DNA of 64,000 bases from an uncultured Planctomycetia bacterium (GTDB lineage: Bacteria; Omnitrophota; Gorgyraeia; Gorgyraeales; Gorgyraeaceae): assembly GCA_964566255.1 (NCBI GenBank), contig CAZMID010000004.1, forward strand, positions 3,441-67,440, given 5' to 3'. Under the pieces are notes generated by a model. The model was given only the letters and a program-made list of their open reading frames with translations. It had not been told where the DNA came from and searched no databases. The position numbers and the translations under genes are program-made. Below, piece after piece: positions 1 through 64,000 of the stretch. Position 1 is the stretch's first letter; every line of letters starts with the position of its first letter.

Positions 1-1235
1 TTACAATGATGGCATGTAAGTTTTTTTGTATGAAAATGGTATGTTAAAGATACGCTGCACCTTTTACAAGTAATAACATAACCACATTTTCTGCAACTTA
101 TAAATGTAGAAAAACCTCTACGATTCAAAAAAAGTATTACTTGTTTTCCTTGGGAAATATCTTTTTCTATCCATGTCTTAAGCGGATGTGAAAAAATAGG
201 TAATTTTTTTGATCTGGTTAATTCCTCCCTCATGTCTACGATATTCACCTCAGGTAAAAGCTTAGAATCTATCCTCTCAGGTAACTCTACAAGTACATAT
301 AAACCTTTCCTCGCTTTATAAAAAGATTCTAAAGAAGGTGTAGCGCTCCCAAGTATGACACTTGCACCTGATATCTCAGCTCTTTTTATTGCAACATCCC
401 TTGCATTATATCTGGGAACATCTTCCTGCTTATAAGAAGTTTCATGCTCTTCATCTACAACTACTAAACCTAAATTCTTTACAGGTGCAAATATGGCTGA
501 TCTTGCACCTACTACGATATGTGCTTCTCCAGAACGAATCCTTTCCCATTCAGACATCCTTTTTGAACCTAAAAGCCTTGAATGAAGGACTGCAATACTA
601 TCTTTAAATCTTGCCTTAAAGCGTGCTACTGTTTGAGGTGTAAGTGAAATCTCAGGAACAAGTATTATACTTGATTTATTTAACTTTAAGGCATGTTCTA
701 TAGACTGCAAATAGACTTCTGTCTTTCCGCTTCCTGTTACACCGTGAAGTAAAAAAACCTTATGAATACTATCATCTATACATTTTTTTATTGCAGAAAG
801 AGCTTCTTTCTGCTCAGGTGTAGGAGATAAATTAGTGTCTGAACCATCTATAAATTCTATTTCAGATTCATCTGGTTCTTTTTTCTTTGTGTGGCGTTTT
901 GTTTTCGTAGATCGCTTCAAAACACTAGGAACTGCTGCAGAAAGCGCCTCTCCCCATGAAGAATAATAATATTCCGATATCCACTTTGTAAGTTTAAGCA
1001 TATGACTATCAAGCATAGAGGATTTATCAAGAGATTTTAGTATAGGTTTAACAGTGTTTAATTTGCATTCTGAAGAAAACCCTACCACATATCCTTTAAT
1101 ATTTTTATTTCCAAAAGATACCTCTACCAAATTCCCTATATCTATAGAGTCTTTTAATTCAGAAGGAACAGAATATGTAAAAGGTTTCTCTAGGGGACGG
1201 TTAAAAACAATATCTGCAAAATTCTTACTACTCAC
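1..1235 (-). CDS. priA: Primosomal protein N' (PriA helicase), 5' portion; gene continues beyond window start. Proposed GTG start at 1235-1233.
   Basis: Manual minus-strand translation: N-terminus ...FADIVFNRPLEKPFTYSVPSELKDSIDIGNLVEVSFGNKNIKGYVVGF (PriA 3'-DNA-binding domain signature), Walker A HGVTGSGKTEVY at ~746-711. Frame is open to position 1. In-frame stop at 1278-1280 and no ATG downstream of it, so GTG(1235-1233) preceded by GGAG is the likely start. Confidence 0.85.
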   Translation of the reverse strand, partial: MSSKNFADIVFNRPLEKPFTYSVPSELKDSIDIGNLVEVSFGNKNIKGYVVGFSSECKLNTVKPILKSLDKSSMLDSHMLKLTKWISEYYYSSWGEALSAAVPSVLKRSTKTKRHTKKKEPDESEIEFIDGSDTNLSPTPEQKEALSAIKKCIDDSIHKVFLLHGVTGSGKTEVYLQSIEHALKLNKSSIILVPEISLTPQTVARFKARFKDSIAVLHSRLLGSKRMSEWERIRSGEAHIVVGARSAIFAPVKNLGLVVVDEEHETSYKQEDVPRYNARDVAIKRAEISGASVILGSATPSLESFYKARKGLYVLVELPERIDSKLLPEVNIVDMREELTRSKKLPIFSHPLKTWIEKDISQGKQVILFLNRRGFSTFISCRKCGYVITCKRCSVSLTYHFHTKKLTCHHC

Positions 1236-1867
1236 AATAACTCCATTATCTTTTTCATGTCCTGCCAGACGAGTTTTTTATCCTTAGGATTGCGCAAAAG
1301 ATACGCAGGATGAAATGTCGGCATAAATCTTATACCTCTAAAACTATGCCAATTACCCCTTAACTTGCTTATTGAAATATTACTATTCAAAAGAGTCTGA
1401 CTTGCAAATTTTCCAAGACCGCAAATTATCTCTGGTTTTATATATTCTATTTGTTTATAAAGATAATCTAGGCAAAGAGGTATTTCTTCGGGTAAAGGGT
1501 TTCTGTTTTGAGGAGGTCTGCACTTTAAAATATTACATATATATACATCTTCTCTCTTCATGCCCATAGATTCTATTATCTTTGTTAAAAGCATTCCTGC
1601 ATCCCCAACAAAAGGACATCCCTGGATATCTTCTTCATGACCAGGTGCTTCTCCAACAAACATCAATCTTGCATGTATATTACCCTCGCCAAAGACGACT
1701 TTCTTTCTAGTATTTGATAAAGAACACTTCTTACAATCCAGAACCTGATTTTTTAATGATAAAATATTAGAATCTTTGCTCTTTAATGAAAAAAGATACT
1801 CAAAGATACCGCCTTCCTTTTCCATCTTAAAATAATTTTTTATATCTCTTAATAAATTCTCTGACAT
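1232..1867 (-). CDS. Uracil-DNA glycosylase, family 4 (Fe-S type)
   Basis: ORF translation has GEAPGHEEDIQGCPFVGDAGMLL (UDG family 4 motif A) and HPAYLLRNP (motif B). Four Cys (CKKC...C...C) are consistent with the 4Fe-4S cluster. Confidence 0.85.
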   Translation of the reverse strand: MSENLLRDIKNYFKMEKEGGIFEYLFSLKSKDSNILSLKNQVLDCKKCSLSNTRKKVVFGEGNIHARLMFVGEAPGHEEDIQGCPFVGDAGMLLTKIIESMGMKREDVYICNILKCRPPQNRNPLPEEIPLCLDYLYKQIEYIKPEIICGLGKFASQTLLNSNISISKLRGNWHSFRGIRFMPTFHPAYLLRNPKDKKLVWQDMKKIMELL

Positions 1868-1873
1868 CTTATA

Positions 1874-2761
1874 TTAGGGCCTTGGATGAAACTTATGATG
1901 AATAGATTTAAGCCTATCTTTATTTACATGTGTATATATCTGCGTAGTCGATATATCAGAGTGCCCCAGCATCTCCTGAACCACCCTTAAATCAGCTCCT
2001 CTTTCAAGGATATGAGTTGCAAAAGAATGTCTCAAGCTGTGAGGTGTGATATCTTTTTTAATACCTGCAAGACGAGCATACTTTTTTATGGTCTTCCAGA
2101 ATGACTGACGCGACATAGGTTTACCCAACCTTGTAAGAAACAGAAAATTCGAAACCTTTTTCTTTAAAAAAGATGGCCTTGCCTTAGCTAAATACCTTAC
2201 TATACTCTCCTTTGCCTTCCTACCAAAAGGAATGATTCTTTCCTTGCCACCTTTTCCAAGACACTTTACAAAACCTACATCCATATTTACATCATTCATC
2301 TTTAAACTGATAAGTTCTGTCACTCTCATACCCGTAGCATACATAAGTTCTAATGATGCCTTGTCCCTTGTGCCCATAACATCTCTCACATTGGGAGATT
2401 TTAACAATAAATCGACTTCATCTATGCTCAAAGTGAATGGAAGTTTTTTCCAAAGCTTTGGAGATTCTATAACACTTGTAACATCTTCTTTTATTTTATT
2501 TTCCATTAGAAGAAATTTTAAAAAACTCTTTAGACATGCCAATTCTCTTGAGATAGAATTTGCAGAAAGCCCCCTATCTTTTTCAGAAAGCATGAAGGAA
2601 TTTACAGTCTGCCTTGACACCCTCTGGATAGAAGCTATATGTCGGGATTTGAGGTATTCAAAAAATCTCGCAAGATCTCTTTTATAGGAAGATAGGGTAT
2701 TACTGGCTAATCCTCTTTCTACGGAGAGATAATTTAAGAATTCTTCGATAAGTTCGTTCAT
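1874..2761 (-). CDS. Tyrosine site-specific recombinase, XerC/XerD family (chromosome dimer resolution type)
   Basis: C-terminal catalytic signature HSLRHSFATHILERGADLRVVQEMLGHSDISTTQIYTHV with R...HxxR...Y arrangement; 295 aa. No flanking phage or mobile genes. Confidence 0.85.
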   Translation of the reverse strand: MNELIEEFLNYLSVERGLASNTLSSYKRDLARFFEYLKSRHIASIQRVSRQTVNSFMLSEKDRGLSANSISRELACLKSFLKFLLMENKIKEDVTSVIESPKLWKKLPFTLSIDEVDLLLKSPNVRDVMGTRDKASLELMYATGMRVTELISLKMNDVNMDVGFVKCLGKGGKERIIPFGRKAKESIVRYLAKARPSFLKKKVSNFLFLTRLGKPMSRQSFWKTIKKYARLAGIKKDITPHSLRHSFATHILERGADLRVVQEMLGHSDISTTQIYTHVNKDRLKSIHHKFHPRP

Positions 2762-3366
2762 GATATAAATGGATTGTTTGTCTTTTCATTGCCTATGGTG
2801 GAGCTGGGGCCGTGTCCAGGATAAATTACATATTTATCGCTAAGCGTAAATAGTTTTTCTTTTATGGAACTAACTATATCTTCTTCCGAACCATATGTAA
2901 AATCTGTCCTACCAATACCCTCACAAAAAAGTGTATCACCAGTAAAAATAACCCCATCTCCTTTCAAAGATATAGAACCAGGAGTATGTCCAGGCGTATG
3001 TAAGACCTCTAGAGTATATTTACCAATTTTTAAAATATCCCCTTCTTTCAAAAGCCTTGAAGCTGTCTTGGTCCTCATTAAAAATCCAAAACTACCTGAT
3101 AAGTTTTTTGAAGGATCCTGTAAGAACTCAGCATCTAAGCTATGTATCCAGACAGGTAAATTGAATTCACTGTCTGATGCAATATGATCTCCATGACCAT
3201 GGGTATTTATAACAGCTTTGGGATTTAACTTCTCAGTATCGATTATTTTTTTTATCTTTTTGTAATCTCCTCCTGGATCTATAATAAAAACCTCTTTAGT
3301 AGATTCATCTCCTGCTATATAACAATTTGTAGACATCATTCCTACAACAATAGTCTCAATAATCAT
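2758..3366 (-). CDS. MBL-fold metallo-hydrolase (glyoxalase II / YcbL-like)
   Basis: HGHGDH metal-binding motif, later HTPGHTPGS and GDTLF; 202 aa. Confidence 0.75.
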   Translation of the reverse strand: MIIETIVVGMMSTNCYIAGDESTKEVFIIDPGGDYKKIKKIIDTEKLNPKAVINTHGHGDHIASDSEFNLPVWIHSLDAEFLQDPSKNLSGSFGFLMRTKTASRLLKEGDILKIGKYTLEVLHTPGHTPGSISLKGDGVIFTGDTLFCEGIGRTDFTYGSEEDIVSSIKEKLFTLSDKYVIYPGHGPSSTIGNEKTNNPFIS

Positions 3367-3367
3367 A

Positions 3368-5868
<2,501 letters not shown>

Positions 5869-6150
5869 TCAGAATCTTATTTCAAATCCATTTAACTTAT
5901 CTATCGGCTCTTCCCACGTAACATCTGTATTATCGACATAATGATTTGGAAATTCCTTACTCATTTCATCCAGAAATCTCTTTAGTTTGCTTTCTTCACC
6001 CTCACAAACAACTTCTACATTGCCATCTCTTAAATTCTTGGCCCAACCAGCCAAGCCTAATTGAGATGCAACACTACGTGCAGTATATCTAAACCCTACA
6101 CCCTGAACTTTACCTGAATAAAGTATGTGAATACGTTTAATTAAAGTCAT
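5869..6150 (-). CDS. acyP: Acylphosphatase
   Basis: 93 aa; signature VQGVGFRYTARSVASQLGLAGWAKNLRDGNVEVV (acylphosphatase signatures 1 and 2). Confidence 0.85.
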   Translation of the reverse strand: MTLIKRIHILYSGKVQGVGFRYTARSVASQLGLAGWAKNLRDGNVEVVCEGEESKLKRFLDEMSKEFPNHYVDNTDVTWEEPIDKLNGFEIRF

Positions 6151-6156
6151 AAATCA

Positions 6157-6234
6157 TGGTCGGGGCGGACGGACTCGAACCGTCGACCTCTTGCTCCCGA
6201 AGCAAGCGCGCTAGCCAAACTGCGCTACGCCCCG
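6157..6234 (-). tRNA. tRNA-Pro (anticodon CGG), CCA encoded
   Basis: Reverse complement reads CGGGGCG-TA-GCGC AGTTTGGCTA GCGC-G-CTTGC TTCGGGA GCAAG-AGGTC-GACGG TTCGAGT CCGTC-CGCCCCG-ACCA. Cloverleaf hand-folded; anticodon loop TT-CGG-GA; 7-bp acceptor stem; T-loop TTCGAGT. Confidence 0.9.
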
Positions 6235-6240
6235 TGAATA

Positions 6241-7272
6241 TCAATCCAATTTTTGTATTTTTCTTTTCCGTTCCAGAGAATCTATCATTGAAAGCTTATT
6301 GCCAAACTTATCAAGGCGTTCTTCCGCCCTATCATAACTGGATTTGACATTTCCGATGTGTGAACCCATCTTATCAAAATCCACTCTAAATTTTTCAAGA
6401 GAAGTTTTTAAAGTAACTATTCTCTTTATAACTTCCTGGGTTTTTTCTTCTATGCCTAAACCTTTTAAGCCAAGAATAATAACCTGTAAATACGCATAAA
6501 AACTATTTGGGGAGACAGGAATTACCTTTTTGGATATAGCATGGGAGAATATGGATTTTTCACCTGCAAAATCATCATCTTTTATAACAGCTTCATAATA
6601 AACATTCTCAGCAGGTATATACATAAGAGCAAAATCATATGTATCCTCATCAGGAAGGATATATTTATCTGCAATAGAATTTATATGTTCTTTGAGGGAC
6701 TTTACAAATTCCTTTTTGGCGCGCTTTCTATCTACGTCGCTTGTAGCTTCTATAAAACGACTAAAGCTTTCCATGGGAAACTTTGAATCTACAGGTACTA
6801 ATTTTTTACCAATCTTTATTACGGCATCTACCCTTTCTCCGCTTTTAAATGAATACTGCAGTTCATAAAAATCCCTATCTGGCATTATCTGACTTAAAAG
6901 ATTATCTAAAAATAATTCTCCAAGTCCACCTCTCATTTTTGGAGCCCTTAAGATCTCCTGTAAACTAGATATATCCTTACCTACTTCATAGATCTGTTGT
7001 GTCCTTTGATCTAAGGAACCTAGACTCTCTCTAACCTCTCCAAAGACCCTAGTCGTATTATTAAGCTGCGAACCTACAGACGTACTCATATTATTTAACT
7101 GCTTTAAGATAAGATCTGTATTCTTTGAAAGGGTGTCGCTCCATTCAGAGCGGAGGACATTAATCTTTTCTTCATTTTCTCTTGAAGTAGAATCTTTACC
7201 TTTACGCGTTAAAAACACTACTAAAGTAATAGTTACAAAAATCCACACTACATTTATTAGTATAATATTCAT
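6241..7272 (-). CDS. rmuC: DNA recombination protein RmuC
   Basis: 343 aa; N-terminal TM helix and long coiled-coil, then conserved C-terminal block VPVDSKFPMESF...FALMYIPAENVYYEAV typical of the RmuC family. RBS AAGGAG upstream of ATG at 7272. Confidence 0.7.
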   Translation of the reverse strand: MNIILINVVWIFVTITLVVFLTRKGKDSTSRENEEKINVLRSEWSDTLSKNTDLILKQLNNMSTSVGSQLNNTTRVFGEVRESLGSLDQRTQQIYEVGKDISSLQEILRAPKMRGGLGELFLDNLLSQIMPDRDFYELQYSFKSGERVDAVIKIGKKLVPVDSKFPMESFSRFIEATSDVDRKRAKKEFVKSLKEHINSIADKYILPDEDTYDFALMYIPAENVYYEAVIKDDDFAGEKSIFSHAISKKVIPVSPNSFYAYLQVIILGLKGLGIEEKTQEVIKRIVTLKTSLEKFRVDFDKMGSHIGNVKSSYDRAEERLDKFGNKLSMIDSLERKRKIQKLD

Positions 7273-7333
7273 GATAGTCTCCTTGTGGGCTATATTGGTT
7301 ATATTATACTAAAATATATAATGTTTGGGAAGT

Positions 7334-7966
7334 TTAAATATACTGGTACTTCTTAAGAAGATGTTGTAAATCTGTCTTTTGGGCGTGACGAGCTAGGTAT
7401 TTTGAAAGGATGTCTATCTCTACGTTAAGTAAATCACCCTTTTTCTTATTGCTAAAGGTCGTTATCTTAAGAGTGTGTGGTATTAAATATACTGTAAAAC
7501 TCTTTTTTTCCACTTTGACTACTGTCAAACTCACTCCATCTAAAGCAATAGAACCTTTTTCTGCTACTAAATTTGAAAATTCCTCTGGTAAAAACACTTT
7601 AAAGCCTGTACCTTCTGAACCTTTTAAAATCTTCTCTATCCTAGCTTTATAATCTATGTGACCAGAGACAAAATGACCTCCTATTTTAGAGTCTACCTTC
7701 AAGCTTCTCTCTAAGTTGATAGAATCTCCTATCTTTAACTCTGAAAGCGTAGTCTTTTTAAGGGATTCTTTTATAACATCAAAACTAAGAAATTTTTCTT
7801 TTATATCAGTAACACTTAAGCATACACCACTTACAGCTATGCTATCTCCTAATTTTACATCCACAGAAACACTATCTGCCTTTATTCTAAGAGAAACACC
7901 TTCTCTCGTCTTATTTATAGCTATAACAATACCTTTTTCTTCAATTATTCCTGTAAACATAACCAC
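7334..7966 (-). CDS. ribE: Riboflavin synthase (alpha subunit)
   Basis: Starts (M)VMFTGIIEEKG..., classic riboflavin synthase N-terminus. Two lumazine-binding repeats (second begins GHFVSGHID). True start may be the Met two codons in (7960). Confidence 0.9.
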   Translation of the reverse strand: MVMFTGIIEEKGIVIAINKTREGVSLRIKADSVSVDVKLGDSIAVSGVCLSVTDIKEKFLSFDVIKESLKKTTLSELKIGDSINLERSLKVDSKIGGHFVSGHIDYKARIEKILKGSEGTGFKVFLPEEFSNLVAEKGSIALDGVSLTVVKVEKKSFTVYLIPHTLKITTFSNKKKGDLLNVEIDILSKYLARHAQKTDLQHLLKKYQYI

Positions 7967-9050
7967 CTACCAATATATCTTCTCCGATTTTTTCAATCTT
8001 TATATCTTTTAATTTTAAAGATTTTCTGACTTTATCAACACCCTTTCCTTCAACTGAAGTAATAGCATTCTTTCCACCAATTATCTTAGGGGATATAAAA
8101 AATAAAACTCTATCTACAAAGCCTCCTTCTATAAAACCTGCTAGGGTCTGACCCCCTCCTTCTACCAATAAATGACTAATCTCAAGTTCAGCTAATTCCT
8201 TTAAAAGAAATCTCAAGTCAATCTTACTATTTTTACTAGGACAAGTTATAACTAAAATACCTCTTTTATTTAAACGTTTAATCTTTTCTAAAATATCTTT
8301 ATCATCCAAAGGTTCTTTTAAAATAACAATGATATTTAAACTAGGAGAATATTTTGAGAAAATCTTTGCTTTTTCAGGAGTCTTTAAATTAGGATCCAAT
8401 ATAACTTTAATAGGCGACTGAGATCTCCTAGAAGTAAGTAAGGGATTATCTTTTATAACAGTGTTAATCCCGACGAGGATAGCATCTACTTCACTGCGTA
8501 ACTTATGAGAATAATCTCTAGACTCATCAGAAGTTATCCATTTTGAATCGTAAATTTTAGTAGCAATCTTCCCGTCTAAAGATTCTGCAGCCTTTAATGT
8601 TACAAAGGGCATTTTTTTTGTTATATATTTTATAAAAACTTCATTTAGCTTTTCAGCATCTTTTTTTAATAACCCGACCTTAACATCAATATTATTTTTC
8701 TTTAGTATTTTTATGCTGCGGCCATTATTTAAAGGATTGGGATCTATCATTGCACAATAAACACGCTTTATTTTGCTTTTTATAATGCTATCAGTGCAAG
8801 CAGGAGTCCTTCCTGTATGACTACATGGTTCAAGATTAACATATAAAGTAGCACCTTTTGCTTTTTTACCAGCTTCTTTTAAAGCAATCGCCTCTGCATG
8901 TAAACTACCTATCCTCTTATGATAACCACAAGATATAACCTTTCCGTTCTTCACTACTACAGCACCTACCATAGGATTAGGACTAGTGGAGGATTTTCCT
9001 TTTCTAGCTAACTCCAAACACATTCTCATAAAAAATTCATGTTTATTCAT
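7941..9050 (-). CDS. ribD: Bifunctional diaminohydroxyphosphoribosylaminopyrimidine deaminase / 5-amino-6-(5-phosphoribosylamino)uracil reductase
   Basis: Deaminase zinc motif HAEAIALKEAG...PCSHTGRTPAC, followed by a RibD C-terminal reductase domain; 369 aa. Confidence 0.9.
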   Translation of the reverse strand: MNKHEFFMRMCLELARKGKSSTSPNPMVGAVVVKNGKVISCGYHKRIGSLHAEAIALKEAGKKAKGATLYVNLEPCSHTGRTPACTDSIIKSKIKRVYCAMIDPNPLNNGRSIKILKKNNIDVKVGLLKKDAEKLNEVFIKYITKKMPFVTLKAAESLDGKIATKIYDSKWITSDESRDYSHKLRSEVDAILVGINTVIKDNPLLTSRRSQSPIKVILDPNLKTPEKAKIFSKYSPSLNIIVILKEPLDDKDILEKIKRLNKRGILVITCPSKNSKIDLRFLLKELAELEISHLLVEGGGQTLAGFIEGGFVDRVLFFISPKIIGGKNAITSVEGKGVDKVRKSLKLKDIKIEKIGEDILVGGYVYRNN

Positions 9051-9051
9051 A

Positions 9052-9876
9052 TTATTTACTAGCTTCTTTTATCTTATCAACCAATTCATAAGGAATTTTT
9101 ACACTACCTAGTAAAACTTCTTTTTTACCCAGTCCATGACAATCTGATCCACCGCTTATAAGTAAACTATATTTTTCAGCTAATTCTTTGAACTTATTTT
9201 CATCAGAAGAGGTATGATTATAATAATATGCTTCTATACCCTGTATGCCATCTTCGATTAACATTTTTAAAGCTTTATCTACATCCATGCGAATCGTCTT
9301 TGGATGTGCTAAAACAGCGACACCGCCAACACGCTTTATCATACTTACTGCCTCTTTGGGAGATAATTTAAACTTTTTAACATAACAAGATCCATTATCT
9401 CCTAGATATTTTCTGAAGGCCTCTTCTATAGATCCAACATGCCCTTTTTTAGCTAAAAACTGTGCTATATGTAACCTACCCACAGAACCAAACCCACTAA
9501 ATTCAAAGAATTCTTTCTCTGAAACATCCATCCCATGCTCTCTTAACTTTTCTAATATTTTCTTTGCCCTATTTCTTCTTACGGCTGAGATTTCTTCTAG
9601 TTTTTTAATAAAAGTAAGGTCTTTCCAATCTACAAAATACCCCAGGATATGCGCCTCTACTCCATTGAATTCTGCACTCATCTCTACTCCTGATATAACT
9701 TCTATACCAAGATCTTTTGCTGTTGCAATGGCCCGTTCAATTCCAGAACAAGAGTCATGATCTGTTATTGCTATTGCAGAAAGTCCTCTTTCCTTCGAAT
9801 GCTTTACTGCATCTTCAGGCGAAAAGGTCCCATCTGAAAAATAAGTATGAACATGTAAATCAGCTACTTTTTGCAT
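9052..9876 (-). CDS. PHP-domain phosphoesterase (TrpH/YciV-like), embedded in the rib operon
   Basis: N-terminus DLHVHTYFSDGTFSPED and later AITDHDS, GVE, HP: PHP family metal-binding motifs; 274 aa. Confidence 0.75.
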   Translation of the reverse strand: MQKVADLHVHTYFSDGTFSPEDAVKHSKERGLSAIAITDHDSCSGIERAIATAKDLGIEVISGVEMSAEFNGVEAHILGYFVDWKDLTFIKKLEEISAVRRNRAKKILEKLREHGMDVSEKEFFEFSGFGSVGRLHIAQFLAKKGHVGSIEEAFRKYLGDNGSCYVKKFKLSPKEAVSMIKRVGGVAVLAHPKTIRMDVDKALKMLIEDGIQGIEAYYYNHTSSDENKFKELAEKYSLLISGGSDCHGLGKKEVLLGSVKIPYELVDKIKEASK

Positions 9877-10274
9877 TCTTTATCCCTAATCTTGTCCAAA
9901 ATCCCATTCACAAACTTCCCGGAATCCACATCTCCGTATTTTTTTGCAAGGTCTATTGCCTCATTTATGGAAACCTTATAAGGTATATCATCCATATGAA
10001 GAAGCTCAAATACACCCATACGTAAGACATTTTTATCTATAACAGCCATTCTTTTGATTTCCCAGTTGTCTGCATAGCTTGAAATAACTTCATCTATCTT
10101 TGAACAGTTATCTAAAGTTCCCTTTGCAAGAAGATTTGCAAAATCCTTTACTTCTTTACTAGCATCTTCCCTTTTCCAAAAATCCTCTATGCTGGATTCT
10201 AAGGGTTCCCTAGAAATTTCAACTCTATAGAGGATCTTTAATGCGCATTCTCTCGCTAATGTACGTTTACGCAT
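9864..10274 (-). CDS. nusB: Transcription antitermination factor NusB
   Basis: 136 aa, begins MRKRTLARECALKILY (NusB RxxARExALQxLY signature); lies between ribH and the PHP gene. Confidence 0.85.
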   Translation of the reverse strand: MRKRTLARECALKILYRVEISREPLESSIEDFWKREDASKEVKDFANLLAKGTLDNCSKIDEVISSYADNWEIKRMAVIDKNVLRMGVFELLHMDDIPYKVSINEAIDLAKKYGDVDSGKFVNGILDKIRDKECKK

Positions 10275-10276
10275 AT

Positions 10277-10741
10277 TTAGAACTCATCCACTAGATTTGC
10301 CATCTCAATTGCAGATAAAGCTGCGTCACGACCTTTATTACCTTCTTTTGTTCCTGCTCTTTCTATTGCCTGGTCAAGTGAATCAGCTGTTATGATCCCA
10401 AATATTGCAGGTACTCCTGTATTAAAAGATACATATGAAATACCTTTGGCTGCTTCTGAGGCAATATAATCAAAATGAGGTGTTGAACCTCTTATTACAG
10501 TACCCAAACATATTACTGCATCGTATTTTTTAGACTTTGCCATACGCTGCGCTAATAAAGGTATCTCAAATGCTCCTGGAACCCATGCAACTTCTACATC
10601 GTTTTCCTTTACTCCATGTCGCAAAAGTGTATCAGTGCAACCTTCCATAAGACGATTCGTTATAAAATCATTGAATCTGGAAGCAATTATACCGAACTTC
10701 TTACCTTTTGCAATCAGTTGACCTTGAATGGTTTTTACCAT
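10277..10741 (-). CDS. ribH: 6,7-dimethyl-8-ribityllumazine synthase
   Basis: 154 aa; [19 protein letters not shown]...VPGAFEIP...GTVIRG..HFDYI, lumazine synthase signature. Confidence 0.9.
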
Positions 10742-11961
10742 CCTACACCTCCTTTTTTAGTTACCCTAAGTAATTTATGTCCCATTTTCTCCTTTTTAGT
10801 CCTAAGATATCTTTTATTTGTATGCGTTGGTTCTGTCTCTAAAGGAACTCTTTCTGCTACCTTAAGACCATATCCTTCGATACCTACGATCTTCTTTGGA
10901 TTATTTGTCATAAGAAGTATCTTTTTTAAACCAAGATCTACAAGTATTTGTGCACCTATACCATAATCTCTTAAATCTGGCTTAAAACCAAGCGCCTCAT
11001 TGGCTTCTACAGTATCAAGGCCTTTATCCTGTAAAGCATAGGCCTTAATCTTATTCATAAGGCCAATACCTCTTCCTTCCTGTCTCATATAAAGTAGAAC
11101 TCCTCTTCCTTTTTCAGAGATATTTTTCATTGCCTGATGAAGCTGCTCTCCACAGTCACATCTTTTTGAACCAAAGATATCTCCTGTAAGACATTCTGAA
11201 TGAACCCTAACAAATACTTCTCTATTTCCAGAGACGTCTCCTTTTACAAGAGCTATATGATGAGATTTATCTATACTAGATTCGTAAAGATACATCTTGA
11301 ATATACCAAATTCTGTGGGGAGTTGAGTTGAAACAATACGAGTTACTAATTTTTCTGAACGCCTTCTATATTCTATAAGGTCTCTAGTAGTACAAATCTT
11401 AAGATTGTGCCTTTTTGAAAACTTTACTAGATCAGGCATTCTGGACATAGAACCGTCTTCATTTATTATCTCGCATATAACACCTGCAGGGTAAAGTCCT
11501 GATAATTTCATGAGGTCTACGCATGCCTCTGTATGTCCCGCACGCGTTAAGACTCCTCCTTCTTTTGCTCTAAGAGGAAATACATGCCCTGGCCTAACTA
11601 AATCATCTGGTTTTGTCTTAGGATTTATAAGAGTCTTTACAGTAATTGCACGATCATGTGCAGATATACCTGTCCTTACCCCATCCCTAGCATCTATAGA
11701 AATTGTCCAAGCAGTTTTAAAAGGATCTTCATTGCTTTCAAACATGGGATGTAATCCCAGTTCATCTAAGCGTTTTGCCTCCATAGGAGAACAAACAAGG
11801 CCTCTACCATGCTTTATCATGAAATTTATTGCCTCATGGTCAGTAAATTCTGCTGCAATGACAAGATCCCCTTCATTCTCTCGATCTTCGTCATCCACAA
11901 CAACGATCATCCTGCCTTTTTTTAAATCCTTTAGGACTTCTGGTATTGTGTTGAATTTCAT
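10735..11961 (-). CDS. ribBA: Bifunctional 3,4-dihydroxy-2-butanone-4-phosphate synthase / GTP cyclohydrolase II; start re-called at the internal ATG
   Basis: DHBP synthase motifs ([12 protein letters not shown]) and GTP-CH-II motifs (C..C..C, RGIG). The track's 5' extension (to 12039) runs through the riboswitch and its terminator. The ATG at 11961-11959 ([10 protein letters not shown]) is preceded by AAGGAG at 11969-11974 and follows the terminator U-tract. Confidence 0.85.
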
Positions 11962-11979
11962 TATCGACTCCTTAAAAAT

Positions 11980-12140
11980 AAAAAACCCGAAGGTTACTCT
12001 TCGGGTATAAAGGATTATATCCTTATCATCTTCTCCCATCTAGCCTTTTACTATCGGTCCCGGAATTGCGCCGGGTCTGCCCTTTAATAGAGCTCGCGGA
12101 CTTTACCGCCGGTGGGGAATTTCACCCTCTCCCGAAGATC
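11980..12140 (-). promoter_or_regulatory. FMN riboswitch (RFN element) controlling the rib operon
   Basis: Minus-strand RNA GAUCUUCGGGAGAGGGUGAAAUUCCCCACCGGCGGUAAAGUCCGCGAGC...CCGGCGCAAUUCCGGGACCGAUAGUAAAAGGCUAGAUGGGAGAAG matches the conserved RFN core (GGGUGAAAUUCCC, ACCGGCGGUA, CCGCGAGC, GACCGAUAGU, GGAUGGGAGAAG) in the correct order. Confidence 0.9.
11981..12010 (-). terminator. Intrinsic terminator hairpin (FMN riboswitch expression platform)
   Basis: Minus-strand RNA CCCGAAG-AGUAAC-CUUCGGG (7-bp GC-rich stem, 6-nt loop) followed by UUUUUUAUUUUU, immediately upstream of the ribBA RBS. Confidence 0.75.
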
Positions 12141-12156
12141 AAATTTTATTAGAATT

Positions 12157-12185
12157 ATTATAACAAACTACAAAATACCTGTCAA
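12157..12185 (-). promoter_or_regulatory. Sigma70-type promoter for the riboswitch/rib operon
   Basis: Minus strand reads TTGACA (12185-12180), 17-nt spacer, TATAAT (12162-12157); perfect consensus, about 15 nt upstream of the riboswitch 5' end. Confidence 0.7.
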
Positions 12186-12196
12186 TAGCTATTAAA

Positions 12197-13267
12197 CTAA
12201 CGTATAAATAACTTTAAAAACTCATTTGCTGTGTTTGACCATGTAAAATGCTTAGCTTTATCAATGCCTTTTCTAATCAACTCTTCTTTAAGATCTTTAT
12301 CATTAATAATTTTTAACATTGCTTCAGCGATTTCCTTATAATTATCAGGATTTATTAATAAACTTCCATCTTTTGCTATCTCACCACAGGATGATGTCTT
12401 AGATGTAACTACGGGTATACCTGATGCAAATGCCTCTATTATTGGAAAACCAAACCCTTCATAAAATGATGGATATACAAATATAGCCGCATCCCTATAT
12501 AGATTCCTCAATTCCTCATCTTTTACGTAACCTTTGAAAATTATATCTTCCTTAAATTCAGACTCATCGTACGCCTTAAAAATATTCTCAAACATCCATC
12601 CTTTCATACCTACAATATATAATTTATGTTTTATATCAGAATTTTTTCTTAACCATGTAAATGCCTTTATTAGCCCATCTACGTTTTTTCTTGGTTCCAA
12701 AGTCCCTACAAAAAGTATAAAATCTTCTTTTTCTCTACGATCTTCTTTTACTTGTGTAGAAATTTTAAGTATTGGATTTACACCTGGATAAATAACAGAA
12801 ACCTTTGAATCATCTACTTCATAAAACTTTATTAAATCAGACTTTGTATTATAAGAATCCGCTACTATTATGTCTACCTCGGATAAAGATTTCCTGAGTT
12901 TTTGATCAACTTCGCTTATCGTGTGCTCATTATGGCCATATGGATATGCCTTTATAATTACATCATGAACTGTAAGTATAAATTTTGAACCTTTGGGTTT
13001 TGCTAAATCATAGGATGAAGTATGAAATATATCTATATCTGACAAAATTCTATTAGGACCCTTTTTAAAGTAATCTACAGCATGATGGAAATTCCTGGCC
13101 GGAAGTTTAGGCAGTTTTCTTTTAAAATCTAAAATCTTTTTTCTACTATATAAAAAATAGTTATTTTTTAAATCAACTTCTGCAAGGGCATTAATTAGAT
13201 TAGAAGTATATTTTCCTATACCTGTAGATTTTTTAAGGGTGGGACGGATATCTATTGCAATTCTCAT
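12197..13267 (-). CDS. Glycosyltransferase, family GT4
   Basis: 356 aa; C-terminal GT4 signature FVYPSFYEGFGFPIIEAFASGIPVVTS (E-x7-E motif). Confidence 0.8.
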   Translation of the reverse strand: MRIAIDIRPTLKKSTGIGKYTSNLINALAEVDLKNNYFLYSRKKILDFKRKLPKLPARNFHHAVDYFKKGPNRILSDIDIFHTSSYDLAKPKGSKFILTVHDVIIKAYPYGHNEHTISEVDQKLRKSLSEVDIIVADSYNTKSDLIKFYEVDDSKVSVIYPGVNPILKISTQVKEDRREKEDFILFVGTLEPRKNVDGLIKAFTWLRKNSDIKHKLYIVGMKGWMFENIFKAYDESEFKEDIIFKGYVKDEELRNLYRDAAIFVYPSFYEGFGFPIIEAFASGIPVVTSKTSSCGEIAKDGSLLINPDNYKEIAEAMLKIINDKDLKEELIRKGIDKAKHFTWSNTANEFLKLFIR

Positions 13268-13268
13268 A

Positions 13269-15059
13269 TTATTTTGGAAGGATATCTTGCATCTTTTTAC
13301 AGCTTATATCCAAGCTTCTACAAGAATCCACTACTTCTCCAAAAATATCCTTTGAAAGGCGCGGTATTGCTATTATTAATTCATTTACCCTGCTATGCCT
13401 TGCAATCTTTTCAATATCTTTCCTTGGGCCAAGAACAGGAACACCATGTATGTTTCTACCTATCTTTTCTTCGTCATCATCTAAAAAGCCAACAGGCTTA
13501 TAATGTAAAAGTTTATTATTCTTTATTTCCCTTAAAGTAAATTCTCCTGCATCCCCTGCACCATAAATCAAAACCTTCTTGCCATCTAAACTAACCTGGT
13601 CAAATATCTCTTTATAAACCCTTTCGAGAATCCTTGATCCTGAAATTAAAACAAAAAGTAAAAGCCAATCTATAACAAAAACTGCTCTTGAGAATCCCTG
13701 AAAACGCCACATAAAAAGAATGGTTGCTGCAGATACAATCGAAGCAAGAGAAATCCCTTTAAATACGTTTATAAGATCAGGTATAGACACATATCTCCAG
13801 ACACCTCTATAAAGTCCACATTTAAAAAATACAATATACTTTATAATTACTATTAAAGGCAGAGATTTTACAATAATATCCTGGTTTTTAATAGATAACA
13901 TGCCTTCAAACCTTAAAAGATATGCTGATATGTATGCCACGCATATCAACACAAAATCTCCGCCTACTTCTAAAATCCTTCTCTTATGCATCAGCACATT
14001 GTTCAATACAACATTACCATTTTTATTTTTTAAATTAGTTACTTCTCCAACTGGATATACTTTTACCTTGCCCAAAAAGGCTGCAAAATATATCAGGATT
14101 ACAGAAGCAAGCAAAACGAGCATGACTGTCACAACTGGATTTGCATACATAGACAAAACACTCACAGCTCCAAAAAATATGCTTATGATATACAGAACTA
14201 TTACGGTATTCCTTTCAGAAAGCCCTAATACTACCATTCTATGTGAAATATGGTCCTTACCTCCCTGAAAAACCTTGCGAGAACTGATGCCTCTTATAAA
14301 CGTAACAAATGCTGTATCAAATATAGGAACCGCTAACACTAAAACAGGGATAGCAAGCATCATAATTAAATGGGTAGATTCTTTCCAGCTACCCTGTAAT
14401 GCCATTGTAGCAAGCATAAAACCTATAAACATACTACCACAATCACCCATAAAGATCTGGGCAGGAGAAAAGTTATATCTCAAAAATCCCAATAGACTTC
14501 CAGCAAGAATTAACATCGGTAATGCAACCAAGAAATTCCCATTCAAAAATGCCCATAAAAATAGAACAACACTCGCAATAACCGCAACTCCACTTGAAAG
14601 GCCATCCATATTATCAAGTAAATTAAAGGCATTGACAACTGCTATCATCCATAGAATTGTAAGGGGCATTCTTATTATCTGGTAAGGTATTACTTTTATA
14701 CTCACGCCAAAGCTAACTAATAAAGATGCAACGATTATCTGCCCTATAAGCTTTGTAGAAGGCTTTATATGCATAACGTCGTCAAAAAGTCCCAGGGCAA
14801 AAATAATACTCCCACATAATATAATACTAGCAGTTTCAAAAGTAGGCTTTACAAAAATAATATATGGAATAATAAATGAAAAGAAAATACCTATGCCACC
14901 AAAAAGCGCTGTTTCCTTCTTGTGCCATCTGTCTTCTTTTGGTTTAGCAAGGTAACCTTTAACTATAGCTATCCTTCTAATAACAGGTGCTAAAAGTATG
15001 GACATAGCAAATGAGGTAAGAAATGGAATAAGGTAAGTTTTAAACATAAAGGAGGTCAA
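13269..15059 (-). CDS. Fusion: polyprenyl-phosphate HexNAc-1-phosphate transferase (WecA/MraY family) N-terminal domain + C-terminal membrane/CoA-binding-like domain of the CapD/PglF/WbaP N-terminal type
   Basis: N-half: GLFDDVMH (DDxxD), NAFNLLDNMDGL, FMGDCGSMF, HISHR; multiple TM helices. C-half: further TM helices then VLIYGAGDAGEFTLREI...PVGFLDDDEEKIGRNIHGVPVLG, matching the Rossmann-like domain that precedes the catalytic domain in WbaP/PglF-type proteins; 596 aa. Confidence 0.7.
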   Translation of the reverse strand: MTSFMFKTYLIPFLTSFAMSILLAPVIRRIAIVKGYLAKPKEDRWHKKETALFGGIGIFFSFIIPYIIFVKPTFETASIILCGSIIFALGLFDDVMHIKPSTKLIGQIIVASLLVSFGVSIKVIPYQIIRMPLTILWMIAVVNAFNLLDNMDGLSSGVAVIASVVLFLWAFLNGNFLVALPMLILAGSLLGFLRYNFSPAQIFMGDCGSMFIGFMLATMALQGSWKESTHLIMMLAIPVLVLAVPIFDTAFVTFIRGISSRKVFQGGKDHISHRMVVLGLSERNTVIVLYIISIFFGAVSVLSMYANPVVTVMLVLLASVILIYFAAFLGKVKVYPVGEVTNLKNKNGNVVLNNVLMHKRRILEVGGDFVLICVAYISAYLLRFEGMLSIKNQDIIVKSLPLIVIIKYIVFFKCGLYRGVWRYVSIPDLINVFKGISLASIVSAATILFMWRFQGFSRAVFVIDWLLLFVLISGSRILERVYKEIFDQVSLDGKKVLIYGAGDAGEFTLREIKNNKLLHYKPVGFLDDDEEKIGRNIHGVPVLGPRKDIEKIARHSRVNELIIAIPRLSKDIFGEVVDSCRSLDISCKKMQDILPK

Positions 15060-15064
15060 GAAGG

Positions 15065-16027
15065 CTAATTTTCTCTACAATACTCTACTACACTTTTAAT
15101 AATCCCCTCGAGATTTATAGTTGGACTAAAGCCTATTGCTTTTTTAATCTTTGCAGTATCAGGCATCCTGCGCTGCATATCTTCAAATCCCTCTTCGTAG
15201 GCTTTATCATATGGTATATAAACTACTTCTGATTTACTCTTTGTAATTCCTATTACTCTTTTAGCAAGGTCTTCTATAGTTATTTCCTCCTGACTGCCTA
15301 TATTGAACACCTTACCTACAGCATCTTTATTATTCATTAACTTCATAAGCGCACTTACTGCGTCTTTAACATGCAAAAAACACCTTGATTGCTTTCCATT
15401 GCCATAAACGGTTATCTCCTTATCTTTGAGTGCCTGATTTACAAACCTGGGGACAACCATACCATAATTGCCAGTCTGCCTCGGGCCCACTGTATTAAAA
15501 AGCCTTACTATTACAGCAGGTACTTTTTTCTGTCTCCAATAAATATAAGCAAGCATCTCATCTAAGGCCTTTGCAGTAGAATATCCCCACCTTGCTTTCA
15601 ATGGAGAGCCTAAAATTCTATCATCCTCTTCTTTTAAAGGACCATTACTGTTTTTACCATATATCTCTGAAGTAGAAGTTATAAGGACTTTCTTATGATA
15701 GCGATACACCATGTCCAAAACAACTTCGCTTCCCTTTATATTTGTAACCAGCGATTCCAGAGGTTTTTTTACTATTAAATCCACACCTACTGCAGCAGCT
15801 AAATGATATACTACATCACATTTTTCAACAAGTTTATCCACCAACATCTCATTTAAAATAGTACCTTCAACAAAACGAAATCTCTTATTCTCTTCCAGAT
15901 GAGCAATATTTTCAAATCTGCCAGTTGATAGATTATCTAGTACGACAACATCATCTCCACCTGTAATCAGTTCGTCTGCCAAATGAGACCCAATAAACCC
16001 TGCGCCACCTGTAATCAATATCTTCAC
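15065..16027 (-). CDS. NAD-dependent sugar-nucleotide epimerase/dehydratase (SDR; UDP-glucuronate decarboxylase/4-epimerase-like)
   Basis: ILITGGAGFIGSHL Rossmann motif, YSTAKA (YxxxK catalytic), 320 aa. Confidence 0.8.
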   Translation of the reverse strand: MKILITGGAGFIGSHLADELITGGDDVVVLDNLSTGRFENIAHLEENKRFRFVEGTILNEMLVDKLVEKCDVVYHLAAAVGVDLIVKKPLESLVTNIKGSEVVLDMVYRYHKKVLITSTSEIYGKNSNGPLKEEDDRILGSPLKARWGYSTAKALDEMLAYIYWRQKKVPAVIVRLFNTVGPRQTGNYGMVVPRFVNQALKDKEITVYGNGKQSRCFLHVKDAVSALMKLMNNKDAVGKVFNIGSQEEITIEDLAKRVIGITKSKSEVVYIPYDKAYEEGFEDMQRRMPDTAKIKKAIGFSPTINLEGIIKSVVEYCREN

Positions 16028-17205
16028 AACACTCTTCTCCTATTTGATAGAAGGGTATTATACAACCTATCTATATCATTTATCAACCTTTCTTTTAAAA
16101 ATCTATTTTTCGCTACCTCTCTGGCGTATTCTCCAAATCTCTCTCTTTTATTACGATCATCTATCAAATCTTGAAGTTTCTTCGAAAAATTCTCATCATC
16201 TTTAGGACCTATAAGGTATCCACTCTTATTGTCCTCTACTATATCTGAAACCCCACCTACTTTAGCTGCCACAACTGGCCTTGCAGCAGCCATAGCCTCA
16301 ATTATAGATACCGGGGTCCCTTCATTCAAAGATGTCAATGCTACAATATCCAGCTCTTTATAGATCCCATGCAAATCCTTTATCCAACCCTTAAACTCTA
16401 CCATATCCTCTATATTTAACTCTTTAGCGTAATCTTTCAACTCTTGACTCAACTTTCCATCTCCAATAATCAGAAATTTCACCTTTAGCCCTTTATCCTT
16501 CACGCCTTTAGCTACCCTGAATAACATCCTGTGATTCTTCACTGGCACCAATCTTCCTATAATCCCGATATTTATGCAATCCGAGTTCTCTCTCGCATGC
16601 AATTTTAATAATTCACTGAGGTTAAATCCTAATTCTATTACAGAAAATTTTTTTTCTTGTGCTATTTTGAATTTTTCAACGAGCTCTTTTTTTAGAGATT
16701 CACCTACTGTAACAACCCTATCTGTAAAAAGCGCCAATATTCTTTCTATCCATATGAAAAAAAAGGTCTTAATCGTTCCAAAATAACTATGCAATACATG
16801 ACCATGAAAGGTATGCACTAAAATAATTCTCTTCTCTTTCCTCTTTGTAGTAAGGGCAAAGAAAAAATTATACAGAACTCCAGCTAGTCTCCCTAATGTC
16901 CCTGCCTTCGCAGTATGTGTATGTATAATATCTGGTTTTTCCCTACAAATAATCCTGTATATATTCCAAAAGGTCCTCCAGTCATTCCTGATAGATAATT
17001 CCCTACCTAATTCCTTCACAATGATTGGCTCAATTCCTTTTTCCCTTATCAGATACATCATATCGCCTTCAGACTCACTGACTTCACCACATAAAAGAAT
17101 TGTCTCAAATCCCTTATTATGCAATCCTTCTGTTAAAAGTACTGCATTCCTCGCCGGGCCTCCTATATTAAGTCTCGCGATTATCCTTAAAACTTTAGCA
17201 TTCAT
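16024..17205 (-). CDS. Glycosyltransferase, family GT4
   Basis: 393 aa; N-terminal GT4 donor-domain start LRIIARLNIGGPARN; C-terminal TSLNEGTPVSIIEAMAAARPVVAAKVGG. Confidence 0.8.
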   Translation of the reverse strand: MNAKVLRIIARLNIGGPARNAVLLTEGLHNKGFETILLCGEVSESEGDMMYLIREKGIEPIIVKELGRELSIRNDWRTFWNIYRIICREKPDIIHTHTAKAGTLGRLAGVLYNFFFALTTKRKEKRIILVHTFHGHVLHSYFGTIKTFFFIWIERILALFTDRVVTVGESLKKELVEKFKIAQEKKFSVIELGFNLSELLKLHARENSDCINIGIIGRLVPVKNHRMLFRVAKGVKDKGLKVKFLIIGDGKLSQELKDYAKELNIEDMVEFKGWIKDLHGIYKELDIVALTSLNEGTPVSIIEAMAAARPVVAAKVGGVSDIVEDNKSGYLIGPKDDENFSKKLQDLIDDRNKRERFGEYAREVAKNRFLKERLINDIDRLYNTLLSNRRRVL

Positions 17206-17215
17206 AATAGCTCAT

Positions 17216-18340
17216 TCAAAAAAAATCCTTTATGTAACTTACTATTCGATCCTGGTCTTTTAAAGTCAAGTCGGGATAAAGAGGAAGGGTTAAGAGTTTC
17301 TTCCAGGCAGCTTCTGTTGCAGGACAATCTGCCTTGAATTTTTTATACATTCTGTAATGATAATTAGGTATATAGTGCACTCCCGTAGATACACCTTTCT
17401 TCTGAAGGTAGATATTTAATCTATCCCTTTCATCACTTTTTATTACATAATTATGATGAGAACTTCTTACATATCTTTTTACCACAGGAACTTCTATTGA
17501 AGGCATGTTTTTCAATAGGTTATTATACTGAAAACTTAACCTCCGTCTTCTATTATTCATTTTGTCAAGCTTCCTTAACTGCACAATTCCTATCGCAGCT
17601 GGGATATCATTCATATGATATTTAAAACCTACTTCCTCGACATCATAATACCAAGAGTATTTTTTAATAAAACTTTTTTCTTCTTTCTCTCTATCCCATG
17701 TAGCTTTTGTAATCCCAAGCCATCTCAATTTTTTAAGCTTCTCGTAAACCTTTCTATCATTTGTCGTTACCATACCACCCTCACCTGTAGCAAGATTTTT
17801 TACTGCATGAAAAGAAAAACAAGCGATGTCTCCTAAAATACCGACTTTCTTATCTTTATACTCGGCTCCACAAGCATGCGCTGCATCCTCTATTATCTTT
17901 ATATTTTTAGCCTTTGCAAACCTTCTTATAGGATCCATATCACACGGGTGTCCACCATAATGCATTGTAATTATTGCCTTTGTTTTCCTGGTAATTTTCT
18001 TCTCAATTTCTTCTAAGCTGATATTCAAGGTATCTGGCTCTATGTCACAAAATAGAGGTCTAGCCTTATTGTACAAAATAGCATGATTTGTGGAAATAAA
18101 TGTCATAGGGGTTGTCAAGACCTCTCCTCCCTCTACACCCATAACTTTTAATGCAAGATGAAGTGCAGCAGTGCAGGAATTTAAAGCCACCGCATATTTT
18201 GCACCTATATATTTTGCAAAGGAATTTTCAAATTCTTGGGTCTTTGGGCCGAGTCCTACCCATCCTGAATTCATAACTCTTTTAACTGCTTCAAATTCTT
18301 CTTTTCCGTATGAAGGTTTAAATACTGGTATCATAATCAA
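17216..18340 (-). CDS. DegT/DnrJ/EryC1/StrS-family PLP-dependent sugar aminotransferase
   Basis: 374 aa; EFENSFAKYIGAKYAVALNSCTAALHLAL; conserved FSFHAVKNL with the lysine; Pse/Arn/WecE-like. Confidence 0.85.
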   Translation of the reverse strand: MIMIPVFKPSYGKEEFEAVKRVMNSGWVGLGPKTQEFENSFAKYIGAKYAVALNSCTAALHLALKVMGVEGGEVLTTPMTFISTNHAILYNKARPLFCDIEPDTLNISLEEIEKKITRKTKAIITMHYGGHPCDMDPIRRFAKAKNIKIIEDAAHACGAEYKDKKVGILGDIACFSFHAVKNLATGEGGMVTTNDRKVYEKLKKLRWLGITKATWDREKEEKSFIKKYSWYYDVEEVGFKYHMNDIPAAIGIVQLRKLDKMNNRRRRLSFQYNNLLKNMPSIEVPVVKRYVRSSHHNYVIKSDERDRLNIYLQKKGVSTGVHYIPNYHYRMYKKFKADCPATEAAWKKLLTLPLYPDLTLKDQDRIVSYIKDFF

Positions 18341-20181
18341 ATATATCCTTTAAGCCAATAATAGACTATACCCAGATATTCATGCATAATAGCTCTTATC
18401 TGTTTCAATTTTACCCCTTCTCCCCTATAATAAAACTGGCTCTTCTCTACTGGAGTATAAAAAACCTTTATGCCTTCAGCACATTTATTAAATACTAGCG
18501 ATACCCGCCGCATATTATAAGGTGAGGAAATCAATAATATTGAATCCCATTTATGCCTATCTAATATATCTTTTGAAAACAGAACATTTTCATAGCTGCT
18601 ATTTGCTTTTTGTTCTAAAATAATATCCCTATTAGAAACTCCCATAGAAATAGCGAATAGCCGCATATTTTCTGCATCATTGTAATTGTAAGTATAGCCA
18701 GATGAAAATATTATCTTATCTGCATAGCCTTCGTTATATAGCTCTGTCGCGTATCTTGCTCTCTCCATAGTACTCTTACCAGGTGAACCTGTTTCACCCA
18801 CACCGCCTCCAAATACAACAATAGCATCACTTTTTTGCGGTGGTTCAGAAATCTTTAAAGGACTGGCCAAAAACCAAAGAAAGGGTGCTTTAAATAACAA
18901 AAAATACGACAAGAAACAAACTATGGCTAAACGTAGTGTTCTTTTTCTTATAACTCTATAAAAATTAACTAGATTTTCTTTCCACCTTGCTTCCATATCT
19001 GTTTTTTTTCTTTCCATCTCTTTTTGTATTAAATTATCCATCTTTTCAATGCGATTTTCCCAGTTATTTTGTCTAGCTACCTCGACTCTCTTTTGTCTTA
19101 AAATCTGATTATCCTCAACAACAGCCTTATCGATATATTTGCTGAATTCTTTTTTATCGCTTGCCACATATACTATATCTCCATATTCATTATTAAATGA
19201 AATTACCTCTGGTAAGGATGTCGATATAACAGCCTTTCCTAATGCAAGATACTCATTTAATTTAGTAGGATAGACATTCTTTGTGTAATCAGCAATAACA
19301 TATGGAATAAGGCATACATCAAAATTCTTTATAAAGAGAGGTAGATCTTTATGGTCTTTATTTCCCAAAAAATAAACATTTTTATAAGGCGATATCGAAG
19401 CTATATTCGTCTGTATAGGCCCTACGAATACAAAAGAATAATCCGAGTGCCTCTCTATCATTTCCTTTATTAAACCCTGGTCTATCCATTTATGCACACC
19501 TCCTACGTAACCGATTATAGGGGGTTTAATATTTTTAAAGTCTTTAGGAGTAATATTTTCTTCTAATCTTGCTTTTTCAAATTCACTAAAATTAACGGCA
19601 AACGGAAAATTATAAACCTTATCATTATATTTAGAACAATGATTAAATAATTCTTTTGAAGTCACGAAAACCAAATCTACATTCTTTAATAATTTTCTTT
19701 CCGATCTTTCTATCTTTTTAGCTGATATCGAACTAACAGAAAAGCTATCGATACAATAATAAATAAAGACCTTTTTTATAACATTATTGGCTATATCCAA
19801 ACTCAAAGGTGTTGGTAAAAATGTCCATATAATCGGGTCGTTAAAATCCATCACCTTCGTCCATTTCGTCAGAATAGATAAAATCAAATACCGATTAAAC
19901 CATCTTGCTATTCGTAAATAAGGAAACGGCAAAACCAAAGGAGAAAATACATATAGATTTTCGGTCTCTTTTCTTATGCCCTTTACGCCTCTAAACCAAT
20001 TCTTTATTCTTTTCCTGATGCGGGAGATGTCTTTTATTCCAGGTGAACGCACCCCAGTGTTTTCTATAAAAAGAACTCTATTGCCATTCTTGGCAAAAGT
20101 CGCCATTACCTCTTGGTGCCCCTGCCAGATAAAATCCCAGTCAATACTGGATATGCAAATTATATTTTCTCCCTTTATCAT
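18337..20181 (-). CDS. Fusion protein: N-terminal GT4-like glycosyltransferase + coiled-coil + TM + C-terminal DUF218 (YdcF/ElyC/SanA-like) domain
   Basis: 614 aa; GT-B C-domain signature NEYLALGKAVISTSLPE; after a TM segment SDAIVVFGGGVGETGS...YNEGYADKIIFSSG...ANSSYENV (DUF218 signature). Confidence 0.65.
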   Translation of the reverse strand: MIKGENIICISSIDWDFIWQGHQEVMATFAKNGNRVLFIENTGVRSPGIKDISRIRKRIKNWFRGVKGIRKETENLYVFSPLVLPFPYLRIARWFNRYLILSILTKWTKVMDFNDPIIWTFLPTPLSLDIANNVIKKVFIYYCIDSFSVSSISAKKIERSERKLLKNVDLVFVTSKELFNHCSKYNDKVYNFPFAVNFSEFEKARLEENITPKDFKNIKPPIIGYVGGVHKWIDQGLIKEMIERHSDYSFVFVGPIQTNIASISPYKNVYFLGNKDHKDLPLFIKNFDVCLIPYVIADYTKNVYPTKLNEYLALGKAVISTSLPEVISFNNEYGDIVYVASDKKEFSKYIDKAVVEDNQILRQKRVEVARQNNWENRIEKMDNLIQKEMERKKTDMEARWKENLVNFYRVIRKRTLRLAIVCFLSYFLLFKAPFLWFLASPLKISEPPQKSDAIVVFGGGVGETGSPGKSTMERARYATELYNEGYADKIIFSSGYTYNYNDAENMRLFAISMGVSNRDIILEQKANSSYENVLFSKDILDRHKWDSILLISSPYNMRRVSLVFNKCAEGIKVFYTPVEKSQFYYRGEGVKLKQIRAIMHEYLGIVYYWLKGYI

Positions 20182-21275
20182 ACAAAATTACCTCTGTCCC
20201 TTAACTTCATACCAAGAAGAACCCTGATAAGTTGAATTGGAGTTAGGGAGAAATTAGTACAACTTCTACATGCAGGAAATAGACTATTGAAGATCCTTTT
20301 TAAAAAATATTTCCTTCTGGAACTATTTAAAATAGATATGAGGTTTTCTTCCCTTATATTTCCATATTTAAAACCATCTAGGTTTGGACACGGCAATACG
20401 TCTCCATAAGGATCTATGGTGACTATGTTCCTTGCAGCGTAGCACCTCTTTATAGGAACTGTGCTCTCTTTTAAATTAGAATGCTTCCAGCGAATTAGTG
20501 ATTTTAATGAAAATGGTAATTTAAAATCTCTCTCTTTCATCTTTTTAGCGCAATCTTCTAGATCTCTAATATTCGAATCGCTAAAACTCAAGCTCTTTTC
20601 TTTAAATAATATCCTCGAGGAAGCAATACGCCTACCCTTATAAAGAGTGCTACGGAAATGTTCCTCCTTGGTCTGGCATGCATAAGAATATCCTATGCTA
20701 TCCGCGCCTATCCTTTTCTTTAAGTGCCACATATCTCCTACTTCAGCTACGTTCAAATTAGAAAGTGTAACATGGATAGATATAAATGGATTTGTCCTTA
20801 CTAAGTCCTCTCTTGCTTTCTTTAAATGGCTAATAGCAGTTACTGCCTTATCAAATGCTCCTTCGTGCGACCTCATAAGATCATGGCCTTTCCCAACTCT
20901 ATCTATCGATACAATCACATTGTCAAGTCCGCATTCGCAAAGCTCCTTAGCAACCTTGGCATCTATAATAGTAGCATTTGTTGTAACGCTACAGTTAAGC
21001 CCCTTCTTTTTGATATACCTTATAATTGACACTATATCATCTCTCATAAAAGGCTCTGCCCCCGCTAACAGAACCTCATCTATGCCCAACTCCTTCATCT
21101 GGTCTATTACCAAAAAAAGTTCTCGCAAGCTAAGTTCTTCTCGTTTTGGAAGTTTCCATACATCACAAGTAAGGCACCGACAATTGCACCTATAAGTCAA
21201 CTCCAAAACTCCCAAATAAGGCGTATTTCTTAAATATGAATATTCTCTTTTTAAAATAGACACGAGCTCTTTCAT
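20178..21275 (-). CDS. Radical SAM enzyme with C-terminal SPASM/twitch-like Cys-rich domain
   Basis: 365 aa; LELTYRCNCRCLTCDVW (CxxxCxxC), GAEPF glycine-rich SAM motif; C-terminal CYAARN...YGDVLPC...CRSC auxiliary cluster cysteines. Confidence 0.8.
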   Translation of the reverse strand: MKELVSILKREYSYLRNTPYLGVLELTYRCNCRCLTCDVWKLPKREELSLRELFLVIDQMKELGIDEVLLAGAEPFMRDDIVSIIRYIKKKGLNCSVTTNATIIDAKVAKELCECGLDNVIVSIDRVGKGHDLMRSHEGAFDKAVTAISHLKKAREDLVRTNPFISIHVTLSNLNVAEVGDMWHLKKRIGADSIGYSYACQTKEEHFRSTLYKGRRIASSRILFKEKSLSFSDSNIRDLEDCAKKMKERDFKLPFSLKSLIRWKHSNLKESTVPIKRCYAARNIVTIDPYGDVLPCPNLDGFKYGNIREENLISILNSSRRKYFLKRIFNSLFPACRSCTNFSLTPIQLIRVLLGMKLRDRGNFV

Positions 21276-22774
21276 CGCAAAATTGAACCTTGATATTTTA
21301 CCCTAAATAATTTTCTGGTAAATATAAGTATGGCTTTAACAAAATAAATTAATTTCTCTTCAGGATATGGTCCAATTATATTAAACTTAATCATTACTTT
21401 TGTCCTAAGCCTAAACCACCATCCTACCCACCGTAAGGCTTTAGCTTGAATACAAATCCGCCTGACTATATCAACACTTTTTATTAACCATTTTGAATGA
21501 CCAGGCGTTATGAATGGTAAGCATGTCTTTTCATCCCATTCAAACCTTGCCCAGCTTCCAAGATCTTCTGGAGATTTAAACCCCATTTCAATGCATCTAT
21601 GATATAAGGGCGTTTCAGGATATGGCGTATATATAGATGGACCATAAAATCTTGCACGTGGATATTTATCATGTAATTCCAACATAACCCTATATGTCTC
21701 AAGCAGGTCTTCTTTAGTCTCTCCCGGAAAACCAGCCATAAAGTGATAATAAACTCCCATCTGCCATTTTTTCAGTTTTTCATTTACTTTAAAAACCTTG
21801 TCTAAGTTTATGTCTTTGTGTATTAAATTTAATATTCTCTGAGATCCGCTTTCCACCCCAAAAGTCAATACCTTGCAACCACTTTCTTTTAATAAAGCAA
21901 TGAATGAATCGTCATATCCAGCAAAATAATCTATTCTGCAGTCAGCATGCCAAGCAATCTTAATTTTTCTTTTTATAATCTCATTACAAATGTCGGCAAC
22001 TCTCTGTTTGTCTACAAAAAAATTATCAGCTACAAAATTAATCCCATCTAGTGAAAATTTTTTGACAAGACACTCGATTTGTTCTATCACTTTAGATGCA
22101 GTAAAACATCTCCATTTATGTCCATTTATATTGATATTATAACAAAAGCCACATCTATGAGGACATCCTCTATCCGTATGTAGTTCAAATGTACGCCTAC
22201 AACCAGGAAAGTAGGCCCGTTCTATTTTGATATATTTTTCACAATCTAATAAATGATAAGGCAGCGAATTAAAATTATTTAGATCAATAAATTGAGCCAT
22301 TGGATTTGAGCAAATCTTACCATTTTCTTTCCACCAAACATTTGGTATATTCTTAAGGCTGTTGCCATATTTCATGGTGGTTACTATTTTTAAAAAAGCT
22401 TCCTCTCCCTCACCTTTGACCACAACATCAACTAGGTCATTTTTGATTGTTTGTTCTGGCAACATACTTGCATGCAAACCTCCCCAAATAACCGGTATAT
22501 TAAATCTATCCTTAACAATTTTAGAAAATTTTAATCCTCTTGAAATTTGTCTTCCGGTCATCGAAGAAACCCCTACGCAAACAGTCGACTCATCCAGCTC
22601 TTTATCTAAATCCTCAAGCCAATAAAGATTTGTTTCTGCGTCTACGATCTTTACCTTATAATTATTTTTAGTCAAAGGAGCAGCTATAGATAATAAACCC
22701 AAAGGAGGTCTATAATCCAACGTTATAGTCTCCCCTTTGGACATCTTAGGCCGAAATAAAATTACATCTGCCAT
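21272..22774 (-). CDS. Cobalamin(B12)-binding-domain radical SAM enzyme (class B), copy A
   Basis: 500 aa; N-terminal B12-binding-like domain (ILFRP...PPLGLLSIAAPL...KVKIVD), radical SAM core HTDRGCPHRCGFC. Confidence 0.8.
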   Translation of the reverse strand: MADVILFRPKMSKGETITLDYRPPLGLLSIAAPLTKNNYKVKIVDAETNLYWLEDLDKELDESTVCVGVSSMTGRQISRGLKFSKIVKDRFNIPVIWGGLHASMLPEQTIKNDLVDVVVKGEGEEAFLKIVTTMKYGNSLKNIPNVWWKENGKICSNPMAQFIDLNNFNSLPYHLLDCEKYIKIERAYFPGCRRTFELHTDRGCPHRCGFCYNININGHKWRCFTASKVIEQIECLVKKFSLDGINFVADNFFVDKQRVADICNEIIKRKIKIAWHADCRIDYFAGYDDSFIALLKESGCKVLTFGVESGSQRILNLIHKDINLDKVFKVNEKLKKWQMGVYYHFMAGFPGETKEDLLETYRVMLELHDKYPRARFYGPSIYTPYPETPLYHRCIEMGFKSPEDLGSWARFEWDEKTCLPFITPGHSKWLIKSVDIVRRICIQAKALRWVGWWFRLRTKVMIKFNIIGPYPEEKLIYFVKAILIFTRKLFRVKYQGSILR

Positions 22775-23631
22775 TACTTTTTATACCCCCACGCAACCCA
22801 ACCAGCTCTATCTTTTATTCTTGTAACATTAATATCCCGAAATCCACACTTAGCAAAAATATCATAAAGTTCTCGTTTGCTAAATCTATGTTCTATCGGC
22901 GCATTGAAGCGATCATAGAGATCTCCTCGCAATGAAAAAAGACTAGTTCCGAAATTAAAAGGTATTCTATCAGCAAGACATCGCGTAACCTTAAAACATC
23001 TCAATATCTTTGATGGTAATGAAAATAAGATAAAAACAAAAGGGGAAAAGATCCAGGACAATACATAAAATTTTGCCGGAGGTATCTTAACTGTAATATT
23101 CCTTATTTTGGTTATTATCTTCACAGCTATATATTTCATAATATTCTCGGAATGATCCTCGTAAAGATATAAAAAAACAGGGCTTGCTTTTCTCAGAACT
23201 CTAGCTATCTCTAAAAGTCCCTTTATGGGGCTAGCAACATGATGTAATACGCCAAAGGAGTACGCAAAATCAAAAATGTCACCTTTTGTGGGTATATCTA
23301 AAGCAGAACACCTTATCACATTGACATTACCCAACTTAGAAGTTAACTCTCTGGTTTTGTATACACCGTCACTTATATCTATGCTTACTATATTAACAGA
23401 AGGATTGTTCTTCGCCATGATATAAGTATCATATCCACATCCTGAGCCCACTTCTATACCCCTTCTGCCTCTAACCAATGATTCGGTAACTACTTCCTGC
23501 ACACTATTAAAATGCCATCTTTCAGGAGGCGATGTATCCTTATCTTTTTTCCACATAAATCCATACATCTTTTCTGTCTTTTTTGCACTATCCATAATCC
23601 CTCTATCAATCCTTTTTTCAATTGATATCAT
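22774..23631 (-). CDS. Class I SAM-dependent methyltransferase
   Basis: 285 aa; motif I IEVGSGCGYDT, motif post-I VSIDIS, Methyltransf_11/23-like. Confidence 0.75.
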   Translation of the reverse strand: MISIEKRIDRGIMDSAKKTEKMYGFMWKKDKDTSPPERWHFNSVQEVVTESLVRGRRGIEVGSGCGYDTYIMAKNNPSVNIVSIDISDGVYKTRELTSKLGNVNVIRCSALDIPTKGDIFDFAYSFGVLHHVASPIKGLLEIARVLRKASPVFLYLYEDHSENIMKYIAVKIITKIRNITVKIPPAKFYVLSWIFSPFVFILFSLPSKILRCFKVTRCLADRIPFNFGTSLFSLRGDLYDRFNAPIEHRFSKRELYDIFAKCGFRDINVTRIKDRAGWVAWGYKK

Positions 23632-25178
23632 AAAGCATATTTTAATCTCGGCATTAGCTTAACAGCTATACCCTTCATTAGCCTAGCATCTAACATCTGT
23701 ACCCAATGGCGATTATCCGGAGGTAAAGAATTTATATAATCATTTACTTCACCAACTCTTAATTTAAAAAGAATATCCTTTTCAGAATCATATATACTGA
23801 TGTAACTTGTTACCTTGTCTTTTATGTTATATTTTGTATCTATTAAATAGCCATTTATATATTTATGTCTTTTATTCAAAGATTTTGCCGAAATATCTTT
23901 ATTTACTACTAGCTTGAATATGCGATCTACTACCCAGTCTTCAGATAAAAACTCTATATGGCTGATCGGACCGTATTTGCTATATTGACTGCCTGATACA
24001 TAAATAATCTTATCTTCTCGGTATCTATTAAGGTCTTGATTGTCCTTTATATTAGCTATAACCATTTGCTGGTGGAGATTCCAATTTTTCCAATGGTCTG
24101 AGATGCCTAAAATTGTAAAGATCACTAGAGTGAAAACCAATGTCTTTATCTTTTTTGATACAGGTATCAAGACAATAAGATATGACAATAATAATGATCC
24201 ATAAATAGTAACCCTATTACCAAGATTAAAAGCAAGCTGAGGGTAGCGGCCGGTAACAGCAAACATCAAAAAAGAAGAAAACAACAAAACTAACAGGCTT
24301 ATAATAAGCTTTGAATTATATTCTTTATTGTCTTCTTGGGCTATTCTATAAAAAATTATTACAGATAAAACTCCTATTACAAATGACAGTATTGATAATT
24401 GAGAAAAAGAAAAATATATCTTTAGCCACATTGAAGGACCAAACATCGAATCCACAAAGGTCAGGGCCTGTAATGCAAATTGTTTAATTGCAGCGAGGAC
24501 AGTTAATTTTTCAATTATTCGAGGAGCCCCTAAATGAAATATCATATTGATAGAGATAAAATATAATGCATAGATAATATTGGGAATAATTATAACAGCT
24601 CCTTTTTTAAACTCTTTATCTAATGCAAACAAAATAAAGAGCGATAAGGCAATTGGAGTAGAGCCATAAGACATAAATGACGCGACCAATGCTAATAAAA
24701 AAGCTCGTATCAGCTTATTACTATATGCTAAATAAAAAGAAAATAAATATAAACAAAATGATGTGGCAATATATTGCGACATAAAGTTATATACAGTACC
24801 GTCGTGCGAAGGAAAAAAAATAAAGAGAAAAGACATCCAAAACGCAGTATATTTATCCAGAAAAATCCTAAAGAACGGCAATATCAAACAAAAACCTAAG
24901 ATAATAGAAAATATTTTTACTATATTAACAGCTATTTGATTATCTAGTCGAAACCAATAGTACCATATATAATGCGCTAGATGTTGCATCGGCGTCGTAA
25001 TAAAATAACCATCTGGAATCAATACATCCTTTAGGCCCCTACCTTTGAGTCTCAGCATTGCATCAAAATCATCGGAGATAATGCCTGTATTGATCAAAAG
25101 ATAAGCAATTAAAATAAGATATAAAAAAAATATCAAATTTTTAGTCTTAAAAACTCTTCTCATAAATCTTTCTAACAA
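23628..25178 (-). CDS. Polytopic membrane protein, possible GT-C-fold glycosyltransferase (ArnT/PMT-like) or glycan polymerase
   Basis: 516 aa; about 11-13 hydrophobic helices, ISDDFD acidic motif just after TM1 (GT-C-like), ~150-aa soluble C-terminal domain. Function inferred only from architecture and context. Confidence 0.4.
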   Translation of the reverse strand: MLERFMRRVFKTKNLIFFLYLILIAYLLINTGIISDDFDAMLRLKGRGLKDVLIPDGYFITTPMQHLAHYIWYYWFRLDNQIAVNIVKIFSIILGFCLILPFFRIFLDKYTAFWMSFLFIFFPSHDGTVYNFMSQYIATSFCLYLFSFYLAYSNKLIRAFLLALVASFMSYGSTPIALSLFILFALDKEFKKGAVIIIPNIIYALYFISINMIFHLGAPRIIEKLTVLAAIKQFALQALTFVDSMFGPSMWLKIYFSFSQLSILSFVIGVLSVIIFYRIAQEDNKEYNSKLIISLLVLLFSSFLMFAVTGRYPQLAFNLGNRVTIYGSLLLSYLIVLIPVSKKIKTLVFTLVIFTILGISDHWKNWNLHQQMVIANIKDNQDLNRYREDKIIYVSGSQYSKYGPISHIEFLSEDWVVDRIFKLVVNKDISAKSLNKRHKYINGYLIDTKYNIKDKVTSYISIYDSEKDILFKLRVGEVNDYINSLPPDNRHWVQMLDARLMKGIAVKLMPRLKYAL

Positions 25179-25187
25179 TAATTCTAT

Positions 25188-26348
25188 TTAACCGCATTCA
25201 AAATACTTATCATAAGTAACACGTGGTAAAATATTAAGCCATGATAACATTCTTATTACAGGTTTCATGGATTTAATATAATTATAACTTGTAGGATAAT
25301 CTCGAAAGGTTTTTATTGGCTCTGTCATATACCTATCAAACTCTTCACGGCTAAGCCCTAGACGATTAATACAAAGCTCTATAACCTTAGGGTCCTCAAT
25401 AACATAAACTTCTTTAACCCTGTTTAAGGCTTCGTCTCTTGGCATCTGATGCGACCTGATTAATGCAGAATAATTAAATCTGCGTCTATCTATATTGAAT
25501 TTAACTCTATAAACATAAGTCATCAAGCTCTGGTATAAGTCATCGTAATAATGGGCGCCAGTATATACCCAATCAAGTTCTCTTTTGATAATTTCTTCAG
25601 CATCCTTTCTAATATAATTAACATAATAAAGTATGGGGATGGTTTTTATCTGCTTCAATACTGAATAGTAAAACATATGGAAAATATCCAAATTAAACCC
25701 TGGATCTTCAGGTCTCCACTTTTTGAGTCTAATGGTTCCAAATCTTTTATGTACATTTCTTAAGTAAACTCCGTCTAAATAGTTCCACTCCAATGGACTT
25801 ATTCCTTCTGTCCTAAATGACTGTCCGATAAGAACGTATTTTATATTCTCTTTTACGGCAACACCGTACAATGCTGTCGCAATACCAATATCTGCACCTT
25901 CTTCGAGATCTGGCGTAGAGGCCTTTAAAAAAGCAATCCTTATGTCTTTTGACTCACGCCAGTCTGATGTAACAATCCGTAAGTCTATATTTAGTTTTTT
26001 AGTTGCTTTTTTCATATTCTCGACTGCTATTGGATTCCCAAAGCCATCATTAAAGTGAACTGCCAGTAGTCTTAAGCCCAACTGTTTTAATAAATAAAGT
26101 GTATATGTACTATCTCTTCCTCCACTAATACCCAATATGCAGTCATATTTATCGTCTTTACCTTTTCTTCTGATATTCTCAATAATTTTTTTAAACCTTT
26201 TTTCTCCCTCTTTATTTAAAGTATATTCTTTGTCCAGTTTATCGTGTAGTTTACAATAATTACATTCTCCTTTATCATCAAATTTAACTGCCGGTACCGT
26301 TGTGTCGATTATACATCTTGAACAGAATACCCTTTCCTTATTATGCAT
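25188..26348 (-). CDS. N-acetyl sugar amidotransferase (WbuX/PseA/LfnA family, PP-loop ATPase)
   Basis: 386 aa; N-terminal zinc ribbon CSRC...CNYC, PP-loop LGISGGRDSTY. Family makes acetamidino sugars. Confidence 0.8.
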   Translation of the reverse strand: MHNKERVFCSRCIIDTTVPAVKFDDKGECNYCKLHDKLDKEYTLNKEGEKRFKKIIENIRRKGKDDKYDCILGISGGRDSTYTLYLLKQLGLRLLAVHFNDGFGNPIAVENMKKATKKLNIDLRIVTSDWRESKDIRIAFLKASTPDLEEGADIGIATALYGVAVKENIKYVLIGQSFRTEGISPLEWNYLDGVYLRNVHKRFGTIRLKKWRPEDPGFNLDIFHMFYYSVLKQIKTIPILYYVNYIRKDAEEIIKRELDWVYTGAHYYDDLYQSLMTYVYRVKFNIDRRRFNYSALIRSHQMPRDEALNRVKEVYVIEDPKVIELCINRLGLSREEFDRYMTEPIKTFRDYPTSYNYIKSMKPVIRMLSWLNILPRVTYDKYFECG

Positions 26349-27270
26349 CTGACCTTTTTTCTATAAAAAATAACGGACGTTTGCGCGACTCATTGAGATT
26401 CCGCCATAGATATTCGCCTATTACACCTAACATTAGCATATGTATACCGCTAATAAGTAAAATTGCCAACATTATTAATGACCAGCTCTCTGGTGGACTA
26501 CCCATAATAGCCTTTACCATCATAGATATTGCATACAAAAGGCTAATTAATATAACAAACACTCCTATAATAGACATCAAACTCAAAGGTAAACCAGAAA
26601 ATCCCATTAGCCAATCCTTTGCAAGGCGTAGTTGAAAGTTAAAATTCCATTTGGATCTTCCTGATTTACGAATGCGACGTTCGTACTCTACGGAATCTTG
26701 TTTAAAACCTAGCCATATTATAAGACCAAAAAGAGAGGTATTTCGCTCTAGACAGTTATTAACTGCATTTGTAACCATACGGTCTAATAGGCAAAAATCA
26801 GCTCTAGATATATCAATATCAGTCTCTCCTGCCCCCCCAAGCCATGCCAAAAGTTTATAAAAAACTTGAGCTGGTTTTCGAATATGCCACGGTTCTTTGC
26901 CCCTCGTCTTTCTAAGGGCCCAAACAACATTAACTCCACTGCTATACTTCTTTAGCATATCTTTAAGACAGCTAGGATCTTCTTGTCCATCAGCTGAAAT
27001 ACATAATACTGCTTCGCCAGTGGCTTCTTTTATTCCAGCGCGCAATGCAGTATGACTGCCACATCGCCTACTCAACCTCAAACACGATATCCTTAAATCA
27101 TTTATCTTGCTAATAATATCGAATGTATTATCCGAAGAATGATCATCTACTACTATAATCTGAAACTCCTCAATATCTGAAATAGATCCAAAAACTGATA
27201 TTAATTCTTCGATAGTGCCTTTGATGTTTTTCTCTTCGTTACAAGCGGGGATTACAACAGATAGTTTCAT
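26341..27270 (-). CDS. GT2 polyprenyl-phosphate glycosyltransferase (ArnC/GtrB/DPM1-like) with C-terminal TM anchor
   Basis: 309 aa; LSVVIPACNEEKNI, VVDDHSSDNT, SADGQEDP (DxD/ED region), two C-terminal TM helices. Confidence 0.8.
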   Translation of the reverse strand: MKLSVVIPACNEEKNIKGTIEELISVFGSISDIEEFQIIVVDDHSSDNTFDIISKINDLRISCLRLSRRCGSHTALRAGIKEATGEAVLCISADGQEDPSCLKDMLKKYSSGVNVVWALRKTRGKEPWHIRKPAQVFYKLLAWLGGAGETDIDISRADFCLLDRMVTNAVNNCLERNTSLFGLIIWLGFKQDSVEYERRIRKSGRSKWNFNFQLRLAKDWLMGFSGLPLSLMSIIGVFVILISLLYAISMMVKAIMGSPPESWSLIMLAILLISGIHMLMLGVIGEYLWRNLNESRKRPLFFIEKRSDA

Positions 27271-27285
27271 AATAACCTTCCTTAG

Positions 27286-28218
27286 TTACTTGCCTAGGGT
27301 AGTTGCTATTGAAGAAAAAACTTCCCTTGCTTCGACAGGATCCTCTGTAGTAGATGCAATTCTATTTAAGATGATTTGACCTGTACCACATAACACCAAA
27401 ATGCCATTATCCAGAACAGATACCACCCTACCCGGGGTGTTCCCTTCATATCTTAACTGGTTACGAGGCAAAGAAGCTCTCTCGATTATAAACTTTTCAC
27501 CATTGTACTTAGTCCATGCACACGGATATGGAGGTGAAAGCGCTCTTATCAAATTAAAAATATTTGCTGCAGATTTAGTCCAATTAATTTCGCCATCTTC
27601 TGGAACCCTTTTGCAGGTATAAGTCGCCTGCGTTTCATCCTGATCACGCCATTCTAATGTGCCTTTCTCTAAAGTGCAGAGAAAATCTTTATATAGTTCC
27701 ACAGTGGCCTTGTTAATACGCGGATAAACATCGGTAGCTACCTCCTCGTCTCCTATCTCAACAGTCTTCTGCTTGAATATTTTTCCTGAATCAACAGCGC
27801 CATCATCAATCTTAAAAAGAGTTACGCCTGTTTGTTTTTCGCCGTTGATGATTGCCCAATTTAATGGGGCAAAACCACGATATCTCGGTAGAAGCGAATC
27901 GTGGGCAGCTATACACCCTATAGGAATATTTTTATAAATAAATGACGGGATCAATGTCCTCCATCCACAAACAAAAGCAACATCAGGTTTAAATTCTAGT
28001 ATCTTAGAAAGGTTTCCAGAATCAAGCCGCTTACAAACTGTGACTGGAATATTATGTTGACTGCAAAGTTCTTTCAGATCTCCTGAAACCTTAATAATCT
28101 CATGTTTATCCTCTTCCAATATATACGCATAAACAATATTCTTACCTAAGGCTATCAACATTTCCATTAAGTTAAGTCCTCGCCTTGTCCCTCCTATAAA
28201 TAAAATCCTCTGGCTCAT
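27286..28218 (-). CDS. Sugar N-formyltransferase (formyl_trans_N family; ArnA-FT/Fmt-like)
   Basis: 310 aa; HDSLLPRYRGFAPLNWAIINGEKQTGVTLFKIDDGAVDSG (HxSLLPxxRG and D catalytic triad). Confidence 0.8.
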   Translation of the reverse strand: MSQRILFIGGTRRGLNLMEMLIALGKNIVYAYILEEDKHEIIKVSGDLKELCSQHNIPVTVCKRLDSGNLSKILEFKPDVAFVCGWRTLIPSFIYKNIPIGCIAAHDSLLPRYRGFAPLNWAIINGEKQTGVTLFKIDDGAVDSGKIFKQKTVEIGDEEVATDVYPRINKATVELYKDFLCTLEKGTLEWRDQDETQATYTCKRVPEDGEINWTKSAANIFNLIRALSPPYPCAWTKYNGEKFIIERASLPRNQLRYEGNTPGRVVSVLDNGILVLCGTGQIILNRIASTTEDPVEAREVFSSIATTLGK

Positions 28219-29474
28219 CAGGCTATCTCCTTTATGCGATTTATTATATATACTATCTCTTTCTTGGTGATCCCATTAAAAATAGGAAGAAGAATAACTG
28301 AATTCAATGCTAATTCAGAGCTTTCTAATGAAATATTTGATGTATAGGCCTTTTCCTGGTGAGCATTGATGATTCCACGTCGAGTCGAAATACCATTATC
28401 AAGCAGACGTTGCATGATTTCATTGCGGCTTAATGGGGCATTATCTAATATTCTTACCGGATAGCTTTGCCAATTAGACTTACAATAAATATCTTCCTGG
28501 GGCAATTTCAACCACGGTACATCTTTAAGCTTCTTACGATAAATATCGGCTATTTTCTTACGCTCTGATATCATGCGGGAGACCTTCTTTAACTGTACAA
28601 TGCCTATCGCAGCATGTATATCCGACATTCGATAGTTATAACCAGTAGTCACATATTCCTCAAAAATAACTTTCTTTGAGTTATGTCTTACTGTATCTAA
28701 TATGCTCATACCATGATGCCTGAGTAATTTAATCTTAGAATTATAATCAGAATTATTGGTAGTAATCATTCCTCCTTCACCAGTGGTAATTATTTTTCTG
28801 GGATGAAAACTAAAACAAGCAATATCTCCATGGGGCTTACCAAGCTTATCCCAAGTCTTTCCTTTATCCATAGAAATCTCGCTTCCAACAGCACATGCAG
28901 CATCTTCAACAACAGGAAGATTAAATTTGCGGGCAAGGGGTAAGATTTTATTCAAATCACAAGGCATCCCCATTTGATGAACAGGCATAATAGCTGCTAC
29001 ACGGCCCAAATTAAGAGAATGACTAGAATTTTTAATATTGGAAAAATATCGTAATGGGGACTCTTTCGTTATAACCTCTGAAATTTTTTTATAATATAAG
29101 CAACCATCTCGAACTTCACATTCTCCATTAAGAAAACTTTCTAGGCATTGGGCAGACATATTGAAAGTATTTAAATCAATATCAACAAAAACTGGCTCTG
29201 CCCCGCAATGCCGTACACTGTTAGCTGTTGCAATAAAAGAATGACTTGGGGTTATAACTACATTGCCTGGCTTAACTCCTATTACAATAAGAGCTAGATG
29301 TAAAGCAGCCGTACAGTTTGAAACACAACAAGCATAGCGAGAAGAGACATAAGATGCAAAGGCTTCTTCGAATTGCCGTACTTTTGGACCTTGCGTTATC
29401 CAGCCAGAACAAAGAGATTTGCTTACAGCAGCTATATCTTTTTTGTCAATAAATGGCTTTGAAATAGGTATCAT
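28218..29474 (-). CDS. DegT/DnrJ/EryC1-family PLP-dependent sugar aminotransferase (ArnB/WbpE-like); start re-called at internal ATG
   Basis: Signature EFEEAFASYVSSRYACCVSNCTAALHLAL, FSFHPRKIIT (Lys). The Met at 29474 (MIPISKPF) gives the usual 4-nt ATGA overlap with the upstream SDR gene. Confidence 0.8.
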   Translation of the reverse strand: MIPISKPFIDKKDIAAVSKSLCSGWITQGPKVRQFEEAFASYVSSRYACCVSNCTAALHLALIVIGVKPGNVVITPSHSFIATANSVRHCGAEPVFVDIDLNTFNMSAQCLESFLNGECEVRDGCLYYKKISEVITKESPLRYFSNIKNSSHSLNLGRVAAIMPVHQMGMPCDLNKILPLARKFNLPVVEDAACAVGSEISMDKGKTWDKLGKPHGDIACFSFHPRKIITTGEGGMITTNNSDYNSKIKLLRHHGMSILDTVRHNSKKVIFEEYVTTGYNYRMSDIHAAIGIVQLKKVSRMISERKKIADIYRKKLKDVPWLKLPQEDIYCKSNWQSYPVRILDNAPLSRNEIMQRLLDNGISTRRGIINAHQEKAYTSNISLESSELALNSVILLPIFNGITKKEIVYIINRIKEIA

Positions 29475-30460
29475 CTGGTTTGACTTCCAACTTTTTCTTG
29501 TGTCTTTAACCATTCGATTAATCTTACGAGCCCTTCCTTTAAATGAAACTTTGGCTTAAATCCCATAATTTTATATGCCTTAGAAATATCTGCCCAACGT
29601 CTTAGTATTTCTACTTTTTTAATATTTTCGGAAATAGGTACATACTTGGGTTTTAGATTTACTTCCATTGCTTCTATCAATAAACGACATAATTCTTCTA
29701 GAGATGTTTCGATGCCGCTGGCTATATTAAAAACCTCATCACTAATTTCTGTTCTGAGTGCTAAAATAGTAGCCCGAGCAACATCTTCGATGTAAACAAA
29801 ATCCATGGTTTGTTTTCCATCACCATAAATTAAAGGCTCTCTGCCATCTTTTATTAAATCATACCATCGTATCATTACCTCAGTATATCTACCATGTATA
29901 TCCATGCGAGGCCCATATATATTAAAATATCTCAAGGCTACATAGTTCAAGCCATACATGTGATAAAAAGAACGTAACATTAACTCATTTGCCATCTTAG
30001 CCGAACCATATAACGTAATACTATTATAAGGATGATGATCTTCCTTTGTTGGAAATGCATCAGCCAAACCATATACTGAAGCAGAAGAAGCCGCAACGAC
30101 TTTCTTTATGTTATATTTTACGCACGCCTCTAATACATTAAATGTCCCTTCAAGCATCACCTGAATTGCCTCTCTGGGTTCAGCAACACAATGAGTTATA
30201 CGTAGTGCGGCCATATGAAAGCAATAATCTATACCTTGAAAAAGTTCATGTAATAAAACACGATCCCTTATATCTCCTTCCCTAAACCTTATCTTCTCTG
30301 ATGACAATATATTCTTAATATTGTTTTTTGACCCACGGCTAAGATTGTCTAAAATTATAATCTCTTTAACGCCTTGGTTTAAAAGTTGATCTGCAATAAA
30401 AGATCCTACAAATCCTGCCCCGCCTGTAATTAATACTCTGCTATCTTTAAGTTCATTCAT
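29471..30460 (-). CDS. NAD-dependent UDP-sugar epimerase/dehydratase (SDR; WbpP/ArnA-C-like)
   Basis: 329 aa; VLITGGAGFVGSFIA, SSASVYG, YGSAK (YxxxK). Confidence 0.8.
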   Translation of the reverse strand: MNELKDSRVLITGGAGFVGSFIADQLLNQGVKEIIILDNLSRGSKNNIKNILSSEKIRFREGDIRDRVLLHELFQGIDYCFHMAALRITHCVAEPREAIQVMLEGTFNVLEACVKYNIKKVVAASSASVYGLADAFPTKEDHHPYNSITLYGSAKMANELMLRSFYHMYGLNYVALRYFNIYGPRMDIHGRYTEVMIRWYDLIKDGREPLIYGDGKQTMDFVYIEDVARATILALRTEISDEVFNIASGIETSLEELCRLLIEAMEVNLKPKYVPISENIKKVEILRRWADISKAYKIMGFKPKFHLKEGLVRLIEWLKTQEKVGSQTR

Positions 30461-30461
30461 C

Positions 30462-30971
30462 TTATTGTGAACCGATAAAATCGGTATCCCCTTCTACTTT
30501 TCTCATAAATCTTGCTGGATTGCCTACCCAAAGTTCTCCAGAAGGAATATCTTTCGTAACAACACTTCCTGCACCAATAATCGCCCCATCTCCAATAACC
30601 ACATTACCTAAGATAGTTACATTACTACCAACTGATACATTATTCCCAATGTCTATCCTGACTAATCTACCTGCCCAATCTGCATCGTTTTCAATACTAC
30701 CATCTCTATTTGTTGCCCTTGGATAATTATCGTTTATAAACATTACGCCGTGTCCTACAAAACAATTATCCCCTATCTTTACCCCTTCGCATATAAATGT
30801 ATGGCTTGAAACCTTACAATTCTTGCCAACTGTCGCATTTTTCTGTATCTCTACTAAAGCGCCTATCTTCGTATTATCACCGATCGAACAACCGTAAAGA
30901 TTAATGAAGTTTGAAAGCTTTACATTCTTTCCTAATTTAACATCTTTAGATATAGACATATATTTATTCAT
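30462..30971 (-). CDS. Left-handed beta-helix (hexapeptide) sugar N-acetyltransferase (WbpD/WlbB-like)
   Basis: 169 aa of hexapeptide repeats (IGDN..., VGHGVMF, IGNNVSVGSNVTILGNVVIGDGAIIGAGSVV). Confidence 0.75.
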   Translation of the reverse strand: MNKYMSISKDVKLGKNVKLSNFINLYGCSIGDNTKIGALVEIQKNATVGKNCKVSSHTFICEGVKIGDNCFVGHGVMFINDNYPRATNRDGSIENDADWAGRLVRIDIGNNVSVGSNVTILGNVVIGDGAIIGAGSVVTKDIPSGELWVGNPARFMRKVEGDTDFIGSQ

Positions 30972-31972
30972 AACTTAACCTGATTTCCTTTATCCTTCAA
31001 TGACTTATCTGCTGCCTCAAGCATCCTCACTATCCTCAAACCCGCCTCGCCATCATTAATTGGCGTTTTATTGTTCAAAATACAGTCAATGAAATATTCT
31101 GTCTCGAGCTTCAAGGCCTCTGTATGGTCTATGCGCGGTGACCACATGTCGCCGGAACGATATTCAACCAACAGCTTATATATACCTTCCTTGTTTTCAA
31201 TCCTCACGCCTTTATCGTATACCTTAATCTTTTCATTTGTCTCCAAATCATTCCAAAGCAACATCTTTTTCTCACCACCAATCAGAGCAGTCCTAATTTT
31301 AACCGGTGACAGCCAGTTTATATTAAAATGAGCTATCATATTATTATTGAAATGTGCCACAATATATGCAATGTTTTCCAGTTTCTGACCAAAATGCCTC
31401 GCACCAATCGCTGAAATTGCAACAGGTTTTTCTTTTATGAGGTAATCCATTATAGACAAATCATGAGGGGCAAGATCCCAAACTACATTTACATCGTGCT
31501 GAAAAAGTCCCAAGTTTATCCTAGTAGAATCATAGTAACATAAACCTCCTAACATATTATCATCTATTAATGCTTTGATTTTTCTTACGGCTCCGGTAAA
31601 AAGAAAGGTATGGTCAACCATGATCTTAAGTCTTTTTTTATCGGCTAGTTCTATTAACTCTTCTGCCTCGCTCACCTTTAATGTAAATGGTTTTTCAACA
31701 AAGATGTGTTTTCCGTTCTGAAGTGCCTCCTTAGCCAAAGCAAAATGAGTAACTACAGGAGTGATAATAGCTACAACATCTACATCTTTAGAAGTTACTA
31801 TATCGCGGTAATCAGTAAAAATCTTTAAATGCTCATACGTCTTTTTAGCGCGTTCTAAAGCATGAGGATCTACATCACAAACTGAGACAGTCCTTACCTC
31901 TTCAATCGAACTAAAATTGCGGACTATATGGGGGCCCCAATATCCATAGCCTATTACACCTATATTAATCAT
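30968..31972 (-). CDS. Gfo/Idh/MocA-family NAD-dependent sugar oxidoreductase (WbpB/WlbA-like)
   Basis: 334 aa; MINIGVIGYGYWGPHI Rossmann start, EKP motif (FVEKPFT). Confidence 0.75.
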   Translation of the reverse strand: MINIGVIGYGYWGPHIVRNFSSIEEVRTVSVCDVDPHALERAKKTYEHLKIFTDYRDIVTSKDVDVVAIITPVVTHFALAKEALQNGKHIFVEKPFTLKVSEAEELIELADKKRLKIMVDHTFLFTGAVRKIKALIDDNMLGGLCYYDSTRINLGLFQHDVNVVWDLAPHDLSIMDYLIKEKPVAISAIGARHFGQKLENIAYIVAHFNNNMIAHFNINWLSPVKIRTALIGGEKKMLLWNDLETNEKIKVYDKGVRIENKEGIYKLLVEYRSGDMWSPRIDHTEALKLETEYFIDCILNNKTPINDGEAGLRIVRMLEAADKSLKDKGNQVKL

Positions 31973-32057
31973 ATTTCCCCCTTATTTATAAGGTATATAT
32001 TATACACTGATTAAAACAGAAAAGACACCCAATTTAATTGTGAAGCTGTTACTAGCA

Positions 32058-33956
32058 TTAATCTCTATCTATAAACCTTCTATGCCATAATTCCAAGATA
32101 AGAAGACCCCACAGATGCTGTCCATAATTATTTTTGCCTTTTATATGTGCCTCTATAACCTGACAAAGCGAATCTCGCTTAAAATAACCCCTCTCCAATG
32201 CCCTTGGTGAAAGGACAATATCTACCAAATAACGCCTTAGAGGACCTCTAAACCACTCATCCACTGGAACAGCAAAACCTCTTTTTGCTCGCTTTAAAAC
32301 TTTATCAGGCACTAAGCCTTTAAGGGTTCTTTTAAAGATATACTTCAAAGAAAAATTACGGATCTTAAAATCAGACGGAAGAGATGCCAAAAATTCCATA
32401 AGGTGCTGATCTAACAATGGAGATCTTGTCTCTAATGAATTTGCCATACTGGCTATATCCATCTTCACCAATAAGTCATTTTGTAATCCAAATACAGTAT
32501 CTACATATAATGCTGCATCTATACTGTCCAGCCTACTAGCAATAGAGAATGCATCCGTCAGGAACCTGCTTGAATCTAAGGTATTAGTCTTCTTTTTAAA
32601 CTCATCTGTATATAATTTTCTTTTAAAGTCTTCTGAAAAAAATCCTATCCAGTGCATATGGCGATGGGCCCTATTGAGTTCTGTGGCGTCTAAAAAACGT
32701 CTTATACTGCCAGGAGATCTTGGGTTGGTAGGTTTATCTGGAAACGCATTAAAAAACATCTTTAAGGGGGACCTATTTATCATTTTTGATACAGGTCCAA
32801 AAACCTCTGCCATGTGTCCTGCTAAATGCCTTCTATATCCCCCAAAAATCTCATCACCTCCATCTCCATTCAGTGCTACTTTTACTCCTTCCCTAGCTAC
32901 CTTACATGCATAATAAGTAGGAAGGGCTGAAGAATCAGCAAATGGTTCACCATAGTGCTCAACAAGCGTGGGTAAGCACTCCATGGCATTTGGAGTTATA
33001 TGCTTTTGGGAATGCCTTGTAGCAAAATAATCAGCAATAAAGTTAGCATATGGGAGCTCATTAAATTGCTCTTCGCCAAAACCTATAGAAAATGTGCGAA
33101 GACTTTTTATTTTTGACTGGCTCATAAATGCTGTTACACAACTTGAATCAACGCCTCCACTTAGAAGAGTACCTAATGGAACATCACTAACTAACCTCGC
33201 ATCAACGGCATCTTTTAAAAGTGCCTGTATCTGGCTTATACCTTCTTCCTCGGTTATCTTTATCTTCTTAGAAAAATCCAACTCCCAATATTTCTTAGTG
33301 ATTACCTTACCATTTTGATATATCAAGATATGAGCAGGAGGAAGCTTTTTTATACTGCGAAAGCCAGTTAAAGGTGCAGGGACACACAAATATGTAAGGT
33401 AGTGATGTATAGCTTCTAAATCTACTTCCCTATCAACATCAGGGTGTTTAAGAATTGCCTTGAATTCTGAGGCAAAAACCAATTTATCATTTAATTGAGA
33501 ATACAATAAAGGTTTCTTCCCTATCCTGTCTCTTGCCAAAACTAATTTCTTCTGCTCTTCATCCCATATAGCAAATGCAAACATCCCTCGAAAATGTCTT
33601 ACCGCATCTTCTCCGTATTCTTCATATGCATGCACAATTACTTCTGTATCAGAATACGTAGAAAAAACATGGCCTTTTTCTTCTAAGGATCTCCTCAATT
33701 GTCTAAAGTTATATATCTCGCCATTATGAATCACCCAGATATTTTTCTTTTCATTATGCATGGGTTGATGACCAGTCTTAAGATCTATAATAGACAATCG
33801 CCTGTGCCCTAAAGCAATAGAAAGACCTGGGTTATTACGCAAATAATATCCTTCATCATCAGGACCACGATGAACCATGGCATCTGCCATTGCCTTTATA
33901 AGAGAAGGTTCTATACTCTTATTATCAAAAGCTAATATCCCTGCTATACCACACAT
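32058..33956 (-). CDS. asnB: Asparagine synthase (glutamine-hydrolysing)-family amidotransferase
   Basis: 632 aa; N-terminal MCGIAGIL (Ntn Cys2), SGGVDSS PP-loop. Confidence 0.85.
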   Translation of the reverse strand: MCGIAGILAFDNKSIEPSLIKAMADAMVHRGPDDEGYYLRNNPGLSIALGHRRLSIIDLKTGHQPMHNEKKNIWVIHNGEIYNFRQLRRSLEEKGHVFSTYSDTEVIVHAYEEYGEDAVRHFRGMFAFAIWDEEQKKLVLARDRIGKKPLLYSQLNDKLVFASEFKAILKHPDVDREVDLEAIHHYLTYLCVPAPLTGFRSIKKLPPAHILIYQNGKVITKKYWELDFSKKIKITEEEGISQIQALLKDAVDARLVSDVPLGTLLSGGVDSSCVTAFMSQSKIKSLRTFSIGFGEEQFNELPYANFIADYFATRHSQKHITPNAMECLPTLVEHYGEPFADSSALPTYYACKVAREGVKVALNGDGGDEIFGGYRRHLAGHMAEVFGPVSKMINRSPLKMFFNAFPDKPTNPRSPGSIRRFLDATELNRAHRHMHWIGFFSEDFKRKLYTDEFKKKTNTLDSSRFLTDAFSIASRLDSIDAALYVDTVFGLQNDLLVKMDIASMANSLETRSPLLDQHLMEFLASLPSDFKIRNFSLKYIFKRTLKGLVPDKVLKRAKRGFAVPVDEWFRGPLRRYLVDIVLSPRALERGYFKRDSLCQVIEAHIKGKNNYGQHLWGLLILELWHRRFIDRD

Positions 33957-35122
33957 TAATCCACTCCTGTAAAAGTTGCCAATGCCTTATTATAAATACT
34001 CTCGTAGGTTTCAAGCATATGGCGTTGAGTAAAACGCTCTTGAAAAATTTGTTTTGCTTTTTTTCCAAAACGCATTCTCTTTTCTTCATCTTTAACCAAA
34101 TCCAATATTGCATCTGCTAGTCTCACCGGATCTCTCGCTGGCACTAATAATCCTGATTCATCGTGCTTGATAATTTCTGGTATCCCTCCTACCTTTGTTG
34201 CGACAATTGGCTTTTCAAAACACATTGCCTCAAGTAAAGACGTCGGACACCCTTCTGATATAGAACCTATTATAAAAATATCTGTTATAGATAAAAGGTC
34301 ATTCTTCCTTTTGTCTTCTAAATTACCTAAGAAATAAACATTCGCATTTAGGCCGAGATCTGACATTCTCTTCTCTAATCGTTCTTTATCCGGTCCATCT
34401 CCAGCAATAAAGAGTTTTACATCTGAGTATTTCGTAAGTACTAAAGAAAGGGCTTCTAAGATATTATCATAATCCTTTACTTCATTTAAAGTCCCAATTG
34501 CCGAAACAATCAATTTCTTATCTCCTGAAGAGTTAATTCGAAAATCCTTAATATCCCCTCCTGAAGAAGTATGAGATGCATTTATTCCTGCAGCCAATAC
34601 TGTTTTTATCTTTTTGGGATCTGCTTTAATGCCATTACGATCAATAAGATCCTGCCTTACAGCTTCTGAAACAGCTATTAGTCTATCTGAATATCGATAG
34701 ATAAATCTATAAACAAAGGAAGCAATCCTTCTTTTTAATCGCAAACTACCTTTTTCCAAAACCATAAAATTAAACCCGTTTATAGTATTCAAAATGCAAG
34801 GTCTTCCAGAAAACCTCCGTGCTACGATGCCACAAAAATCACTTGTATAAAGCATAGTATGTATAATATCGATCTTGTTCTCCTTTATAAACTTTGCTAC
34901 GCGCAGAATAATCCCGAGATTCATAAAACTCCTTCGGGGATCTACCAAAAGTACCTTTTTTGTCAAGAGGCTGAATTTTTCTGTATAATAGCCTCCGGCG
35001 GGACAGACAATATATTTTTCAAATCTGGCATTATCCAAAGATTCCAAGAACGTATAAACAAAATTCTCAGCGCCTCCCATATTAGAAGATGCTATAATAT
35101 ATAATATCCGTATTTTATTCAT
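33956..35122 (-). CDS. Glycosyltransferase, family GT4
   Basis: 388 aa; ILYIIASSNMGGAENFV N-terminus, SISEGCPTSLLEAMCFEKPIVATKVGGIPE C-terminal GT4 motif. Confidence 0.8.
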   Translation of the reverse strand: MNKIRILYIIASSNMGGAENFVYTFLESLDNARFEKYIVCPAGGYYTEKFSLLTKKVLLVDPRRSFMNLGIILRVAKFIKENKIDIIHTMLYTSDFCGIVARRFSGRPCILNTINGFNFMVLEKGSLRLKRRIASFVYRFIYRYSDRLIAVSEAVRQDLIDRNGIKADPKKIKTVLAAGINASHTSSGGDIKDFRINSSGDKKLIVSAIGTLNEVKDYDNILEALSLVLTKYSDVKLFIAGDGPDKERLEKRMSDLGLNANVYFLGNLEDKRKNDLLSITDIFIIGSISEGCPTSLLEAMCFEKPIVATKVGGIPEIIKHDESGLLVPARDPVRLADAILDLVKDEEKRMRFGKKAKQIFQERFTQRHMLETYESIYNKALATFTGVD

Positions 35123-36225
35123 CTTTTTCTTTCTAAAACATTCTCATTTAAAAAACTATACAATGCTTCCGCGACTAATTTGTTCCCTTTTTCATTAAAA
35201 TGAGGGTCAAACCTGAAATAATACTTTCTTTTATCCTGCCTATATTCATGGCTAATTTCAGAAAAGCTGGCGTAAAAAAAGCCTAAATCATTACTTAATT
35301 TACTAAAATAATCTGCATTATTTTCCGACTTATCATCCTTTAATAAAAAGGTTAAAAGGCTTCCTCCATTCTGCTTTAAGGTATCAAGGATGTCCTTAAT
35401 AACAAAAGTGGAAATCCTCTCGTTCAATTCTTTATTGTCAATGTAAAGATATCTTTTATTCTGAGGATATTTTAAAATACCTTTTTTAAAACCCAGCGAC
35501 ACCCCTATTTTTCTCAAAAAGATATTTCCATCAGAAGCTATCCTTAAAAAACCATATAATGCTGAATGTTTACGCAAGCCTCTCTTTAAAAACTCAATTT
35601 TATCCTTCACATATATGGCCCTATCGGGTTTAGGAACCGGAACCCCTTTTAACATCAGCTTTTCATCTTTCAAATTATAATATGGTCTATAATATCGCTG
35701 CACTATATCAGCTGCGAGAAAAGTCCCATCACTTACAACATCCAAATCGCCAGTCACTACAGCGATAATAAGCAAGTCTGGTTTATATTTTTTATATAAC
35801 GATTGAAATAAAATATGATACTGTGTTAAATTATAACCTCTCACACCAGCATTAATCACCTCTACATCTTTATTATTTTTATTACACATGGTCTCTGTCA
35901 AATATGAAAACCTCTTATGCTGTTGAATCCCTAACCCTTCACTAAAAGAATCGCCCAATATTAAAATACGATATACAGAATCTTCTTTATTCCCTATATC
36001 CAATCTTCCACGAATTCCATCTTCATTTATATGATATTTCACTTTCCATTCAAATCCACTGTCTATGGCATCTATATCTGGAATAAGTGACCACCCCAAC
36101 TTTTCATGGTATTGAATAAACTCTCTTTTATCGCTCTCTCCATGAAACCCCGCTATCCTTAATGAGATTTCAGGGATTAAAAATATAACAATAAGTAAAT
36201 AAACCACATATCTAATAGTTTTCAT
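35119..36225 (-). CDS. SGNH/GDSL-family hydrolase or O-acyltransferase with N-terminal membrane anchor
   Basis: 368 aa; LILGDSFSEGLG (GDSx block I), G block, C-terminal FDPHFN (DxxH block V). Confidence 0.6.
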   Translation of the reverse strand: MKTIRYVVYLLIVIFLIPEISLRIAGFHGESDKREFIQYHEKLGWSLIPDIDAIDSGFEWKVKYHINEDGIRGRLDIGNKEDSVYRILILGDSFSEGLGIQQHKRFSYLTETMCNKNNKDVEVINAGVRGYNLTQYHILFQSLYKKYKPDLLIIAVVTGDLDVVSDGTFLAADIVQRYYRPYYNLKDEKLMLKGVPVPKPDRAIYVKDKIEFLKRGLRKHSALYGFLRIASDGNIFLRKIGVSLGFKKGILKYPQNKRYLYIDNKELNERISTFVIKDILDTLKQNGGSLLTFLLKDDKSENNADYFSKLSNDLGFFYASFSEISHEYRQDKRKYYFRFDPHFNEKGNKLVAEALYSFLNENVLERKR

Positions 36226-37154
36226 ATATCGTGTTGTCCCCTTGAAAATAGAAACTTTCCTATAAAATTCGTATAGCTACATGGTAGACAAGTCACAAGA
36301 AATCCTAGATAAAAATACAAACAAAAGGACATTTCTTTGAGTTTAACAAAGAAATAATCCCTTGCTTTAATCTTCATACCCCTTTGTAAATATAGTATAC
36401 CCAGATCAAATTGAAATCTCTGTTTTTTCTTTTTAAGCATATTTGTCGTAATCTTATCTACAAAATTTATATTTTTGTCTATTATATTAACTGATTCCGT
36501 AAGTGCAATATCCTTTCTTCTAGAAAAACTCCCTTCATGAATCCTATATTCCGCAAGAGGTTGATTAATAAAAGTCATTGGATACCGCCTTGACATTCTA
36601 AGAAAAAAATCCCAATCTTCAACAATCTTATATTGTGGATTAAAGAGTCCTATCTCTTTGAAAATATCTTTTCTGACTACAGCCGTTATAATAGGAATGA
36701 AATTCTCTTTCAATAACTCTCTAAAAACCATTCCCCTATGTGGTCGATATATCTCAAATAGTGTGTTATTCCTTCTTCTTCCTTTTTTATCAATTATATA
36801 AGCATCGGAAAAACAAAGGTAAAGACCTCTATCTTCTTCCAATAAAGTCAATCCTACTTTAAGTCTTTCAGGAAGCCAGATGTCATCATGGTCTAAAAAG
36901 GCGATGTATTCACCTCTGGCTACTGCAATCCCCGTGTTTCTGGCAAGAGATAAGCCTTGATTCTCCTTCAGGATATAAGTCAACCGATCCTTATATTTAG
37001 AAATGACTTTACCTGTTCCATCGCAAGAACCATCGTCAACTACTATTACTTCAAAATCCTGATAGCTTTGGTTAAATACACTATCTAGGGTTTTGTCTAT
37101 AAATTGTTCTGCATTATAAGCAGGTATTATAATACTGACTTTTGGTATCTTCAT
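36222..37154 (-). CDS. Glycosyltransferase, family GT2
   Basis: 310 aa; VSIIIPAYNAEQFIDKTLDSVFNQSY, VIVVDDGSCDGT, FLDHDDIW. Confidence 0.8.
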   Translation of the reverse strand: MKIPKVSIIIPAYNAEQFIDKTLDSVFNQSYQDFEVIVVDDGSCDGTGKVISKYKDRLTYILKENQGLSLARNTGIAVARGEYIAFLDHDDIWLPERLKVGLTLLEEDRGLYLCFSDAYIIDKKGRRRNNTLFEIYRPHRGMVFRELLKENFIPIITAVVRKDIFKEIGLFNPQYKIVEDWDFFLRMSRRYPMTFINQPLAEYRIHEGSFSRRKDIALTESVNIIDKNINFVDKITTNMLKKKKQRFQFDLGILYLQRGMKIKARDYFFVKLKEMSFCLYFYLGFLVTCLPCSYTNFIGKFLFSRGQHDI

Positions 37155-38713
37155 CTTTTGCTGGTAAAAAATCCCCTCTTAATTATTGTCTTTGCTATCT
37201 TTTCATTTTTTGAAGCCTTGAAACCAATATATACATTTTGTGCCTTCTTGTGTCTAATTCTCTTTTTTATCTTTATCTTGATTTGATTAGGAACTAACGA
37301 CTTAAAAAACAACATAGGGTCCTTAAAAATACATCGGAGCTGATTCTTCTTTCGCTCTTGACTAACCAACCTAATCACATCTTCTCCCCTCCAGTCTTCT
37401 GTATCTATATTGGGATTACGAATAGATAGGTGATCGAAATCAAAATCTTTTTTAAAATATTTTCTGTCCTTACAAATATTGTAAAGTTCGGTACCTGGAT
37501 ATGGAGTAGCCATGGATATGTGCTGTGCATTACAAAGTCCTAAAGACCTGGCAAAGCGAAAGGTCTCTTTTATTTGTCCTAAAGTTTCTCCTGGCATACC
37601 AACAACCAAAAACAGAATAACTTCTATTCCTATCTTCCGAGCATGTTTAACCAAGCGTGGAATCTTCTCCAGATCTACAGGTTTTTTTATAATAGCTTCT
37701 AATACAGATTTATTTCCTGATTCAACGCCTAGACCAATCTGGTAGCACCCACTTAGTTTCATTTTATCCAGTAGAACCTCATCAAGAGTAGCAACTGCTA
37801 TTCCATTAGGAGTCCGCCATATTAAATCAAATCTTTCTCTTATAATCCCTTCAAAAATATCAAAGGCCCTTTTTCTATCCAGCAACATATTATCATCTTC
37901 AAAAAGAAGCTCTTTTATACCATAAGTATCTACCAAATACCTTATCTCATTTAATATATTTGCCGCTGACCTAGTCCTATATCTCCTACTCCAGACCTTA
38001 TGGGTAGAACAAAACGTACACTTAAAAGGGCAACCTCTTGAAGTCAATATGGATGCATGAGGGGATTTTCGATTTAGACCATGTGCCATTTTGGACCTAA
38101 AATATTTCTCCATGGGTAAAAGATGTCTTGCTGGAAAAGGAAGAGAATCTAAATCTTCTATAAATCTTTTCTTCTCGTTTATCACTGTCCTACCATTAGA
38201 ACGAAATCCTAAGCCATCTATTCTAGATACATCCCCATCCTCCTCTAAATGCTGCAACAAATCAAGGACTACTCTTTCGCCTTCACCTAGAACCACAAAA
38301 TCTACCGCATGATCATTAAAAACCATGAGAGGCTCTACAGTCGGATGCGGCCCACCCATAATAGTTATTATATTGTTGCTTATCTCCTTAGCTATTCTAC
38401 AAATCATATGTGCATTTTTGCGCTGCATTGTAAAAAGACTTGATACTCCAACTACCTGAGGAGAAAATTGTTCGATCTCTTTCCTTATATGACCAGGTGT
38501 CAGGCCCACTAATACTCTTTCATCATCAATCTCTTTTTCATTCTCCAGTCCCTCAACAAAGGCATCTAGTAATCGAACTTCATATCCACTGCGCTCCAAC
38601 ACTGCTGCAATATAAGCCAATCCTAAGGGAACATTCGGATTCATATCGCTCTTGTCCTTCAGCACAAAAGCTGGGGGCTGAATTAACATAATCCTATCTA
38701 TTTTTCTATTCAT
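37151..38713 (-). CDS. Cobalamin(B12)-binding-domain radical SAM enzyme (class B), copy B
   Basis: 520 aa; IMLIQPPAF...VPLGLAYIAAVLERSGYEVRLLD B12-binding domain, SRGCPFKCTFCSTHKVW radical SAM core. Confidence 0.8.
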   Translation of the reverse strand: MNRKIDRIMLIQPPAFVLKDKSDMNPNVPLGLAYIAAVLERSGYEVRLLDAFVEGLENEKEIDDERVLVGLTPGHIRKEIEQFSPQVVGVSSLFTMQRKNAHMICRIAKEISNNIITIMGGPHPTVEPLMVFNDHAVDFVVLGEGERVVLDLLQHLEEDGDVSRIDGLGFRSNGRTVINEKKRFIEDLDSLPFPARHLLPMEKYFRSKMAHGLNRKSPHASILTSRGCPFKCTFCSTHKVWSRRYRTRSAANILNEIRYLVDTYGIKELLFEDDNMLLDRKRAFDIFEGIIRERFDLIWRTPNGIAVATLDEVLLDKMKLSGCYQIGLGVESGNKSVLEAIIKKPVDLEKIPRLVKHARKIGIEVILFLVVGMPGETLGQIKETFRFARSLGLCNAQHISMATPYPGTELYNICKDRKYFKKDFDFDHLSIRNPNIDTEDWRGEDVIRLVSQERKKNQLRCIFKDPMLFFKSLVPNQIKIKIKKRIRHKKAQNVYIGFKASKNEKIAKTIIKRGFFTSKR

Positions 38714-38728
38714 CTATCTTCCTCTTAA

Positions 38729-40825
38729 TTAAAAACTGATCCTTGATCTCAAAAATTCTTCAAATGCCCCATTGATAGGGAATGTTTCCGGATTTCTATA
38801 GTAAGCATATTCTTTTGTCCTCTGCTCCAAAGCTGCAAGAGGTGGAACTAGTCGTAATATTTGTTTCGGTATTCCCGTTAGTTCAGCGTATAGACTGATC
38901 CAACTAGTTATATATTTTGTTAAATTATACCTATCCAATAAAACACAAAGAGGCAGAGTATTTTTTTTGCGCTCAGAACTTACCAATATTGGATTAAATA
39001 TAAGAGTCGCTAAGTCAAGAAAAGGTAAACACCCTTCTTGAAAATGTTCAAAATCTACTATCTTCAGTTCGTTCTTAGTGAATAAAGTGTTACAAAAATC
39101 ATAATCTCCGTGTTGGGCGCATAGTGGTATAGTAAAGTTTTTAAGCCTACATAACTCTTCCTTTAATCCACCAATAGATTTTTTTGCATCTTCTGTTAAT
39201 AGGCTATGCTTTTCTAATATTTTTTTCTGATCCTCTAAAAATGATATCAGATATGGTGTTGACTCGACCTGTGTCTTTATCGTATGTTTCTGAAAGCTCG
39301 CAAGAAACCTGATCGCCATCTTAATTTCTCGATCGAGATATTCTAATTTTGTCTTTAAACGATCGTTAAAAGTGAATACTGAATTTTTAGCTTCGACAAA
39401 CTCTGTCACCATAAAGGTAACATCATCTATGGTGCCATAGTATAACAATTTTGGGATATTTGAAACTAACCTTGTATCTTTGAGCAAAAAATCAACTCTT
39501 TTTAAATTTTTCGATTCAGCATCCAAAATGTCAATAGATTCTCTATTGCGACAAACTTTGCAAAAATATCTTGGCCTATTTTTATTGTCACTATAAACCC
39601 AATAATTGACTGTAAGGTCATTTCCTGGGCGACTGTCACATTTTACAATCTTTACGTTGGAAGATTCATTAGTTATTAAGCCTGCTAGCCTCAATAATTT
39701 AATCAACCTCGGCTCATTATTTGCTATAGAAGAGCCTTTGACAGCAATAGCAATTATACTCGGCGACAACCATTTCAATAAACCCTTTGGAAGAAACCTT
39801 AATAGGATTCTATTCAAGATTCCTTTTGTAGATGATATCTCTTTTTTTAAATTCTTGATCAAATCCAAAGGGATCACTTCTGATGGTGTTATATAATGCA
39901 TAAAAGCTCCATAAAAATCAATATTCCTAAATCCACTTTCTTTCAGTAATGACCTATATCCCGGTATACCATGGACATGAGTTCTGTATTCACGTTTCAG
40001 AATCAATTTTGTAAGTAGATTAGCTATGGATCTCGGCATAAATGATATAAATGGAATATTCATGTGATCATCGGGATAGCCTGCTAAATATATGTATCCA
40101 ATTCTATTCTCAATCGCCAAGTAGATACACCCTCCTGGCTTAATAACTCGCCTTATTTCCCGTAAAACTCGGAGCTGGATTGTCTTTGGATCTTCAGAAT
40201 ATCTCAGAGCTTTTTCAGCTCGAAGTCCGCGTCCAAATTTCTTCCAATGTCTTTCTAAAACAACTTCTTCTTCAAGAGCAACCCATTCTAGAACCCCACT
40301 CAGAACAACTAAATCAAAAAAATCATCAGCAAAAGGTAATTTCTCAAGCCCGGAGGCTACAGTATGGATATTAGAAAAACCCATTTGTTGCGCACGGATT
40401 CTCAGAAATTCAAGGGTTTCTACTGTCTTATCAACGGCATAAACTTCACTATGAAATTGGGCTGCCGGGACTGCGATACCACCCCACATACTACCAGCAT
40501 CTAAAATTTTTGAATCTTTTGTGCAAGGCCATAAAAATTGGGAATCTGCCCTATTAAAAGATACAAAATGGTCCATATACTGAGGTACTGTCTTTTTAGC
40601 TGTTCCAAGCCAATCACCGCTAATATCAGCAAGCCTATTTAGTTCTTGCATCTTTTCCCGACTGACATTACACCAATATCCAGCTCTATCTCTAAAATCA
40701 GGTGTGTCATTAATAACAGGGTAATCTTTTCTGCACGATGAACAGATCAATTTATTATGATCGTGACTCAAAAAAGAATGGCACTTTGGACAAACTAAAT
40801 CGTCAAAAATACGGATATTCTTCAT
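38729..40825 (-). CDS. Tri-domain fusion: N-terminal Trm112-like zinc ribbon + class I SAM methyltransferase + C-terminal aminoglycoside/choline-kinase-like (APH-fold) phosphotransferase
   Basis: 698 aa; CPKCHS...CSSCRKDYPV; MTase motif I ILDAGSMWGGIAVPAA and LVVLSGVLEWV; C-terminal HGDYDFCN (HGDxxxxN catalytic loop) and IVDFEHF (DFG-equivalent). Confidence 0.65.
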   Translation of the reverse strand: MKNIRIFDDLVCPKCHSFLSHDHNKLICSSCRKDYPVINDTPDFRDRAGYWCNVSREKMQELNRLADISGDWLGTAKKTVPQYMDHFVSFNRADSQFLWPCTKDSKILDAGSMWGGIAVPAAQFHSEVYAVDKTVETLEFLRIRAQQMGFSNIHTVASGLEKLPFADDFFDLVVLSGVLEWVALEEEVVLERHWKKFGRGLRAEKALRYSEDPKTIQLRVLREIRRVIKPGGCIYLAIENRIGYIYLAGYPDDHMNIPFISFMPRSIANLLTKLILKREYRTHVHGIPGYRSLLKESGFRNIDFYGAFMHYITPSEVIPLDLIKNLKKEISSTKGILNRILLRFLPKGLLKWLSPSIIAIAVKGSSIANNEPRLIKLLRLAGLITNESSNVKIVKCDSRPGNDLTVNYWVYSDNKNRPRYFCKVCRNRESIDILDAESKNLKRVDFLLKDTRLVSNIPKLLYYGTIDDVTFMVTEFVEAKNSVFTFNDRLKTKLEYLDREIKMAIRFLASFQKHTIKTQVESTPYLISFLEDQKKILEKHSLLTEDAKKSIGGLKEELCRLKNFTIPLCAQHGDYDFCNTLFTKNELKIVDFEHFQEGCLPFLDLATLIFNPILVSSERKKNTLPLCVLLDRYNLTKYITSWISLYAELTGIPKQILRLVPPLAALEQRTKEYAYYRNPETFPINGAFEEFLRSRISF

Positions 40826-41676
40826 ATAGACAAATCTCTTATTTTATCTTCCACTTTCTTCTCTGCCCAACCCCCCTTTGCCACAATATAGAAAGAGGCA
40901 GAGAAGAGCAAAAAATGCCTTGCTACAAATCCCAAAAACACAACCCATGTGATAAAAATACTTGTGAAGATTTCCAGTAAAAGCAAAAGACATACAAAAT
41001 CGACAGTCTTAGCGTGATCATCCAAGAAATTCTTGATTAGATTATAAAATATACTCTTTTTCTTATTAGCAATCCTATGGGTTTTCTCACTTTTAGTCCT
41101 ATATTCTTTTAGTTCTTCTGATTTAAGGCAGCTCTGAAAAAGAATTTTATAGCCAAACGAGATCAGGTTAGCTGCATAAAACAATGGGATTAATAATGTT
41201 AAATAATAAAATAGCATCATTCCAGATTTTTGAGCCACATAAAGGCCCAGTCCTACCTGAAAACCCAATGTCCCCAGTAAAGCCCCATAAGGATCTAGCA
41301 CGACTCCAGTAATAGAAGTCTGGTTTTTTATTCTTGCAAGATGTCCATCACTCCAATCTAATATTGCTTTTAAGAAAAATATAAAAATTGCAATAAAAAC
41401 CGTCTTGTTTGTAGAGATCGCTAACAAAATGCCCCCAGCTAAGCCCAATAGACCATAAATAATTGATAAGGTATTAGGTTTAATTCTTGTCTTTAACAAA
41501 AAATATACTAATACAGCACTTGATTCCATATACAACCTTGCTTTTAAAAAGGTATAAGGATTTTTTTTCCAGTTGTTAATATATGGGCAATCACTAATCT
41601 TATCCTTATATTGTTCTAATCTAAGCTGCCTGAGTGTTATGTTTTTATTGGTCATATTTACGAACCCTTTCAACAT
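40822..41676 (-). CDS. CDP-alcohol phosphatidyltransferase-family membrane enzyme
   Basis: 284 aa; DWSDGHLARIKNQTSITGVVLDPYGALLG matches D-G-x2-A-R-x8-G-x3-D-x3-D; about 6 TM helices. Confidence 0.8.
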   Translation of the reverse strand: MLKGFVNMTNKNITLRQLRLEQYKDKISDCPYINNWKKNPYTFLKARLYMESSAVLVYFLLKTRIKPNTLSIIYGLLGLAGGILLAISTNKTVFIAIFIFFLKAILDWSDGHLARIKNQTSITGVVLDPYGALLGTLGFQVGLGLYVAQKSGMMLFYYLTLLIPLFYAANLISFGYKILFQSCLKSEELKEYRTKSEKTHRIANKKKSIFYNLIKNFLDDHAKTVDFVCLLLLLEIFTSIFITWVVFLGFVARHFLLFSASFYIVAKGGWAEKKVEDKIRDLSI

Positions 41677-42352
41677 CTCCTATGAAATCAATCTCTACCC
41701 ATTTTAAGCCATTAATGTCCTCAAAACTAAAATCCACTTTCTTAAAAAGATCTGGCAATATATCCTCATAGCCAATATCAAGATTGCCCTTTTCTATATT
41801 ATTTTCTACAATCCTTCGCAGGATATTTGTTGTCGTCTTTTCCATCTTTAAAAAACCAACCCACTCACCCATTAGGTCAAAATCTCCCTTTAGGCCTCTT
41901 TCTATAGTACAGACTCTTCCTTTCTTTATACCTGCTATACATTCCTCTCCAGCATTTGGAGAAACAGTATCAATAACAATAGAATTAACTCCCTTTGCTT
42001 CCATCAATCTTCTTAATATCTCCTTTTCAAAAAAGACATCTCCATCCATTAAAAGAATAGTATCATCCAATTCCTCCCTTGCCGTCCATAAAGAAAGAAT
42101 ACTACCCCTGGAATAATCAGAATTCGCTATCACTCTAATGCTACCCTTAAAAGGAATAGTCTGAATCTTTTGTTCTACCAAATCTTTCCTATATCCTGTT
42201 ACAACAACTACATCTTCTATGCCAAGCTCCTCAAAATGCTCTAAATATCTTTCAATAAGAGTCTTGTTTCTCGTTTCAATTAAACATTTTGGCTTATCAG
42301 TATAATCTCTTATCCTATTCCCTATCCCTGCAGCTAAAATTATAGCCTTCAT
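41645..42352 (-). CDS. Nucleotidyltransferase (LicC/PntC-like cytidylyltransferase for phosphocholine/AEP-type substrates)
   Basis: 235 aa; MKAIILAAGIGNRI (GxGxR NTP-transferase P-loop), KCLIE; sits between the transaminase and the CDP-alcohol transferase. Confidence 0.65.
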   Translation of the reverse strand: MKAIILAAGIGNRIRDYTDKPKCLIETRNKTLIERYLEHFEELGIEDVVVVTGYRKDLVEQKIQTIPFKGSIRVIANSDYSRGSILSLWTAREELDDTILLMDGDVFFEKEILRRLMEAKGVNSIVIDTVSPNAGEECIAGIKKGRVCTIERGLKGDFDLMGEWVGFLKMEKTTTNILRRIVENNIEKGNLDIGYEDILPDLFKKVDFSFEDINGLKWVEIDFIGDVERVRKYDQ

Positions 42353-43434
42353 AAGTTCTTTCTTTTCTTCTCTAGGATAGATTTCAATACTTCAAGAAAA
42401 CCTTTAATGTCGTCTTCTGAAATAAGGCCGACTGTCCCAATGCGAAAAGTCTTATCGCTCAATCCCTTTACAGGAACATATATCTCATACCCCATTCTTC
42501 TGCATTCCTGATAAAGATATTCATAAGTAATCCCATCGGGCAGAAAAACAGTCGTCATTGTATTAGAGAATAAACCTTCCTTTAAATATAACTTTAAACC
42601 CAGATTTAGCAAACCATCTCTCAAAAGCCTCGTTATCTTTGCATAATGCCTTATCCTTTTATCCATACCCTCTTCTATTAGTTCTCTTAACGCTTCCCTT
42701 AATGCATAGAATGTCTGAACAGCTGGAGTAAAAGGTGTCTGACCTTTTCTCTCATAATCAAGGTGTCTAATTAAACTAAGGTAATATCCTTTTTCTGTAC
42801 CTTTTGAACATAATTGAATAAATTTATTCGATGCCAATACAAAAGAAAGACCAGCTGTTCCCCTTATACATTTATTTGCACTTCCTATTATAAAATCAAT
42901 ACCCCAATCTTTAAGGTTAAGTTCCTCACCAGCAATACTAGATATTGCATCTACCATAACCAAAGAACCTTTTTCTTTAGCAAGTCTTGCTAAATCCTTC
43001 AAAGGATTAAGCATCCCTGTGCCTGTTTCATGATGGACAAGATAAGTTATTGCTGGTTTTACTTTACCCATTGCCTCTGAGGCTATATTTAAATCAATTG
43101 CACCAGAGTCTGGAAAATTCACTCTATGCACATCTAATCCATTTAATAATGATATTTCATATGTCCTCTCGCTATACGCTCCGTTAGAAACTACCAGAAT
43201 AGGTTCAAGTGTATTTTTTAATGATAATAAAGAAGCCTCTATAGCTGCTGTTCCAGAACCTGTAAATATCACTGGACTATAACCTTCTGAGCCAGGACAT
43301 ATCTTAAGCAATAGATTGCGTGTTTCTTCAAGTAGCGCTTTAAAATCAAGACCTCTATGGTTTATGTCAGGTCCTAATAGGGCACGCCTTACATTTTCAG
43401 AGATATTAGCCGGGCCAGGTGAAAAGATTATCAT
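42349..43434 (-). CDS. Class V aminotransferase, 2-aminoethylphosphonate:pyruvate transaminase (PhnW/AepZ)-like
   Basis: 361 aa; N-terminus IIFSPGPANIS (cf. LLTPGPLTTS), HHETGTGMLNPL, VDAISSIAGE, SANKCIRG (Lys). Confidence 0.7.
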   Translation of the reverse strand: MIIFSPGPANISENVRRALLGPDINHRGLDFKALLEETRNLLLKICPGSEGYSPVIFTGSGTAAIEASLLSLKNTLEPILVVSNGAYSERTYEISLLNGLDVHRVNFPDSGAIDLNIASEAMGKVKPAITYLVHHETGTGMLNPLKDLARLAKEKGSLVMVDAISSIAGEELNLKDWGIDFIIGSANKCIRGTAGLSFVLASNKFIQLCSKGTEKGYYLSLIRHLDYERKGQTPFTPAVQTFYALREALRELIEEGMDKRIRHYAKITRLLRDGLLNLGLKLYLKEGLFSNTMTTVFLPDGITYEYLYQECRRMGYEIYVPVKGLSDKTFRIGTVGLISEDDIKGFLEVLKSILEKKRKNL

Positions 43435-44939
43435 AATAGACCTTCCCTCTTTAAATATATCTTTGTTAGTCGATTAAAAGCTTGATTACCTTCTTTATCG
43501 AATTTCTCGCATCTTTTAATTTCAGGCCACATTTCCTTTGGAAATCTAACATACATCGCGAATGTCCTTTGTAAGCCTCGGATCTGCTTTTGTCCCAGAT
43601 GCGGCATCTTTATTATAGCCTCGGATCTATAGTCGCCAGCCAAGGCATCTCTATCTAAATAGCCCTTTTCTATAGCAAGCTCTCTTAATTTTGTTCCTCT
43701 ATATGGGTTAAATATATTCACGATGATATTGTCTGCATCTATATTCCTGTTTAACTCAATAGTATCAAAAATAAGCCTCCTTGTTTCCGTAGGAAATCCT
43801 ATAACATTATTCGCGCAAGCCCTTATCTTTGTCTTTTTTGCTATACAAAATGCCTTTATAATAGAACGGTTAGTTACCTTCCTATTAAGCACTCTGTTCC
43901 TAAATTTATAACTTCCATGATCAACACCAATGCTCATCCCTTCACATCCAATCTTCCCCAATTTTAAAATCCTTTCTTCTGTTACAGCCTCTGGCCTTGT
44001 TTCTATCCAAAACGGTAATCCTATATTTTTATATCCCTCTATAAATTCATTGAATCTATCACTATCCATTAAAAGGAAATTTTCAGCTACTATATATAAA
44101 TATTGCAGGCCGTATTGTTTTTTCTTCGATCGTATCTCTTTCATCAAGGTATCTATCTTTCTATACCTATAATAATGACCGTGATGTTTGTATATATCCT
44201 GAAGACTCTTGTTGCAACAAAATGCACAATTATAAGGACATCCTCGATTCATCTCAAAAGAGCCAGCGATATAAACCTTGCCGCCCATTGGCTTATAGAA
44301 ACGTTCTTTTTCGTATATACTCCAATCGGGTTCCGGCAGCTTATTAAGATCTACCAAAGGTCTAACTGGATTCTTGTATATCTTGCGTCCTTTTTTTACC
44401 CATAAGTTTGCAACATGCGTATAGTCTTTTCTATCCTTGATCCTATCTGCTAACTCTACTATAGCGCCTTCTCCTTCTCCGATACATACCATGTCAACTG
44501 CCTTTTCGCGAATAACCTCTTGGGCTGAGAATGTAACATGGATGCCACCTATTATTGTCGGAATCCTTAAATCTCTTATTGCATTTAACAATCTTAACCC
44601 AATCAAATATGTTATTTCTACAACCGAGACTGCTACTAGGTCTGGCTTGAATTCATTAATCAATTTTCTAAAATCGCTGACCATATCAGTCTGTTTAGGA
44701 CGAATACCAAAATCTGCCAGATTGGTATATCTTACCTGCAATGTCTTCACCCTGGCATCATCTCCTGTTTCTTCCCGGGTTTTATAAAAAGTAGTATCGA
44801 ATAACTTGACTTCATGACCAGCCTGCTTAAGACAAGCTGACAATATAGATACGCCCAAAGGAATCAGATTATCCATGAAGCTATTAGCCAAAACCAACAA
44901 CACTCTTATCCGTTTCTTTTTGCTTCCATGGCTATTCAT
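43431..44939 (-). CDS. Cobalamin(B12)-binding-domain radical SAM enzyme (class B), copy C
   Basis: 502 aa; RVLLVLANSF...PLGVSILSACLKQAGHEVKLFD, NRGCPYNCAFCCNKSL. Confidence 0.8.
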   Translation of the reverse strand: MNSHGSKKKRIRVLLVLANSFMDNLIPLGVSILSACLKQAGHEVKLFDTTFYKTREETGDDARVKTLQVRYTNLADFGIRPKQTDMVSDFRKLINEFKPDLVAVSVVEITYLIGLRLLNAIRDLRIPTIIGGIHVTFSAQEVIREKAVDMVCIGEGEGAIVELADRIKDRKDYTHVANLWVKKGRKIYKNPVRPLVDLNKLPEPDWSIYEKERFYKPMGGKVYIAGSFEMNRGCPYNCAFCCNKSLQDIYKHHGHYYRYRKIDTLMKEIRSKKKQYGLQYLYIVAENFLLMDSDRFNEFIEGYKNIGLPFWIETRPEAVTEERILKLGKIGCEGMSIGVDHGSYKFRNRVLNRKVTNRSIIKAFCIAKKTKIRACANNVIGFPTETRRLIFDTIELNRNIDADNIIVNIFNPYRGTKLRELAIEKGYLDRDALAGDYRSEAIIKMPHLGQKQIRGLQRTFAMYVRFPKEMWPEIKRCEKFDKEGNQAFNRLTKIYLKREGLL

Positions 44940-45493
44940 GCAATAACTCCTTTTATACGTCGAGTCAATGCCTCTGGCATAAGAGAAATTCTGGCAGCAT
45001 CTTTTAAACTCTCTGATTCGACTTTTAAGAGTAAAAAAGAAGGACCAGTCTCTTCTATGACATGCGAAAATATCCTAGTCAACTCATTCTCTTTATCGAT
45101 TTTATACACATGATCATATCCTGCCCCACTAGCAATACGTGAAAGATCGATGTCCTTTGAAATGCTTGGTTGATTGCCTGTCGATTGATAAGACTCATTA
45201 TCCAAAACAATATGTATGAGATTTTTTGGTTTAAATGAAGCTGTCATAGCCATGCTCCCCATGTCCATCAAAATACTACCGTCTCCATCGAATATTACTA
45301 CTTTCTTATTAGTATTCAACGCAATCCCTAGACCTACTGCTGAAACAAGACCCATAGATCCAAGCATATAAAAATTGGCCTCTCTATCTTTGGCGCAAAA
45401 AGCATCTCTACTAATCATGCCAGTAGTAAAAAGCGCTACATCCTCATCCTTTAATAAATCCAGTATTACCGTTATAGCGTCGAATCTCTTCAT
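44936..45493 (-). CDS. Phosphonopyruvate (or sulfopyruvate-type) decarboxylase, beta subunit (TPP-binding PP domain)
   Basis: 185 aa; TPP motif GSMGLVSAVGLGIALN...VVIFDGDGSILM...N; follows a PYR-domain ORF and a PEP mutase. Confidence 0.7.
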   Translation of the reverse strand: MKRFDAITVILDLLKDEDVALFTTGMISRDAFCAKDREANFYMLGSMGLVSAVGLGIALNTNKKVVIFDGDGSILMDMGSMAMTASFKPKNLIHIVLDNESYQSTGNQPSISKDIDLSRIASGAGYDHVYKIDKENELTRIFSHVIEETGPSFLLLKVESESLKDAARISLMPEALTRRIKGVIA

Positions 45494-45978
45494 CCTACCA
45501 TTCCTTTCTTCAGGATAATAGCAACAGGCCTGGAGCTCTTATTCATTTCTTCAACTGCCCAATCAATATCCTTTGTAAAATCTTCAGTCAATATTAGAGT
45601 CGGGATACCTAATTCCTTAAGTAAAGGTAACATCTTCTTCCCCATAATAATATGCTCGGGCTCGTCTTGCTGCTGATACCCCCGCCAGGTAATAAACATT
45701 AATACAGGAACCTTGTAAATAAGGTTAAAGGATGTAAGGGCATTAATAATGTTTCCCAGGCCTGAATTTTGAATTAATATACCACTTTTCCTGCCTGCTA
45801 GATAAGCGCCGCTAGCTATACCTAAAGCCGCATTTTCTCTAACTGCCGGGATATAGTCTATATCAGAATCACTTAACGAACCCTTTAATATCTCTTTTAA
45901 GATAGAACAAGGGACTCCGGAAAAAAAAGTAAACCCTTTCTTTTTTAAATGGTCCCAAAAATTATAATACGAAATCAT
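45490..45978 (-). CDS. Phosphonopyruvate decarboxylase, alpha subunit (TPP PYR domain)
   Basis: 162 aa; FFSGVPCSILKEI, ENAALGIASGAYLAG: TPP pyrimidine-binding domain as in split ComD/ComE-type and Ppd enzymes. Confidence 0.7.
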   Translation of the reverse strand: MISYYNFWDHLKKKGFTFFSGVPCSILKEILKGSLSDSDIDYIPAVRENAALGIASGAYLAGRKSGILIQNSGLGNIINALTSFNLIYKVPVLMFITWRGYQQQDEPEHIIMGKKMLPLLKELGIPTLILTEDFTKDIDWAVEEMNKSSRPVAIILKKGMVG

Positions 45979-45990
45979 ATTATTTCTGCC

Positions 45991-47649
45991 TCATTTAATA
46001 AGCGAACAAGCCAATTTGTAATCCTCAAACGAATGGATTTCCAACCATCCTGAATTAATCTCTATCCCGTTTACTTTATGTCCACAGTTTATGATTTCCT
46101 GGATTAGATCTGACAAGTTTGCTTTTTCAAAAATAGGGGCACTGTGGAACGGTTTCCCTCGATAATCATGAGCTGATCTAGAATATATATCCTTGAAGAT
46201 CTCTGTCCCTCTTGAAGACAAGAGCATTAATCCAGGAAATTCATAGTGAGCTTTCTTAAGTTCAATATCCAAACCTATCTTCTTTATCTCTTTTGTAGAG
46301 CTACCCCTAAGTCTTCTTCTTGTATTAATAGGTTTTGAATCTGATATAACCAGATCTACTCTTTTCTTAGGTCCATAATTTTTCGAATCAAAGGTAGAAT
46401 CTAGAAGAATAGTAATATCTTCCTTACTCTGTAAAAGTTGATCTAAGATAAAATAGTCAAAAAGTATATCTGAGTAAGCAATAAAGGTCTTTCCTGTCAT
46501 ATATTCACTAGCACGCATTACAGAATTTAATATTCCTGTTGTCTTATAATCAGGATTACTGATAAGCTTGATACCATCCATATCTATCTTTTCCTTTTTA
46601 TACCCCCCGATTACGCAAATTTCTGATATCCCTGCTTTATTAAAGACCTCTAACTGCCTCTTTAATAAAGGTCTACCATTTATGTCTAACATAGCTATAG
46701 GAATTTCACTAGAAACATCTTTCATAGAATACTCTTCTATATGGTCTCCTGCTGCAGGAATAAATGCTGCTACCTTTTCTTTTTCCGCTCGCAAATAAAC
46801 TCTTTCTGCCTTTTTCATCTGTGGCATACCTTGAAGCTCAAACACCTGCTTCATAGAAGTGATTTTTTCCTCTACACTACCCACTGTTCCTGTCCGTTTA
46901 ATCTCATCAAACACCCCCTCCATAGCCCTGATAGCTGCCCTTATTCCCTGATTTGCATAGATCACCATCTTCACGCCAATGTCTTCTAATTCTTTGGAGG
47001 TAACTTTACAGTAAGTAGTAGGAACAACTATTAAAGGAACTCTATTTTGCCATCTCCTAGCAAAATCAAATATCTCATTGGGCTCACTTGATTTAGAATG
47101 AATCAGTATAGCATCTGCTCCTGCATCTATATAGGTATGGGCTCGTTTTAGAGCCTCTTCCATGCCCCAACCTGCAATTAGCGCTTCTACTCGAGCTATA
47201 ACCATAAAATCCTGGTTTTCCTGTGCATTCTTAGCAGCCATAATTTTCCCTACAAACTCAGGTATAGAAGCAAGCTCTTGCCTGCCAGGGATATAGCTAT
47301 TTACTTTTGGAAACTGTTTATCTTCAATACACACTCCAGCTATACCCGCTGTCTCATACTTTTTAACCATATGAACCACGTTATTTGAGTTTCCATATCC
47401 TGTATCGCAATCAGCAATAACTGGGATTGAAACAGCATCGTTCATTTCACAAGCCCTTTCTAAATATTGTGACATCGTAAGGATATTGGCGTCTGGGACA
47501 GCATAAGAAGTAGATATCTCTAAGCTACTCGCCCATATTCCATCAAATCCATTCCGCTCTACTAATTTTGCACTCAAGCCATCATGTGCACCTACTATTT
47601 CTATTAAACCTCGTCTGTTAAAAAGGCTTCTTAGTTTTGTTGTTTTCAT
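45991..47649 (-). CDS. Fusion: N-terminal phosphoenolpyruvate phosphomutase (Ppm) + C-terminal nucleotidyl(cytidylyl)transferase domain
   Basis: 552 aa; LRSLFNRRGLIEIVGAHDGLSAKLVERNGFDGIWASS, IPVIADCDTGYG, CIEDKQFPK (PEP mutase/ICL superfamily motifs), then FIPAAGDHIEEY...IAMLDINGRPLL...ICVIGGYK NTP-transferase fold. Confidence 0.8.
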   Translation of the reverse strand: MKTTKLRSLFNRRGLIEIVGAHDGLSAKLVERNGFDGIWASSLEISTSYAVPDANILTMSQYLERACEMNDAVSIPVIADCDTGYGNSNNVVHMVKKYETAGIAGVCIEDKQFPKVNSYIPGRQELASIPEFVGKIMAAKNAQENQDFMVIARVEALIAGWGMEEALKRAHTYIDAGADAILIHSKSSEPNEIFDFARRWQNRVPLIVVPTTYCKVTSKELEDIGVKMVIYANQGIRAAIRAMEGVFDEIKRTGTVGSVEEKITSMKQVFELQGMPQMKKAERVYLRAEKEKVAAFIPAAGDHIEEYSMKDVSSEIPIAMLDINGRPLLKRQLEVFNKAGISEICVIGGYKKEKIDMDGIKLISNPDYKTTGILNSVMRASEYMTGKTFIAYSDILFDYFILDQLLQSKEDITILLDSTFDSKNYGPKKRVDLVISDSKPINTRRRLRGSSTKEIKKIGLDIELKKAHYEFPGLMLLSSRGTEIFKDIYSRSAHDYRGKPFHSAPIFEKANLSDLIQEIINCGHKVNGIEINSGWLEIHSFEDYKLACSLIK

Positions 47650-49132
47650 TTTGATCTCCTTTGACTTTCCTAATAATTCTATTCATTAAGCTAATAGGCT
47701 TCTGGTTTAAAAAAATATTAATTTTTACCTTTATAGAATCACTTAGTTTCTGAAACTGTAATTTTAACTTCAGCATGGCCAATATCATTTTCCTCTTCTT
47801 ATACCATGCATATTTAATGTCTCTAGATAATGCCTCTATCCTTTTCTGCAGAGTCTTATTGCTAAGACTGGAGTAATTTATAACCAAACGAGATGCATTT
47901 TCAAGCCTTACCATATACTCATCAACATTTTGAATTATCCCTTTTGACAAAGCATATTCAAAAAGTGTTGACCCGGGATAAGCTGTAGCATAGAAAGTAC
48001 CTATCGTCTTAACGTCTTCTCCGATTAAAAATTCCTTTGTTTCTTCAATTGTTTCAATTGTCTCTGATGGCATCCCAAATACCATTGTAGGACTAGCATA
48101 AATACCAACTTCATTACACCATCTAATAGCCTTTCTATTCTCTTCTACAGTAATCTGCTTATTCATTTCCCTTAGGATAGTTGGGCTACCGCTTTCAATT
48201 CCAACATCTATCTCGTAACAATGGGTATCTTTTAAAATCCTCAAAAGCTCTCTATCTAAACTATTAGCACGTGCATTTATCCGATATGGTATATCCAAAC
48301 CGCTTGCTTTGTATTTTGCGCAAAAATCTATCACCCAATCACGATGCATAGTCATTAATTCATCTGCTATGCAAAATAAATCAGGAGAATATTTTCTACT
48401 TACAATAACCATATGCTCAATAAATCTATCTACGGAATGCTGCACAAAATGCTGTCCAAAATTCCTAGAACAGAAGAAACAATTGTAAGGACATCCTCTA
48501 CTGGAAAATAATACAAACTCAAAAATCTTTTTGCGTTTATCCTTCTGTCTAATATAGTCCCATTGTGTACTACTGGGGTTGATAAAATTGCGATAATAAT
48601 CAATATCTATCAAATCATATGGCGGAATCATAACCTCAAAATCCATGTCTTTCACATGAAGACCTGGCTTGATGACAACCTTTTCATCTCTGCGATATCC
48701 AATCCCATCAAGGTCATCTAAAGCCTTATGGTGTAGAAGGCGTTCTGTCAACTCAGAAACTATAGGTTCACAATCACTGGTAACTATGACATCTACATCA
48801 ATGAATTTTAAGAAAGTTTCTGGCATTGTCGAGGCAACAGATCCACCTGCCATAATTGGGATAGAATCTCCGTATTTCCGGCGGAATAGCGGGACAAATT
48901 CCTTCCAAAAATAGTAAGATGTGGAAATTCCTGTAATACCAAGTATATCAAAATCCAACGCAGCTATATCCTGAAAAGTTTCATAAGGAGTATGTTTTTT
49001 TATGTGAGAATCAACTATTTGTATCTTGTGTCCATTTGCTTTAAGTACGGCGGCAACTGCTAAAAGGCCATGGGGTATTTCGTTCATTGGCCGACTGCGA
49101 TATGTTGGACCCAACAGTAATATATTCGCCAT
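47618..49132 (-). CDS. Cobalamin(B12)-binding-domain radical SAM enzyme (class B), copy D
   Basis: 504 aa; ILLLGPTY...PHGLLAVAAVLKANGHKIQIVD, SRGCPYNCFFCSRNF. Confidence 0.8.
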   Translation of the reverse strand: MANILLLGPTYRSRPMNEIPHGLLAVAAVLKANGHKIQIVDSHIKKHTPYETFQDIAALDFDILGITGISTSYYFWKEFVPLFRRKYGDSIPIMAGGSVASTMPETFLKFIDVDVIVTSDCEPIVSELTERLLHHKALDDLDGIGYRRDEKVVIKPGLHVKDMDFEVMIPPYDLIDIDYYRNFINPSSTQWDYIRQKDKRKKIFEFVLFSSRGCPYNCFFCSRNFGQHFVQHSVDRFIEHMVIVSRKYSPDLFCIADELMTMHRDWVIDFCAKYKASGLDIPYRINARANSLDRELLRILKDTHCYEIDVGIESGSPTILREMNKQITVEENRKAIRWCNEVGIYASPTMVFGMPSETIETIEETKEFLIGEDVKTIGTFYATAYPGSTLFEYALSKGIIQNVDEYMVRLENASRLVINYSSLSNKTLQKRIEALSRDIKYAWYKKRKMILAMLKLKLQFQKLSDSIKVKINIFLNQKPISLMNRIIRKVKGDQNENNKTKKPF

Positions 49133-49144
49133 AACTATCCCTTC

Positions 49145-50650
49145 CTAAAACCTCAATAGGGCGAGTCTTTTAATAATGCGTCTATTATCAGGAGATAATA
49201 AGTTATACCCAACTACTTGAGTTATTCCGTAAATAAACGCCATTATCGTAATAATCTGAAATACATTTATACCCTTCATGAATCTTTGTGCTATAAAAGA
49301 TAAAAAGAAACATAAGAAAAAATGTGGTACATTCGGCACAACAGCCTTACGAAGAAAGTCCAGAACAGAAATCGATAGAATCCTACAATAACGAAATACA
49401 TAAAAATTTGATGCTAAAATCCATGGAATAGCTGTACCCCATGCTACTCCTGTAATACCTATAAATCTTATAAGTAAAAGGCTCAAGCCTAAATTGGCCA
49501 CTGCTACAAAACCATTGATCCTTACGGGCTCAATAATCTTGCCCTTGCCTCCGACTACAGCCTGACTTAATATTGCTATCATGATATTAAAAAACCAATA
49601 ACTTAAAAGAATCTTACAGGGTAATATAGAACCTGAAAACCTTACACCGACCCACGCTAAAATAAAGTCATCCACGCTTATCAATGCAATGATAACAATA
49701 GGGATTAATATGCCTGAATGAATCCTCGTCGCATTAATCACCATAGCGTCTCTATTGTTTTTATTCTGCTTGGCAAATTCTGCTACTATAACAGGATATA
49801 ATGGGCTGCCGAGTAAGGCATTAAGCCTTCTTATATAAGTATGAATGATAAAAGCAATAGAATATACTGCAACAGCATTAACACCTAAAATAGCCCCGAT
49901 TATAAGGTTGTCAATCTGATATATAATAAGCCCAAAAATACTGGCGACAAAATACCATCCGCTAAATTTAATAAGTTTATCCCTTAAAGACCTTGGAATA
50001 GGTCTTAATCTGAAACGAAAGTTAGGTATGAGCTTTATTGCAACGACGATGTTCACACAAGAAACTACAACAGTAATAAACTGCAATAGGGCTATGTAAA
50101 ATAAATATGATCCTGAATATGTCAATACTATCAGGGCAAGCGGAATGTTAAAAATTGAAATGACCAGGCTGACCTTACTTATAATATCCATCCGTTGAAA
50201 TCCTTTGAGTACCCCCTGAAATGGAATAACAACCCATACAAACATAGATGAAACTGCATATATTAATAATAAAATCCGACCCTTCACAACTAATTCTGCC
50301 TCTATATGGAATAACCTCTCATAAAAAAAGGACAGGGCAAATAAGGAAATAGCCACTAAAATTCCCAAAACTACAAAAAACTTAATACCGAAATGTAAGA
50401 TATCTGATACTCGATCCTGTTTTCCTTCGCCAAAAAATACTGCAGTAAATCGCGATATCCCTGAAGCCAATCCAAAATCCAATATATTAAAATAACCAAC
50501 AATAGATAATATCAAAACATTCAACCCATATAATCCTAAATCAACATGTCTCAGGATAAAGGGTATCAGAAAAAAACTAGTCAAAACCAAAATGAACTGG
50601 GAATAAGCCGAAAACTGTAAATTGCGACCTAATCTATCTACTACTGACAT
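49145..50650 (-). CDS. Polysaccharide biosynthesis membrane protein, Wzx-like flippase (MOP superfamily)
   Basis: 501 aa, about 12-14 TM helices, Wzx-like N-terminus (RLGRNLQFSAYSQFILVLTSFFLIPFILRHV...GLYG...ILDFGLASGISRF). Confidence 0.6.
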   Translation of the reverse strand: MSVVDRLGRNLQFSAYSQFILVLTSFFLIPFILRHVDLGLYGLNVLILSIVGYFNILDFGLASGISRFTAVFFGEGKQDRVSDILHFGIKFFVVLGILVAISLFALSFFYERLFHIEAELVVKGRILLLIYAVSSMFVWVVIPFQGVLKGFQRMDIISKVSLVISIFNIPLALIVLTYSGSYLFYIALLQFITVVVSCVNIVVAIKLIPNFRFRLRPIPRSLRDKLIKFSGWYFVASIFGLIIYQIDNLIIGAILGVNAVAVYSIAFIIHTYIRRLNALLGSPLYPVIVAEFAKQNKNNRDAMVINATRIHSGILIPIVIIALISVDDFILAWVGVRFSGSILPCKILLSYWFFNIMIAILSQAVVGGKGKIIEPVRINGFVAVANLGLSLLLIRFIGITGVAWGTAIPWILASNFYVFRYCRILSISVLDFLRKAVVPNVPHFFLCFFLSFIAQRFMKGINVFQIITIMAFIYGITQVVGYNLLSPDNRRIIKRLALLRF

Positions 50651-52496
50651 TTATTTCTCCTTGCACAAAACGTTCATATTCAGTATAAGAAAATTGTCTT
50701 ACATAGGTATCAATAAATCCACGGGCCCTTACATCTACCCCTTCTAATGATTCTGTTTTTAAAAAATCTGCTAATTGCGACTTAAGCTCATCTATAGTTT
50801 GAGAATAAACTACCCTCTCCTTAAGGAGAATAAGGGCATCTTCCCCTATTGACCATGATTCCTGATTAACCATCAGAAAAACTGGTCCAACATACTGTTT
50901 AAGGACCTGCAAGAGTACAGTTGATGGATTATCAAGGATAACGAAATCATAATTACTAACTAAGGCCTTATTTATTAAAATATCGCTATACGAAACCGAA
51001 CCATAGCCTTTCTCTTTTATATATCTACTCAGTTCAAGATGCGCTTGATGACCTTTTAATCCCTTAACTACTAGTTCTGTCTCGGTATTAGAGCCAAAAA
51101 AATCGATTATTTGTCTAGTTGCCTCGAACTGCAACACACTATTCCACTTAACCCGACCTTGACTATAAAAATTACCAATTACAGCTGGTATAAAAAGTCC
51201 CTTCTTTGAAGTGGGTAAGCTATTTACCTCAGAACCATCTCGAACTAGCTTCCTGTTAAACATATTTGACCCAACCTGAACACAAACAAAAGAACTATCT
51301 TCTTTAGATCCCGCTATACCATTGGAATCGTTCCTTCCAAAAGATAAAAAATAGTCAGCGGCCTTATAATCCGAAACATGCTGCAGAAAATGACTGCTAT
51401 ATCCATAAAACCCGCCATGCTGCCATACCGCTATTTTTCCATTAGCTTCTTTTGTCTTTTTAATAAGAAAATATGAGCTTAAGTGGACAGGGGCTAAACT
51501 GAAAATCATCAAATATTGCTTCTGACTATCCAAACAGGTATGCCAAAATAAATCCACATAATCTTGCATCCACATTGTATCATTTAAATATTGGACAATA
51601 GTATTATGAAACCTTTCGGCAAAATCAAATTCAAAGTCAAAGAATTTGCAGCGATAAGGCTTGGTTACCGACGTAGTGCAATCAGAACTACTCTTCTTAA
51701 GAAAACTCCTAGTAATCAGAAAGCGGAATAATTTACTCCATGAATGTAGATATGGCATTCGCCCGCCATGAAAAACCTGAGGAAATAAACTGCGAGAAGA
51801 ATAGACCCTATTATAATTAATTTTATTATCGTATCCGGGCCTAACCAAAATACAATCATGGTCTTTTCTGTTAAATGATAACACCTTCCAATAAATAAAT
51901 TTTAACGTATGCAAAAAAGGATTTAAATCAGATCTCTGATTATAAAAAATCGTCCTGGGTTTCTTTCGAAGGTCTCCACGATTCAGGCATCTGGTCTTTA
52001 CGCCTTTACTTTCAAAAAAATCTCTAACTAAACTACTAAATGAAGCCATTTCGAGCAATAGACCACCTTCATTCAACACCCTGTTTCTCTGTATCAAAAT
52101 AACTTCTTCCACTGGGCATTGATTTAACAAATCATTGCAAAATGAAATGATTCTATGGGTTGCGACCCAAATAGATAGCCAAAAATATTCCAGTGGAAAA
52201 GAACCCTCTGATGCATTATCGACAACCTTATTATTCAAACATAGCTCTTTTAAGAATTTTTGAGATTCCCCATAAAGTCTTTGCGTAAGAATAGAGCAAT
52301 CAACCTTTTCGCTTATGCGAGGAAGAAAATAATTTTTTTCAACTTCCTGCCACATAAGCTGCATCATAGGCAAAAAAGTAATAGGAAACCAGCAAAATTC
52401 CTTTGGAAGCACCTCTTTATAGAGTCCCTTAAAAGCTACAAAATCATTCTCATCAATTAAAATACAGGCTGTTTTATAATTAGATTTTTCTTTCAT
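50634..52496 (-). CDS. Hypothetical protein (620 aa), possible distant TagF-like CDP-/CMP-dependent phosphotransferase
   Basis: No strong motif; VWQHGGFYGYSSHF faintly resembles the WHG block of glycerophosphotransferases; soluble. Confidence 0.3.
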   Translation of the reverse strand: MKEKSNYKTACILIDENDFVAFKGLYKEVLPKEFCWFPITFLPMMQLMWQEVEKNYFLPRISEKVDCSILTQRLYGESQKFLKELCLNNKVVDNASEGSFPLEYFWLSIWVATHRIISFCNDLLNQCPVEEVILIQRNRVLNEGGLLLEMASFSSLVRDFFESKGVKTRCLNRGDLRKKPRTIFYNQRSDLNPFLHTLKFIYWKVLSFNRKDHDCILVRPGYDNKINYNRVYSSRSLFPQVFHGGRMPYLHSWSKLFRFLITRSFLKKSSSDCTTSVTKPYRCKFFDFEFDFAERFHNTIVQYLNDTMWMQDYVDLFWHTCLDSQKQYLMIFSLAPVHLSSYFLIKKTKEANGKIAVWQHGGFYGYSSHFLQHVSDYKAADYFLSFGRNDSNGIAGSKEDSSFVCVQVGSNMFNRKLVRDGSEVNSLPTSKKGLFIPAVIGNFYSQGRVKWNSVLQFEATRQIIDFFGSNTETELVVKGLKGHQAHLELSRYIKEKGYGSVSYSDILINKALVSNYDFVILDNPSTVLLQVLKQYVGPVFLMVNQESWSIGEDALILLKERVVYSQTIDELKSQLADFLKTESLEGVDVRARGFIDTYVRQFSYTEYERFVQGEINVSSR

Positions 52497-52507
52497 AATA
52501 TAACTCT

Positions 52508-53392
52508 TTAATATTGTTCTTTATATTTTAGAGTATCTTGTAAAAATTGATACGATTGGACTACTTTATCAATATCCAAATGTCGACCTTCAAAAATCAC
52601 TGGGATATCCTTGAAAAAATTGTCTCGCAAAACCTCCATATACCAGCCATCGCTTCTTAGGGCCTCGTGGTCGTCTTCCAATCCTTCGTTGTGACTAAGT
52701 TCAACTGCTACTATTCGAGGTTTTAACATCTCAATCACTCTATATTTATCAAAACTCCAGGCATAAGCTGCCAGGTTCAAATGTCCTAAGTTAAGGTTTA
52801 TGCCTATCTTTCTATCTTGGACCTCTTTTAGAAAAATAAAGAAATCATCTGGTTTTGAAAAAAGAACAAAATCCTTTTTTGAGACAGACCCTTGAGTCTC
52901 AACAGCTACTGTAATCGCTCTATCATTTATATACCGGGCAATCTCTTTTAGAGAGTCCAGAAAAATATTAAAACATTGCATATAATCAGGGAGCGGAACA
53001 GATGAATCTGGTAATGAAAAATCAAAGTCATAATTCTTTGATGATCGGGCCTCTCCTATCGGATCAACTAAGAAACCTGGATGTATTGTGTAAATCTTGG
53101 CGCCTATTGCCTCAGCAAAATCAATGGAATACTTGATAAACTCCAGACTCTTTCGGCGTATCTGATCATTGCAAGAGGCAATATTTAATATAATGCGTTC
53201 CGAAAGAGGAGGAAAAAAATTATGGACAATATAACTACATCTTATTTCCTTAAGTAAAGGCCCTAATCTCCTTTCACAACAATGTATAGATCCCAATTCT
53301 ATGTTAAAAATATTCTTTTCAGTAAGAAGACTTACCGCTTTGATAACTGAACTTTGATTCTGCATAAATGTCGTAGAAACGTAAACAGGCAT
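52508..53392 (-). CDS. Xylose-isomerase-like TIM-barrel protein (sugar-phosphate isomerase/epimerase family), tentative
   Basis: 294 aa; alternating conserved H/E/D residues (IHPGF, ETQG, NLGHLN, ELSHNEG) compatible with AP-endo2/xylose isomerase-like fold. Confidence 0.4.
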   Translation of the reverse strand: MPVYVSTTFMQNQSSVIKAVSLLTEKNIFNIELGSIHCCERRLGPLLKEIRCSYIVHNFFPPLSERIILNIASCNDQIRRKSLEFIKYSIDFAEAIGAKIYTIHPGFLVDPIGEARSSKNYDFDFSLPDSSVPLPDYMQCFNIFLDSLKEIARYINDRAITVAVETQGSVSKKDFVLFSKPDDFFIFLKEVQDRKIGINLNLGHLNLAAYAWSFDKYRVIEMLKPRIVAVELSHNEGLEDDHEALRSDGWYMEVLRDNFFKDIPVIFEGRHLDIDKVVQSYQFLQDTLKYKEQY

Positions 53393-53406
53393 AATATAAA
53401 TAAATC

Positions 53407-54057
53407 TTATTTTTGTAGATCAGTCTTGTGTCTAATTTCTTGAGCTGGCACTCCTACTACTGTAGTTTCAGGCAGGACATCTTTCCTCACGAGTGCCGCA
53501 GCTCCAACTATAGCCATGCGCCTGATAACTACATTCTCTAAAATAGATGCCCCCATACCTAAAAAGGCTGATTCTTCGATCTTCACTTTACCTGCAATAT
53601 CAACTCCTGGATTAATATTTACAAAATCTCCAATTTCCACATCATGACCTATGGAAACATTGGAGTTTATTATTACTGAATTTCCGATATTGACATTCGT
53701 ATTAATCGTAACGTTCGGATAAATCACGACTCCTTGGCCCAAAGAAACATCCGAAGCAACAACCGCTGAAGGATGCACTATGTTTATTGGCTTGAAACCA
53801 ATATCGCATATTTTTCTAAACAAAACCTTTCGCGTAGCTATCTCGCTCACTGCAACAAAGGCATAAGTCACATTTTGTCTGATAATACGCTCCAGTAAAT
53901 TATCATCGCCTAGAACAGGTATATCATTTATCAATATCCCCTTTCTAATTGAGCTGGGATCAGTAAAACCAATAATTCTATATTCATTGCTAGGTTGTAA
54001 AAAAGAAAGGGCTTCTCGAGCAAAAGCGCCAGTTCCTAAAATAACAACATTTCTCAT
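53407..54057 (-). CDS. PglD/NeuD-family sugar N-acetyltransferase (N-terminal Rossmann-like + hexapeptide LbH)
   Basis: 216 aa; VVILGTGAFAREAL...IIGFTD then hexapeptide repeats. Confidence 0.75.
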   Translation of the reverse strand: MRNVVILGTGAFAREALSFLQPSNEYRIIGFTDPSSIRKGILINDIPVLGDDNLLERIIRQNVTYAFVAVSEIATRKVLFRKICDIGFKPINIVHPSAVVASDVSLGQGVVIYPNVTINTNVNIGNSVIINSNVSIGHDVEIGDFVNINPGVDIAGKVKIEESAFLGMGASILENVVIRRMAIVGAAALVRKDVLPETTVVGVPAQEIRHKTDLQK

Positions 54058-54116
54058 ATAAACTTCCTATTTTATCTGATTCGATATAAATGTTGTAGAC
54101 ACAAAAATAGACATAT

Positions 54117-55064
54117 CTAGGACAAAATCATTCCGACTTTTAAATCTTTATTTTTAAAAAAATTATATGCTAAAGAACTATCGCCTTTATCTTCCCAACC
54201 AGCTTTCATCAGGCTAACATAACCATCTGATGCGGCAACAACAATGCCTTTTCCTTGCGTTACTTCTACAATTTCACCATTTATTCTCTTTTTAGAAGGT
54301 TTTACATTAGTCTTGCACTCCTTTGCCTCCCATATTAAAAGCTTTCTGTTATTATACATAGTGAAAGCTGGTTTAAATGGAGGAAAACATAACGCTCGTA
54401 TTAAAGTAACAACTTCTCTTTTATCTTTTTTCCAATCAATTTCTCCTCTAAAAGGAACCTGTCTTCCGTAATATTGAGCCAAAGTATGATCTTGTTTGAT
54501 ACTTTGAACCTTACCGCGCTTTTCAAAAAGTAGCAGCTTTTCTTTAAATAAATCTATCGCTCGTTCGCCTACTTTCTGATACAATGAAAATGCAGTATCT
54601 CTATTAGAAATCGTCACTTTTTTTATATCGATAATATCTCCAGCGTCAATTTCAGGTTCAATATAATGCATTGTAACACCTGTCTCTTTTTCTCCATTTA
54701 TAATGCTCCAGGCTCCTGAATAACAACCTCTGTATTTAGGCAATAATCCACCGTGTAAATTAATAGCACCATAACAAGGTATATCCAATATAGCCTTTGG
54801 GATAATCTTTGGATAATAACAAGAAAAGATTATATCAGGTTTTAAAGCATCAATTTTAGCTATAAATTTCTCACTCTTTAAATCAATCGAGTTTAGCATA
54901 TTCAAATTGTTCTCTAGTGCGATTTTCTTAACAGAACGACACCATGTATCTATACCTCTATCATCTGGAGACACAGCAACCCCAACAATATTTTTATTGC
55001 TTTTAAGTAGATATTCTAAGCAATAAGCTCCTACATCTCTATAACCCAATAGTAATATCTTCAT
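54117..55064 (-). CDS. Sugar N-formyltransferase (second copy, formyl_trans_N family)
   Basis: 315 aa; AINLHGGLLPKYRGCYSGAWSIINGEKETGVTMHYIEPEIDAGDI. Confidence 0.75.
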   Translation of the reverse strand: MKILLLGYRDVGAYCLEYLLKSNKNIVGVAVSPDDRGIDTWCRSVKKIALENNLNMLNSIDLKSEKFIAKIDALKPDIIFSCYYPKIIPKAILDIPCYGAINLHGGLLPKYRGCYSGAWSIINGEKETGVTMHYIEPEIDAGDIIDIKKVTISNRDTAFSLYQKVGERAIDLFKEKLLLFEKRGKVQSIKQDHTLAQYYGRQVPFRGEIDWKKDKREVVTLIRALCFPPFKPAFTMYNNRKLLIWEAKECKTNVKPSKKRINGEIVEVTQGKGIVVAASDGYVSLMKAGWEDKGDSSLAYNFFKNKDLKVGMILS

Positions 55065-56125
55065 TTTTCCATTTCAGTTTTTAACATCTTCCAGTCTATA
55101 ACGCTATCTTTTTGTATAAACGCTTTGACCCTTTTACCTATAAGAGAATCAATGAATTTTGGCTGGATTCCTGTTCCTGGCCTTTTTGTAACAAGCATAT
55201 CTCGAGTTATTGTCTCATTTTTATTTATATCTACTTTACTAACTACACTCTTCCTTAATTTTATACGATTCTCTTTTTCTGATTCAGCAGGTTTTTTGAT
55301 AGAACTACCTAGTGTTAGCTCTGTAGTACGTATATCATGAACAAGCCTTTTTAATTCTTGAGGATTTAGTGAACTTTTATGATCAGGACCCGGTAGATTT
55401 TTATCAAGTGTAAAATGTTTTTCGTATAAAACAGCTCCTAATACAGTAGCAGCAATTGGATTAATATAATCTGGCGTATGGTCAGAGTACCCCACTAAAA
55501 GGTTAAATTCCTCCCTCAATAGAGAGATTACTCTCAAATTTGTATCTTCCAATTTGGCAGGATAATTTGCTGTGCAATGAAGTAGTATCAGGTCTTGGTA
55601 ACCTTCGTTTCTTATAGTATCAATGCCTTCTTTAACCTCTTCCAGCGTACACATGGCGGTGGACAAAATGATTGGACGCTTCTTGCGTGCTAAATATTTA
55701 AGAAAAGGGATGTTATTGGCATCTGTAGATGCTACTTTAAAGGCAGGAATATCCAAATCCTCCAGCATGTCAGCACTCTTCTCATCGTAAGGCGTAGAAA
55801 GAAACATAATTCTCATTTTATTACAGTGTTCTATCAATGCCTCATGAGCATATCTATCGAGTTCCTGACTCTTCAGCAAATCAAACCAAGACTGCTCCAT
55901 GCCTGTGGTTTCAATATGATAAGTAGATTTTGGAGCGGTTTTGGTATTCAGATTCTCTGCTTTAAAAGTCTGGAATTTCACAGCATCTGCACCAGATTCT
56001 TTAGCTAGTTCAATCATCTTTTTAGCCAGTTCAATATCACCATTGTGATTAACGCCGGCTTCTGCAATAATAAATACTGGCTCTCCTTCACCAATAATTC
56101 GATTAGCAATCTTTATCTTCTTCAT
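55061..56125 (-). CDS. Nonulosonic acid synthase (NeuB/PseI/LegI family) with C-terminal SAF domain
   Basis: 354 aa; FIIAEAGVNHNGDIELAKKMIELAKESGADAVKFQTF (NeuB N-terminal signature), SDHT metal site, C-terminal SAF-like region. Confidence 0.85.
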   Translation of the reverse strand: MKKIKIANRIIGEGEPVFIIAEAGVNHNGDIELAKKMIELAKESGADAVKFQTFKAENLNTKTAPKSTYHIETTGMEQSWFDLLKSQELDRYAHEALIEHCNKMRIMFLSTPYDEKSADMLEDLDIPAFKVASTDANNIPFLKYLARKKRPIILSTAMCTLEEVKEGIDTIRNEGYQDLILLHCTANYPAKLEDTNLRVISLLREEFNLLVGYSDHTPDYINPIAATVLGAVLYEKHFTLDKNLPGPDHKSSLNPQELKRLVHDIRTTELTLGSSIKKPAESEKENRIKLRKSVVSKVDINKNETITRDMLVTKRPGTGIQPKFIDSLIGKRVKAFIQKDSVIDWKMLKTEMEK

Positions 56126-56823
56126 TTACTCATTTTCTCCCACCATGGATATAAAAGTTCAGCAATCTTGAAATCAAGTTCAGTATCTATGTCAACAGCG
56201 GCTATATCACCCATCTTTATAAAACCGACTTTATCTCCATATATACTTTTCTTGTCTAAGATAGTCTCCCTTTTTATCACCTCAATAGTCCCATTGCCCT
56301 GATATACCTTAGGAAGATCTTGTCGTCTCGTCAGTTCATACCCTGTCTCAATAAAATTTACCAGCCTATCTTCAGCGATCCTTTTCATCCAATATGGCGG
56401 ATAAACTGCTTTTGATATTGCCCTAATAGAATCAAAATCAGATTCAAAAATCCTCTTTATCGCTTTATCAATTTCATCAGCAGTACGAAATATACTAGTA
56501 GGTCGTAAAAAAACAATATAATCCGGCTTCCAATTATGCGCATCAAACCAGAGTAGGGCATGTTCAATCACAGAAAAATCAGAAGCAGTATCTTCTGCGA
56601 GTTCACCGGGTCTCAAAAATGGAACTTCAGCACCATATTTCTTGGCCACATCAGCTATCTCCTGATCTTCAGTAGAAACTACAGTCCTACTTATAAATTT
56701 ACTCTTTAATGCTTCTTCAATCGCGTAAGCAACCAAAGGTCTATCCTTTAAAAGCCTAATGTTTTTGCGTTTTATCTCTTTTGATTTTCCACGTGCAGGT
56801 ATTAAACCAAGGACATTCTTCAT
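56122..56823 (-). CDS. CMP-nonulosonic acid synthetase (acylneuraminate cytidylyltransferase family); start re-called at internal ATG
   Basis: LGLIPARGKSKEIKRKNIRLL and FLRPTS motifs of the NeuA/PseF/LegF family. Starting at MKNVLGLIPARG removes the overlap with the upstream methyltransferase. Confidence 0.8.
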   Translation of the reverse strand: MKNVLGLIPARGKSKEIKRKNIRLLKDRPLVAYAIEEALKSKFISRTVVSTEDQEIADVAKKYGAEVPFLRPGELAEDTASDFSVIEHALLWFDAHNWKPDYIVFLRPTSIFRTADEIDKAIKRIFESDFDSIRAISKAVYPPYWMKRIAEDRLVNFIETGYELTRRQDLPKVYQGNGTIEVIKRETILDKKSIYGDKVGFIKMGDIAAVDIDTELDFKIAELLYPWWEKMSK

Positions 56824-56824
56824 T

Positions 56825-57646
56825 CTATGCCTCCATCTTTCTGGCATACGTTGTCATTATATTGCCATAAAAAGGCGGTGATATTTTACCCTTATCAAAT
56901 AATCGAATAAGATTTTTAATAGTAAAATAATCTGTTGTAAAAAAGGGGGTTTCTTTCTTTATAACCCTGTATCCAATCTTATTTAACAATAATTGTACGG
57001 TCTTCTCTGAAAACATCGTTAAATGCTCTTTTCCTAATAATCTAAAGTTACCCTTGAATCTTTTTGCACAGAAACTACTCACATTCGGTAATCCAATAAT
57101 TACAATGCCATTCTTCTTCATGATCGTTTTGATCATCTGCATGAATTCAAGTGGATCCACTAAATGTTCAATTACATGATAAAGCACTACTATATCAAAA
57201 TATTCTCTTGGAAAGGTGTTCTTATCTAGTAAGTCCTTGCATATATTAATTTCCTGGTAGTTGTCTTTTATATACTCTACGCATACATCTGAAATCTCAA
57301 GGCCGTATTTTTCATGTTTATTAGAAATAGCGGAAAGCAAAAAACCTGGGCCACACCCCACATCAAGAAGTCTCCCCGAAGACTGTCTGTTGATAAACGA
57401 AGGTATCCTACCATACCAATTTTTTAATTTGGGACTTCTTTCTAAAAGCATGTTTCTCTTTTTCCCATCAGGATCAAGTGATTGCTGCCAATAGTCTTCC
57501 TTGTATTCCATCTCCAGATAGGGGTTCTGGATAATAAGACTACAATTAACGCATTCGACAAACTGGTTATTTTGCCAATCATAAAAAGTAAACTTAAAGT
57601 CACTCCCCTTACATAAGGGACAATTTTTTCTATATAACTTTTTCAT
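56825..57646 (-). CDS. Class I SAM-dependent methyltransferase with N-terminal Cys4 zinc ribbon
   Basis: CPLCKGSDF...CVNCSL, motif I LLDVGCGPGFL; start probably at MKKLYRKNCPLC. Confidence 0.7.
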   Translation of the reverse strand: MKKLYRKNCPLCKGSDFKFTFYDWQNNQFVECVNCSLIIQNPYLEMEYKEDYWQQSLDPDGKKRNMLLERSPKLKNWYGRIPSFINRQSSGRLLDVGCGPGFLLSAISNKHEKYGLEISDVCVEYIKDNYQEINICKDLLDKNTFPREYFDIVVLYHVIEHLVDPLEFMQMIKTIMKKNGIVIIGLPNVSSFCAKRFKGNFRLLGKEHLTMFSEKTVQLLLNKIGYRVIKKETPFFTTDYFTIKNLIRLFDKGKISPPFYGNIMTTYARKMEA

Positions 57647-58376
57647 GACTAATGATATGTTTATTTTTAAATGCAACTAAGTATAAAAAAGACAAGATGA
57701 AAAGCCATAAAGAAATAGACTTATAAAATGTCTTCTCTGGAATCAATGGCAGATCTTCCTTCTCAGAAAAGACAACTCGCCTATCTTCATCCATAATATC
57801 AAAGGATATATAATTCCTGCCTGGCTTTTCAAAACTGAAATTGGCAAGTACCCTTACCTCATTCAGCCCTAATTGTAAAAATTTGGTAATTTCTATCACT
57901 GGGAAGTCTTTTTTATATTCGCGATTAGTGCCAAATGTTTTGTTATAATCAGGTACCCAGTTAAACTCTACAAAATTGTCATTGATGTAAAGCCTGTAAA
58001 GCTCTTGCGTCTTGATACGCATAAAATACTTATCCCTTTTATCTATCTCTATCTGTCCGGACAATTCATAATTCCTTCCGTGCATAAAATACTGGTCAAC
58101 CTTATTCCCATCAAACACTATATTCTCTGGATAATGCCGCCTCCTAATAGACCTTGCGTATGCATGGTAAGAATCGTATAAATCAGCTATCCTATTATTG
58201 TCTCCTTCCTTATTTAGCAAAATATTTTTGAATTCGCTCCAAAAAGGATAGCGATCGACCTTTAAAAAAATTATCCCAGTAAAAACTGACCATGTTACGG
58301 TCAATAGTATCAAAGTAATAATAACTATGATGTTCTTGAGCGGTAGGCCTTTGATAATACGCGTATCTTCTAACAT
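57630..58376 (-). CDS. Hypothetical bitopic membrane protein
   Basis: 248 aa; N-terminal TM helix, ~180-aa extracytoplasmic domain, C-terminal TM helix. No motif recognised. Confidence 0.4.
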   Translation of the reverse strand: MLEDTRIIKGLPLKNIIVIITLILLTVTWSVFTGIIFLKVDRYPFWSEFKNILLNKEGDNNRIADLYDSYHAYARSIRRRHYPENIVFDGNKVDQYFMHGRNYELSGQIEIDKRDKYFMRIKTQELYRLYINDNFVEFNWVPDYNKTFGTNREYKKDFPVIEITKFLQLGLNEVRVLANFSFEKPGRNYISFDIMDEDRRVVFSEKEDLPLIPEKTFYKSISLWLFILSFLYLVAFKNKHIISHEKVI

Positions 58377-58389
58377 CTAAAACTCCTAA

Positions 58390-59616
58390 TTATCTAGTAA
58401 CTACTAAAAAATTGCTCTTCTTCACTAAAGACACTAGCCAGATCAATATAAGTGCCGGAAGAAGTGCTACGCCTCCTATAAAATGAAAAGACTTAACAAA
58501 ACATTCTGGATAAAGCCAATAATTATAAAAACTCTTCATGGATGTCAATGGAACAAACTGATGATAATTTGCATATTGATTTGTTTCGAAAATCAAGTAT
58601 TGAGAGAAATTCAACTGCCATATAAACCCTAAAACAGAATATAGACAAAAAAGTTTATCTATAAAGATAACACCTATCGGAATAACCCAATATAAATACT
58701 GCGATGCCAAAACTGGAGATAAAATATAAACAACGAGTATAGTTATCAAAAGTAATGCCAAGATATTTGTTTTTCTGCCAACATACCCAATAATAACTGC
58801 AGAGATAATTATAATAAATTTTGAAAATTTAGCATAAACTCTTATTAAATCTCCGATGGTAGCTAACTCAAAGAAAGGAATCCCCCATCCAAGATGTCCA
58901 CCACCGCTATAACCAAGCATTGACCTAATGCTTCTAATAATCAAAAGTTGGTCTAACAACAGCAAAAAAGGCAAGATACACCCCAATATATAGATCAAAA
59001 GAAAACCTCTTTTATCTTTTGCATGAGGCCTCTTGAAAAAGAAAGCCGGGAGACAGAAAATAACATACGGCTTAAAATATGTAGCTAACAACAATGTCAA
59101 TGGAATAGCTACATTTTTATGTCTTTCTGCCCAGGAATGCGATAATTCAATATAGACTGCTAGCAGGATAAAAAAGAATACCTGCTGATCAAATTGCCCA
59201 TGCAGTGCAGTAAGCTGAAAACTCATGGGATTAAAAATATAAGCAGCGCATACAAATAATGAAAATCTGTCAGATTTTCCCATTTGTCTTGTGATTTTAA
59301 ACAATAAGAACATAATTCCTATGTCTGCGAAAATATCAGCTAATCTCATCCAAAACGAGTAAAAGAGTCCAAAATGATCTACAAAGACTCCAAAGATATA
59401 CCCAAATACATAAATTGAAGGAAAATATGGTATCCCTATAGGTATTTGACCATCAATCAAATATTCATTATAAGATTCGAGGTTCGAAGGATCGCCATGC
59501 CCTTTAAAAAGATAAGCAAATGCCAATCTTATTAACACGCCTAAAAATAATAAAATGGCGTATTTGATATAATCTCTACGGCAAGCCTTATCTTGTAATG
59601 TCGCTTTAAAAAACAT
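58390..59616 (-). CDS. Polytopic membrane protein, possible GT-C-fold polyprenyl-phosphate-sugar-dependent glycosyltransferase (DUF2029/PMT_2-like)
   Basis: 408 aa, about 10-11 TM helices, first loop rich in aromatic/acidic residues. Immediately downstream of a DPM1-like GT2. Confidence 0.4.
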   Translation of the reverse strand: MFFKATLQDKACRRDYIKYAILLFLGVLIRLAFAYLFKGHGDPSNLESYNEYLIDGQIPIGIPYFPSIYVFGYIFGVFVDHFGLFYSFWMRLADIFADIGIMFLLFKITRQMGKSDRFSLFVCAAYIFNPMSFQLTALHGQFDQQVFFFILLAVYIELSHSWAERHKNVAIPLTLLLATYFKPYVIFCLPAFFFKRPHAKDKRGFLLIYILGCILPFLLLLDQLLIIRSIRSMLGYSGGGHLGWGIPFFELATIGDLIRVYAKFSKFIIIISAVIIGYVGRKTNILALLLITILVVYILSPVLASQYLYWVIPIGVIFIDKLFCLYSVLGFIWQLNFSQYLIFETNQYANYHQFVPLTSMKSFYNYWLYPECFVKSFHFIGGVALLPALILIWLVSLVKKSNFLVVTR

Positions 59617-59619
59617 AAA

Positions 59620-60318
59620 TCATCTTCCTTTCAACCTGAAGTAAAACATCTCTTTTAATCCAGAAAAAGCAGCGGGGATATGCCTAATTGACCTTCTGCC
59701 TTTTACGCGCTTCAAATAAGCTATAGGGATTTCTTTTATAGATAATTGCATACTTTTACTTTTTATAGCAACTTTTGTTGTTGTCATAATAGGGTGGATA
59801 TCAAGTATGCCTAAAACAGGTAAGAGCTTTTCCCTCCTGTATAATTTAAAGGCGCAATTAGGATCTCTTAAGAATATGCGAAAAAGAATCAAGGTTAATA
59901 AAATATTCCCTATCGTGAAAAAAATACGCTCCCTGCTATCCCTATGGGTTATATTTCGAACTCCCCATATAGCATCGTAATCATCGCGATACTTCCATAA
60001 CTTCCAGATATCCTTAGGATAATGTGAATAATCGGCATCTGCCCACATAACATAATCCTTAGAGGCATACTTAAGTCCTTTAAAAACTGTTTCGCCATAT
60101 CTTTTATTTTTCTCATTATTTAATACAACAACTTGGGAGAACTGTCCTTTTAACTTTCTTAGTATCTGTGATGTAGAATCTGTTGAAGCGTCATTAACTA
60201 TAATTATCTCAAAATCGTCTAAATGCCTACTAAGCTCAGCATGCCAATCACACGTAAAACGCTGAATATTATCTTCTTCGTTATAACACGGGACCACAAG
60301 ACTTAATGACGGTTTCAT
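59620..60318 (-). CDS. GT2 polyprenyl-phosphate sugar synthase (DPM1/ArnC-like), soluble form
   Basis: 232 aa; LSLVVPCYNEEDNI, IIVNDASTDST, DADYSHYP (DAD motif). Confidence 0.8.
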   Translation of the reverse strand: MKPSLSLVVPCYNEEDNIQRFTCDWHAELSRHLDDFEIIIVNDASTDSTSQILRKLKGQFSQVVVLNNEKNKRYGETVFKGLKYASKDYVMWADADYSHYPKDIWKLWKYRDDYDAIWGVRNITHRDSRERIFFTIGNILLTLILFRIFLRDPNCAFKLYRREKLLPVLGILDIHPIMTTTKVAIKSKSMQLSIKEIPIAYLKRVKGRRSIRHIPAAFSGLKEMFYFRLKGR

Positions 60319-60339
60319 AAAGAGCCTCTTTTATAAAAA

Positions 60340-61716
60340 TTAAATACCGGCAACTTCTGCTTCTCCTGCCAAATCAACTAAATAATCATACCAGCCAAAA
60401 ACTTCCTTTGCATTACGATGGGCGATCCGAGGACGCTTGGAACCACCACATTCCTCTTTTCGCTGAAAATTACCTATTGTCTGAAATTCTGAAAAGTCTT
60501 TCAGGCGCTCAGGTACCCAATGTATAGGGTCTGCCAAGGCCTCTTGGTACGAAACTGTCCCCGGCAAAGGCTGAAAGATATGAAAACTAAATTTCACTTT
60601 CCCATTTGTTTCACTAATGATCCTCTTTACATATTCGCCTGTCAGCTTAACATCACTTGACGTCTCATAAGGTAGGCAACCTGTTATCATCTGGGCCCTG
60701 ACCTTCAAATTATACTTTGCAGTTAAAAGTAAGGCCTTGTAATTTTGCTCAGATGTATTCTGCTTATTCAAACCCGCTAATACCTGATCAGAAAAATGTT
60801 CCACACCAAAAACTATCCCCACGCATCCAGAATCTACCATCATCTGCAACTTCTTCTCATCTATATGATCTGTTCTTCCCAGGCAAAGCCAATCCAACCC
60901 AGACCGAGACATCTGTTTACATAATTCATCAAGCATATCTTTCTTGGTCAACATGTCATCATCATCAAAATATACCCTATTTATTCCCCATCGCTTTTTA
61001 TGCTGTATAAGTTCATCTACGGCATTTTTTATATTGCGATGGCGAATCCATTTATGACCGGCTTGACCACTCATGCAAAACTTACATCTGCTATAACATC
61101 CACGACTGACCATTACATTAAATTGTAAATCATCTTTATGTTTGTTCAGATAGCTGTATACACCGGGCTTTAGATAACGGTAGATGCCATAATCTTCAAA
61201 CCGTAATGGATAATATTTTTCAATATCTCTTTCCAGTGGCCGTTTACCTGTATCAATAATACTTCCATCTTTACTTAAAAAGACAAGACCGGGAATATTC
61301 GAGATATCTTTCTGACTGGTCATTAATTCCAATATGCATTCTTCGCCCTCACCATTAACTGCAATATCAGCATTACGACTACGTAAACAATCCTCGGGAA
61401 GCGCTATAGCATGAGCGCCTCCGATAACTATCCGCGCCGATGGATTTCTAGATTTTAAAAATGTCGCTAATTCCTGGGCATAAAATATTTGACAGGTTAC
61501 GGCGGAGATGCCATAGAGATCGGCATCTGGAATTACATCCCATGATTCCTGCTTGGTTCCAGCTAAATCTACCAACGTGGAATCAACACCGTTCTTTCGC
61601 AAATAAGAATGGATAGACAAAGGGCCCCTTGCCATAATCTCAGTGTCGGATTTTAAATGGGATGTCGGAAGATTTATTATTACTATCCTACTCCGATCCA
61701 CACCTTTTAAGATCAT
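60340..61716 (-). CDS. Cobalamin(B12)-binding-domain radical SAM enzyme (class B), copy E
   Basis: 458 aa; IVIINLP...GPLSIHSYLRKNGVDSTLVD, SRGCYSRCKFCMSGQ. Confidence 0.75.
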   Translation of the reverse strand: MILKGVDRSRIVIINLPTSHLKSDTEIMARGPLSIHSYLRKNGVDSTLVDLAGTKQESWDVIPDADLYGISAVTCQIFYAQELATFLKSRNPSARIVIGGAHAIALPEDCLRSRNADIAVNGEGEECILELMTSQKDISNIPGLVFLSKDGSIIDTGKRPLERDIEKYYPLRFEDYGIYRYLKPGVYSYLNKHKDDLQFNVMVSRGCYSRCKFCMSGQAGHKWIRHRNIKNAVDELIQHKKRWGINRVYFDDDDMLTKKDMLDELCKQMSRSGLDWLCLGRTDHIDEKKLQMMVDSGCVGIVFGVEHFSDQVLAGLNKQNTSEQNYKALLLTAKYNLKVRAQMITGCLPYETSSDVKLTGEYVKRIISETNGKVKFSFHIFQPLPGTVSYQEALADPIHWVPERLKDFSEFQTIGNFQRKEECGGSKRPRIAHRNAKEVFGWYDYLVDLAGEAEVAGI

Positions 61717-61745
61717 TTGCCTACTTCCTCCTTAAATCCTTAACA

Positions 61746-63137
61746 TCAGGTATAATTCCCTATAAACCTTCTTACTATGTTCCAAAAATTCGAAAAGGAA
61801 CCTAAATTTAAAAGTATCTTTGATAATATTAAAGGACGTAAATGAAATAACAGTATGGCTTTTTTTAACAGAATATCTACCTCTTTTTTGGAAAGATGTG
61901 GGGAGAAGCTTTTCACTACTTTATAATAAGACATATCACCGAAGTCTAAATCATCAAGCTGCCTGTCTTTCTTTAAATCAAAAAAGATCTGGCTTCCAGG
62001 GAATGGCGAAAAACTGGCAAATCCTCCACGTTCTATAGGTAGTCTTTTGGAAAATTCTATCGTATCTAAAATATCCTTACGCGTTTCAGTAGGATAGCCA
62101 ATAATAAACTGGCCTGTTATCCTCATTTTATATTTAGCCAAAAGATTAACTTTTTCCTCTATTTGACTAATATTCAAGTCCTTGTTCATATCATTTAAAA
62201 TTCTCTGAGAACCAGATTCAATCCCAACAGCAACCGCATAACACCCAGCCTCCTTCATAGCCTTAACAACTTCATCATCAATCGAATTTAATTGTATCCC
62301 GTTATTACAATTCCAGAGTATATTTAAACTACTCACTTTATCACAAAATTCTAAAACAGCGCTCTTTTTAAAAGTAAAGTTGTCATCTTGAATTATAATC
62401 TCCTTTACACCAAACCGCTTAACTAAATACTTTATCTCAGCAATAACATTATCTATGTTTCGATACCGAAATCCATTACCATAAACTGACTTTACAGTAC
62501 AAAAATTACATCTCATGGGGCATCCCCGGCTTATAGCTATAGGGACATTTGGAAATCTCTTAGCAAAAACACCTTGTGGCGCATGAGGATATAATGTTGG
62601 CTTAAGTAATTCCCAATCTGGCCAGGGCAATTTGTCAATGTCTCTTATGGATTCTTTTGCATTCTTGACAATTTCTCCATTTCTATTCCGCCAAACCAAA
62701 CCTGGGATACCATGCCAAGAGGCTCCACCTTCAGCTATCATATTTACCAGGGACAAAAAGGCCTGTTCACCTTCGCCTACAATAATAAAATCCAAATCAG
62801 GACCTAAATAATCCATCGTCTCATCCGGTAATGCAGAAGGATGAGGTCCACCTATGACTGTAATTATCTGCGGATTGTATGCTTTAATACAGCGGAGGTA
62901 TCCTTTTACTGTAGCTAGATCAACAGAATAGACTTGTATACCTACAACGCCTGGTTTTACATGACTCAAAAAATTATAAAAAGAATCTATTGTTGAAATT
63001 TTATCTCGGATTGCCTCACATAGAAAAACATCATGCCCACCTTTAAGTTTAAGCATCGAAGCTAAATAGCCCAAGCCCAAAGGAGGCGTAAATGAGTAAG
63101 AAAATTTATTAAATGGACGCGTCAGAAGTACTCTCAC
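61746..63137 (-). CDS. Cobalamin(B12)-binding-domain radical SAM enzyme (class B), copy F
   Basis: 463 aa; VLLTRPFNKF...PPLGLGYLASMLKLKGGHDVFLCE, SRGCPMRCNFCTVKSV. Confidence 0.75.
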   Translation of the reverse strand: MRVLLTRPFNKFSYSFTPPLGLGYLASMLKLKGGHDVFLCEAIRDKISTIDSFYNFLSHVKPGVVGIQVYSVDLATVKGYLRCIKAYNPQIITVIGGPHPSALPDETMDYLGPDLDFIIVGEGEQAFLSLVNMIAEGGASWHGIPGLVWRNRNGEIVKNAKESIRDIDKLPWPDWELLKPTLYPHAPQGVFAKRFPNVPIAISRGCPMRCNFCTVKSVYGNGFRYRNIDNVIAEIKYLVKRFGVKEIIIQDDNFTFKKSAVLEFCDKVSSLNILWNCNNGIQLNSIDDEVVKAMKEAGCYAVAVGIESGSQRILNDMNKDLNISQIEEKVNLLAKYKMRITGQFIIGYPTETRKDILDTIEFSKRLPIERGGFASFSPFPGSQIFFDLKKDRQLDDLDFGDMSYYKVVKSFSPHLSKKEVDILLKKAILLFHLRPLILSKILLNLGSFSNFWNIVRRFIGNYT

Positions 63138-64000
63138 CCTTGCTCCTTTTCTTTTGAATGCCTTCTTTTTATTTCTCTATCATAAGACTTGAGGGCCGCT
63201 TGGATTGTAGCATCCATATCATAATATCTATAGTCTCCTAACCTTCCTCCAAAAATAACATTTTTGAGTCTTTCCTTTTCATCTGAATATTTATTAAAAA
63301 TCTCTTCGTTTCTGAGAGTATTAACTGGATAATATGGGTTACCTCTTGTATCCAATTTAGAGTATTCCCTTACAATTAAAGTCTTCTCTTTTGAATAATT
63401 TCGTTCAACATGTAGATGTTTCGGCTCATGAATACGTGTATAAGGAATAGATAACTCTGTATAATTCATAACAGATACTCCTTGATAATCTTCCAGTTTT
63501 AATATCTCTTTTTCAAAATCTAAAGTCCGCCATTCAAGTTTGCCAAATTTATAATCAAAAAATCTATCAATTGGGCCACTATATATAATAAGGCAATTTG
63601 GAGGGATATTATCTTTTATATCAAAAAAATCAATATTGAGACGTAAATCTATATTTTTATGATCCAGCATCCGTTTAAATATTTGACTGTATCCATCAAA
63701 AGGTATTCCTTGCCATCTATCAAAAAAATAGTTTTCATTGTAATTTCTTCTAACAGGCAATCTATCAATAATAGATGTTGGGAGTTCCCTGGGATCTCTC
63801 TGCCATTGTTTTTCTGTGTATCCTTTTATGAAGGCCTTATATAGGGGGCGTCCAACCAGCGATATTGCTTTTTCTTCTAAGTTTTTCGGCTCTGTAATCT
63901 TTCCCTTATTTATCTCAGCCCGTAAAAAATCATATACTTCAAATGGCCTTAGGTTAACATTATAAAAAGAATTGATTGTCTCCAAATTGATAGGCATCTG
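63134..64000 (-). CDS. glf: UDP-galactopyranose mutase, C-terminal ~288 aa (gene continues past window end)
   Basis: Translation aligns by eye along its length with E. coli Glf: NLEEKAISLVGRPLYKAFIKGYTEKQW, PVRRNYNENYFFDRWQGIP, YSGPIDRFFDYKFGKLEWRTLDFE, IPYTRIHEPKH, NPYYPVN, VIFGGRLGDYRYYDM. Frame open through position 64000. Confidence 0.85.
   Translation of the reverse strand, partial: QMPINLETINSFYNVNLRPFEVYDFLRAEINKGKITEPKNLEEKAISLVGRPLYKAFIKGYTEKQWQRDPRELPTSIIDRLPVRRNYNENYFFDRWQGIPFDGYSQIFKRMLDHKNIDLRLNIDFFDIKDNIPPNCLIIYSGPIDRFFDYKFGKLEWRTLDFEKEILKLEDYQGVSVMNYTELSIPYTRIHEPKHLHVERNYSKEKTLIVREYSKLDTRGNPYYPVNTLRNEEIFNKYSDEKERLKNVIFGGRLGDYRYYDMDATIQAALKSYDREIKRRHSKEKEQG

Follow-up and report, generated by a model that had tools for sequence, protein, structure and literature searches.

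A methyltransferase-kinase protein with a Trm112-like zinc ribbon in a Wzx/Wzy-type glycan locus of Candidatus Omnitrophota, and its widespread family

The window considered here is a 64-kb stretch of DNA from a Candidatus Omnitrophota bacterium. It carries a Wzx/Wzy-type glycan locus of about 52 kb, in which the gene under study is situated directly after a phosphonate cassette. The relevant genes are given from high to low coordinates.

49145-50650, minus strand: Wzx-type flippase with 13 TM segments (PF01943/PF13440; TM count)
47618-49132, minus strand: B12-binding radical SAM enzyme, the first gene after Wzx
45991-47649, minus strand: PEP mutase (Ppm) fused to a C-terminal MobA-like NTP transferase (TIGR02320, 337 bits, above cut-off)
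44936-45978, minus strand: split phosphonopyruvate decarboxylase (Ppd), alpha at 45490-45978 and beta at 44936-45493 (TIGR03297 half-matches of 140.6 and 179.9 bits)
43431-44939, minus strand: B12-binding radical SAM enzyme, belonging to the phosphonate cassette (PF02310 and PF04055)
42349-43434, minus strand: 2-aminoethylphosphonate (AEP) transaminase-like gene (TIGR03301, 300.8 bits, cut-off 360.8)
41645-42352, minus strand: MobA/LicC-type nucleotidyltransferase, a candidate PntC-type cytidylyltransferase (PF12804; full-length IPCT/DIPPS-like match)
40822-41676, minus strand: CDP-alcohol phosphotransferase, a membrane protein with at least 5 TM segments (PF01066; TM count)
38729-40825, minus strand: target gene, encoding a soluble three-domain protein of 698 aa (ORF and translation; conserved family)
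37151-38713, minus strand: B12-binding radical SAM methylase-like gene (NF038361, 302 bits, cut-off 575)
36222-37154, minus strand: GT2 glycosyltransferase (PF00535)

In the Ppm fusion protein, PF12804 matches residues 319-407; this fusion type is common, and there is also precedent for a PntC-type cytidylyltransferase (PMC6697681). Since the Ppm fusion, the split Ppd and the AEP-transaminase-like gene all lie upstream of the target, their sequences make AEP the likely head group produced there. Transcription proceeds from the nucleotidyltransferase (41645-42352) through the CDP-alcohol transferase (40822-41676) and the target to the radical SAM gene (37151-38713), which is the gene order described in an earlier note on this DNA. 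The CDP-alcohol transferase is the last gene of the inserted cassette and shares a 4-nt overlap with the start of the target, while the radical SAM gene follows 15 nt downstream. The LicD-like function that the note had placed nearby was not found: no LicD occurs among the window ORFs scanned with Pfam, and the transferase belongs to CDP-OH_P_transf (PF01066). A scan for Walker A plus LSGGQ came up empty for ABC ATPase ORFs, both in the 64-kb window and in 19 of 20 other loci.

The target ORF runs from ATG to stop, and a hydrophobic-segment scan predicts 0 TM segments in its product. Three domains can be distinguished.

40691-40798, minus strand: Cys4 Trm112-like zinc ribbon, residues 10-45 (invariant Cys, Pfam, profile, model)
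39731-40690, minus strand: conserved helical lid and class I SAM methyltransferase (MTase) core with two insertions, residues 46-365 (Pfam, Foldseek, motif I alignment)
38732-39730, minus strand: APH/choline-kinase-type small-molecule kinase, residues 366-698 (invariant motifs, AF2, Foldseek)

These domain calls, proposed in the earlier note from the letters of the ORF, were upheld by alignment, Pfam, AF2 and Foldseek. The motifs on which they were based, namely the Cys4 set (C12, C15, C28, C31), DAGSMWGG (109-116), LSGVLEWV (175-182), HGDYDFCN (572-579) and VDFEHF (590-595), are all present and are conserved in relatives. In an alignment of 43 sequences that covers relatives at 40-68% identity, the four Cys of the ribbon are invariant. 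Invariance or near-invariance holds for D109/G111/M113/W114/G115 and D132 of the MTase and for K423, E437, H572/G573/D574 and D591/F592/E593 of the kinase, and a separate C-terminal alignment adds N579. Given this (near-)invariance, the motifs are not coincidental. The AF2 model of the full-length protein (pLDDT 91.7, pTM 0.91) presents it as a rigid three-domain unit, in which the Trm112-like ribbon is followed by the class I MTase and then by the APH-type kinase. PDB sequence searches with the protein and with profiles retrieved nothing beyond generic MTase and Trm112 matches and marginal ones to the kinases Rio2/ACAD11.

For the ribbon, the Pfam Trm112p score of the target itself (17.7 bits) stays under the threshold of 22, and 35 of the 43 family members give matches (best 4.7e-10). 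The ribbon profile of the family finds the Trm112-like/UPF0434 structures 2kpi (E=3e-5), 6zxw_H (7e-5) and 2hf1, and the AF2 model places beta-strands at residues 18-43. Trm112 supplies its zinc ribbon in trans to partner MTases; in the target, ribbon and MTase are joined in cis in one chain. The closest parallel is the Haloferax Trm112-Hvo_0019 holoenzyme (6f5z), likewise a Cys4 ribbon with a class I MTase (TMt 0.66); the target differs in its appended kinase and in that its MTase is encoded in a glycan locus and is not an RNA or translation-factor MTase. The cis fusion amounts to a natural single-chain Trm112-MTase holoenzyme.

The MTase half passes the gathering thresholds of Methyltransf_11/25/31 (E=5e-14), with PF08241 at E=4.7e-14 and 53.2 bits against a cut-off of 21.2. 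Foldseek matches many class I MTases with a probability of 1.00, including RebM, phosphoethanolamine N-methyltransferases (PMTs) and the complex 6f5z. Degeneration of the MTase motifs had been raised in the earlier note as a possible objection. Motif I reads G111-S-M113-W114-G115, so that Met replaces the middle Gly of GxGxG, where 1xxl has G-A-G-A-G and 3mgg G-C-G-I-G. This non-canonical loop is nevertheless invariant in the family, and both D109 and the ribose-binding D132 (the acidic residue closing strand 2) are kept. Around 50 further positions of the MTase half are invariant in the 43-sequence alignment as well.

The kinase domain of the target scores 17.9 bits with Pfam APH (PF01636), under the gathering score of 23.2, and relatives do pass: matches at E<=0.05 occur in 29 of the 43 members (best 5e-10), and more distant members reach 52-68 bits. 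PF01633 (Choline_kinase) matches only 2 of 43. That the C-terminal region has a bilobal kinase fold is clear from the AF2 model of the isolated domain (pLDDT 93.2) and from Foldseek, which retrieves APH(3')-Ia, APH(2''), methylthioribose kinase MtnK and N-acetylhexosamine 1-kinase NahK with a probability of 1.00 and E of ~1e-8 (range 2e-8 to 1e-6). These nearest folds all act on sugar or aminoglycoside hydroxyls. The catalytic set is complete, consisting of the beta3 Lys, the alphaC Glu, the HxDxxxxN loop and the metal-binding Asp.

Homologous fusions, for which the earlier note had suggested a search, proved to be numerous. More than 100 full-length relatives were found in MAGs of many bacterial phyla and of Methanosarcinaceae, the lineages including Omnitrophota, the candidate phyla radiation (CPR), Chloroflexota, Planctomycetota and methanogens; cultured organisms were the source of no family member found. 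A tblastn search against plasmids gave MTase-core matches only (the Klebsiella match is a housekeeping MTase), and literature searches on the architecture, on N-methyl-AEP biosynthesis and on Ppm neighbourhoods found the family described nowhere. In at least 15 distant loci the protein is split into a ribbon+MTase ORF of ~360 aa and a following APH-like ORF of 240-390 aa; in locus L048 the APH-like ORF comes first. MTase and kinase thus stay together across a large family, fused or as adjacent genes, and their separate but adjacent genes in distant relatives indicate that the two activities are coupled. For stand-alone kinases, usable neighbourhoods came from L083, L084 and L088, two other contigs being too short. 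In L088 the order is Wzx, MTase (378), kinase (332), a 513-aa protein, GT2 and GT4.

The gene context was compared for 66 distinct members, with only informative loci entering the denominators. Typically, Wzx is followed by the MTase-kinase and then by another methylase, of class I or of the B12 radical SAM type; after these come genes for amino/deoxy sugars, GT2 and GT4. GT2 is the most constant downstream partner (18/21 genome loci; 20/23 metagenome loci within 10 kb downstream), and DegT is present in 16/21 and 15/23, respectively. In 12 of 53 loci the next gene upstream is a CDP-alcohol transferase, which either overlaps or is no more than ~160 nt away; in the other 41 it is missing from that position. 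Ppm occurs within 10 kb upstream in 8 of 32 loci and is absent there in 24, and all 8 Ppm-positive loci have an adjacent CDP-OH_P_transf. The family is enriched in Ppm neighbourhoods, yet it is not a constant component of them. From these absences it follows that the job of the enzyme is independent of the cassette genes. Where no cassette is found, Wzx directly precedes the target homologue (L080-L082, L088), and in L081 an ATP-sulfurylase and a sulfotransferase occupy the slot of the window's phosphonate cassette. The cassettes also vary in head group (AEP, hydroxyethylphosphonate or amino-alcohol phosphate); a phosphonate-type Fe-ADH marks the hydroxyethylphosphonate type in L015, L078 and L083, and the cassette of L014 works on the product of a HisC-like aminotransferase. 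As these head groups already carry phosphorus, a kinase is needless for feeding the cytidylyltransferase.

The MTase-kinase design itself is not new. The earlier note did not recognise the architecture from described pathways, but two such enzymes have been characterised, both of them O-antigen chain terminators, and the target is a variant of their design. In WbdD, with the domain order MTase-kinase, the 3-OH of the terminal mannose is phosphorylated and the phosphate is then methylated (PMC3482155). ORF6 of Klebsiella pneumoniae O7 performs the same phosphate-then-methyl chemistry at the 3-OH of a terminal rhamnose, and the nearest structure of its kinase is AmiN, of the APH family (PMC11231755).

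The target resembles WbdD (E. coli O9a/Klebsiella O3, PDB 4AZS) in that each is a single chain of ~700 aa whose class I MTase, at the N-terminus, precedes a kinase, both are encoded in a surface-glycan locus, and RebM is among the MTase structural neighbours of each. Homology between the two was not detected: WbdD of E. coli HS (L089:17967-20093) gave a best BLASTP E of 2 and a hhalign probability of 2.4%, confined to the SAM-binding core, and WbdD was absent from the PDB sequence searches and from the top 50 Foldseek matches of either model. The kinase of WbdD is eukaryotic-protein-kinase-like, whereas that of the target is APH-type. WbdD further carries a C-terminal coiled-coil ruler; the target ends with kinase C-lobe helices (602-693), has no long terminal helix and contains the Trm112-like ribbon as an extra. 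Finally, WbdD is a chain terminator that works with the WbdA polymerase and feeds the Wzm/Wzt ABC transporter (wzt and wzm adjoin wbdD in E. coli HS), while the target lies beside Wzx. O7 ORF6, compared by description, resembles the target in the APH-family likeness of its kinase and likewise places the MTase first. It differs in its minimal kinase of 223 aa, its CBM-like domain, coiled coil and C-terminal GT2 modules, and its ABC-transporter pathway. As the case of O7 ORF6 demonstrates, MTase-kinase pairs with unrelated kinases arose more than once. A candidate argument from the active site was dropped: E180-W181, at the position of WbdD H132-H133, had been considered to exclude a phosphate acceptor, but 3mgg, an ordinary Methyltransf_11 protein, has VLEHL there and the Glu is generic.

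The family is a widespread, uncharacterised one of sugar-coat tailoring enzymes. For its reaction, the reading that we tentatively prefer, as plausible but short of probable, is that the protein phosphorylates and methylates a sugar of a lipid-linked glycan, as WbdD and O7 ORF6 do. The alternative mentioned in the earlier note, a sugar hydroxyl that is phosphorylated and then methylated, comes closer to this reading than the note's main proposal. The gene product would be soluble and cytoplasmic and would perform two tailoring reactions in a surface-glycan pathway of the Wzx/Wzy type. Its kinase would phosphorylate a hydroxyl of a sugar residue, while this is part of the undecaprenyl-linked repeat unit or at the stage of its activated precursor. 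Subsequently, the MTase would methylate the same residue, most likely at the new phosphate to give a methyl phosphate; kinase and MTase of WbdD, too, act sequentially on one sugar, and we infer the order from that used by WbdD and O7 ORF6. With neither a coiled-coil ruler nor an ABC-transporter partner, repeat units would be decorated before flipping and the growing chain would not be terminated. We know of no documented methyl phosphate on Wzx-pathway repeat units. The upstream phosphonate/CDP-alcohol cassette would then be an optional add-on, which recurs at this place in other family loci. Its target is probably the same part of the glycan, and it would not supply the substrate of the MTase-kinase.

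In weighing the sugar reading, the soluble protein, the domains and catalytic residues, fusion and fission, synteny, the independence of the cassette, the varied head groups already bearing phosphorus, the two precedents and the sugar- or aminoglycoside-phosphorylating nearest kinase folds were counted for it. Counted against it were the lack of WbdD homology, of a coiled coil and of an ABC transporter, the non-canonical motif I, the want of a documented case of methyl phosphate on Wzx-pathway repeat units and the adjacency of the CDP-alcohol transferase.

This adjacency carries the main alternative, in which the substrate of the protein is the small molecule put onto the glycan by the cytidylyltransferase and the CDP-alcohol transferase. 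The MTase would N-methylate AEP or phosphoethanolamine in a PMT-like manner, and the kinase would phosphorylate either an amino-alcohol, like a choline/ethanolamine kinase, or the acceptor polyol that transferases of this kind often require. The adjacency recurs on at least 8 branches of the neighbour-joining tree, with sister sequences lacking it, and is also seen at split-gene relatives (L034, L040, L053, L078) and at the stand-alone kinase of L083. It is presumably far commoner than beside a typical glycan gene, and suggests some functional tie to a phospho(no)-head-group step. Among NCBIfam families, the transferase comes nearest to the AIP, PIP, DIPP and PGP synthases, whose acceptors are phosphorylated, and the Choline_kinase matches in two members point the same way. 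PMTs (4kri, 3uj7) share the class I fold and are among the top Foldseek matches; their substrate must be a phosphorylated amine, as would be expected if the kinase acted before the MTase. However, they are 11-16% identical to the target and score no better than sugar O-MTases such as RebM (5e-10 vs 8e-10) or many unrelated class I MTases, so PMT likeness was rejected as a non-discriminating clue. Moreover, most loci lack the transferase and Ppm, the head groups need no kinase, and the hydroxyethylphosphonate-type loci L015, L078 and L083 offer no amine.

As in the Lic pathway (LicA/LicC/LicD), a kinase from the superfamily of LicA is encoded beside a LicC/MobA-type nucleotidyltransferase and a transferase for head groups, and the genes upstream of the target (Ppm fused to a nucleotidyltransferase, Ppd, AEP transaminase) match the AEP tailoring route (PMC6697681). 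In contrast to the Lic pathway, the window transferase belongs to CDP-OH_P_transf and not to LicD, a choline transporter is lacking, an MTase is fused to the kinase, and most family members lack the cytidylyltransferase/transferase pair. The head-group proposal, which was the main one of the earlier note, is possible but doubtful. Its part that stands is the phosphorus head group made next door, with cassettes enriched in the family; the part that fails is the need for the enzyme, often found without a cassette, to phosphorylate head groups that bear phosphorus beforehand. N-methylation of AEP by the MTase domain may still take place at the window locus.

Rather unlikely is a reading that makes the family a core phospho-decoration enzyme sharing its product or substrate with the CDP-alcohol transferase. 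Two versions are possible. In the first, the kinase makes the phosphorylated acceptor that transferases of this class typically require, and AEP or the amino-alcohol, once transferred, is N-methylated by the MTase; in the second, methyl phosphate is installed on Wzx-pathway repeat units. To our knowledge, all glycan methyl phosphates known so far serve as chain terminators, in pathways with an ABC transporter. Under the first version, bacteria and methanogens would make N-methylated AEP or phosphocholine-like zwitterionic glycan caps de novo, without choline uptake. Under either, the family would constitute an independent lineage, the third one, of glycan enzymes that combine MTase and kinase, and its members would contain a Trm112 module of their own.

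It is improbable that the kinase is an anomeric sugar 1-kinase for salvage or activation (NahK-, AmgK- or MtnK-like), passing its product to a nucleotidyltransferase while the MTase methylates the sugar. The best TM-scores of the kinase domain do fall on N-acetylhexosamine 1-kinase (TMq 0.54) and methylthioribose kinase (0.53), but they differ little between kinase matches. Nucleotidyltransferases are frequent neighbours, e.g. the glucose-1-phosphate cytidylyltransferase of L010 (TIGR02623, 349 bits), and that of the window (41645-42352) is weakly MurU-like; however, many loci have none near the gene, and the neighbouring cytidylyltransferase/4,6-dehydratase pair takes glucose 1-phosphate, which makes a dedicated kinase unnecessary. 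Methylation of a free sugar would also be unusual.

Still less credible is a single active half, in which the GxMxG MTase-like module has lost SAM binding and serves the kinase as substrate-binding unit or scaffold. The Met-Trp in place of the middle Gly of motif I, unlike 1xxl and 3mgg, would fit such a loss, but the variant loop, D109 and D132 are invariant at 40-68% identity, the other invariant positions of this half exceed the needs of a scaffold, and the Pfam MTase models score well above threshold. Least credible is sugar editing as by GenP, the example from gentamicin biosynthesis, where the kinase would activate a hydroxyl for elimination by a PLP enzyme and the MTase would N- or O-methylate the amino-deoxy sugar: the commonest neighbours include DegT-family PLP enzymes and 4,6-dehydratases, aminoglycoside kinases are top fold matches, and B12 radical SAM and class I methylases adjoin as in aminoglycoside pathways, but DegT and dehydratase genes are common to any glycan locus and the nearest DegT genes of the window are 9 and 20 kb off.

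If the preferred reading, phosphorylation and methylation of a glycan sugar, is true, MTase-kinase tailoring reaches beyond the coiled-coil terminators of enterobacterial ABC-transporter pathways and forms a widespread Wzx-type glycan-assembly module in uncultivated phyla and methanogens. The function is a prediction and all members derive from uncultured organisms; their value is as a well-defined target for enzymology. The cassettes, which directly precede the gene in about a quarter of members on many tree branches, provide through their recurrent insertion a handle on the attachment and trimming of phosphonates at cell surfaces, which are poorly understood.

Among 51 informative loci, the product of the gene immediately downstream belongs to the class I MTases in 21 cases and to the B12 radical SAM enzymes in 19. 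The window gene at 37151-38713 is one of these two alternative 'second methylases' that trail family members.

The gene under study (38729-40825, minus strand) is an open reading frame of 698 codons from ATG to stop, and the three-domain protein that the earlier note read from it is confirmed. The motifs quoted there are all present, namely the zinc-ribbon cysteines C12, C15, C28 and C31, DAGSMWGG (109-116) and LSGVLEWV (175-182) of the SAM methyltransferase (MTase), and HGDYDFCN (572-579) and VDFEHF (590-595) of the kinase. Pfam places Methyltransf_11, Methyltransf_25 and Methyltransf_31 above threshold at residues 103-236; APH at residues 407-607 (17.9 bits) and Trm112p at residues 10-39 (17.7 bits) fall just below it. 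The doubt over these two domains is removed by family conservation, predicted structure and the ribbon profile. Relatives at 40-68% identity were aligned (43 sequences). Invariant or nearly so in this alignment are the four cysteines, the residues of the SAM loop, D132 and the whole kinase catalytic set (K423, E437, H572-G-D574 and D591-F-E593); N579 does not vary in an alignment of the C-terminal part. APH matches 29 of the 43 members, with 52-68 bits in more distant members of the family, and Trm112p matches 35. AlphaFold2 models the whole chain with a pLDDT of 91.7 and a pTM of 0.91, and residues 366-698 alone with a pLDDT of 93.2. In fold, the C-terminal domain is nearest to APH(3')-Ia, APH(2''), methylthioribose kinase and N-acetylhexosamine 1-kinase (E about 1e-8), and the N-terminal part resembles class I methyltransferases, one of them in a Trm112-MTase complex. 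Solved Trm112-like/UPF0434 ribbons are matched by the family ribbon profile. The kinase-fold and ribbon assignments are thus upheld. No membrane segments are predicted in the protein. Its motif I reads G-S-M-W-G instead of the G-x-G-x-G of ordinary relatives; it is non-canonical yet strictly conserved, which touches on the degenerate MTase motifs that the earlier note itself had named as grounds for refutation.

Among 5.8 billion proteins searched, 159 matched, more than 100 of them full-length (about 700 aa) at 40-68% identity; the named members are annotated as methyltransferases only. Among species-level genomes, all of them MAGs, full-length members occur in Pirellulales, Dehalococcoidia, CPR lineages, Desulfobacterales, Elusimicrobiales and Omnitrophota, and further in Gammaproteobacteria (including Coxiellaceae), Lentisphaerae, Paracoccaceae and Methanosarcinaceae archaea. 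A kinase-domain profile run against 1.84 billion representatives matches 56 clusters at E<=1e-30, and 308 when the cut-off is E<=1e-10. They comprise the fusions of about 700 aa and many stand-alone kinases of about 335 aa. The family is widespread, well-defined and uncharacterised, and offers a testable candidate link to phosphonate decoration.

In distant relatives the ribbon and MTase form an ORF of their own (about 350-390 aa), and the next ORF, often overlapping, encodes an APH-like kinase of 240-390 aa. This order is seen in the comparison loci L026, L031, L034, L038, L040, L044, L045, L053, L054, L057, L059-L062 and L071-L073, and is reversed in L048, where the kinase lies upstream. Locus L088 (Wzx, MTase of 378 aa, kinase of 332 aa, a 513-aa protein, GT2, GT4, GT2) is a split-form version of the layout in the window. 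A pair of genes that is fused in some lineages and adjacent in others is a classic sign of one shared pathway step. Judged from this gene arrangement, the MTase and kinase activities are functionally coupled.

The entire window is one minus-strand gene array of about 35% G+C. Its LigA is 72-76% identical to the closest database relatives; those with organism names are all Candidatus Omnitrophota (the closest at 72-74%), which makes the host an Omnitrophota bacterium. A protein identical to the target is present on metagenome contigs. A single surface-glycan locus spans from about 12.2 kb to the end of the window, with housekeeping genes flanking its low-coordinate end and at least six B12-binding radical SAM genes among its members:

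3868-12039, minus strand, housekeeping genes LigA, RmuC and RibBA
20178-21275, SPASM radical SAM gene
21272-22774, minus strand, B12-binding radical SAM gene
37151-38713, minus strand, B12-binding radical SAM gene
43431-44939, minus strand, B12-binding radical SAM gene
47618-49132, minus strand, B12-binding radical SAM gene
49145-50650, Wzx
60340-61716, minus strand, B12-binding radical SAM gene
61746-63137, minus strand, B12-binding radical SAM gene

The locus also encodes a GT4-family initiating transferase, an EpsG-like polymerase candidate, several GT2/GT4 enzymes, a nonulosonic-acid set (NeuB, CMP-sugar synthetase, NeuD-like protein and formyltransferase) and UDP-galactopyranose mutase; no ABC-transporter ATPase was found in it. 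Between Wzx and the target sits a complete phosphonate cassette. From Wzx, it consists of a B12 radical SAM gene, a fusion of PEP mutase (Ppm) with a MobA-like nucleotidyltransferase, a split phosphonopyruvate decarboxylase (Ppd), a second radical SAM gene, a 2-aminoethylphosphonate (AEP)-transaminase-like gene, a nucleotidyltransferase and a membrane CDP-alcohol phosphotransferase, whose stop codon the target start overlaps by 4 nt. A Ppm-nucleotidyltransferase fusion with cytidylyl activation of AEP is the PntC route (PMC6697681).

The earlier note did not recognise this architecture from described pathways, but bifunctional MTase-kinases of glycan loci are already known. In E. coli O9a, the 708-aa WbdD (MTase at residues 1-210, kinase at 211-459, and a coiled coil) adds a phosphate to the 3-OH of the terminal mannose and goes on to methylate that phosphate (PMC3482155). 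The N-terminal part of Klebsiella O7 ORF6 performs the same two steps on rhamnose, with an MTase and a kinase unrelated to those of WbdD; the nearest structure to its kinase is the APH-family AmiN (PMC11231755). The target shares with both the domain order, the glycan-locus setting and the sugar-hydroxyl-kinase fold class. However, against the wbdD product of E. coli HS the best BLASTP match has E=2, and hhalign gives a probability of 2.4%, confined to the SAM-binding core. In addition, the target has no coiled coil, unlike WbdD, and no ABC-transporter partner, unlike WbdD and ORF6, and it carries the extra Trm112-like ribbon. It is therefore like these enzymes in design, yet outside their families. 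Tentatively, the target is predicted to act in the cytoplasm as a combined kinase and methyltransferase, tailoring a sugar within the lipid-linked repeat unit and most likely leaving a methylated phosphate on it. The phosphonate cassette would then be an optional neighbour, working on the same glycan region.

A neighbourhood census covered 66 distinct full-length members from the window, genomes and metagenomes. Directly downstream lies a class I MTase (21/51 informative loci) or a B12 radical SAM gene (19/51), never both at this position. Further downstream, DegT aminotransferases (16/21 genome and 15/23 metagenome loci) and TuaG-like GT2 enzymes (18/21 and 20/23) are found, as well as 4,6-dehydratases, including a bona fide CDP-glucose 4,6-dehydratase, glucose-1-phosphate cytidylyltransferase and a cupin. 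The usual upstream genes are Wzx and a soluble protein of 600-670 aa with no assigned function. The gene directly upstream is a CDP-alcohol transferase in 12 of 53 informative loci and Wzx in six. Ppm lies within 10 kb upstream in 8/32, and all eight show the transferase adjacency. In locus L081 (6805-9994; ENA contig TANS21-1 scaffold_4), which is syntenic with the window, an ATP-sulfurylase/PK-domain protein and a sulfotransferase fill the exact slot of the phosphonate cassette. The slot between Wzx and the target homologue appears to be a place where cassettes for anionic substituents are exchanged.

The main alternative, which takes the head group or the acceptor of the CDP-alcohol transferase as the substrate of the target, draws on the adjacency to that transferase gene. 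The members next to such a transferase are spread over at least eight separate branches of a neighbour-joining tree and have sister sequences without the adjacency (the window versus L091 and L092; L094 versus L003 and L093). At 12 of 53 and recurring across the tree, the adjacency seems commoner than the gene content of glycan loci would produce by accident. Some tie of the family to a phospho(no)-decoration step is likely, through action on one and the same residue or through an intermediate used by both. Most members, however, have neither Ppm nor a CDP-alcohol transferase nearby, and the family enzyme therefore has a role independent of them. The head groups also vary. They are of AEP type in the window, L019 and others, and of hydroxyethylphosphonate type in three loci:

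L015, 5527-9076
L078, 1217-6787
L083, 837-4293

All three loci, L015 among them, carry a fosfomycin-like early pathway, which comprises a cytidylyltransferase-Ppm fusion resembling Fom1, Ppd, an Fe-ADH of phosphonate type and a B12 radical SAM enzyme. A CDP-alcohol transferase forms its last step, an indication that hydroxyethyl- or hydroxypropyl-phosphonate may decorate the cell surface. In L014 (6073-9976, Omnitrophota), the target homologue is preceded by genes for a HisC-like aminotransferase, a nucleotidyltransferase, a nucleotidyltransferase-DUF2284 fusion and a CDP-alcohol transferase, and Ppm is absent within 10 kb; the set may represent a route by way of a CDP-amino-alcohol, with the aminotransferase product as head group. 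All three kinds of head group bring their own phosphorus, so that no kinase is needed to feed the cytidylyltransferase, and hydroxyethylphosphonate has no amine to methylate. Action on the head group or acceptor is rather unlikely. The earlier interpretation is partly supported; its main reading, a phospho-head group made by the kinase and N-methylated by the MTase, is weighed against by these head groups and by the cassette-free majority.

Besides tailoring of a repeat-unit sugar and action on the head group, an anomeric sugar kinase that supplies a nucleotidyltransferase is improbable, and a catalytically silent MTase module slightly more so. GenP-like phosphorylation for elimination is the least probable.

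The density of radical SAM genes in the glycan locus (at least six B12-binding and one SPASM) is unusual and suggests extensive C-methylation of sugars or phosphonates. Within the radical SAM gene at 37151-38713, the assemblies disagree at about 38349-38383: JGI contig L002 stops there, and ENA contig L001 has 10 nt versus 33 in the window, splitting the gene into calls of 124 and 391 aa. The cause is either heterogeneity between strains or an artefact of assembly. A second, smaller zinc ribbon and class I MTase protein (283 aa; 56825-57676, minus strand), with a weak Zn_ribbon_CSL match at residues 12-50, adjoins the CMP-nonulosonate synthetase and NeuB. Just upstream of Wzx lies a soluble protein of 620 aa (50634-52496, minus strand) with no Pfam or NCBIfam match. 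The proteins of 600-670 aa at this position in related loci give weak matches to 'LIC12162', a BFO_1060-family glycosyltransferase and TIGR04396. Because NeuB and CMP-sugar synthetase genes are adjacent, the 620-aa protein may be a nonulosonic-acid transferase.

Follow-up and report, generated by a model that had tools for sequence, protein, structure and literature searches.

A nonulosonate gene set from a Planctomycetia bacterium carries a NeuB homologue of a clade linked to a TIM barrel instead of a 2-epimerase

Results

Gene content and order of the module

Positions 52508–57646 of the window, by which we mean the whole 64 kb stretch of DNA analyzed from an uncultured Planctomycetia bacterium, are a genuine gene set for an activated, formylated nine-carbon acidic surface sugar, which is probably also methylated. 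In its NeuB clade, the synthase gene consistently stands beside a TIM barrel gene and not beside a gene for a NeuC/LegG-type hydrolyzing 2-epimerase, and the module appears to be a member of a widespread, unstudied, epimerase-free version of the nonulosonate pathway.

The six genes, all on the minus strand, are intact and tightly packed, neighbors overlapping or lying at most 59 nt apart. In transcription order, they encode a class I SAM methyltransferase (56825–57646; Methyltransf_23, E = 1.1e-20; the ORF is extendable to a TTG at 57676), a CMP-nonulosonate synthetase of the cytidylyltransferase type (56122–56847; CTP_transf_3, E = 8.9e-22; an alternative start is called at 56823), a NeuB synthase with a SAF domain (55061–56125), a formyltransferase (54117–55064; Formyl_trans_N, E = 6.4e-26, with Formyl_trans_C), a NeuD/PglB/VioB N-acetyltransferase (53407–54057; TIGR03570, 206 bits against a cutoff of 160.8; PglD_N and Hexapep), and a xylose-isomerase-like TIM barrel (52508–53392; AP_endonuc_2, 63.5 bits against 31.1). 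They are followed on the same strand by genes for a 620-residue LIC12162-like protein (50634–52496) and a Wzx-type flippase (49145–50650; Polysacc_synt, E = 2.4e-14; also MatE and Polysacc_synt_3), and wzx overlaps the end of the gene before it. Gene calls for the module were identical on an independent metagenome scaffold (L001). The ORFs and domain models match exactly the six-gene inventory of an earlier sequence-only reading, and its assignment of these genes to a nonulosonic acid (NulO) module is upheld. The same reading described the module as flanked upstream by Wzx; the adjacency is real, but the flippase is transcriptionally downstream, behind the LIC12162-like gene.

The NeuB homologue

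The synthase passed curated cutoffs for both of its domains (PF03102, 302.5 bits, E = 2.8e-90; SAF, 45.4) and scored 421.1 bits with TIGR03569, against a cutoff of 399.65. Its solved relatives were SpsE (250 bits), PseI (206 bits), and Neisseria meningitidis NeuB (177 bits), and the PseI model gave 312, under its cutoff of 340. By sequence, the homologue is of the Neu/Leg type and not PseI. The phylogeny suggested in the earlier reading placed the window protein with other TIM-linked ones in a clade of their own, which contained 31 of 33 TIM-linked homologues and none of the 52 epimerase-linked ones. In this neighbor-joining tree, the clade was recovered in 53 of 60 bootstrap replicates under a relaxed criterion, with exact-split support of 0/60.

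Six residues are specific to the clade, among them an S-T-D motif that replaces the S-G-E of other types. In N. meningitidis NeuB, we take His215 and His236 to be the metal-binding residues and Glu134, within the S-G-E motif, to be catalytic. The corresponding histidines of the window protein, H216 and H237, are invariant and align with the "SDHT" and "ERHF" motifs of the N. meningitidis protein; the position of Glu134 is occupied by Asp135 of S-T-D, a substitution seen in 87% of TIM-linked clade members and in 7 of the 52 epimerase-linked homologues.

Absence of a 2-epimerase and of Pse/Leg genes

The earlier remark that no hydrolyzing 2-epimerase is visible in the 64 kb window holds: a profile HMM of two NeuC sequences and Escherichia coli WecB gave no match in the window at E ≤ 10 and recovered all three controls, and no window ORF matched Epimerase_2 of Pfam. 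A search of the rest of the window for PseB/PseG or LegB/LegG, also proposed in that reading, returned none. No LegB, LegC, or LegG equivalog was present in the window; the best scores were 175 for LegB (TIGR04180, cutoff 475) and, with a DegT protein past the window end included, 281 for LegC (TIGR04181, cutoff 420). The best scores for PseB and PseC models were 77 (cutoff 407.75) and 353 (cutoff 423.5), respectively, and no GT28-type PseG was found.

In 25 loci seeded with the TIM barrel, from at least 10 phyla, this gene adjoins neuB in 23; an Epimerase_2 protein occurs in none of the 25, and PseG, NUDIX, and Epimerase_2 were not found among 131 otherwise unclassified neighboring ORFs. All loci surveyed here, whichever gene was the seed, derive from metagenome or single-cell assemblies and were viewed over about 10 kb per side, so an epimerase could sit elsewhere in the genome. 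In a control set of 80 NeuB-seeded loci, an epimerase was present in 53 and the TIM barrel in 8 (51 epimerase only, 6 TIM only, 2 both, and 21, mostly short contigs, neither). The two genes tend not to occur together in the NeuB-seeded set (Fisher p = 0.016) and when the TIM-seeded loci are pooled with it (p = 1.4e-10).

An HddA-like kinase was found in 16 of the 25 TIM-seeded loci and adjoins the TIM barrel in many, and a GmhB-like HAD phosphatase was found in only 3. The front-end genes in relatives are HddA/HddC/GmhA/GmhB-like and Cj1427-like; none of them is present in the window, which thus has no Cj1427-like SDR, kinase, or nucleotidyltransferase of this set, and no GMD-type dehydratase is present.

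The TIM barrel protein

The earlier reading treated the TIM barrel as incidental, yet no other gene of the module is as diagnostic. Its structure model (pLDDT 92.4) comprises eight strand-helix units. The closest fold was MJ1311 (PDB 3wqo), for which we know of no assigned function, followed by ketose 3-epimerases, endonuclease IV (Endo IV)/APN1, and xylose isomerases; the fold search did not separate Endo IV from the ketose epimerases. Invariant residues of the family are H57, H104, E165, N201, H204, E231, D240, H242, and E268. Seven of the nine Endo IV metal ligands are kept, at the expected strand ends of the TIM-barrel fold shared with Nfo/APN1 and MJ1311: H104, E165, H204, D240, H242, E268, and H57, whose equivalence to H69 requires a 6-residue insertion deduced by way of MJ1311, the hhalign and hmmalign registers to E. 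coli Endo IV being poor. The other two are altered (D179 to N and H216 to E). Unlike Endo IV, the protein has 25 inserted residues following strand 4 and no DNA-binding context. Identity as a true endonuclease IV was rejected, with two ligands substituted and 21.8 bits on the nfo model (TIGR00587, cutoff 129.65). The protein may function like Endo IV without belonging to that family, and it is our proposed candidate for the sugar-releasing enzyme of the pathway.

The formyltransferase and other partner enzymes

The formyltransferase scored 91.6 bits with PF00551, and its catalytic triad, read directly from the sequence, is intact (Asn102-His104-Asp140). The PRK06988 and ArnA models each gave 212 bits; the solved relatives were ArnA (141 bits), a GDP-perosamine formyltransferase (114 bits), Fmt (113 bits), and PseJ (45 bits). 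We therefore classify it from these comparisons as an ArnA/WbkC-like sugar N-formyltransferase. The possibility of an Fmt (Met-tRNA) paralogue, which the earlier reading had named as contrary to its claim, was rejected because its score of 145.9 on the fmt model is below the cutoff (201.5) and the best solved match was ArnA.

That this enzyme is dedicated to the module, as had been claimed, is supported by its gene start, which overlaps the neuB stop (55061–55064), and by its homologues. Among the closest (54–59% identity), a 55% identical one separates neuB from the TIM barrel gene in L033, and further TIM-type loci have formyltransferases at this position as well; another homologue forms a fusion with a CMP-sugar synthetase. 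In six loci (L019, L021, L023, L025, L033, and L088), a formyltransferase takes the acetyltransferase slot with no deacetylase nearby, whereas 6 of 7 epimerase-type loci with a formyltransferase also have a PIG-L deacetylase paired with it.

The best solved relatives of the CMP-synthetase were NeuA/CMP-Neu5Ac synthetases (111 and 97 bits), and the PseF model gave 171, below its cutoff of 205.7. The acetyltransferase is a left-handed β-helix protein of the NeuD/PglD/PerB type; its best solved relative was PerB (117 bits over the full length), and PglD aligned partially (82 bits). A DegT gene about 2.5 kb past the window end encodes a protein with a perosamine synthase type as its best solved relative (205 bits).

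The methyltransferase, whose start is called at ATG 57646 on the L001 scaffold as well, has an N-terminal zinc-ribbon-like CxxC...CxxC segment, with weak Zn-ribbon matches at residues 12–51; its solved relatives were generic methyltransferases only. Its inclusion in the module, part of the earlier claim, is borne out by the closest related locus (L002), in which a 64% identical methyltransferase occupies the same slot upstream of the synthetase.

The LIC12162-like protein matched TIGR04331 weakly (19.5 bits, cutoff 225), and its positional counterpart in L002 is 39% identical and has a precomputed PF27859 (LIC12162) match. The LIC12162 family has been reported beside neu genes in Herbaspirillum (PMC6679464), and the window protein is a candidate transferase of the activated sugar.

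Discussion

We give about an even chance to a reading in which the module supplies the later part of a CMP-activated nonulosonate pathway of an epimerase-lacking type, with the TIM barrel freeing an acylated amino sugar. The perosamine-synthase-like DegT protein would make an NDP-4-amino sugar, which probably carries GDP and has the manno configuration, and the 4-amino group would receive either an acetyl group from the PerB-like acetyltransferase or a formyl group from the ArnA/WbkC-like formyltransferase, its nitrogen becoming N7 of the product. The TIM barrel, with its putative Endo IV-like multi-metal phosphoesterase site, would cut the bond between sugar O1 and phosphate and release the free aldose; if the sugar is already manno-configured, 2-epimerization would be unnecessary. 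NeuB would then join the aldose with PEP, the condensation product would be CMP-activated and methylated, and the LIC12162-like protein would move the sugar to a lipid-linked repeat unit for flipping by Wzx. The module has no genes for the front end, in which the sugar is activated and then oxidized at C4 or 4,6-dehydrated.

In this reading, the formyl group would sit on the 4-amino group and thus on N7 of the product. A mono-amino product (7-N-acyl, 5-hydroxy) appears about as likely as a 5,7-diamino one because of the missing LegB/LegC/LegG equivalogs, the distinct NeuB clade, and the perosamine-like partners. The combination of an acetyl- and a formyltransferase would also suit two amino groups. 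Of the earlier prediction of a 5,7-diamino, Pse/Leg-type product, the N-formyl and methyl groups are retained, the diamino status is doubtful, and the Pse type is unsupported, given the PseI and PseF scores under cutoff and the lack of PseB and PseG.

Other explanations were weighed against this pathway. A canonical legionaminic pathway, with LegB and LegG elsewhere in the genome, N5 and N7 both acylated, and the TIM barrel as an accessory tailoring enzyme such as an epimerase, is a rather unlikely but serious contender: NeuB passes an equivalog model that includes NeuB and LegI, JGI names homologues legionaminate synthase, two N-acyltransferases are present, the window has further SDR and DegT genes (15065–16027, 17216–18340, and 28218–30460), formyl-legionaminic acid clusters whose formyltransferase gene adjoins neuD occur in Halorubrum (PMC6137143) and Kuenenia, and the fold is common to ketose epimerases. 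However, of the 59 NeuB-seeded loci that are informative, 51 have an epimerase beside NeuB, but this NeuB clade essentially never does, the LegB and LegC models score far below cutoff, the partner enzymes are perosamine-like (GDP-manno), and no deacetylase is found here, unlike the formyltransferase–PIG-L pairing of canonical loci. A pseudaminic acid module is hardly credible: PseF and PseC are the best-named weak matches for the synthetase and some DegT proteins, but every Pse equivalog model is below cutoff, PseB, PseG, and PseH are lacking, and the NeuB homologue scores better on the NeuB_NnaB model and against SpsE than against PseI.

The TIM barrel might instead be a sugar-phosphate phosphatase, acting in place of GmhB on the product of the HddA-like kinase or removing the phosphate from a phosphorylated ulosonate, as in the animal NANS/NANP and Bacteroides Kdn-9-P routes. 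Endo IV also has 3′-phosphomonoesterase activity, and the frequent kinase and rare GmhB-like phosphatase of the TIM-seeded loci fit this idea. We nevertheless regard it as improbable, since the TIM barrel still adjoins NeuB in loci free of the kinase (the window, L007–L010, L015, L022, and L033) and occurs together with the HAD phosphatase in three others (L005, L012, and L017), and the release of a free aldose would be left unexplained. There is very little to recommend placing the formyltransferase outside the nonulosonate pathway, whether as a paralogue of Fmt or as an ArnA-type enzyme for an Ara4N-like set elsewhere in the locus. Its next-tier homologues, at about 40% identity, do occur in split-ArnA clusters, and such a set lies at 26341–30460, but a separate formyltransferase with just 33% identity to this one belongs to that set, and the fmt score, the overlap with neuB, the gene order in L033, and the synthetase fusion all speak against it.

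The module shares a NeuB/LegI-type synthase (with SpsE as best solved relative), a CMP-synthetase, a PglD/LegH-type N-acetyltransferase, and a DegT aminotransferase with the legionaminic acid pathway (LegB/C/H/G/I/F of Campylobacter jejuni and Legionella; Sps of Bacillus subtilis). It differs in lacking LegG/NeuC and proteins near the LegB and LegC cutoffs, in the separate clade and S-T-D motif of its synthase, in the constant Endo IV-like TIM barrel, and in the GDP-heptose-type front end (HddA/HddC/Cj1427-like) used by its relatives. In the GDP-perosamine pathway (Per, PerB, and WbkC), to which the DegT protein and acetyltransferase are closest and which supplies the second-best group for the formyltransferase, perosamine is transferred as the GDP-sugar, whereas the genes here stand in an operon with NeuB and the CMP-synthetase, which suggests that the sugar is first set free and then lengthened by three carbons. 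The N-formylated nonulosonate clusters of Halorubrum sp. PV6/Halorussus and Ca. Kuenenia (PMC6137143; bioRxiv 10.64898/2026.04.20.719630; L028) resemble the window in having methyltransferases and a formyltransferase gene set amid neuB, neuD, and the CMP-synthetase genes. Unlike the window, they also encode NeuC/LegG and a deacetylase of the PIG-L or polysaccharide deacetylase type, as expected if N5 is first deacetylated and then formylated. Their formyltransferases are only about 27% identical to that of the window.

Organization of the nonulosonate module

The module lies within one long polysaccharide locus that extends from approximately 12.2 kb to the window end; the GC content of the window is 35%, and essentially all of its genes are on the minus strand. 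All six genes listed in the sequence-only reading were found in place on that strand, namely, the TIM barrel (52508–53392), a NeuD/PglD-type acetyltransferase (53407–54057), the formyltransferase (54117–55064), NeuB with a SAF domain (55061–56125), the CMP-sugar synthetase (56122–56847), and a Zn-ribbon class I methyltransferase (56825–57646). Packing is tight, with overlaps of a few bases in four of the six genes and a widest gap of 59 nt. An independent metagenome scaffold (L001) has the identical sequence and identical gene calls, and it shows the start of the locus approximately 2.8 kb past the window end, where a regulator is followed by a DegT aminotransferase and then Glf. In the transcription sense, a 620-aa LIC12162-like protein and Wzx lie 3′ of the TIM barrel; Wzx, which had been placed upstream of the module, is thus transcriptionally downstream. 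Promoter and terminator scans gave signals no higher than background.

Housekeeping genes occupy window positions 1–12039 on the minus strand (ribD, ribE, ribBA, ribH, nusB, a PHP-domain protein, rmuC, and ligA, together with a metallo-β-lactamase-fold protein, an XerC/D-type recombinase, and a uracil-DNA glycosylase-family protein). Because the locus abuts these genes, it is chromosomal rather than borne by an obvious mobile element.

TIM-seeded loci lack the 2-epimerase

The sequence-only reading saw no hydrolyzing 2-epimerase in the window, and this was borne out, as no Epimerase_2 protein was found there. We surveyed the neighbors of NeuB and TIM-barrel homologues and then 20 loci seeded solely on the TIM barrel, which came from Planctomycetales, Omnitrophota, a Methanosarcinales archaeon, Pelagibacteraceae, Marinimicrobia, Oligoflexia, Verrucomicrobiota, KSB1, Chitinophagaceae, and several Alphaproteobacteria. 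The TIM barrel adjoined NeuB in 23 of the 25 TIM-seeded loci, with at most an acyl- or methyltransferase gene intervening, and none of the 25 had an Epimerase_2 gene. A Pfam scan of 131 otherwise unclassified neighbor ORFs gave no Epimerase_2, PseG-type, or NUDIX candidate. As a control, 80 metagenome loci were seeded solely on NeuB: 51 carried the epimerase, typically right beside NeuB, 6 carried the TIM barrel instead, 2 carried both, and 21, mostly short contigs, carried neither. One of the two loci with both has two NeuB modules; in the other, the epimerase is encoded at the edge of the contig and on the opposite strand. Fisher's exact test gave p = 0.016 for the control, and p = 1.4e-10 when the TIM-seeded loci were added to it. 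Absence of the epimerase is a systematic feature of TIM-linked loci.

NeuB varies in step with the TIM barrel. In a neighbor-joining tree of 112 NeuB homologues, a single clade holds 31 of the 33 TIM-linked proteins, including that of the window, and none of the 52 epimerase-linked ones. An epimerase-free split containing the window protein and at least 25 TIM-linked sequences was recovered in 53 of 60 bootstrap replicates, and the exact split in 0 of 60. Six positions discriminate the TIM-linked from the epimerase-linked group; at one of these, the catalytic motif S-G-E, which contains Glu134 in the meningococcal enzyme, becomes S-T-D in most of the TIM-linked clade.

Predicted function of the TIM barrel

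The TIM-barrel family is highly conserved (mean column identity, 54% across phyla). It comprises approximately 480 clusters (50% identity, E ≤ 1e-30) and includes abundant marine lineages such as Pelagibacteraceae. Its only match in plasmid and phage collections, which contained no close homologue, was a protein of 23% identity encoded in a nonulosonate cluster of Azospirillum. The nearest solved structure to the AlphaFold model (pLDDT 92.4) was MJ1311, which has no known function, and ketose 3-epimerases, Endo IV/APN1, and xylose isomerases followed with similar scores, so function could not be assigned from the fold by itself. The invariant residues, which are putative metal ligands, were more informative. 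Using HMMER alignments to APN1 and MJ1311 and the spacing of motifs relative to Escherichia coli Endo IV, we mapped H104, E165, N201/H204, E231, D240/H242, and E268 to Endo IV H109, E145, D179/H182, H216, D229/H231, and E261, respectively, and H57 to H69 via MJ1311. Profile alignments of the family against the E. coli enzyme with hhalign and hmmalign were partial or out of register and were hence not used. The two histidines and the D-x-H pair mark the trinuclear phosphoesterase site of Endo IV, as opposed to the single E-D-H-E metal site of sugar isomerases and epimerases. On the basis of this ligand set, we propose that the TIM barrel may cleave the sugar-O1-phosphate bond of an NDP-sugar, which would be chemically analogous to the cut of the sugar-O3′-phosphate bond by Endo IV. 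Literature searches on a TIM barrel in nonulosonate clusters, on SAR11 nonulosonates, and on NeuB with HddA/HddC found nothing relevant.

Many TIM-type loci also carry a second, distant TIM barrel (276–283 aa) and/or, beside the CMP-synthetase, two short-chain dehydrogenases together with a class-IV aminotransferase (L003, 11142–14675; L007, 13899–16862; L008–L010, L012, L015, L016, L018, and L020). A similar distant barrel occurs in a plasmid-borne nonulosonate cluster of Azospirillum (L032). This set may be a further amination or epimerization branch.

Partner enzymes and the predicted precursor

The NeuB homologue passed the NeuB_NnaB equivalog model (421 versus a cutoff of 399.65), and among solved relatives it matched Bacillus subtilis SpsE (250 bits) better than PseI (206) and Neisseria meningitidis NeuB (177). 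It scored below the cutoff of the PseI model (312 versus 340), and no locus protein attained the LegB, LegC, PseB, or PseC equivalog models. The Pse type, one of the two predicted from the sequence, was therefore rejected. A LegB or LegC concealed among the window's remaining SDR and DegT genes was also rejected: the SDRs reach no more than 27% identity to the SDR linked to the cluster in the relatives, and the sole DegT orthologous to their cluster-linked DegT (66% identity to that of the related locus L003) lies just outside the window end. The latter best matched GDP-perosamine synthase (205 bits), followed by ArnB (193), PglE (140), and PseC (119). Similarly, the best solved relative of the acetyltransferase was perosamine N-acetyltransferase PerB (117 bits, full-length alignment), whereas PglD aligned over only the C-terminal two thirds (82 bits).

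In the relatives, the flanking genes encode an HddA-like kinase with a CBS domain, an HddC-like/mannose-1-phosphate guanylyltransferase-like nucleotidyltransferase, GmhA-like and GmhB-like proteins, and an SDR that matches PDB 6vo6 with 377 bits; we take this entry to be Cj1427, a GDP-heptose C4-dehydrogenase. For the function of Cj1427, we follow PMC10680097. In combination with a DegT, an acetyltransferase, and a formyltransferase that are all perosamine-like, these genes point to a predicted GDP-linked, manno-configured 4-amino sugar as the precursor. Since C2 of such a sugar is already configured as NeuB requires, the epimerization step may be dispensable. The window itself lacks the kinase, the nucleotidyltransferase, and the 6vo6-type SDR, so this precursor is a candidate here, and its product may carry either one amino group or two. 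The reading of a nonulosonate module with a dedicated formyltransferase and methyltransferase is sound, and in itself of an already known kind, but its 5,7-diamino part is not proven.

L002, L003, L005, L006, and other relatives carry the GmhA/HddA/GmhB/HddC-like genes and the 6vo6-type SDR alongside NeuB. A heptose-derived, ten-carbon ulosonic acid is a possibility in such loci; a literature search found no report of one.

Predicted formylation without a deacetylase

The formyltransferase scored 212 bits with both the ArnA and PRK06988 models, and its solved relatives were ArnA (141 bits), GDP-perosamine formyltransferase (114), Fmt (113), and, far lower, PseJ (45). The residues Asn102-His104-Asp140 are present. 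An Fmt paralogue was rejected because the fmt model gave 146 against a cutoff of 201.5 and ArnA was the best solved relative. The closest homologues are 54–59% identical, and one of them stands in the order NeuB-formyltransferase-TIM barrel without an acetyltransferase (L033); a formyltransferase takes the acetyltransferase slot in L019, L021, L023, L025, and L088 as well, and one homologue is fused to a CMP-synthetase domain. The next tier (~40% identity) consists of enzymes of the split-ArnA type, which act on a UDP-sugar and formylate its 4-amino group. A PIG-L deacetylase accompanies the formyltransferase in Halorussus (L028) and in epimerase-type loci, whereas no deacetylase was found in the TIM-type loci, including the window. 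From these observations, we conclude that the most likely substrate of the enzyme is the aminotransferase product itself, formylated at the nitrogen predicted to become N7 of the final sugar. Formylation would be an alternative to acetylation, or occur alongside it.

A second formyl-sugar set at 26341–33956 (minus strand) resembles a split ArnA system. It contains a GT2 (ArnC/PgfS-like), a formyltransferase 33% identical to that of the module, a DegT, and an SDR, and then a WbpB/WbpD-like oxidoreductase and acetyltransferase and an AsnB-type amidotransferase.

A candidate nonulosonate variant

Nonulosonic acids cap surface glycans in many bacteria and archaea, where they govern phage, predator, and immune recognition, and genome surveys call them by the NeuB/NeuC/NeuA triad. 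Here, a whole NeuB clade lacks NeuC and is always paired with a TIM barrel, a candidate metalloenzyme. We interpret the module as a probable unrecognized, epimerase-less and TIM-barrel-dependent nonulosonate variant with its own synthase clade, in which the TIM-barrel mechanism and the sugar structure are predicted. A broader reading, possible although we judge it rather unlikely, is a large cross-phylum pathway (SAR11, Omnitrophota, Marinimicrobia, Planctomycetota, Verrucomicrobiota, and others) in which a new Endo IV-like TIM barrel would replace the 2-epimerase and the dedicated NeuB clade would extend a 4-acylamino sugar of the GDP-manno type. This would yield an undescribed ulosonic acid, either a 7-N-formyl/acetyl, 5-hydroxy "Kdn-legionaminic hybrid" or, where the Cj1427-like heptose dehydrogenase occurs, a ten-carbon acid. 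If this is true, current predictions wrongly name these sugars legionaminic acid, and a new enzymatic route by which sugars are freed from nucleotides is still to be described. A formyltransferase with no accompanying deacetylase would also offer a testable second route to N-formylated ulosonic acids.

Other features of the polysaccharide locus

Radical SAM genes are unusually dense in the locus, with six B12-binding genes and one radical SAM/SPASM gene on the minus strand (20178–21275, 21272–22774, 37151–38713, 43431–44939, 47618–49132, 60340–61716, and 61746–63137). A phosphonate biosynthesis set at 40822–47649 (minus strand) comprises a PEP mutase-nucleotidyltransferase fusion, a split phosphonopyruvate decarboxylase, a class-V (AEP-type) aminotransferase, a second nucleotidyltransferase, and a CDP-alcohol phosphatidyltransferase, and two of the B12-radical-SAM genes bracket it (43431–44939 and 47618–49132). 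This suggests an aminoethylphosphonate decoration of the glycan, perhaps methylated. The genes at 57630–60318 (minus strand) encode, in order, a GT2 (232 aa), a polytopic membrane protein of 408 aa, and a protein of 248 aa, the latter two without a Pfam match. The same slot in the closest relative, L002, holds a GT2 and a PMT_2 (GT-C) protein, which suggests a polyprenyl-phosphate-sugar and GT-C periplasmic glycosylation pair.
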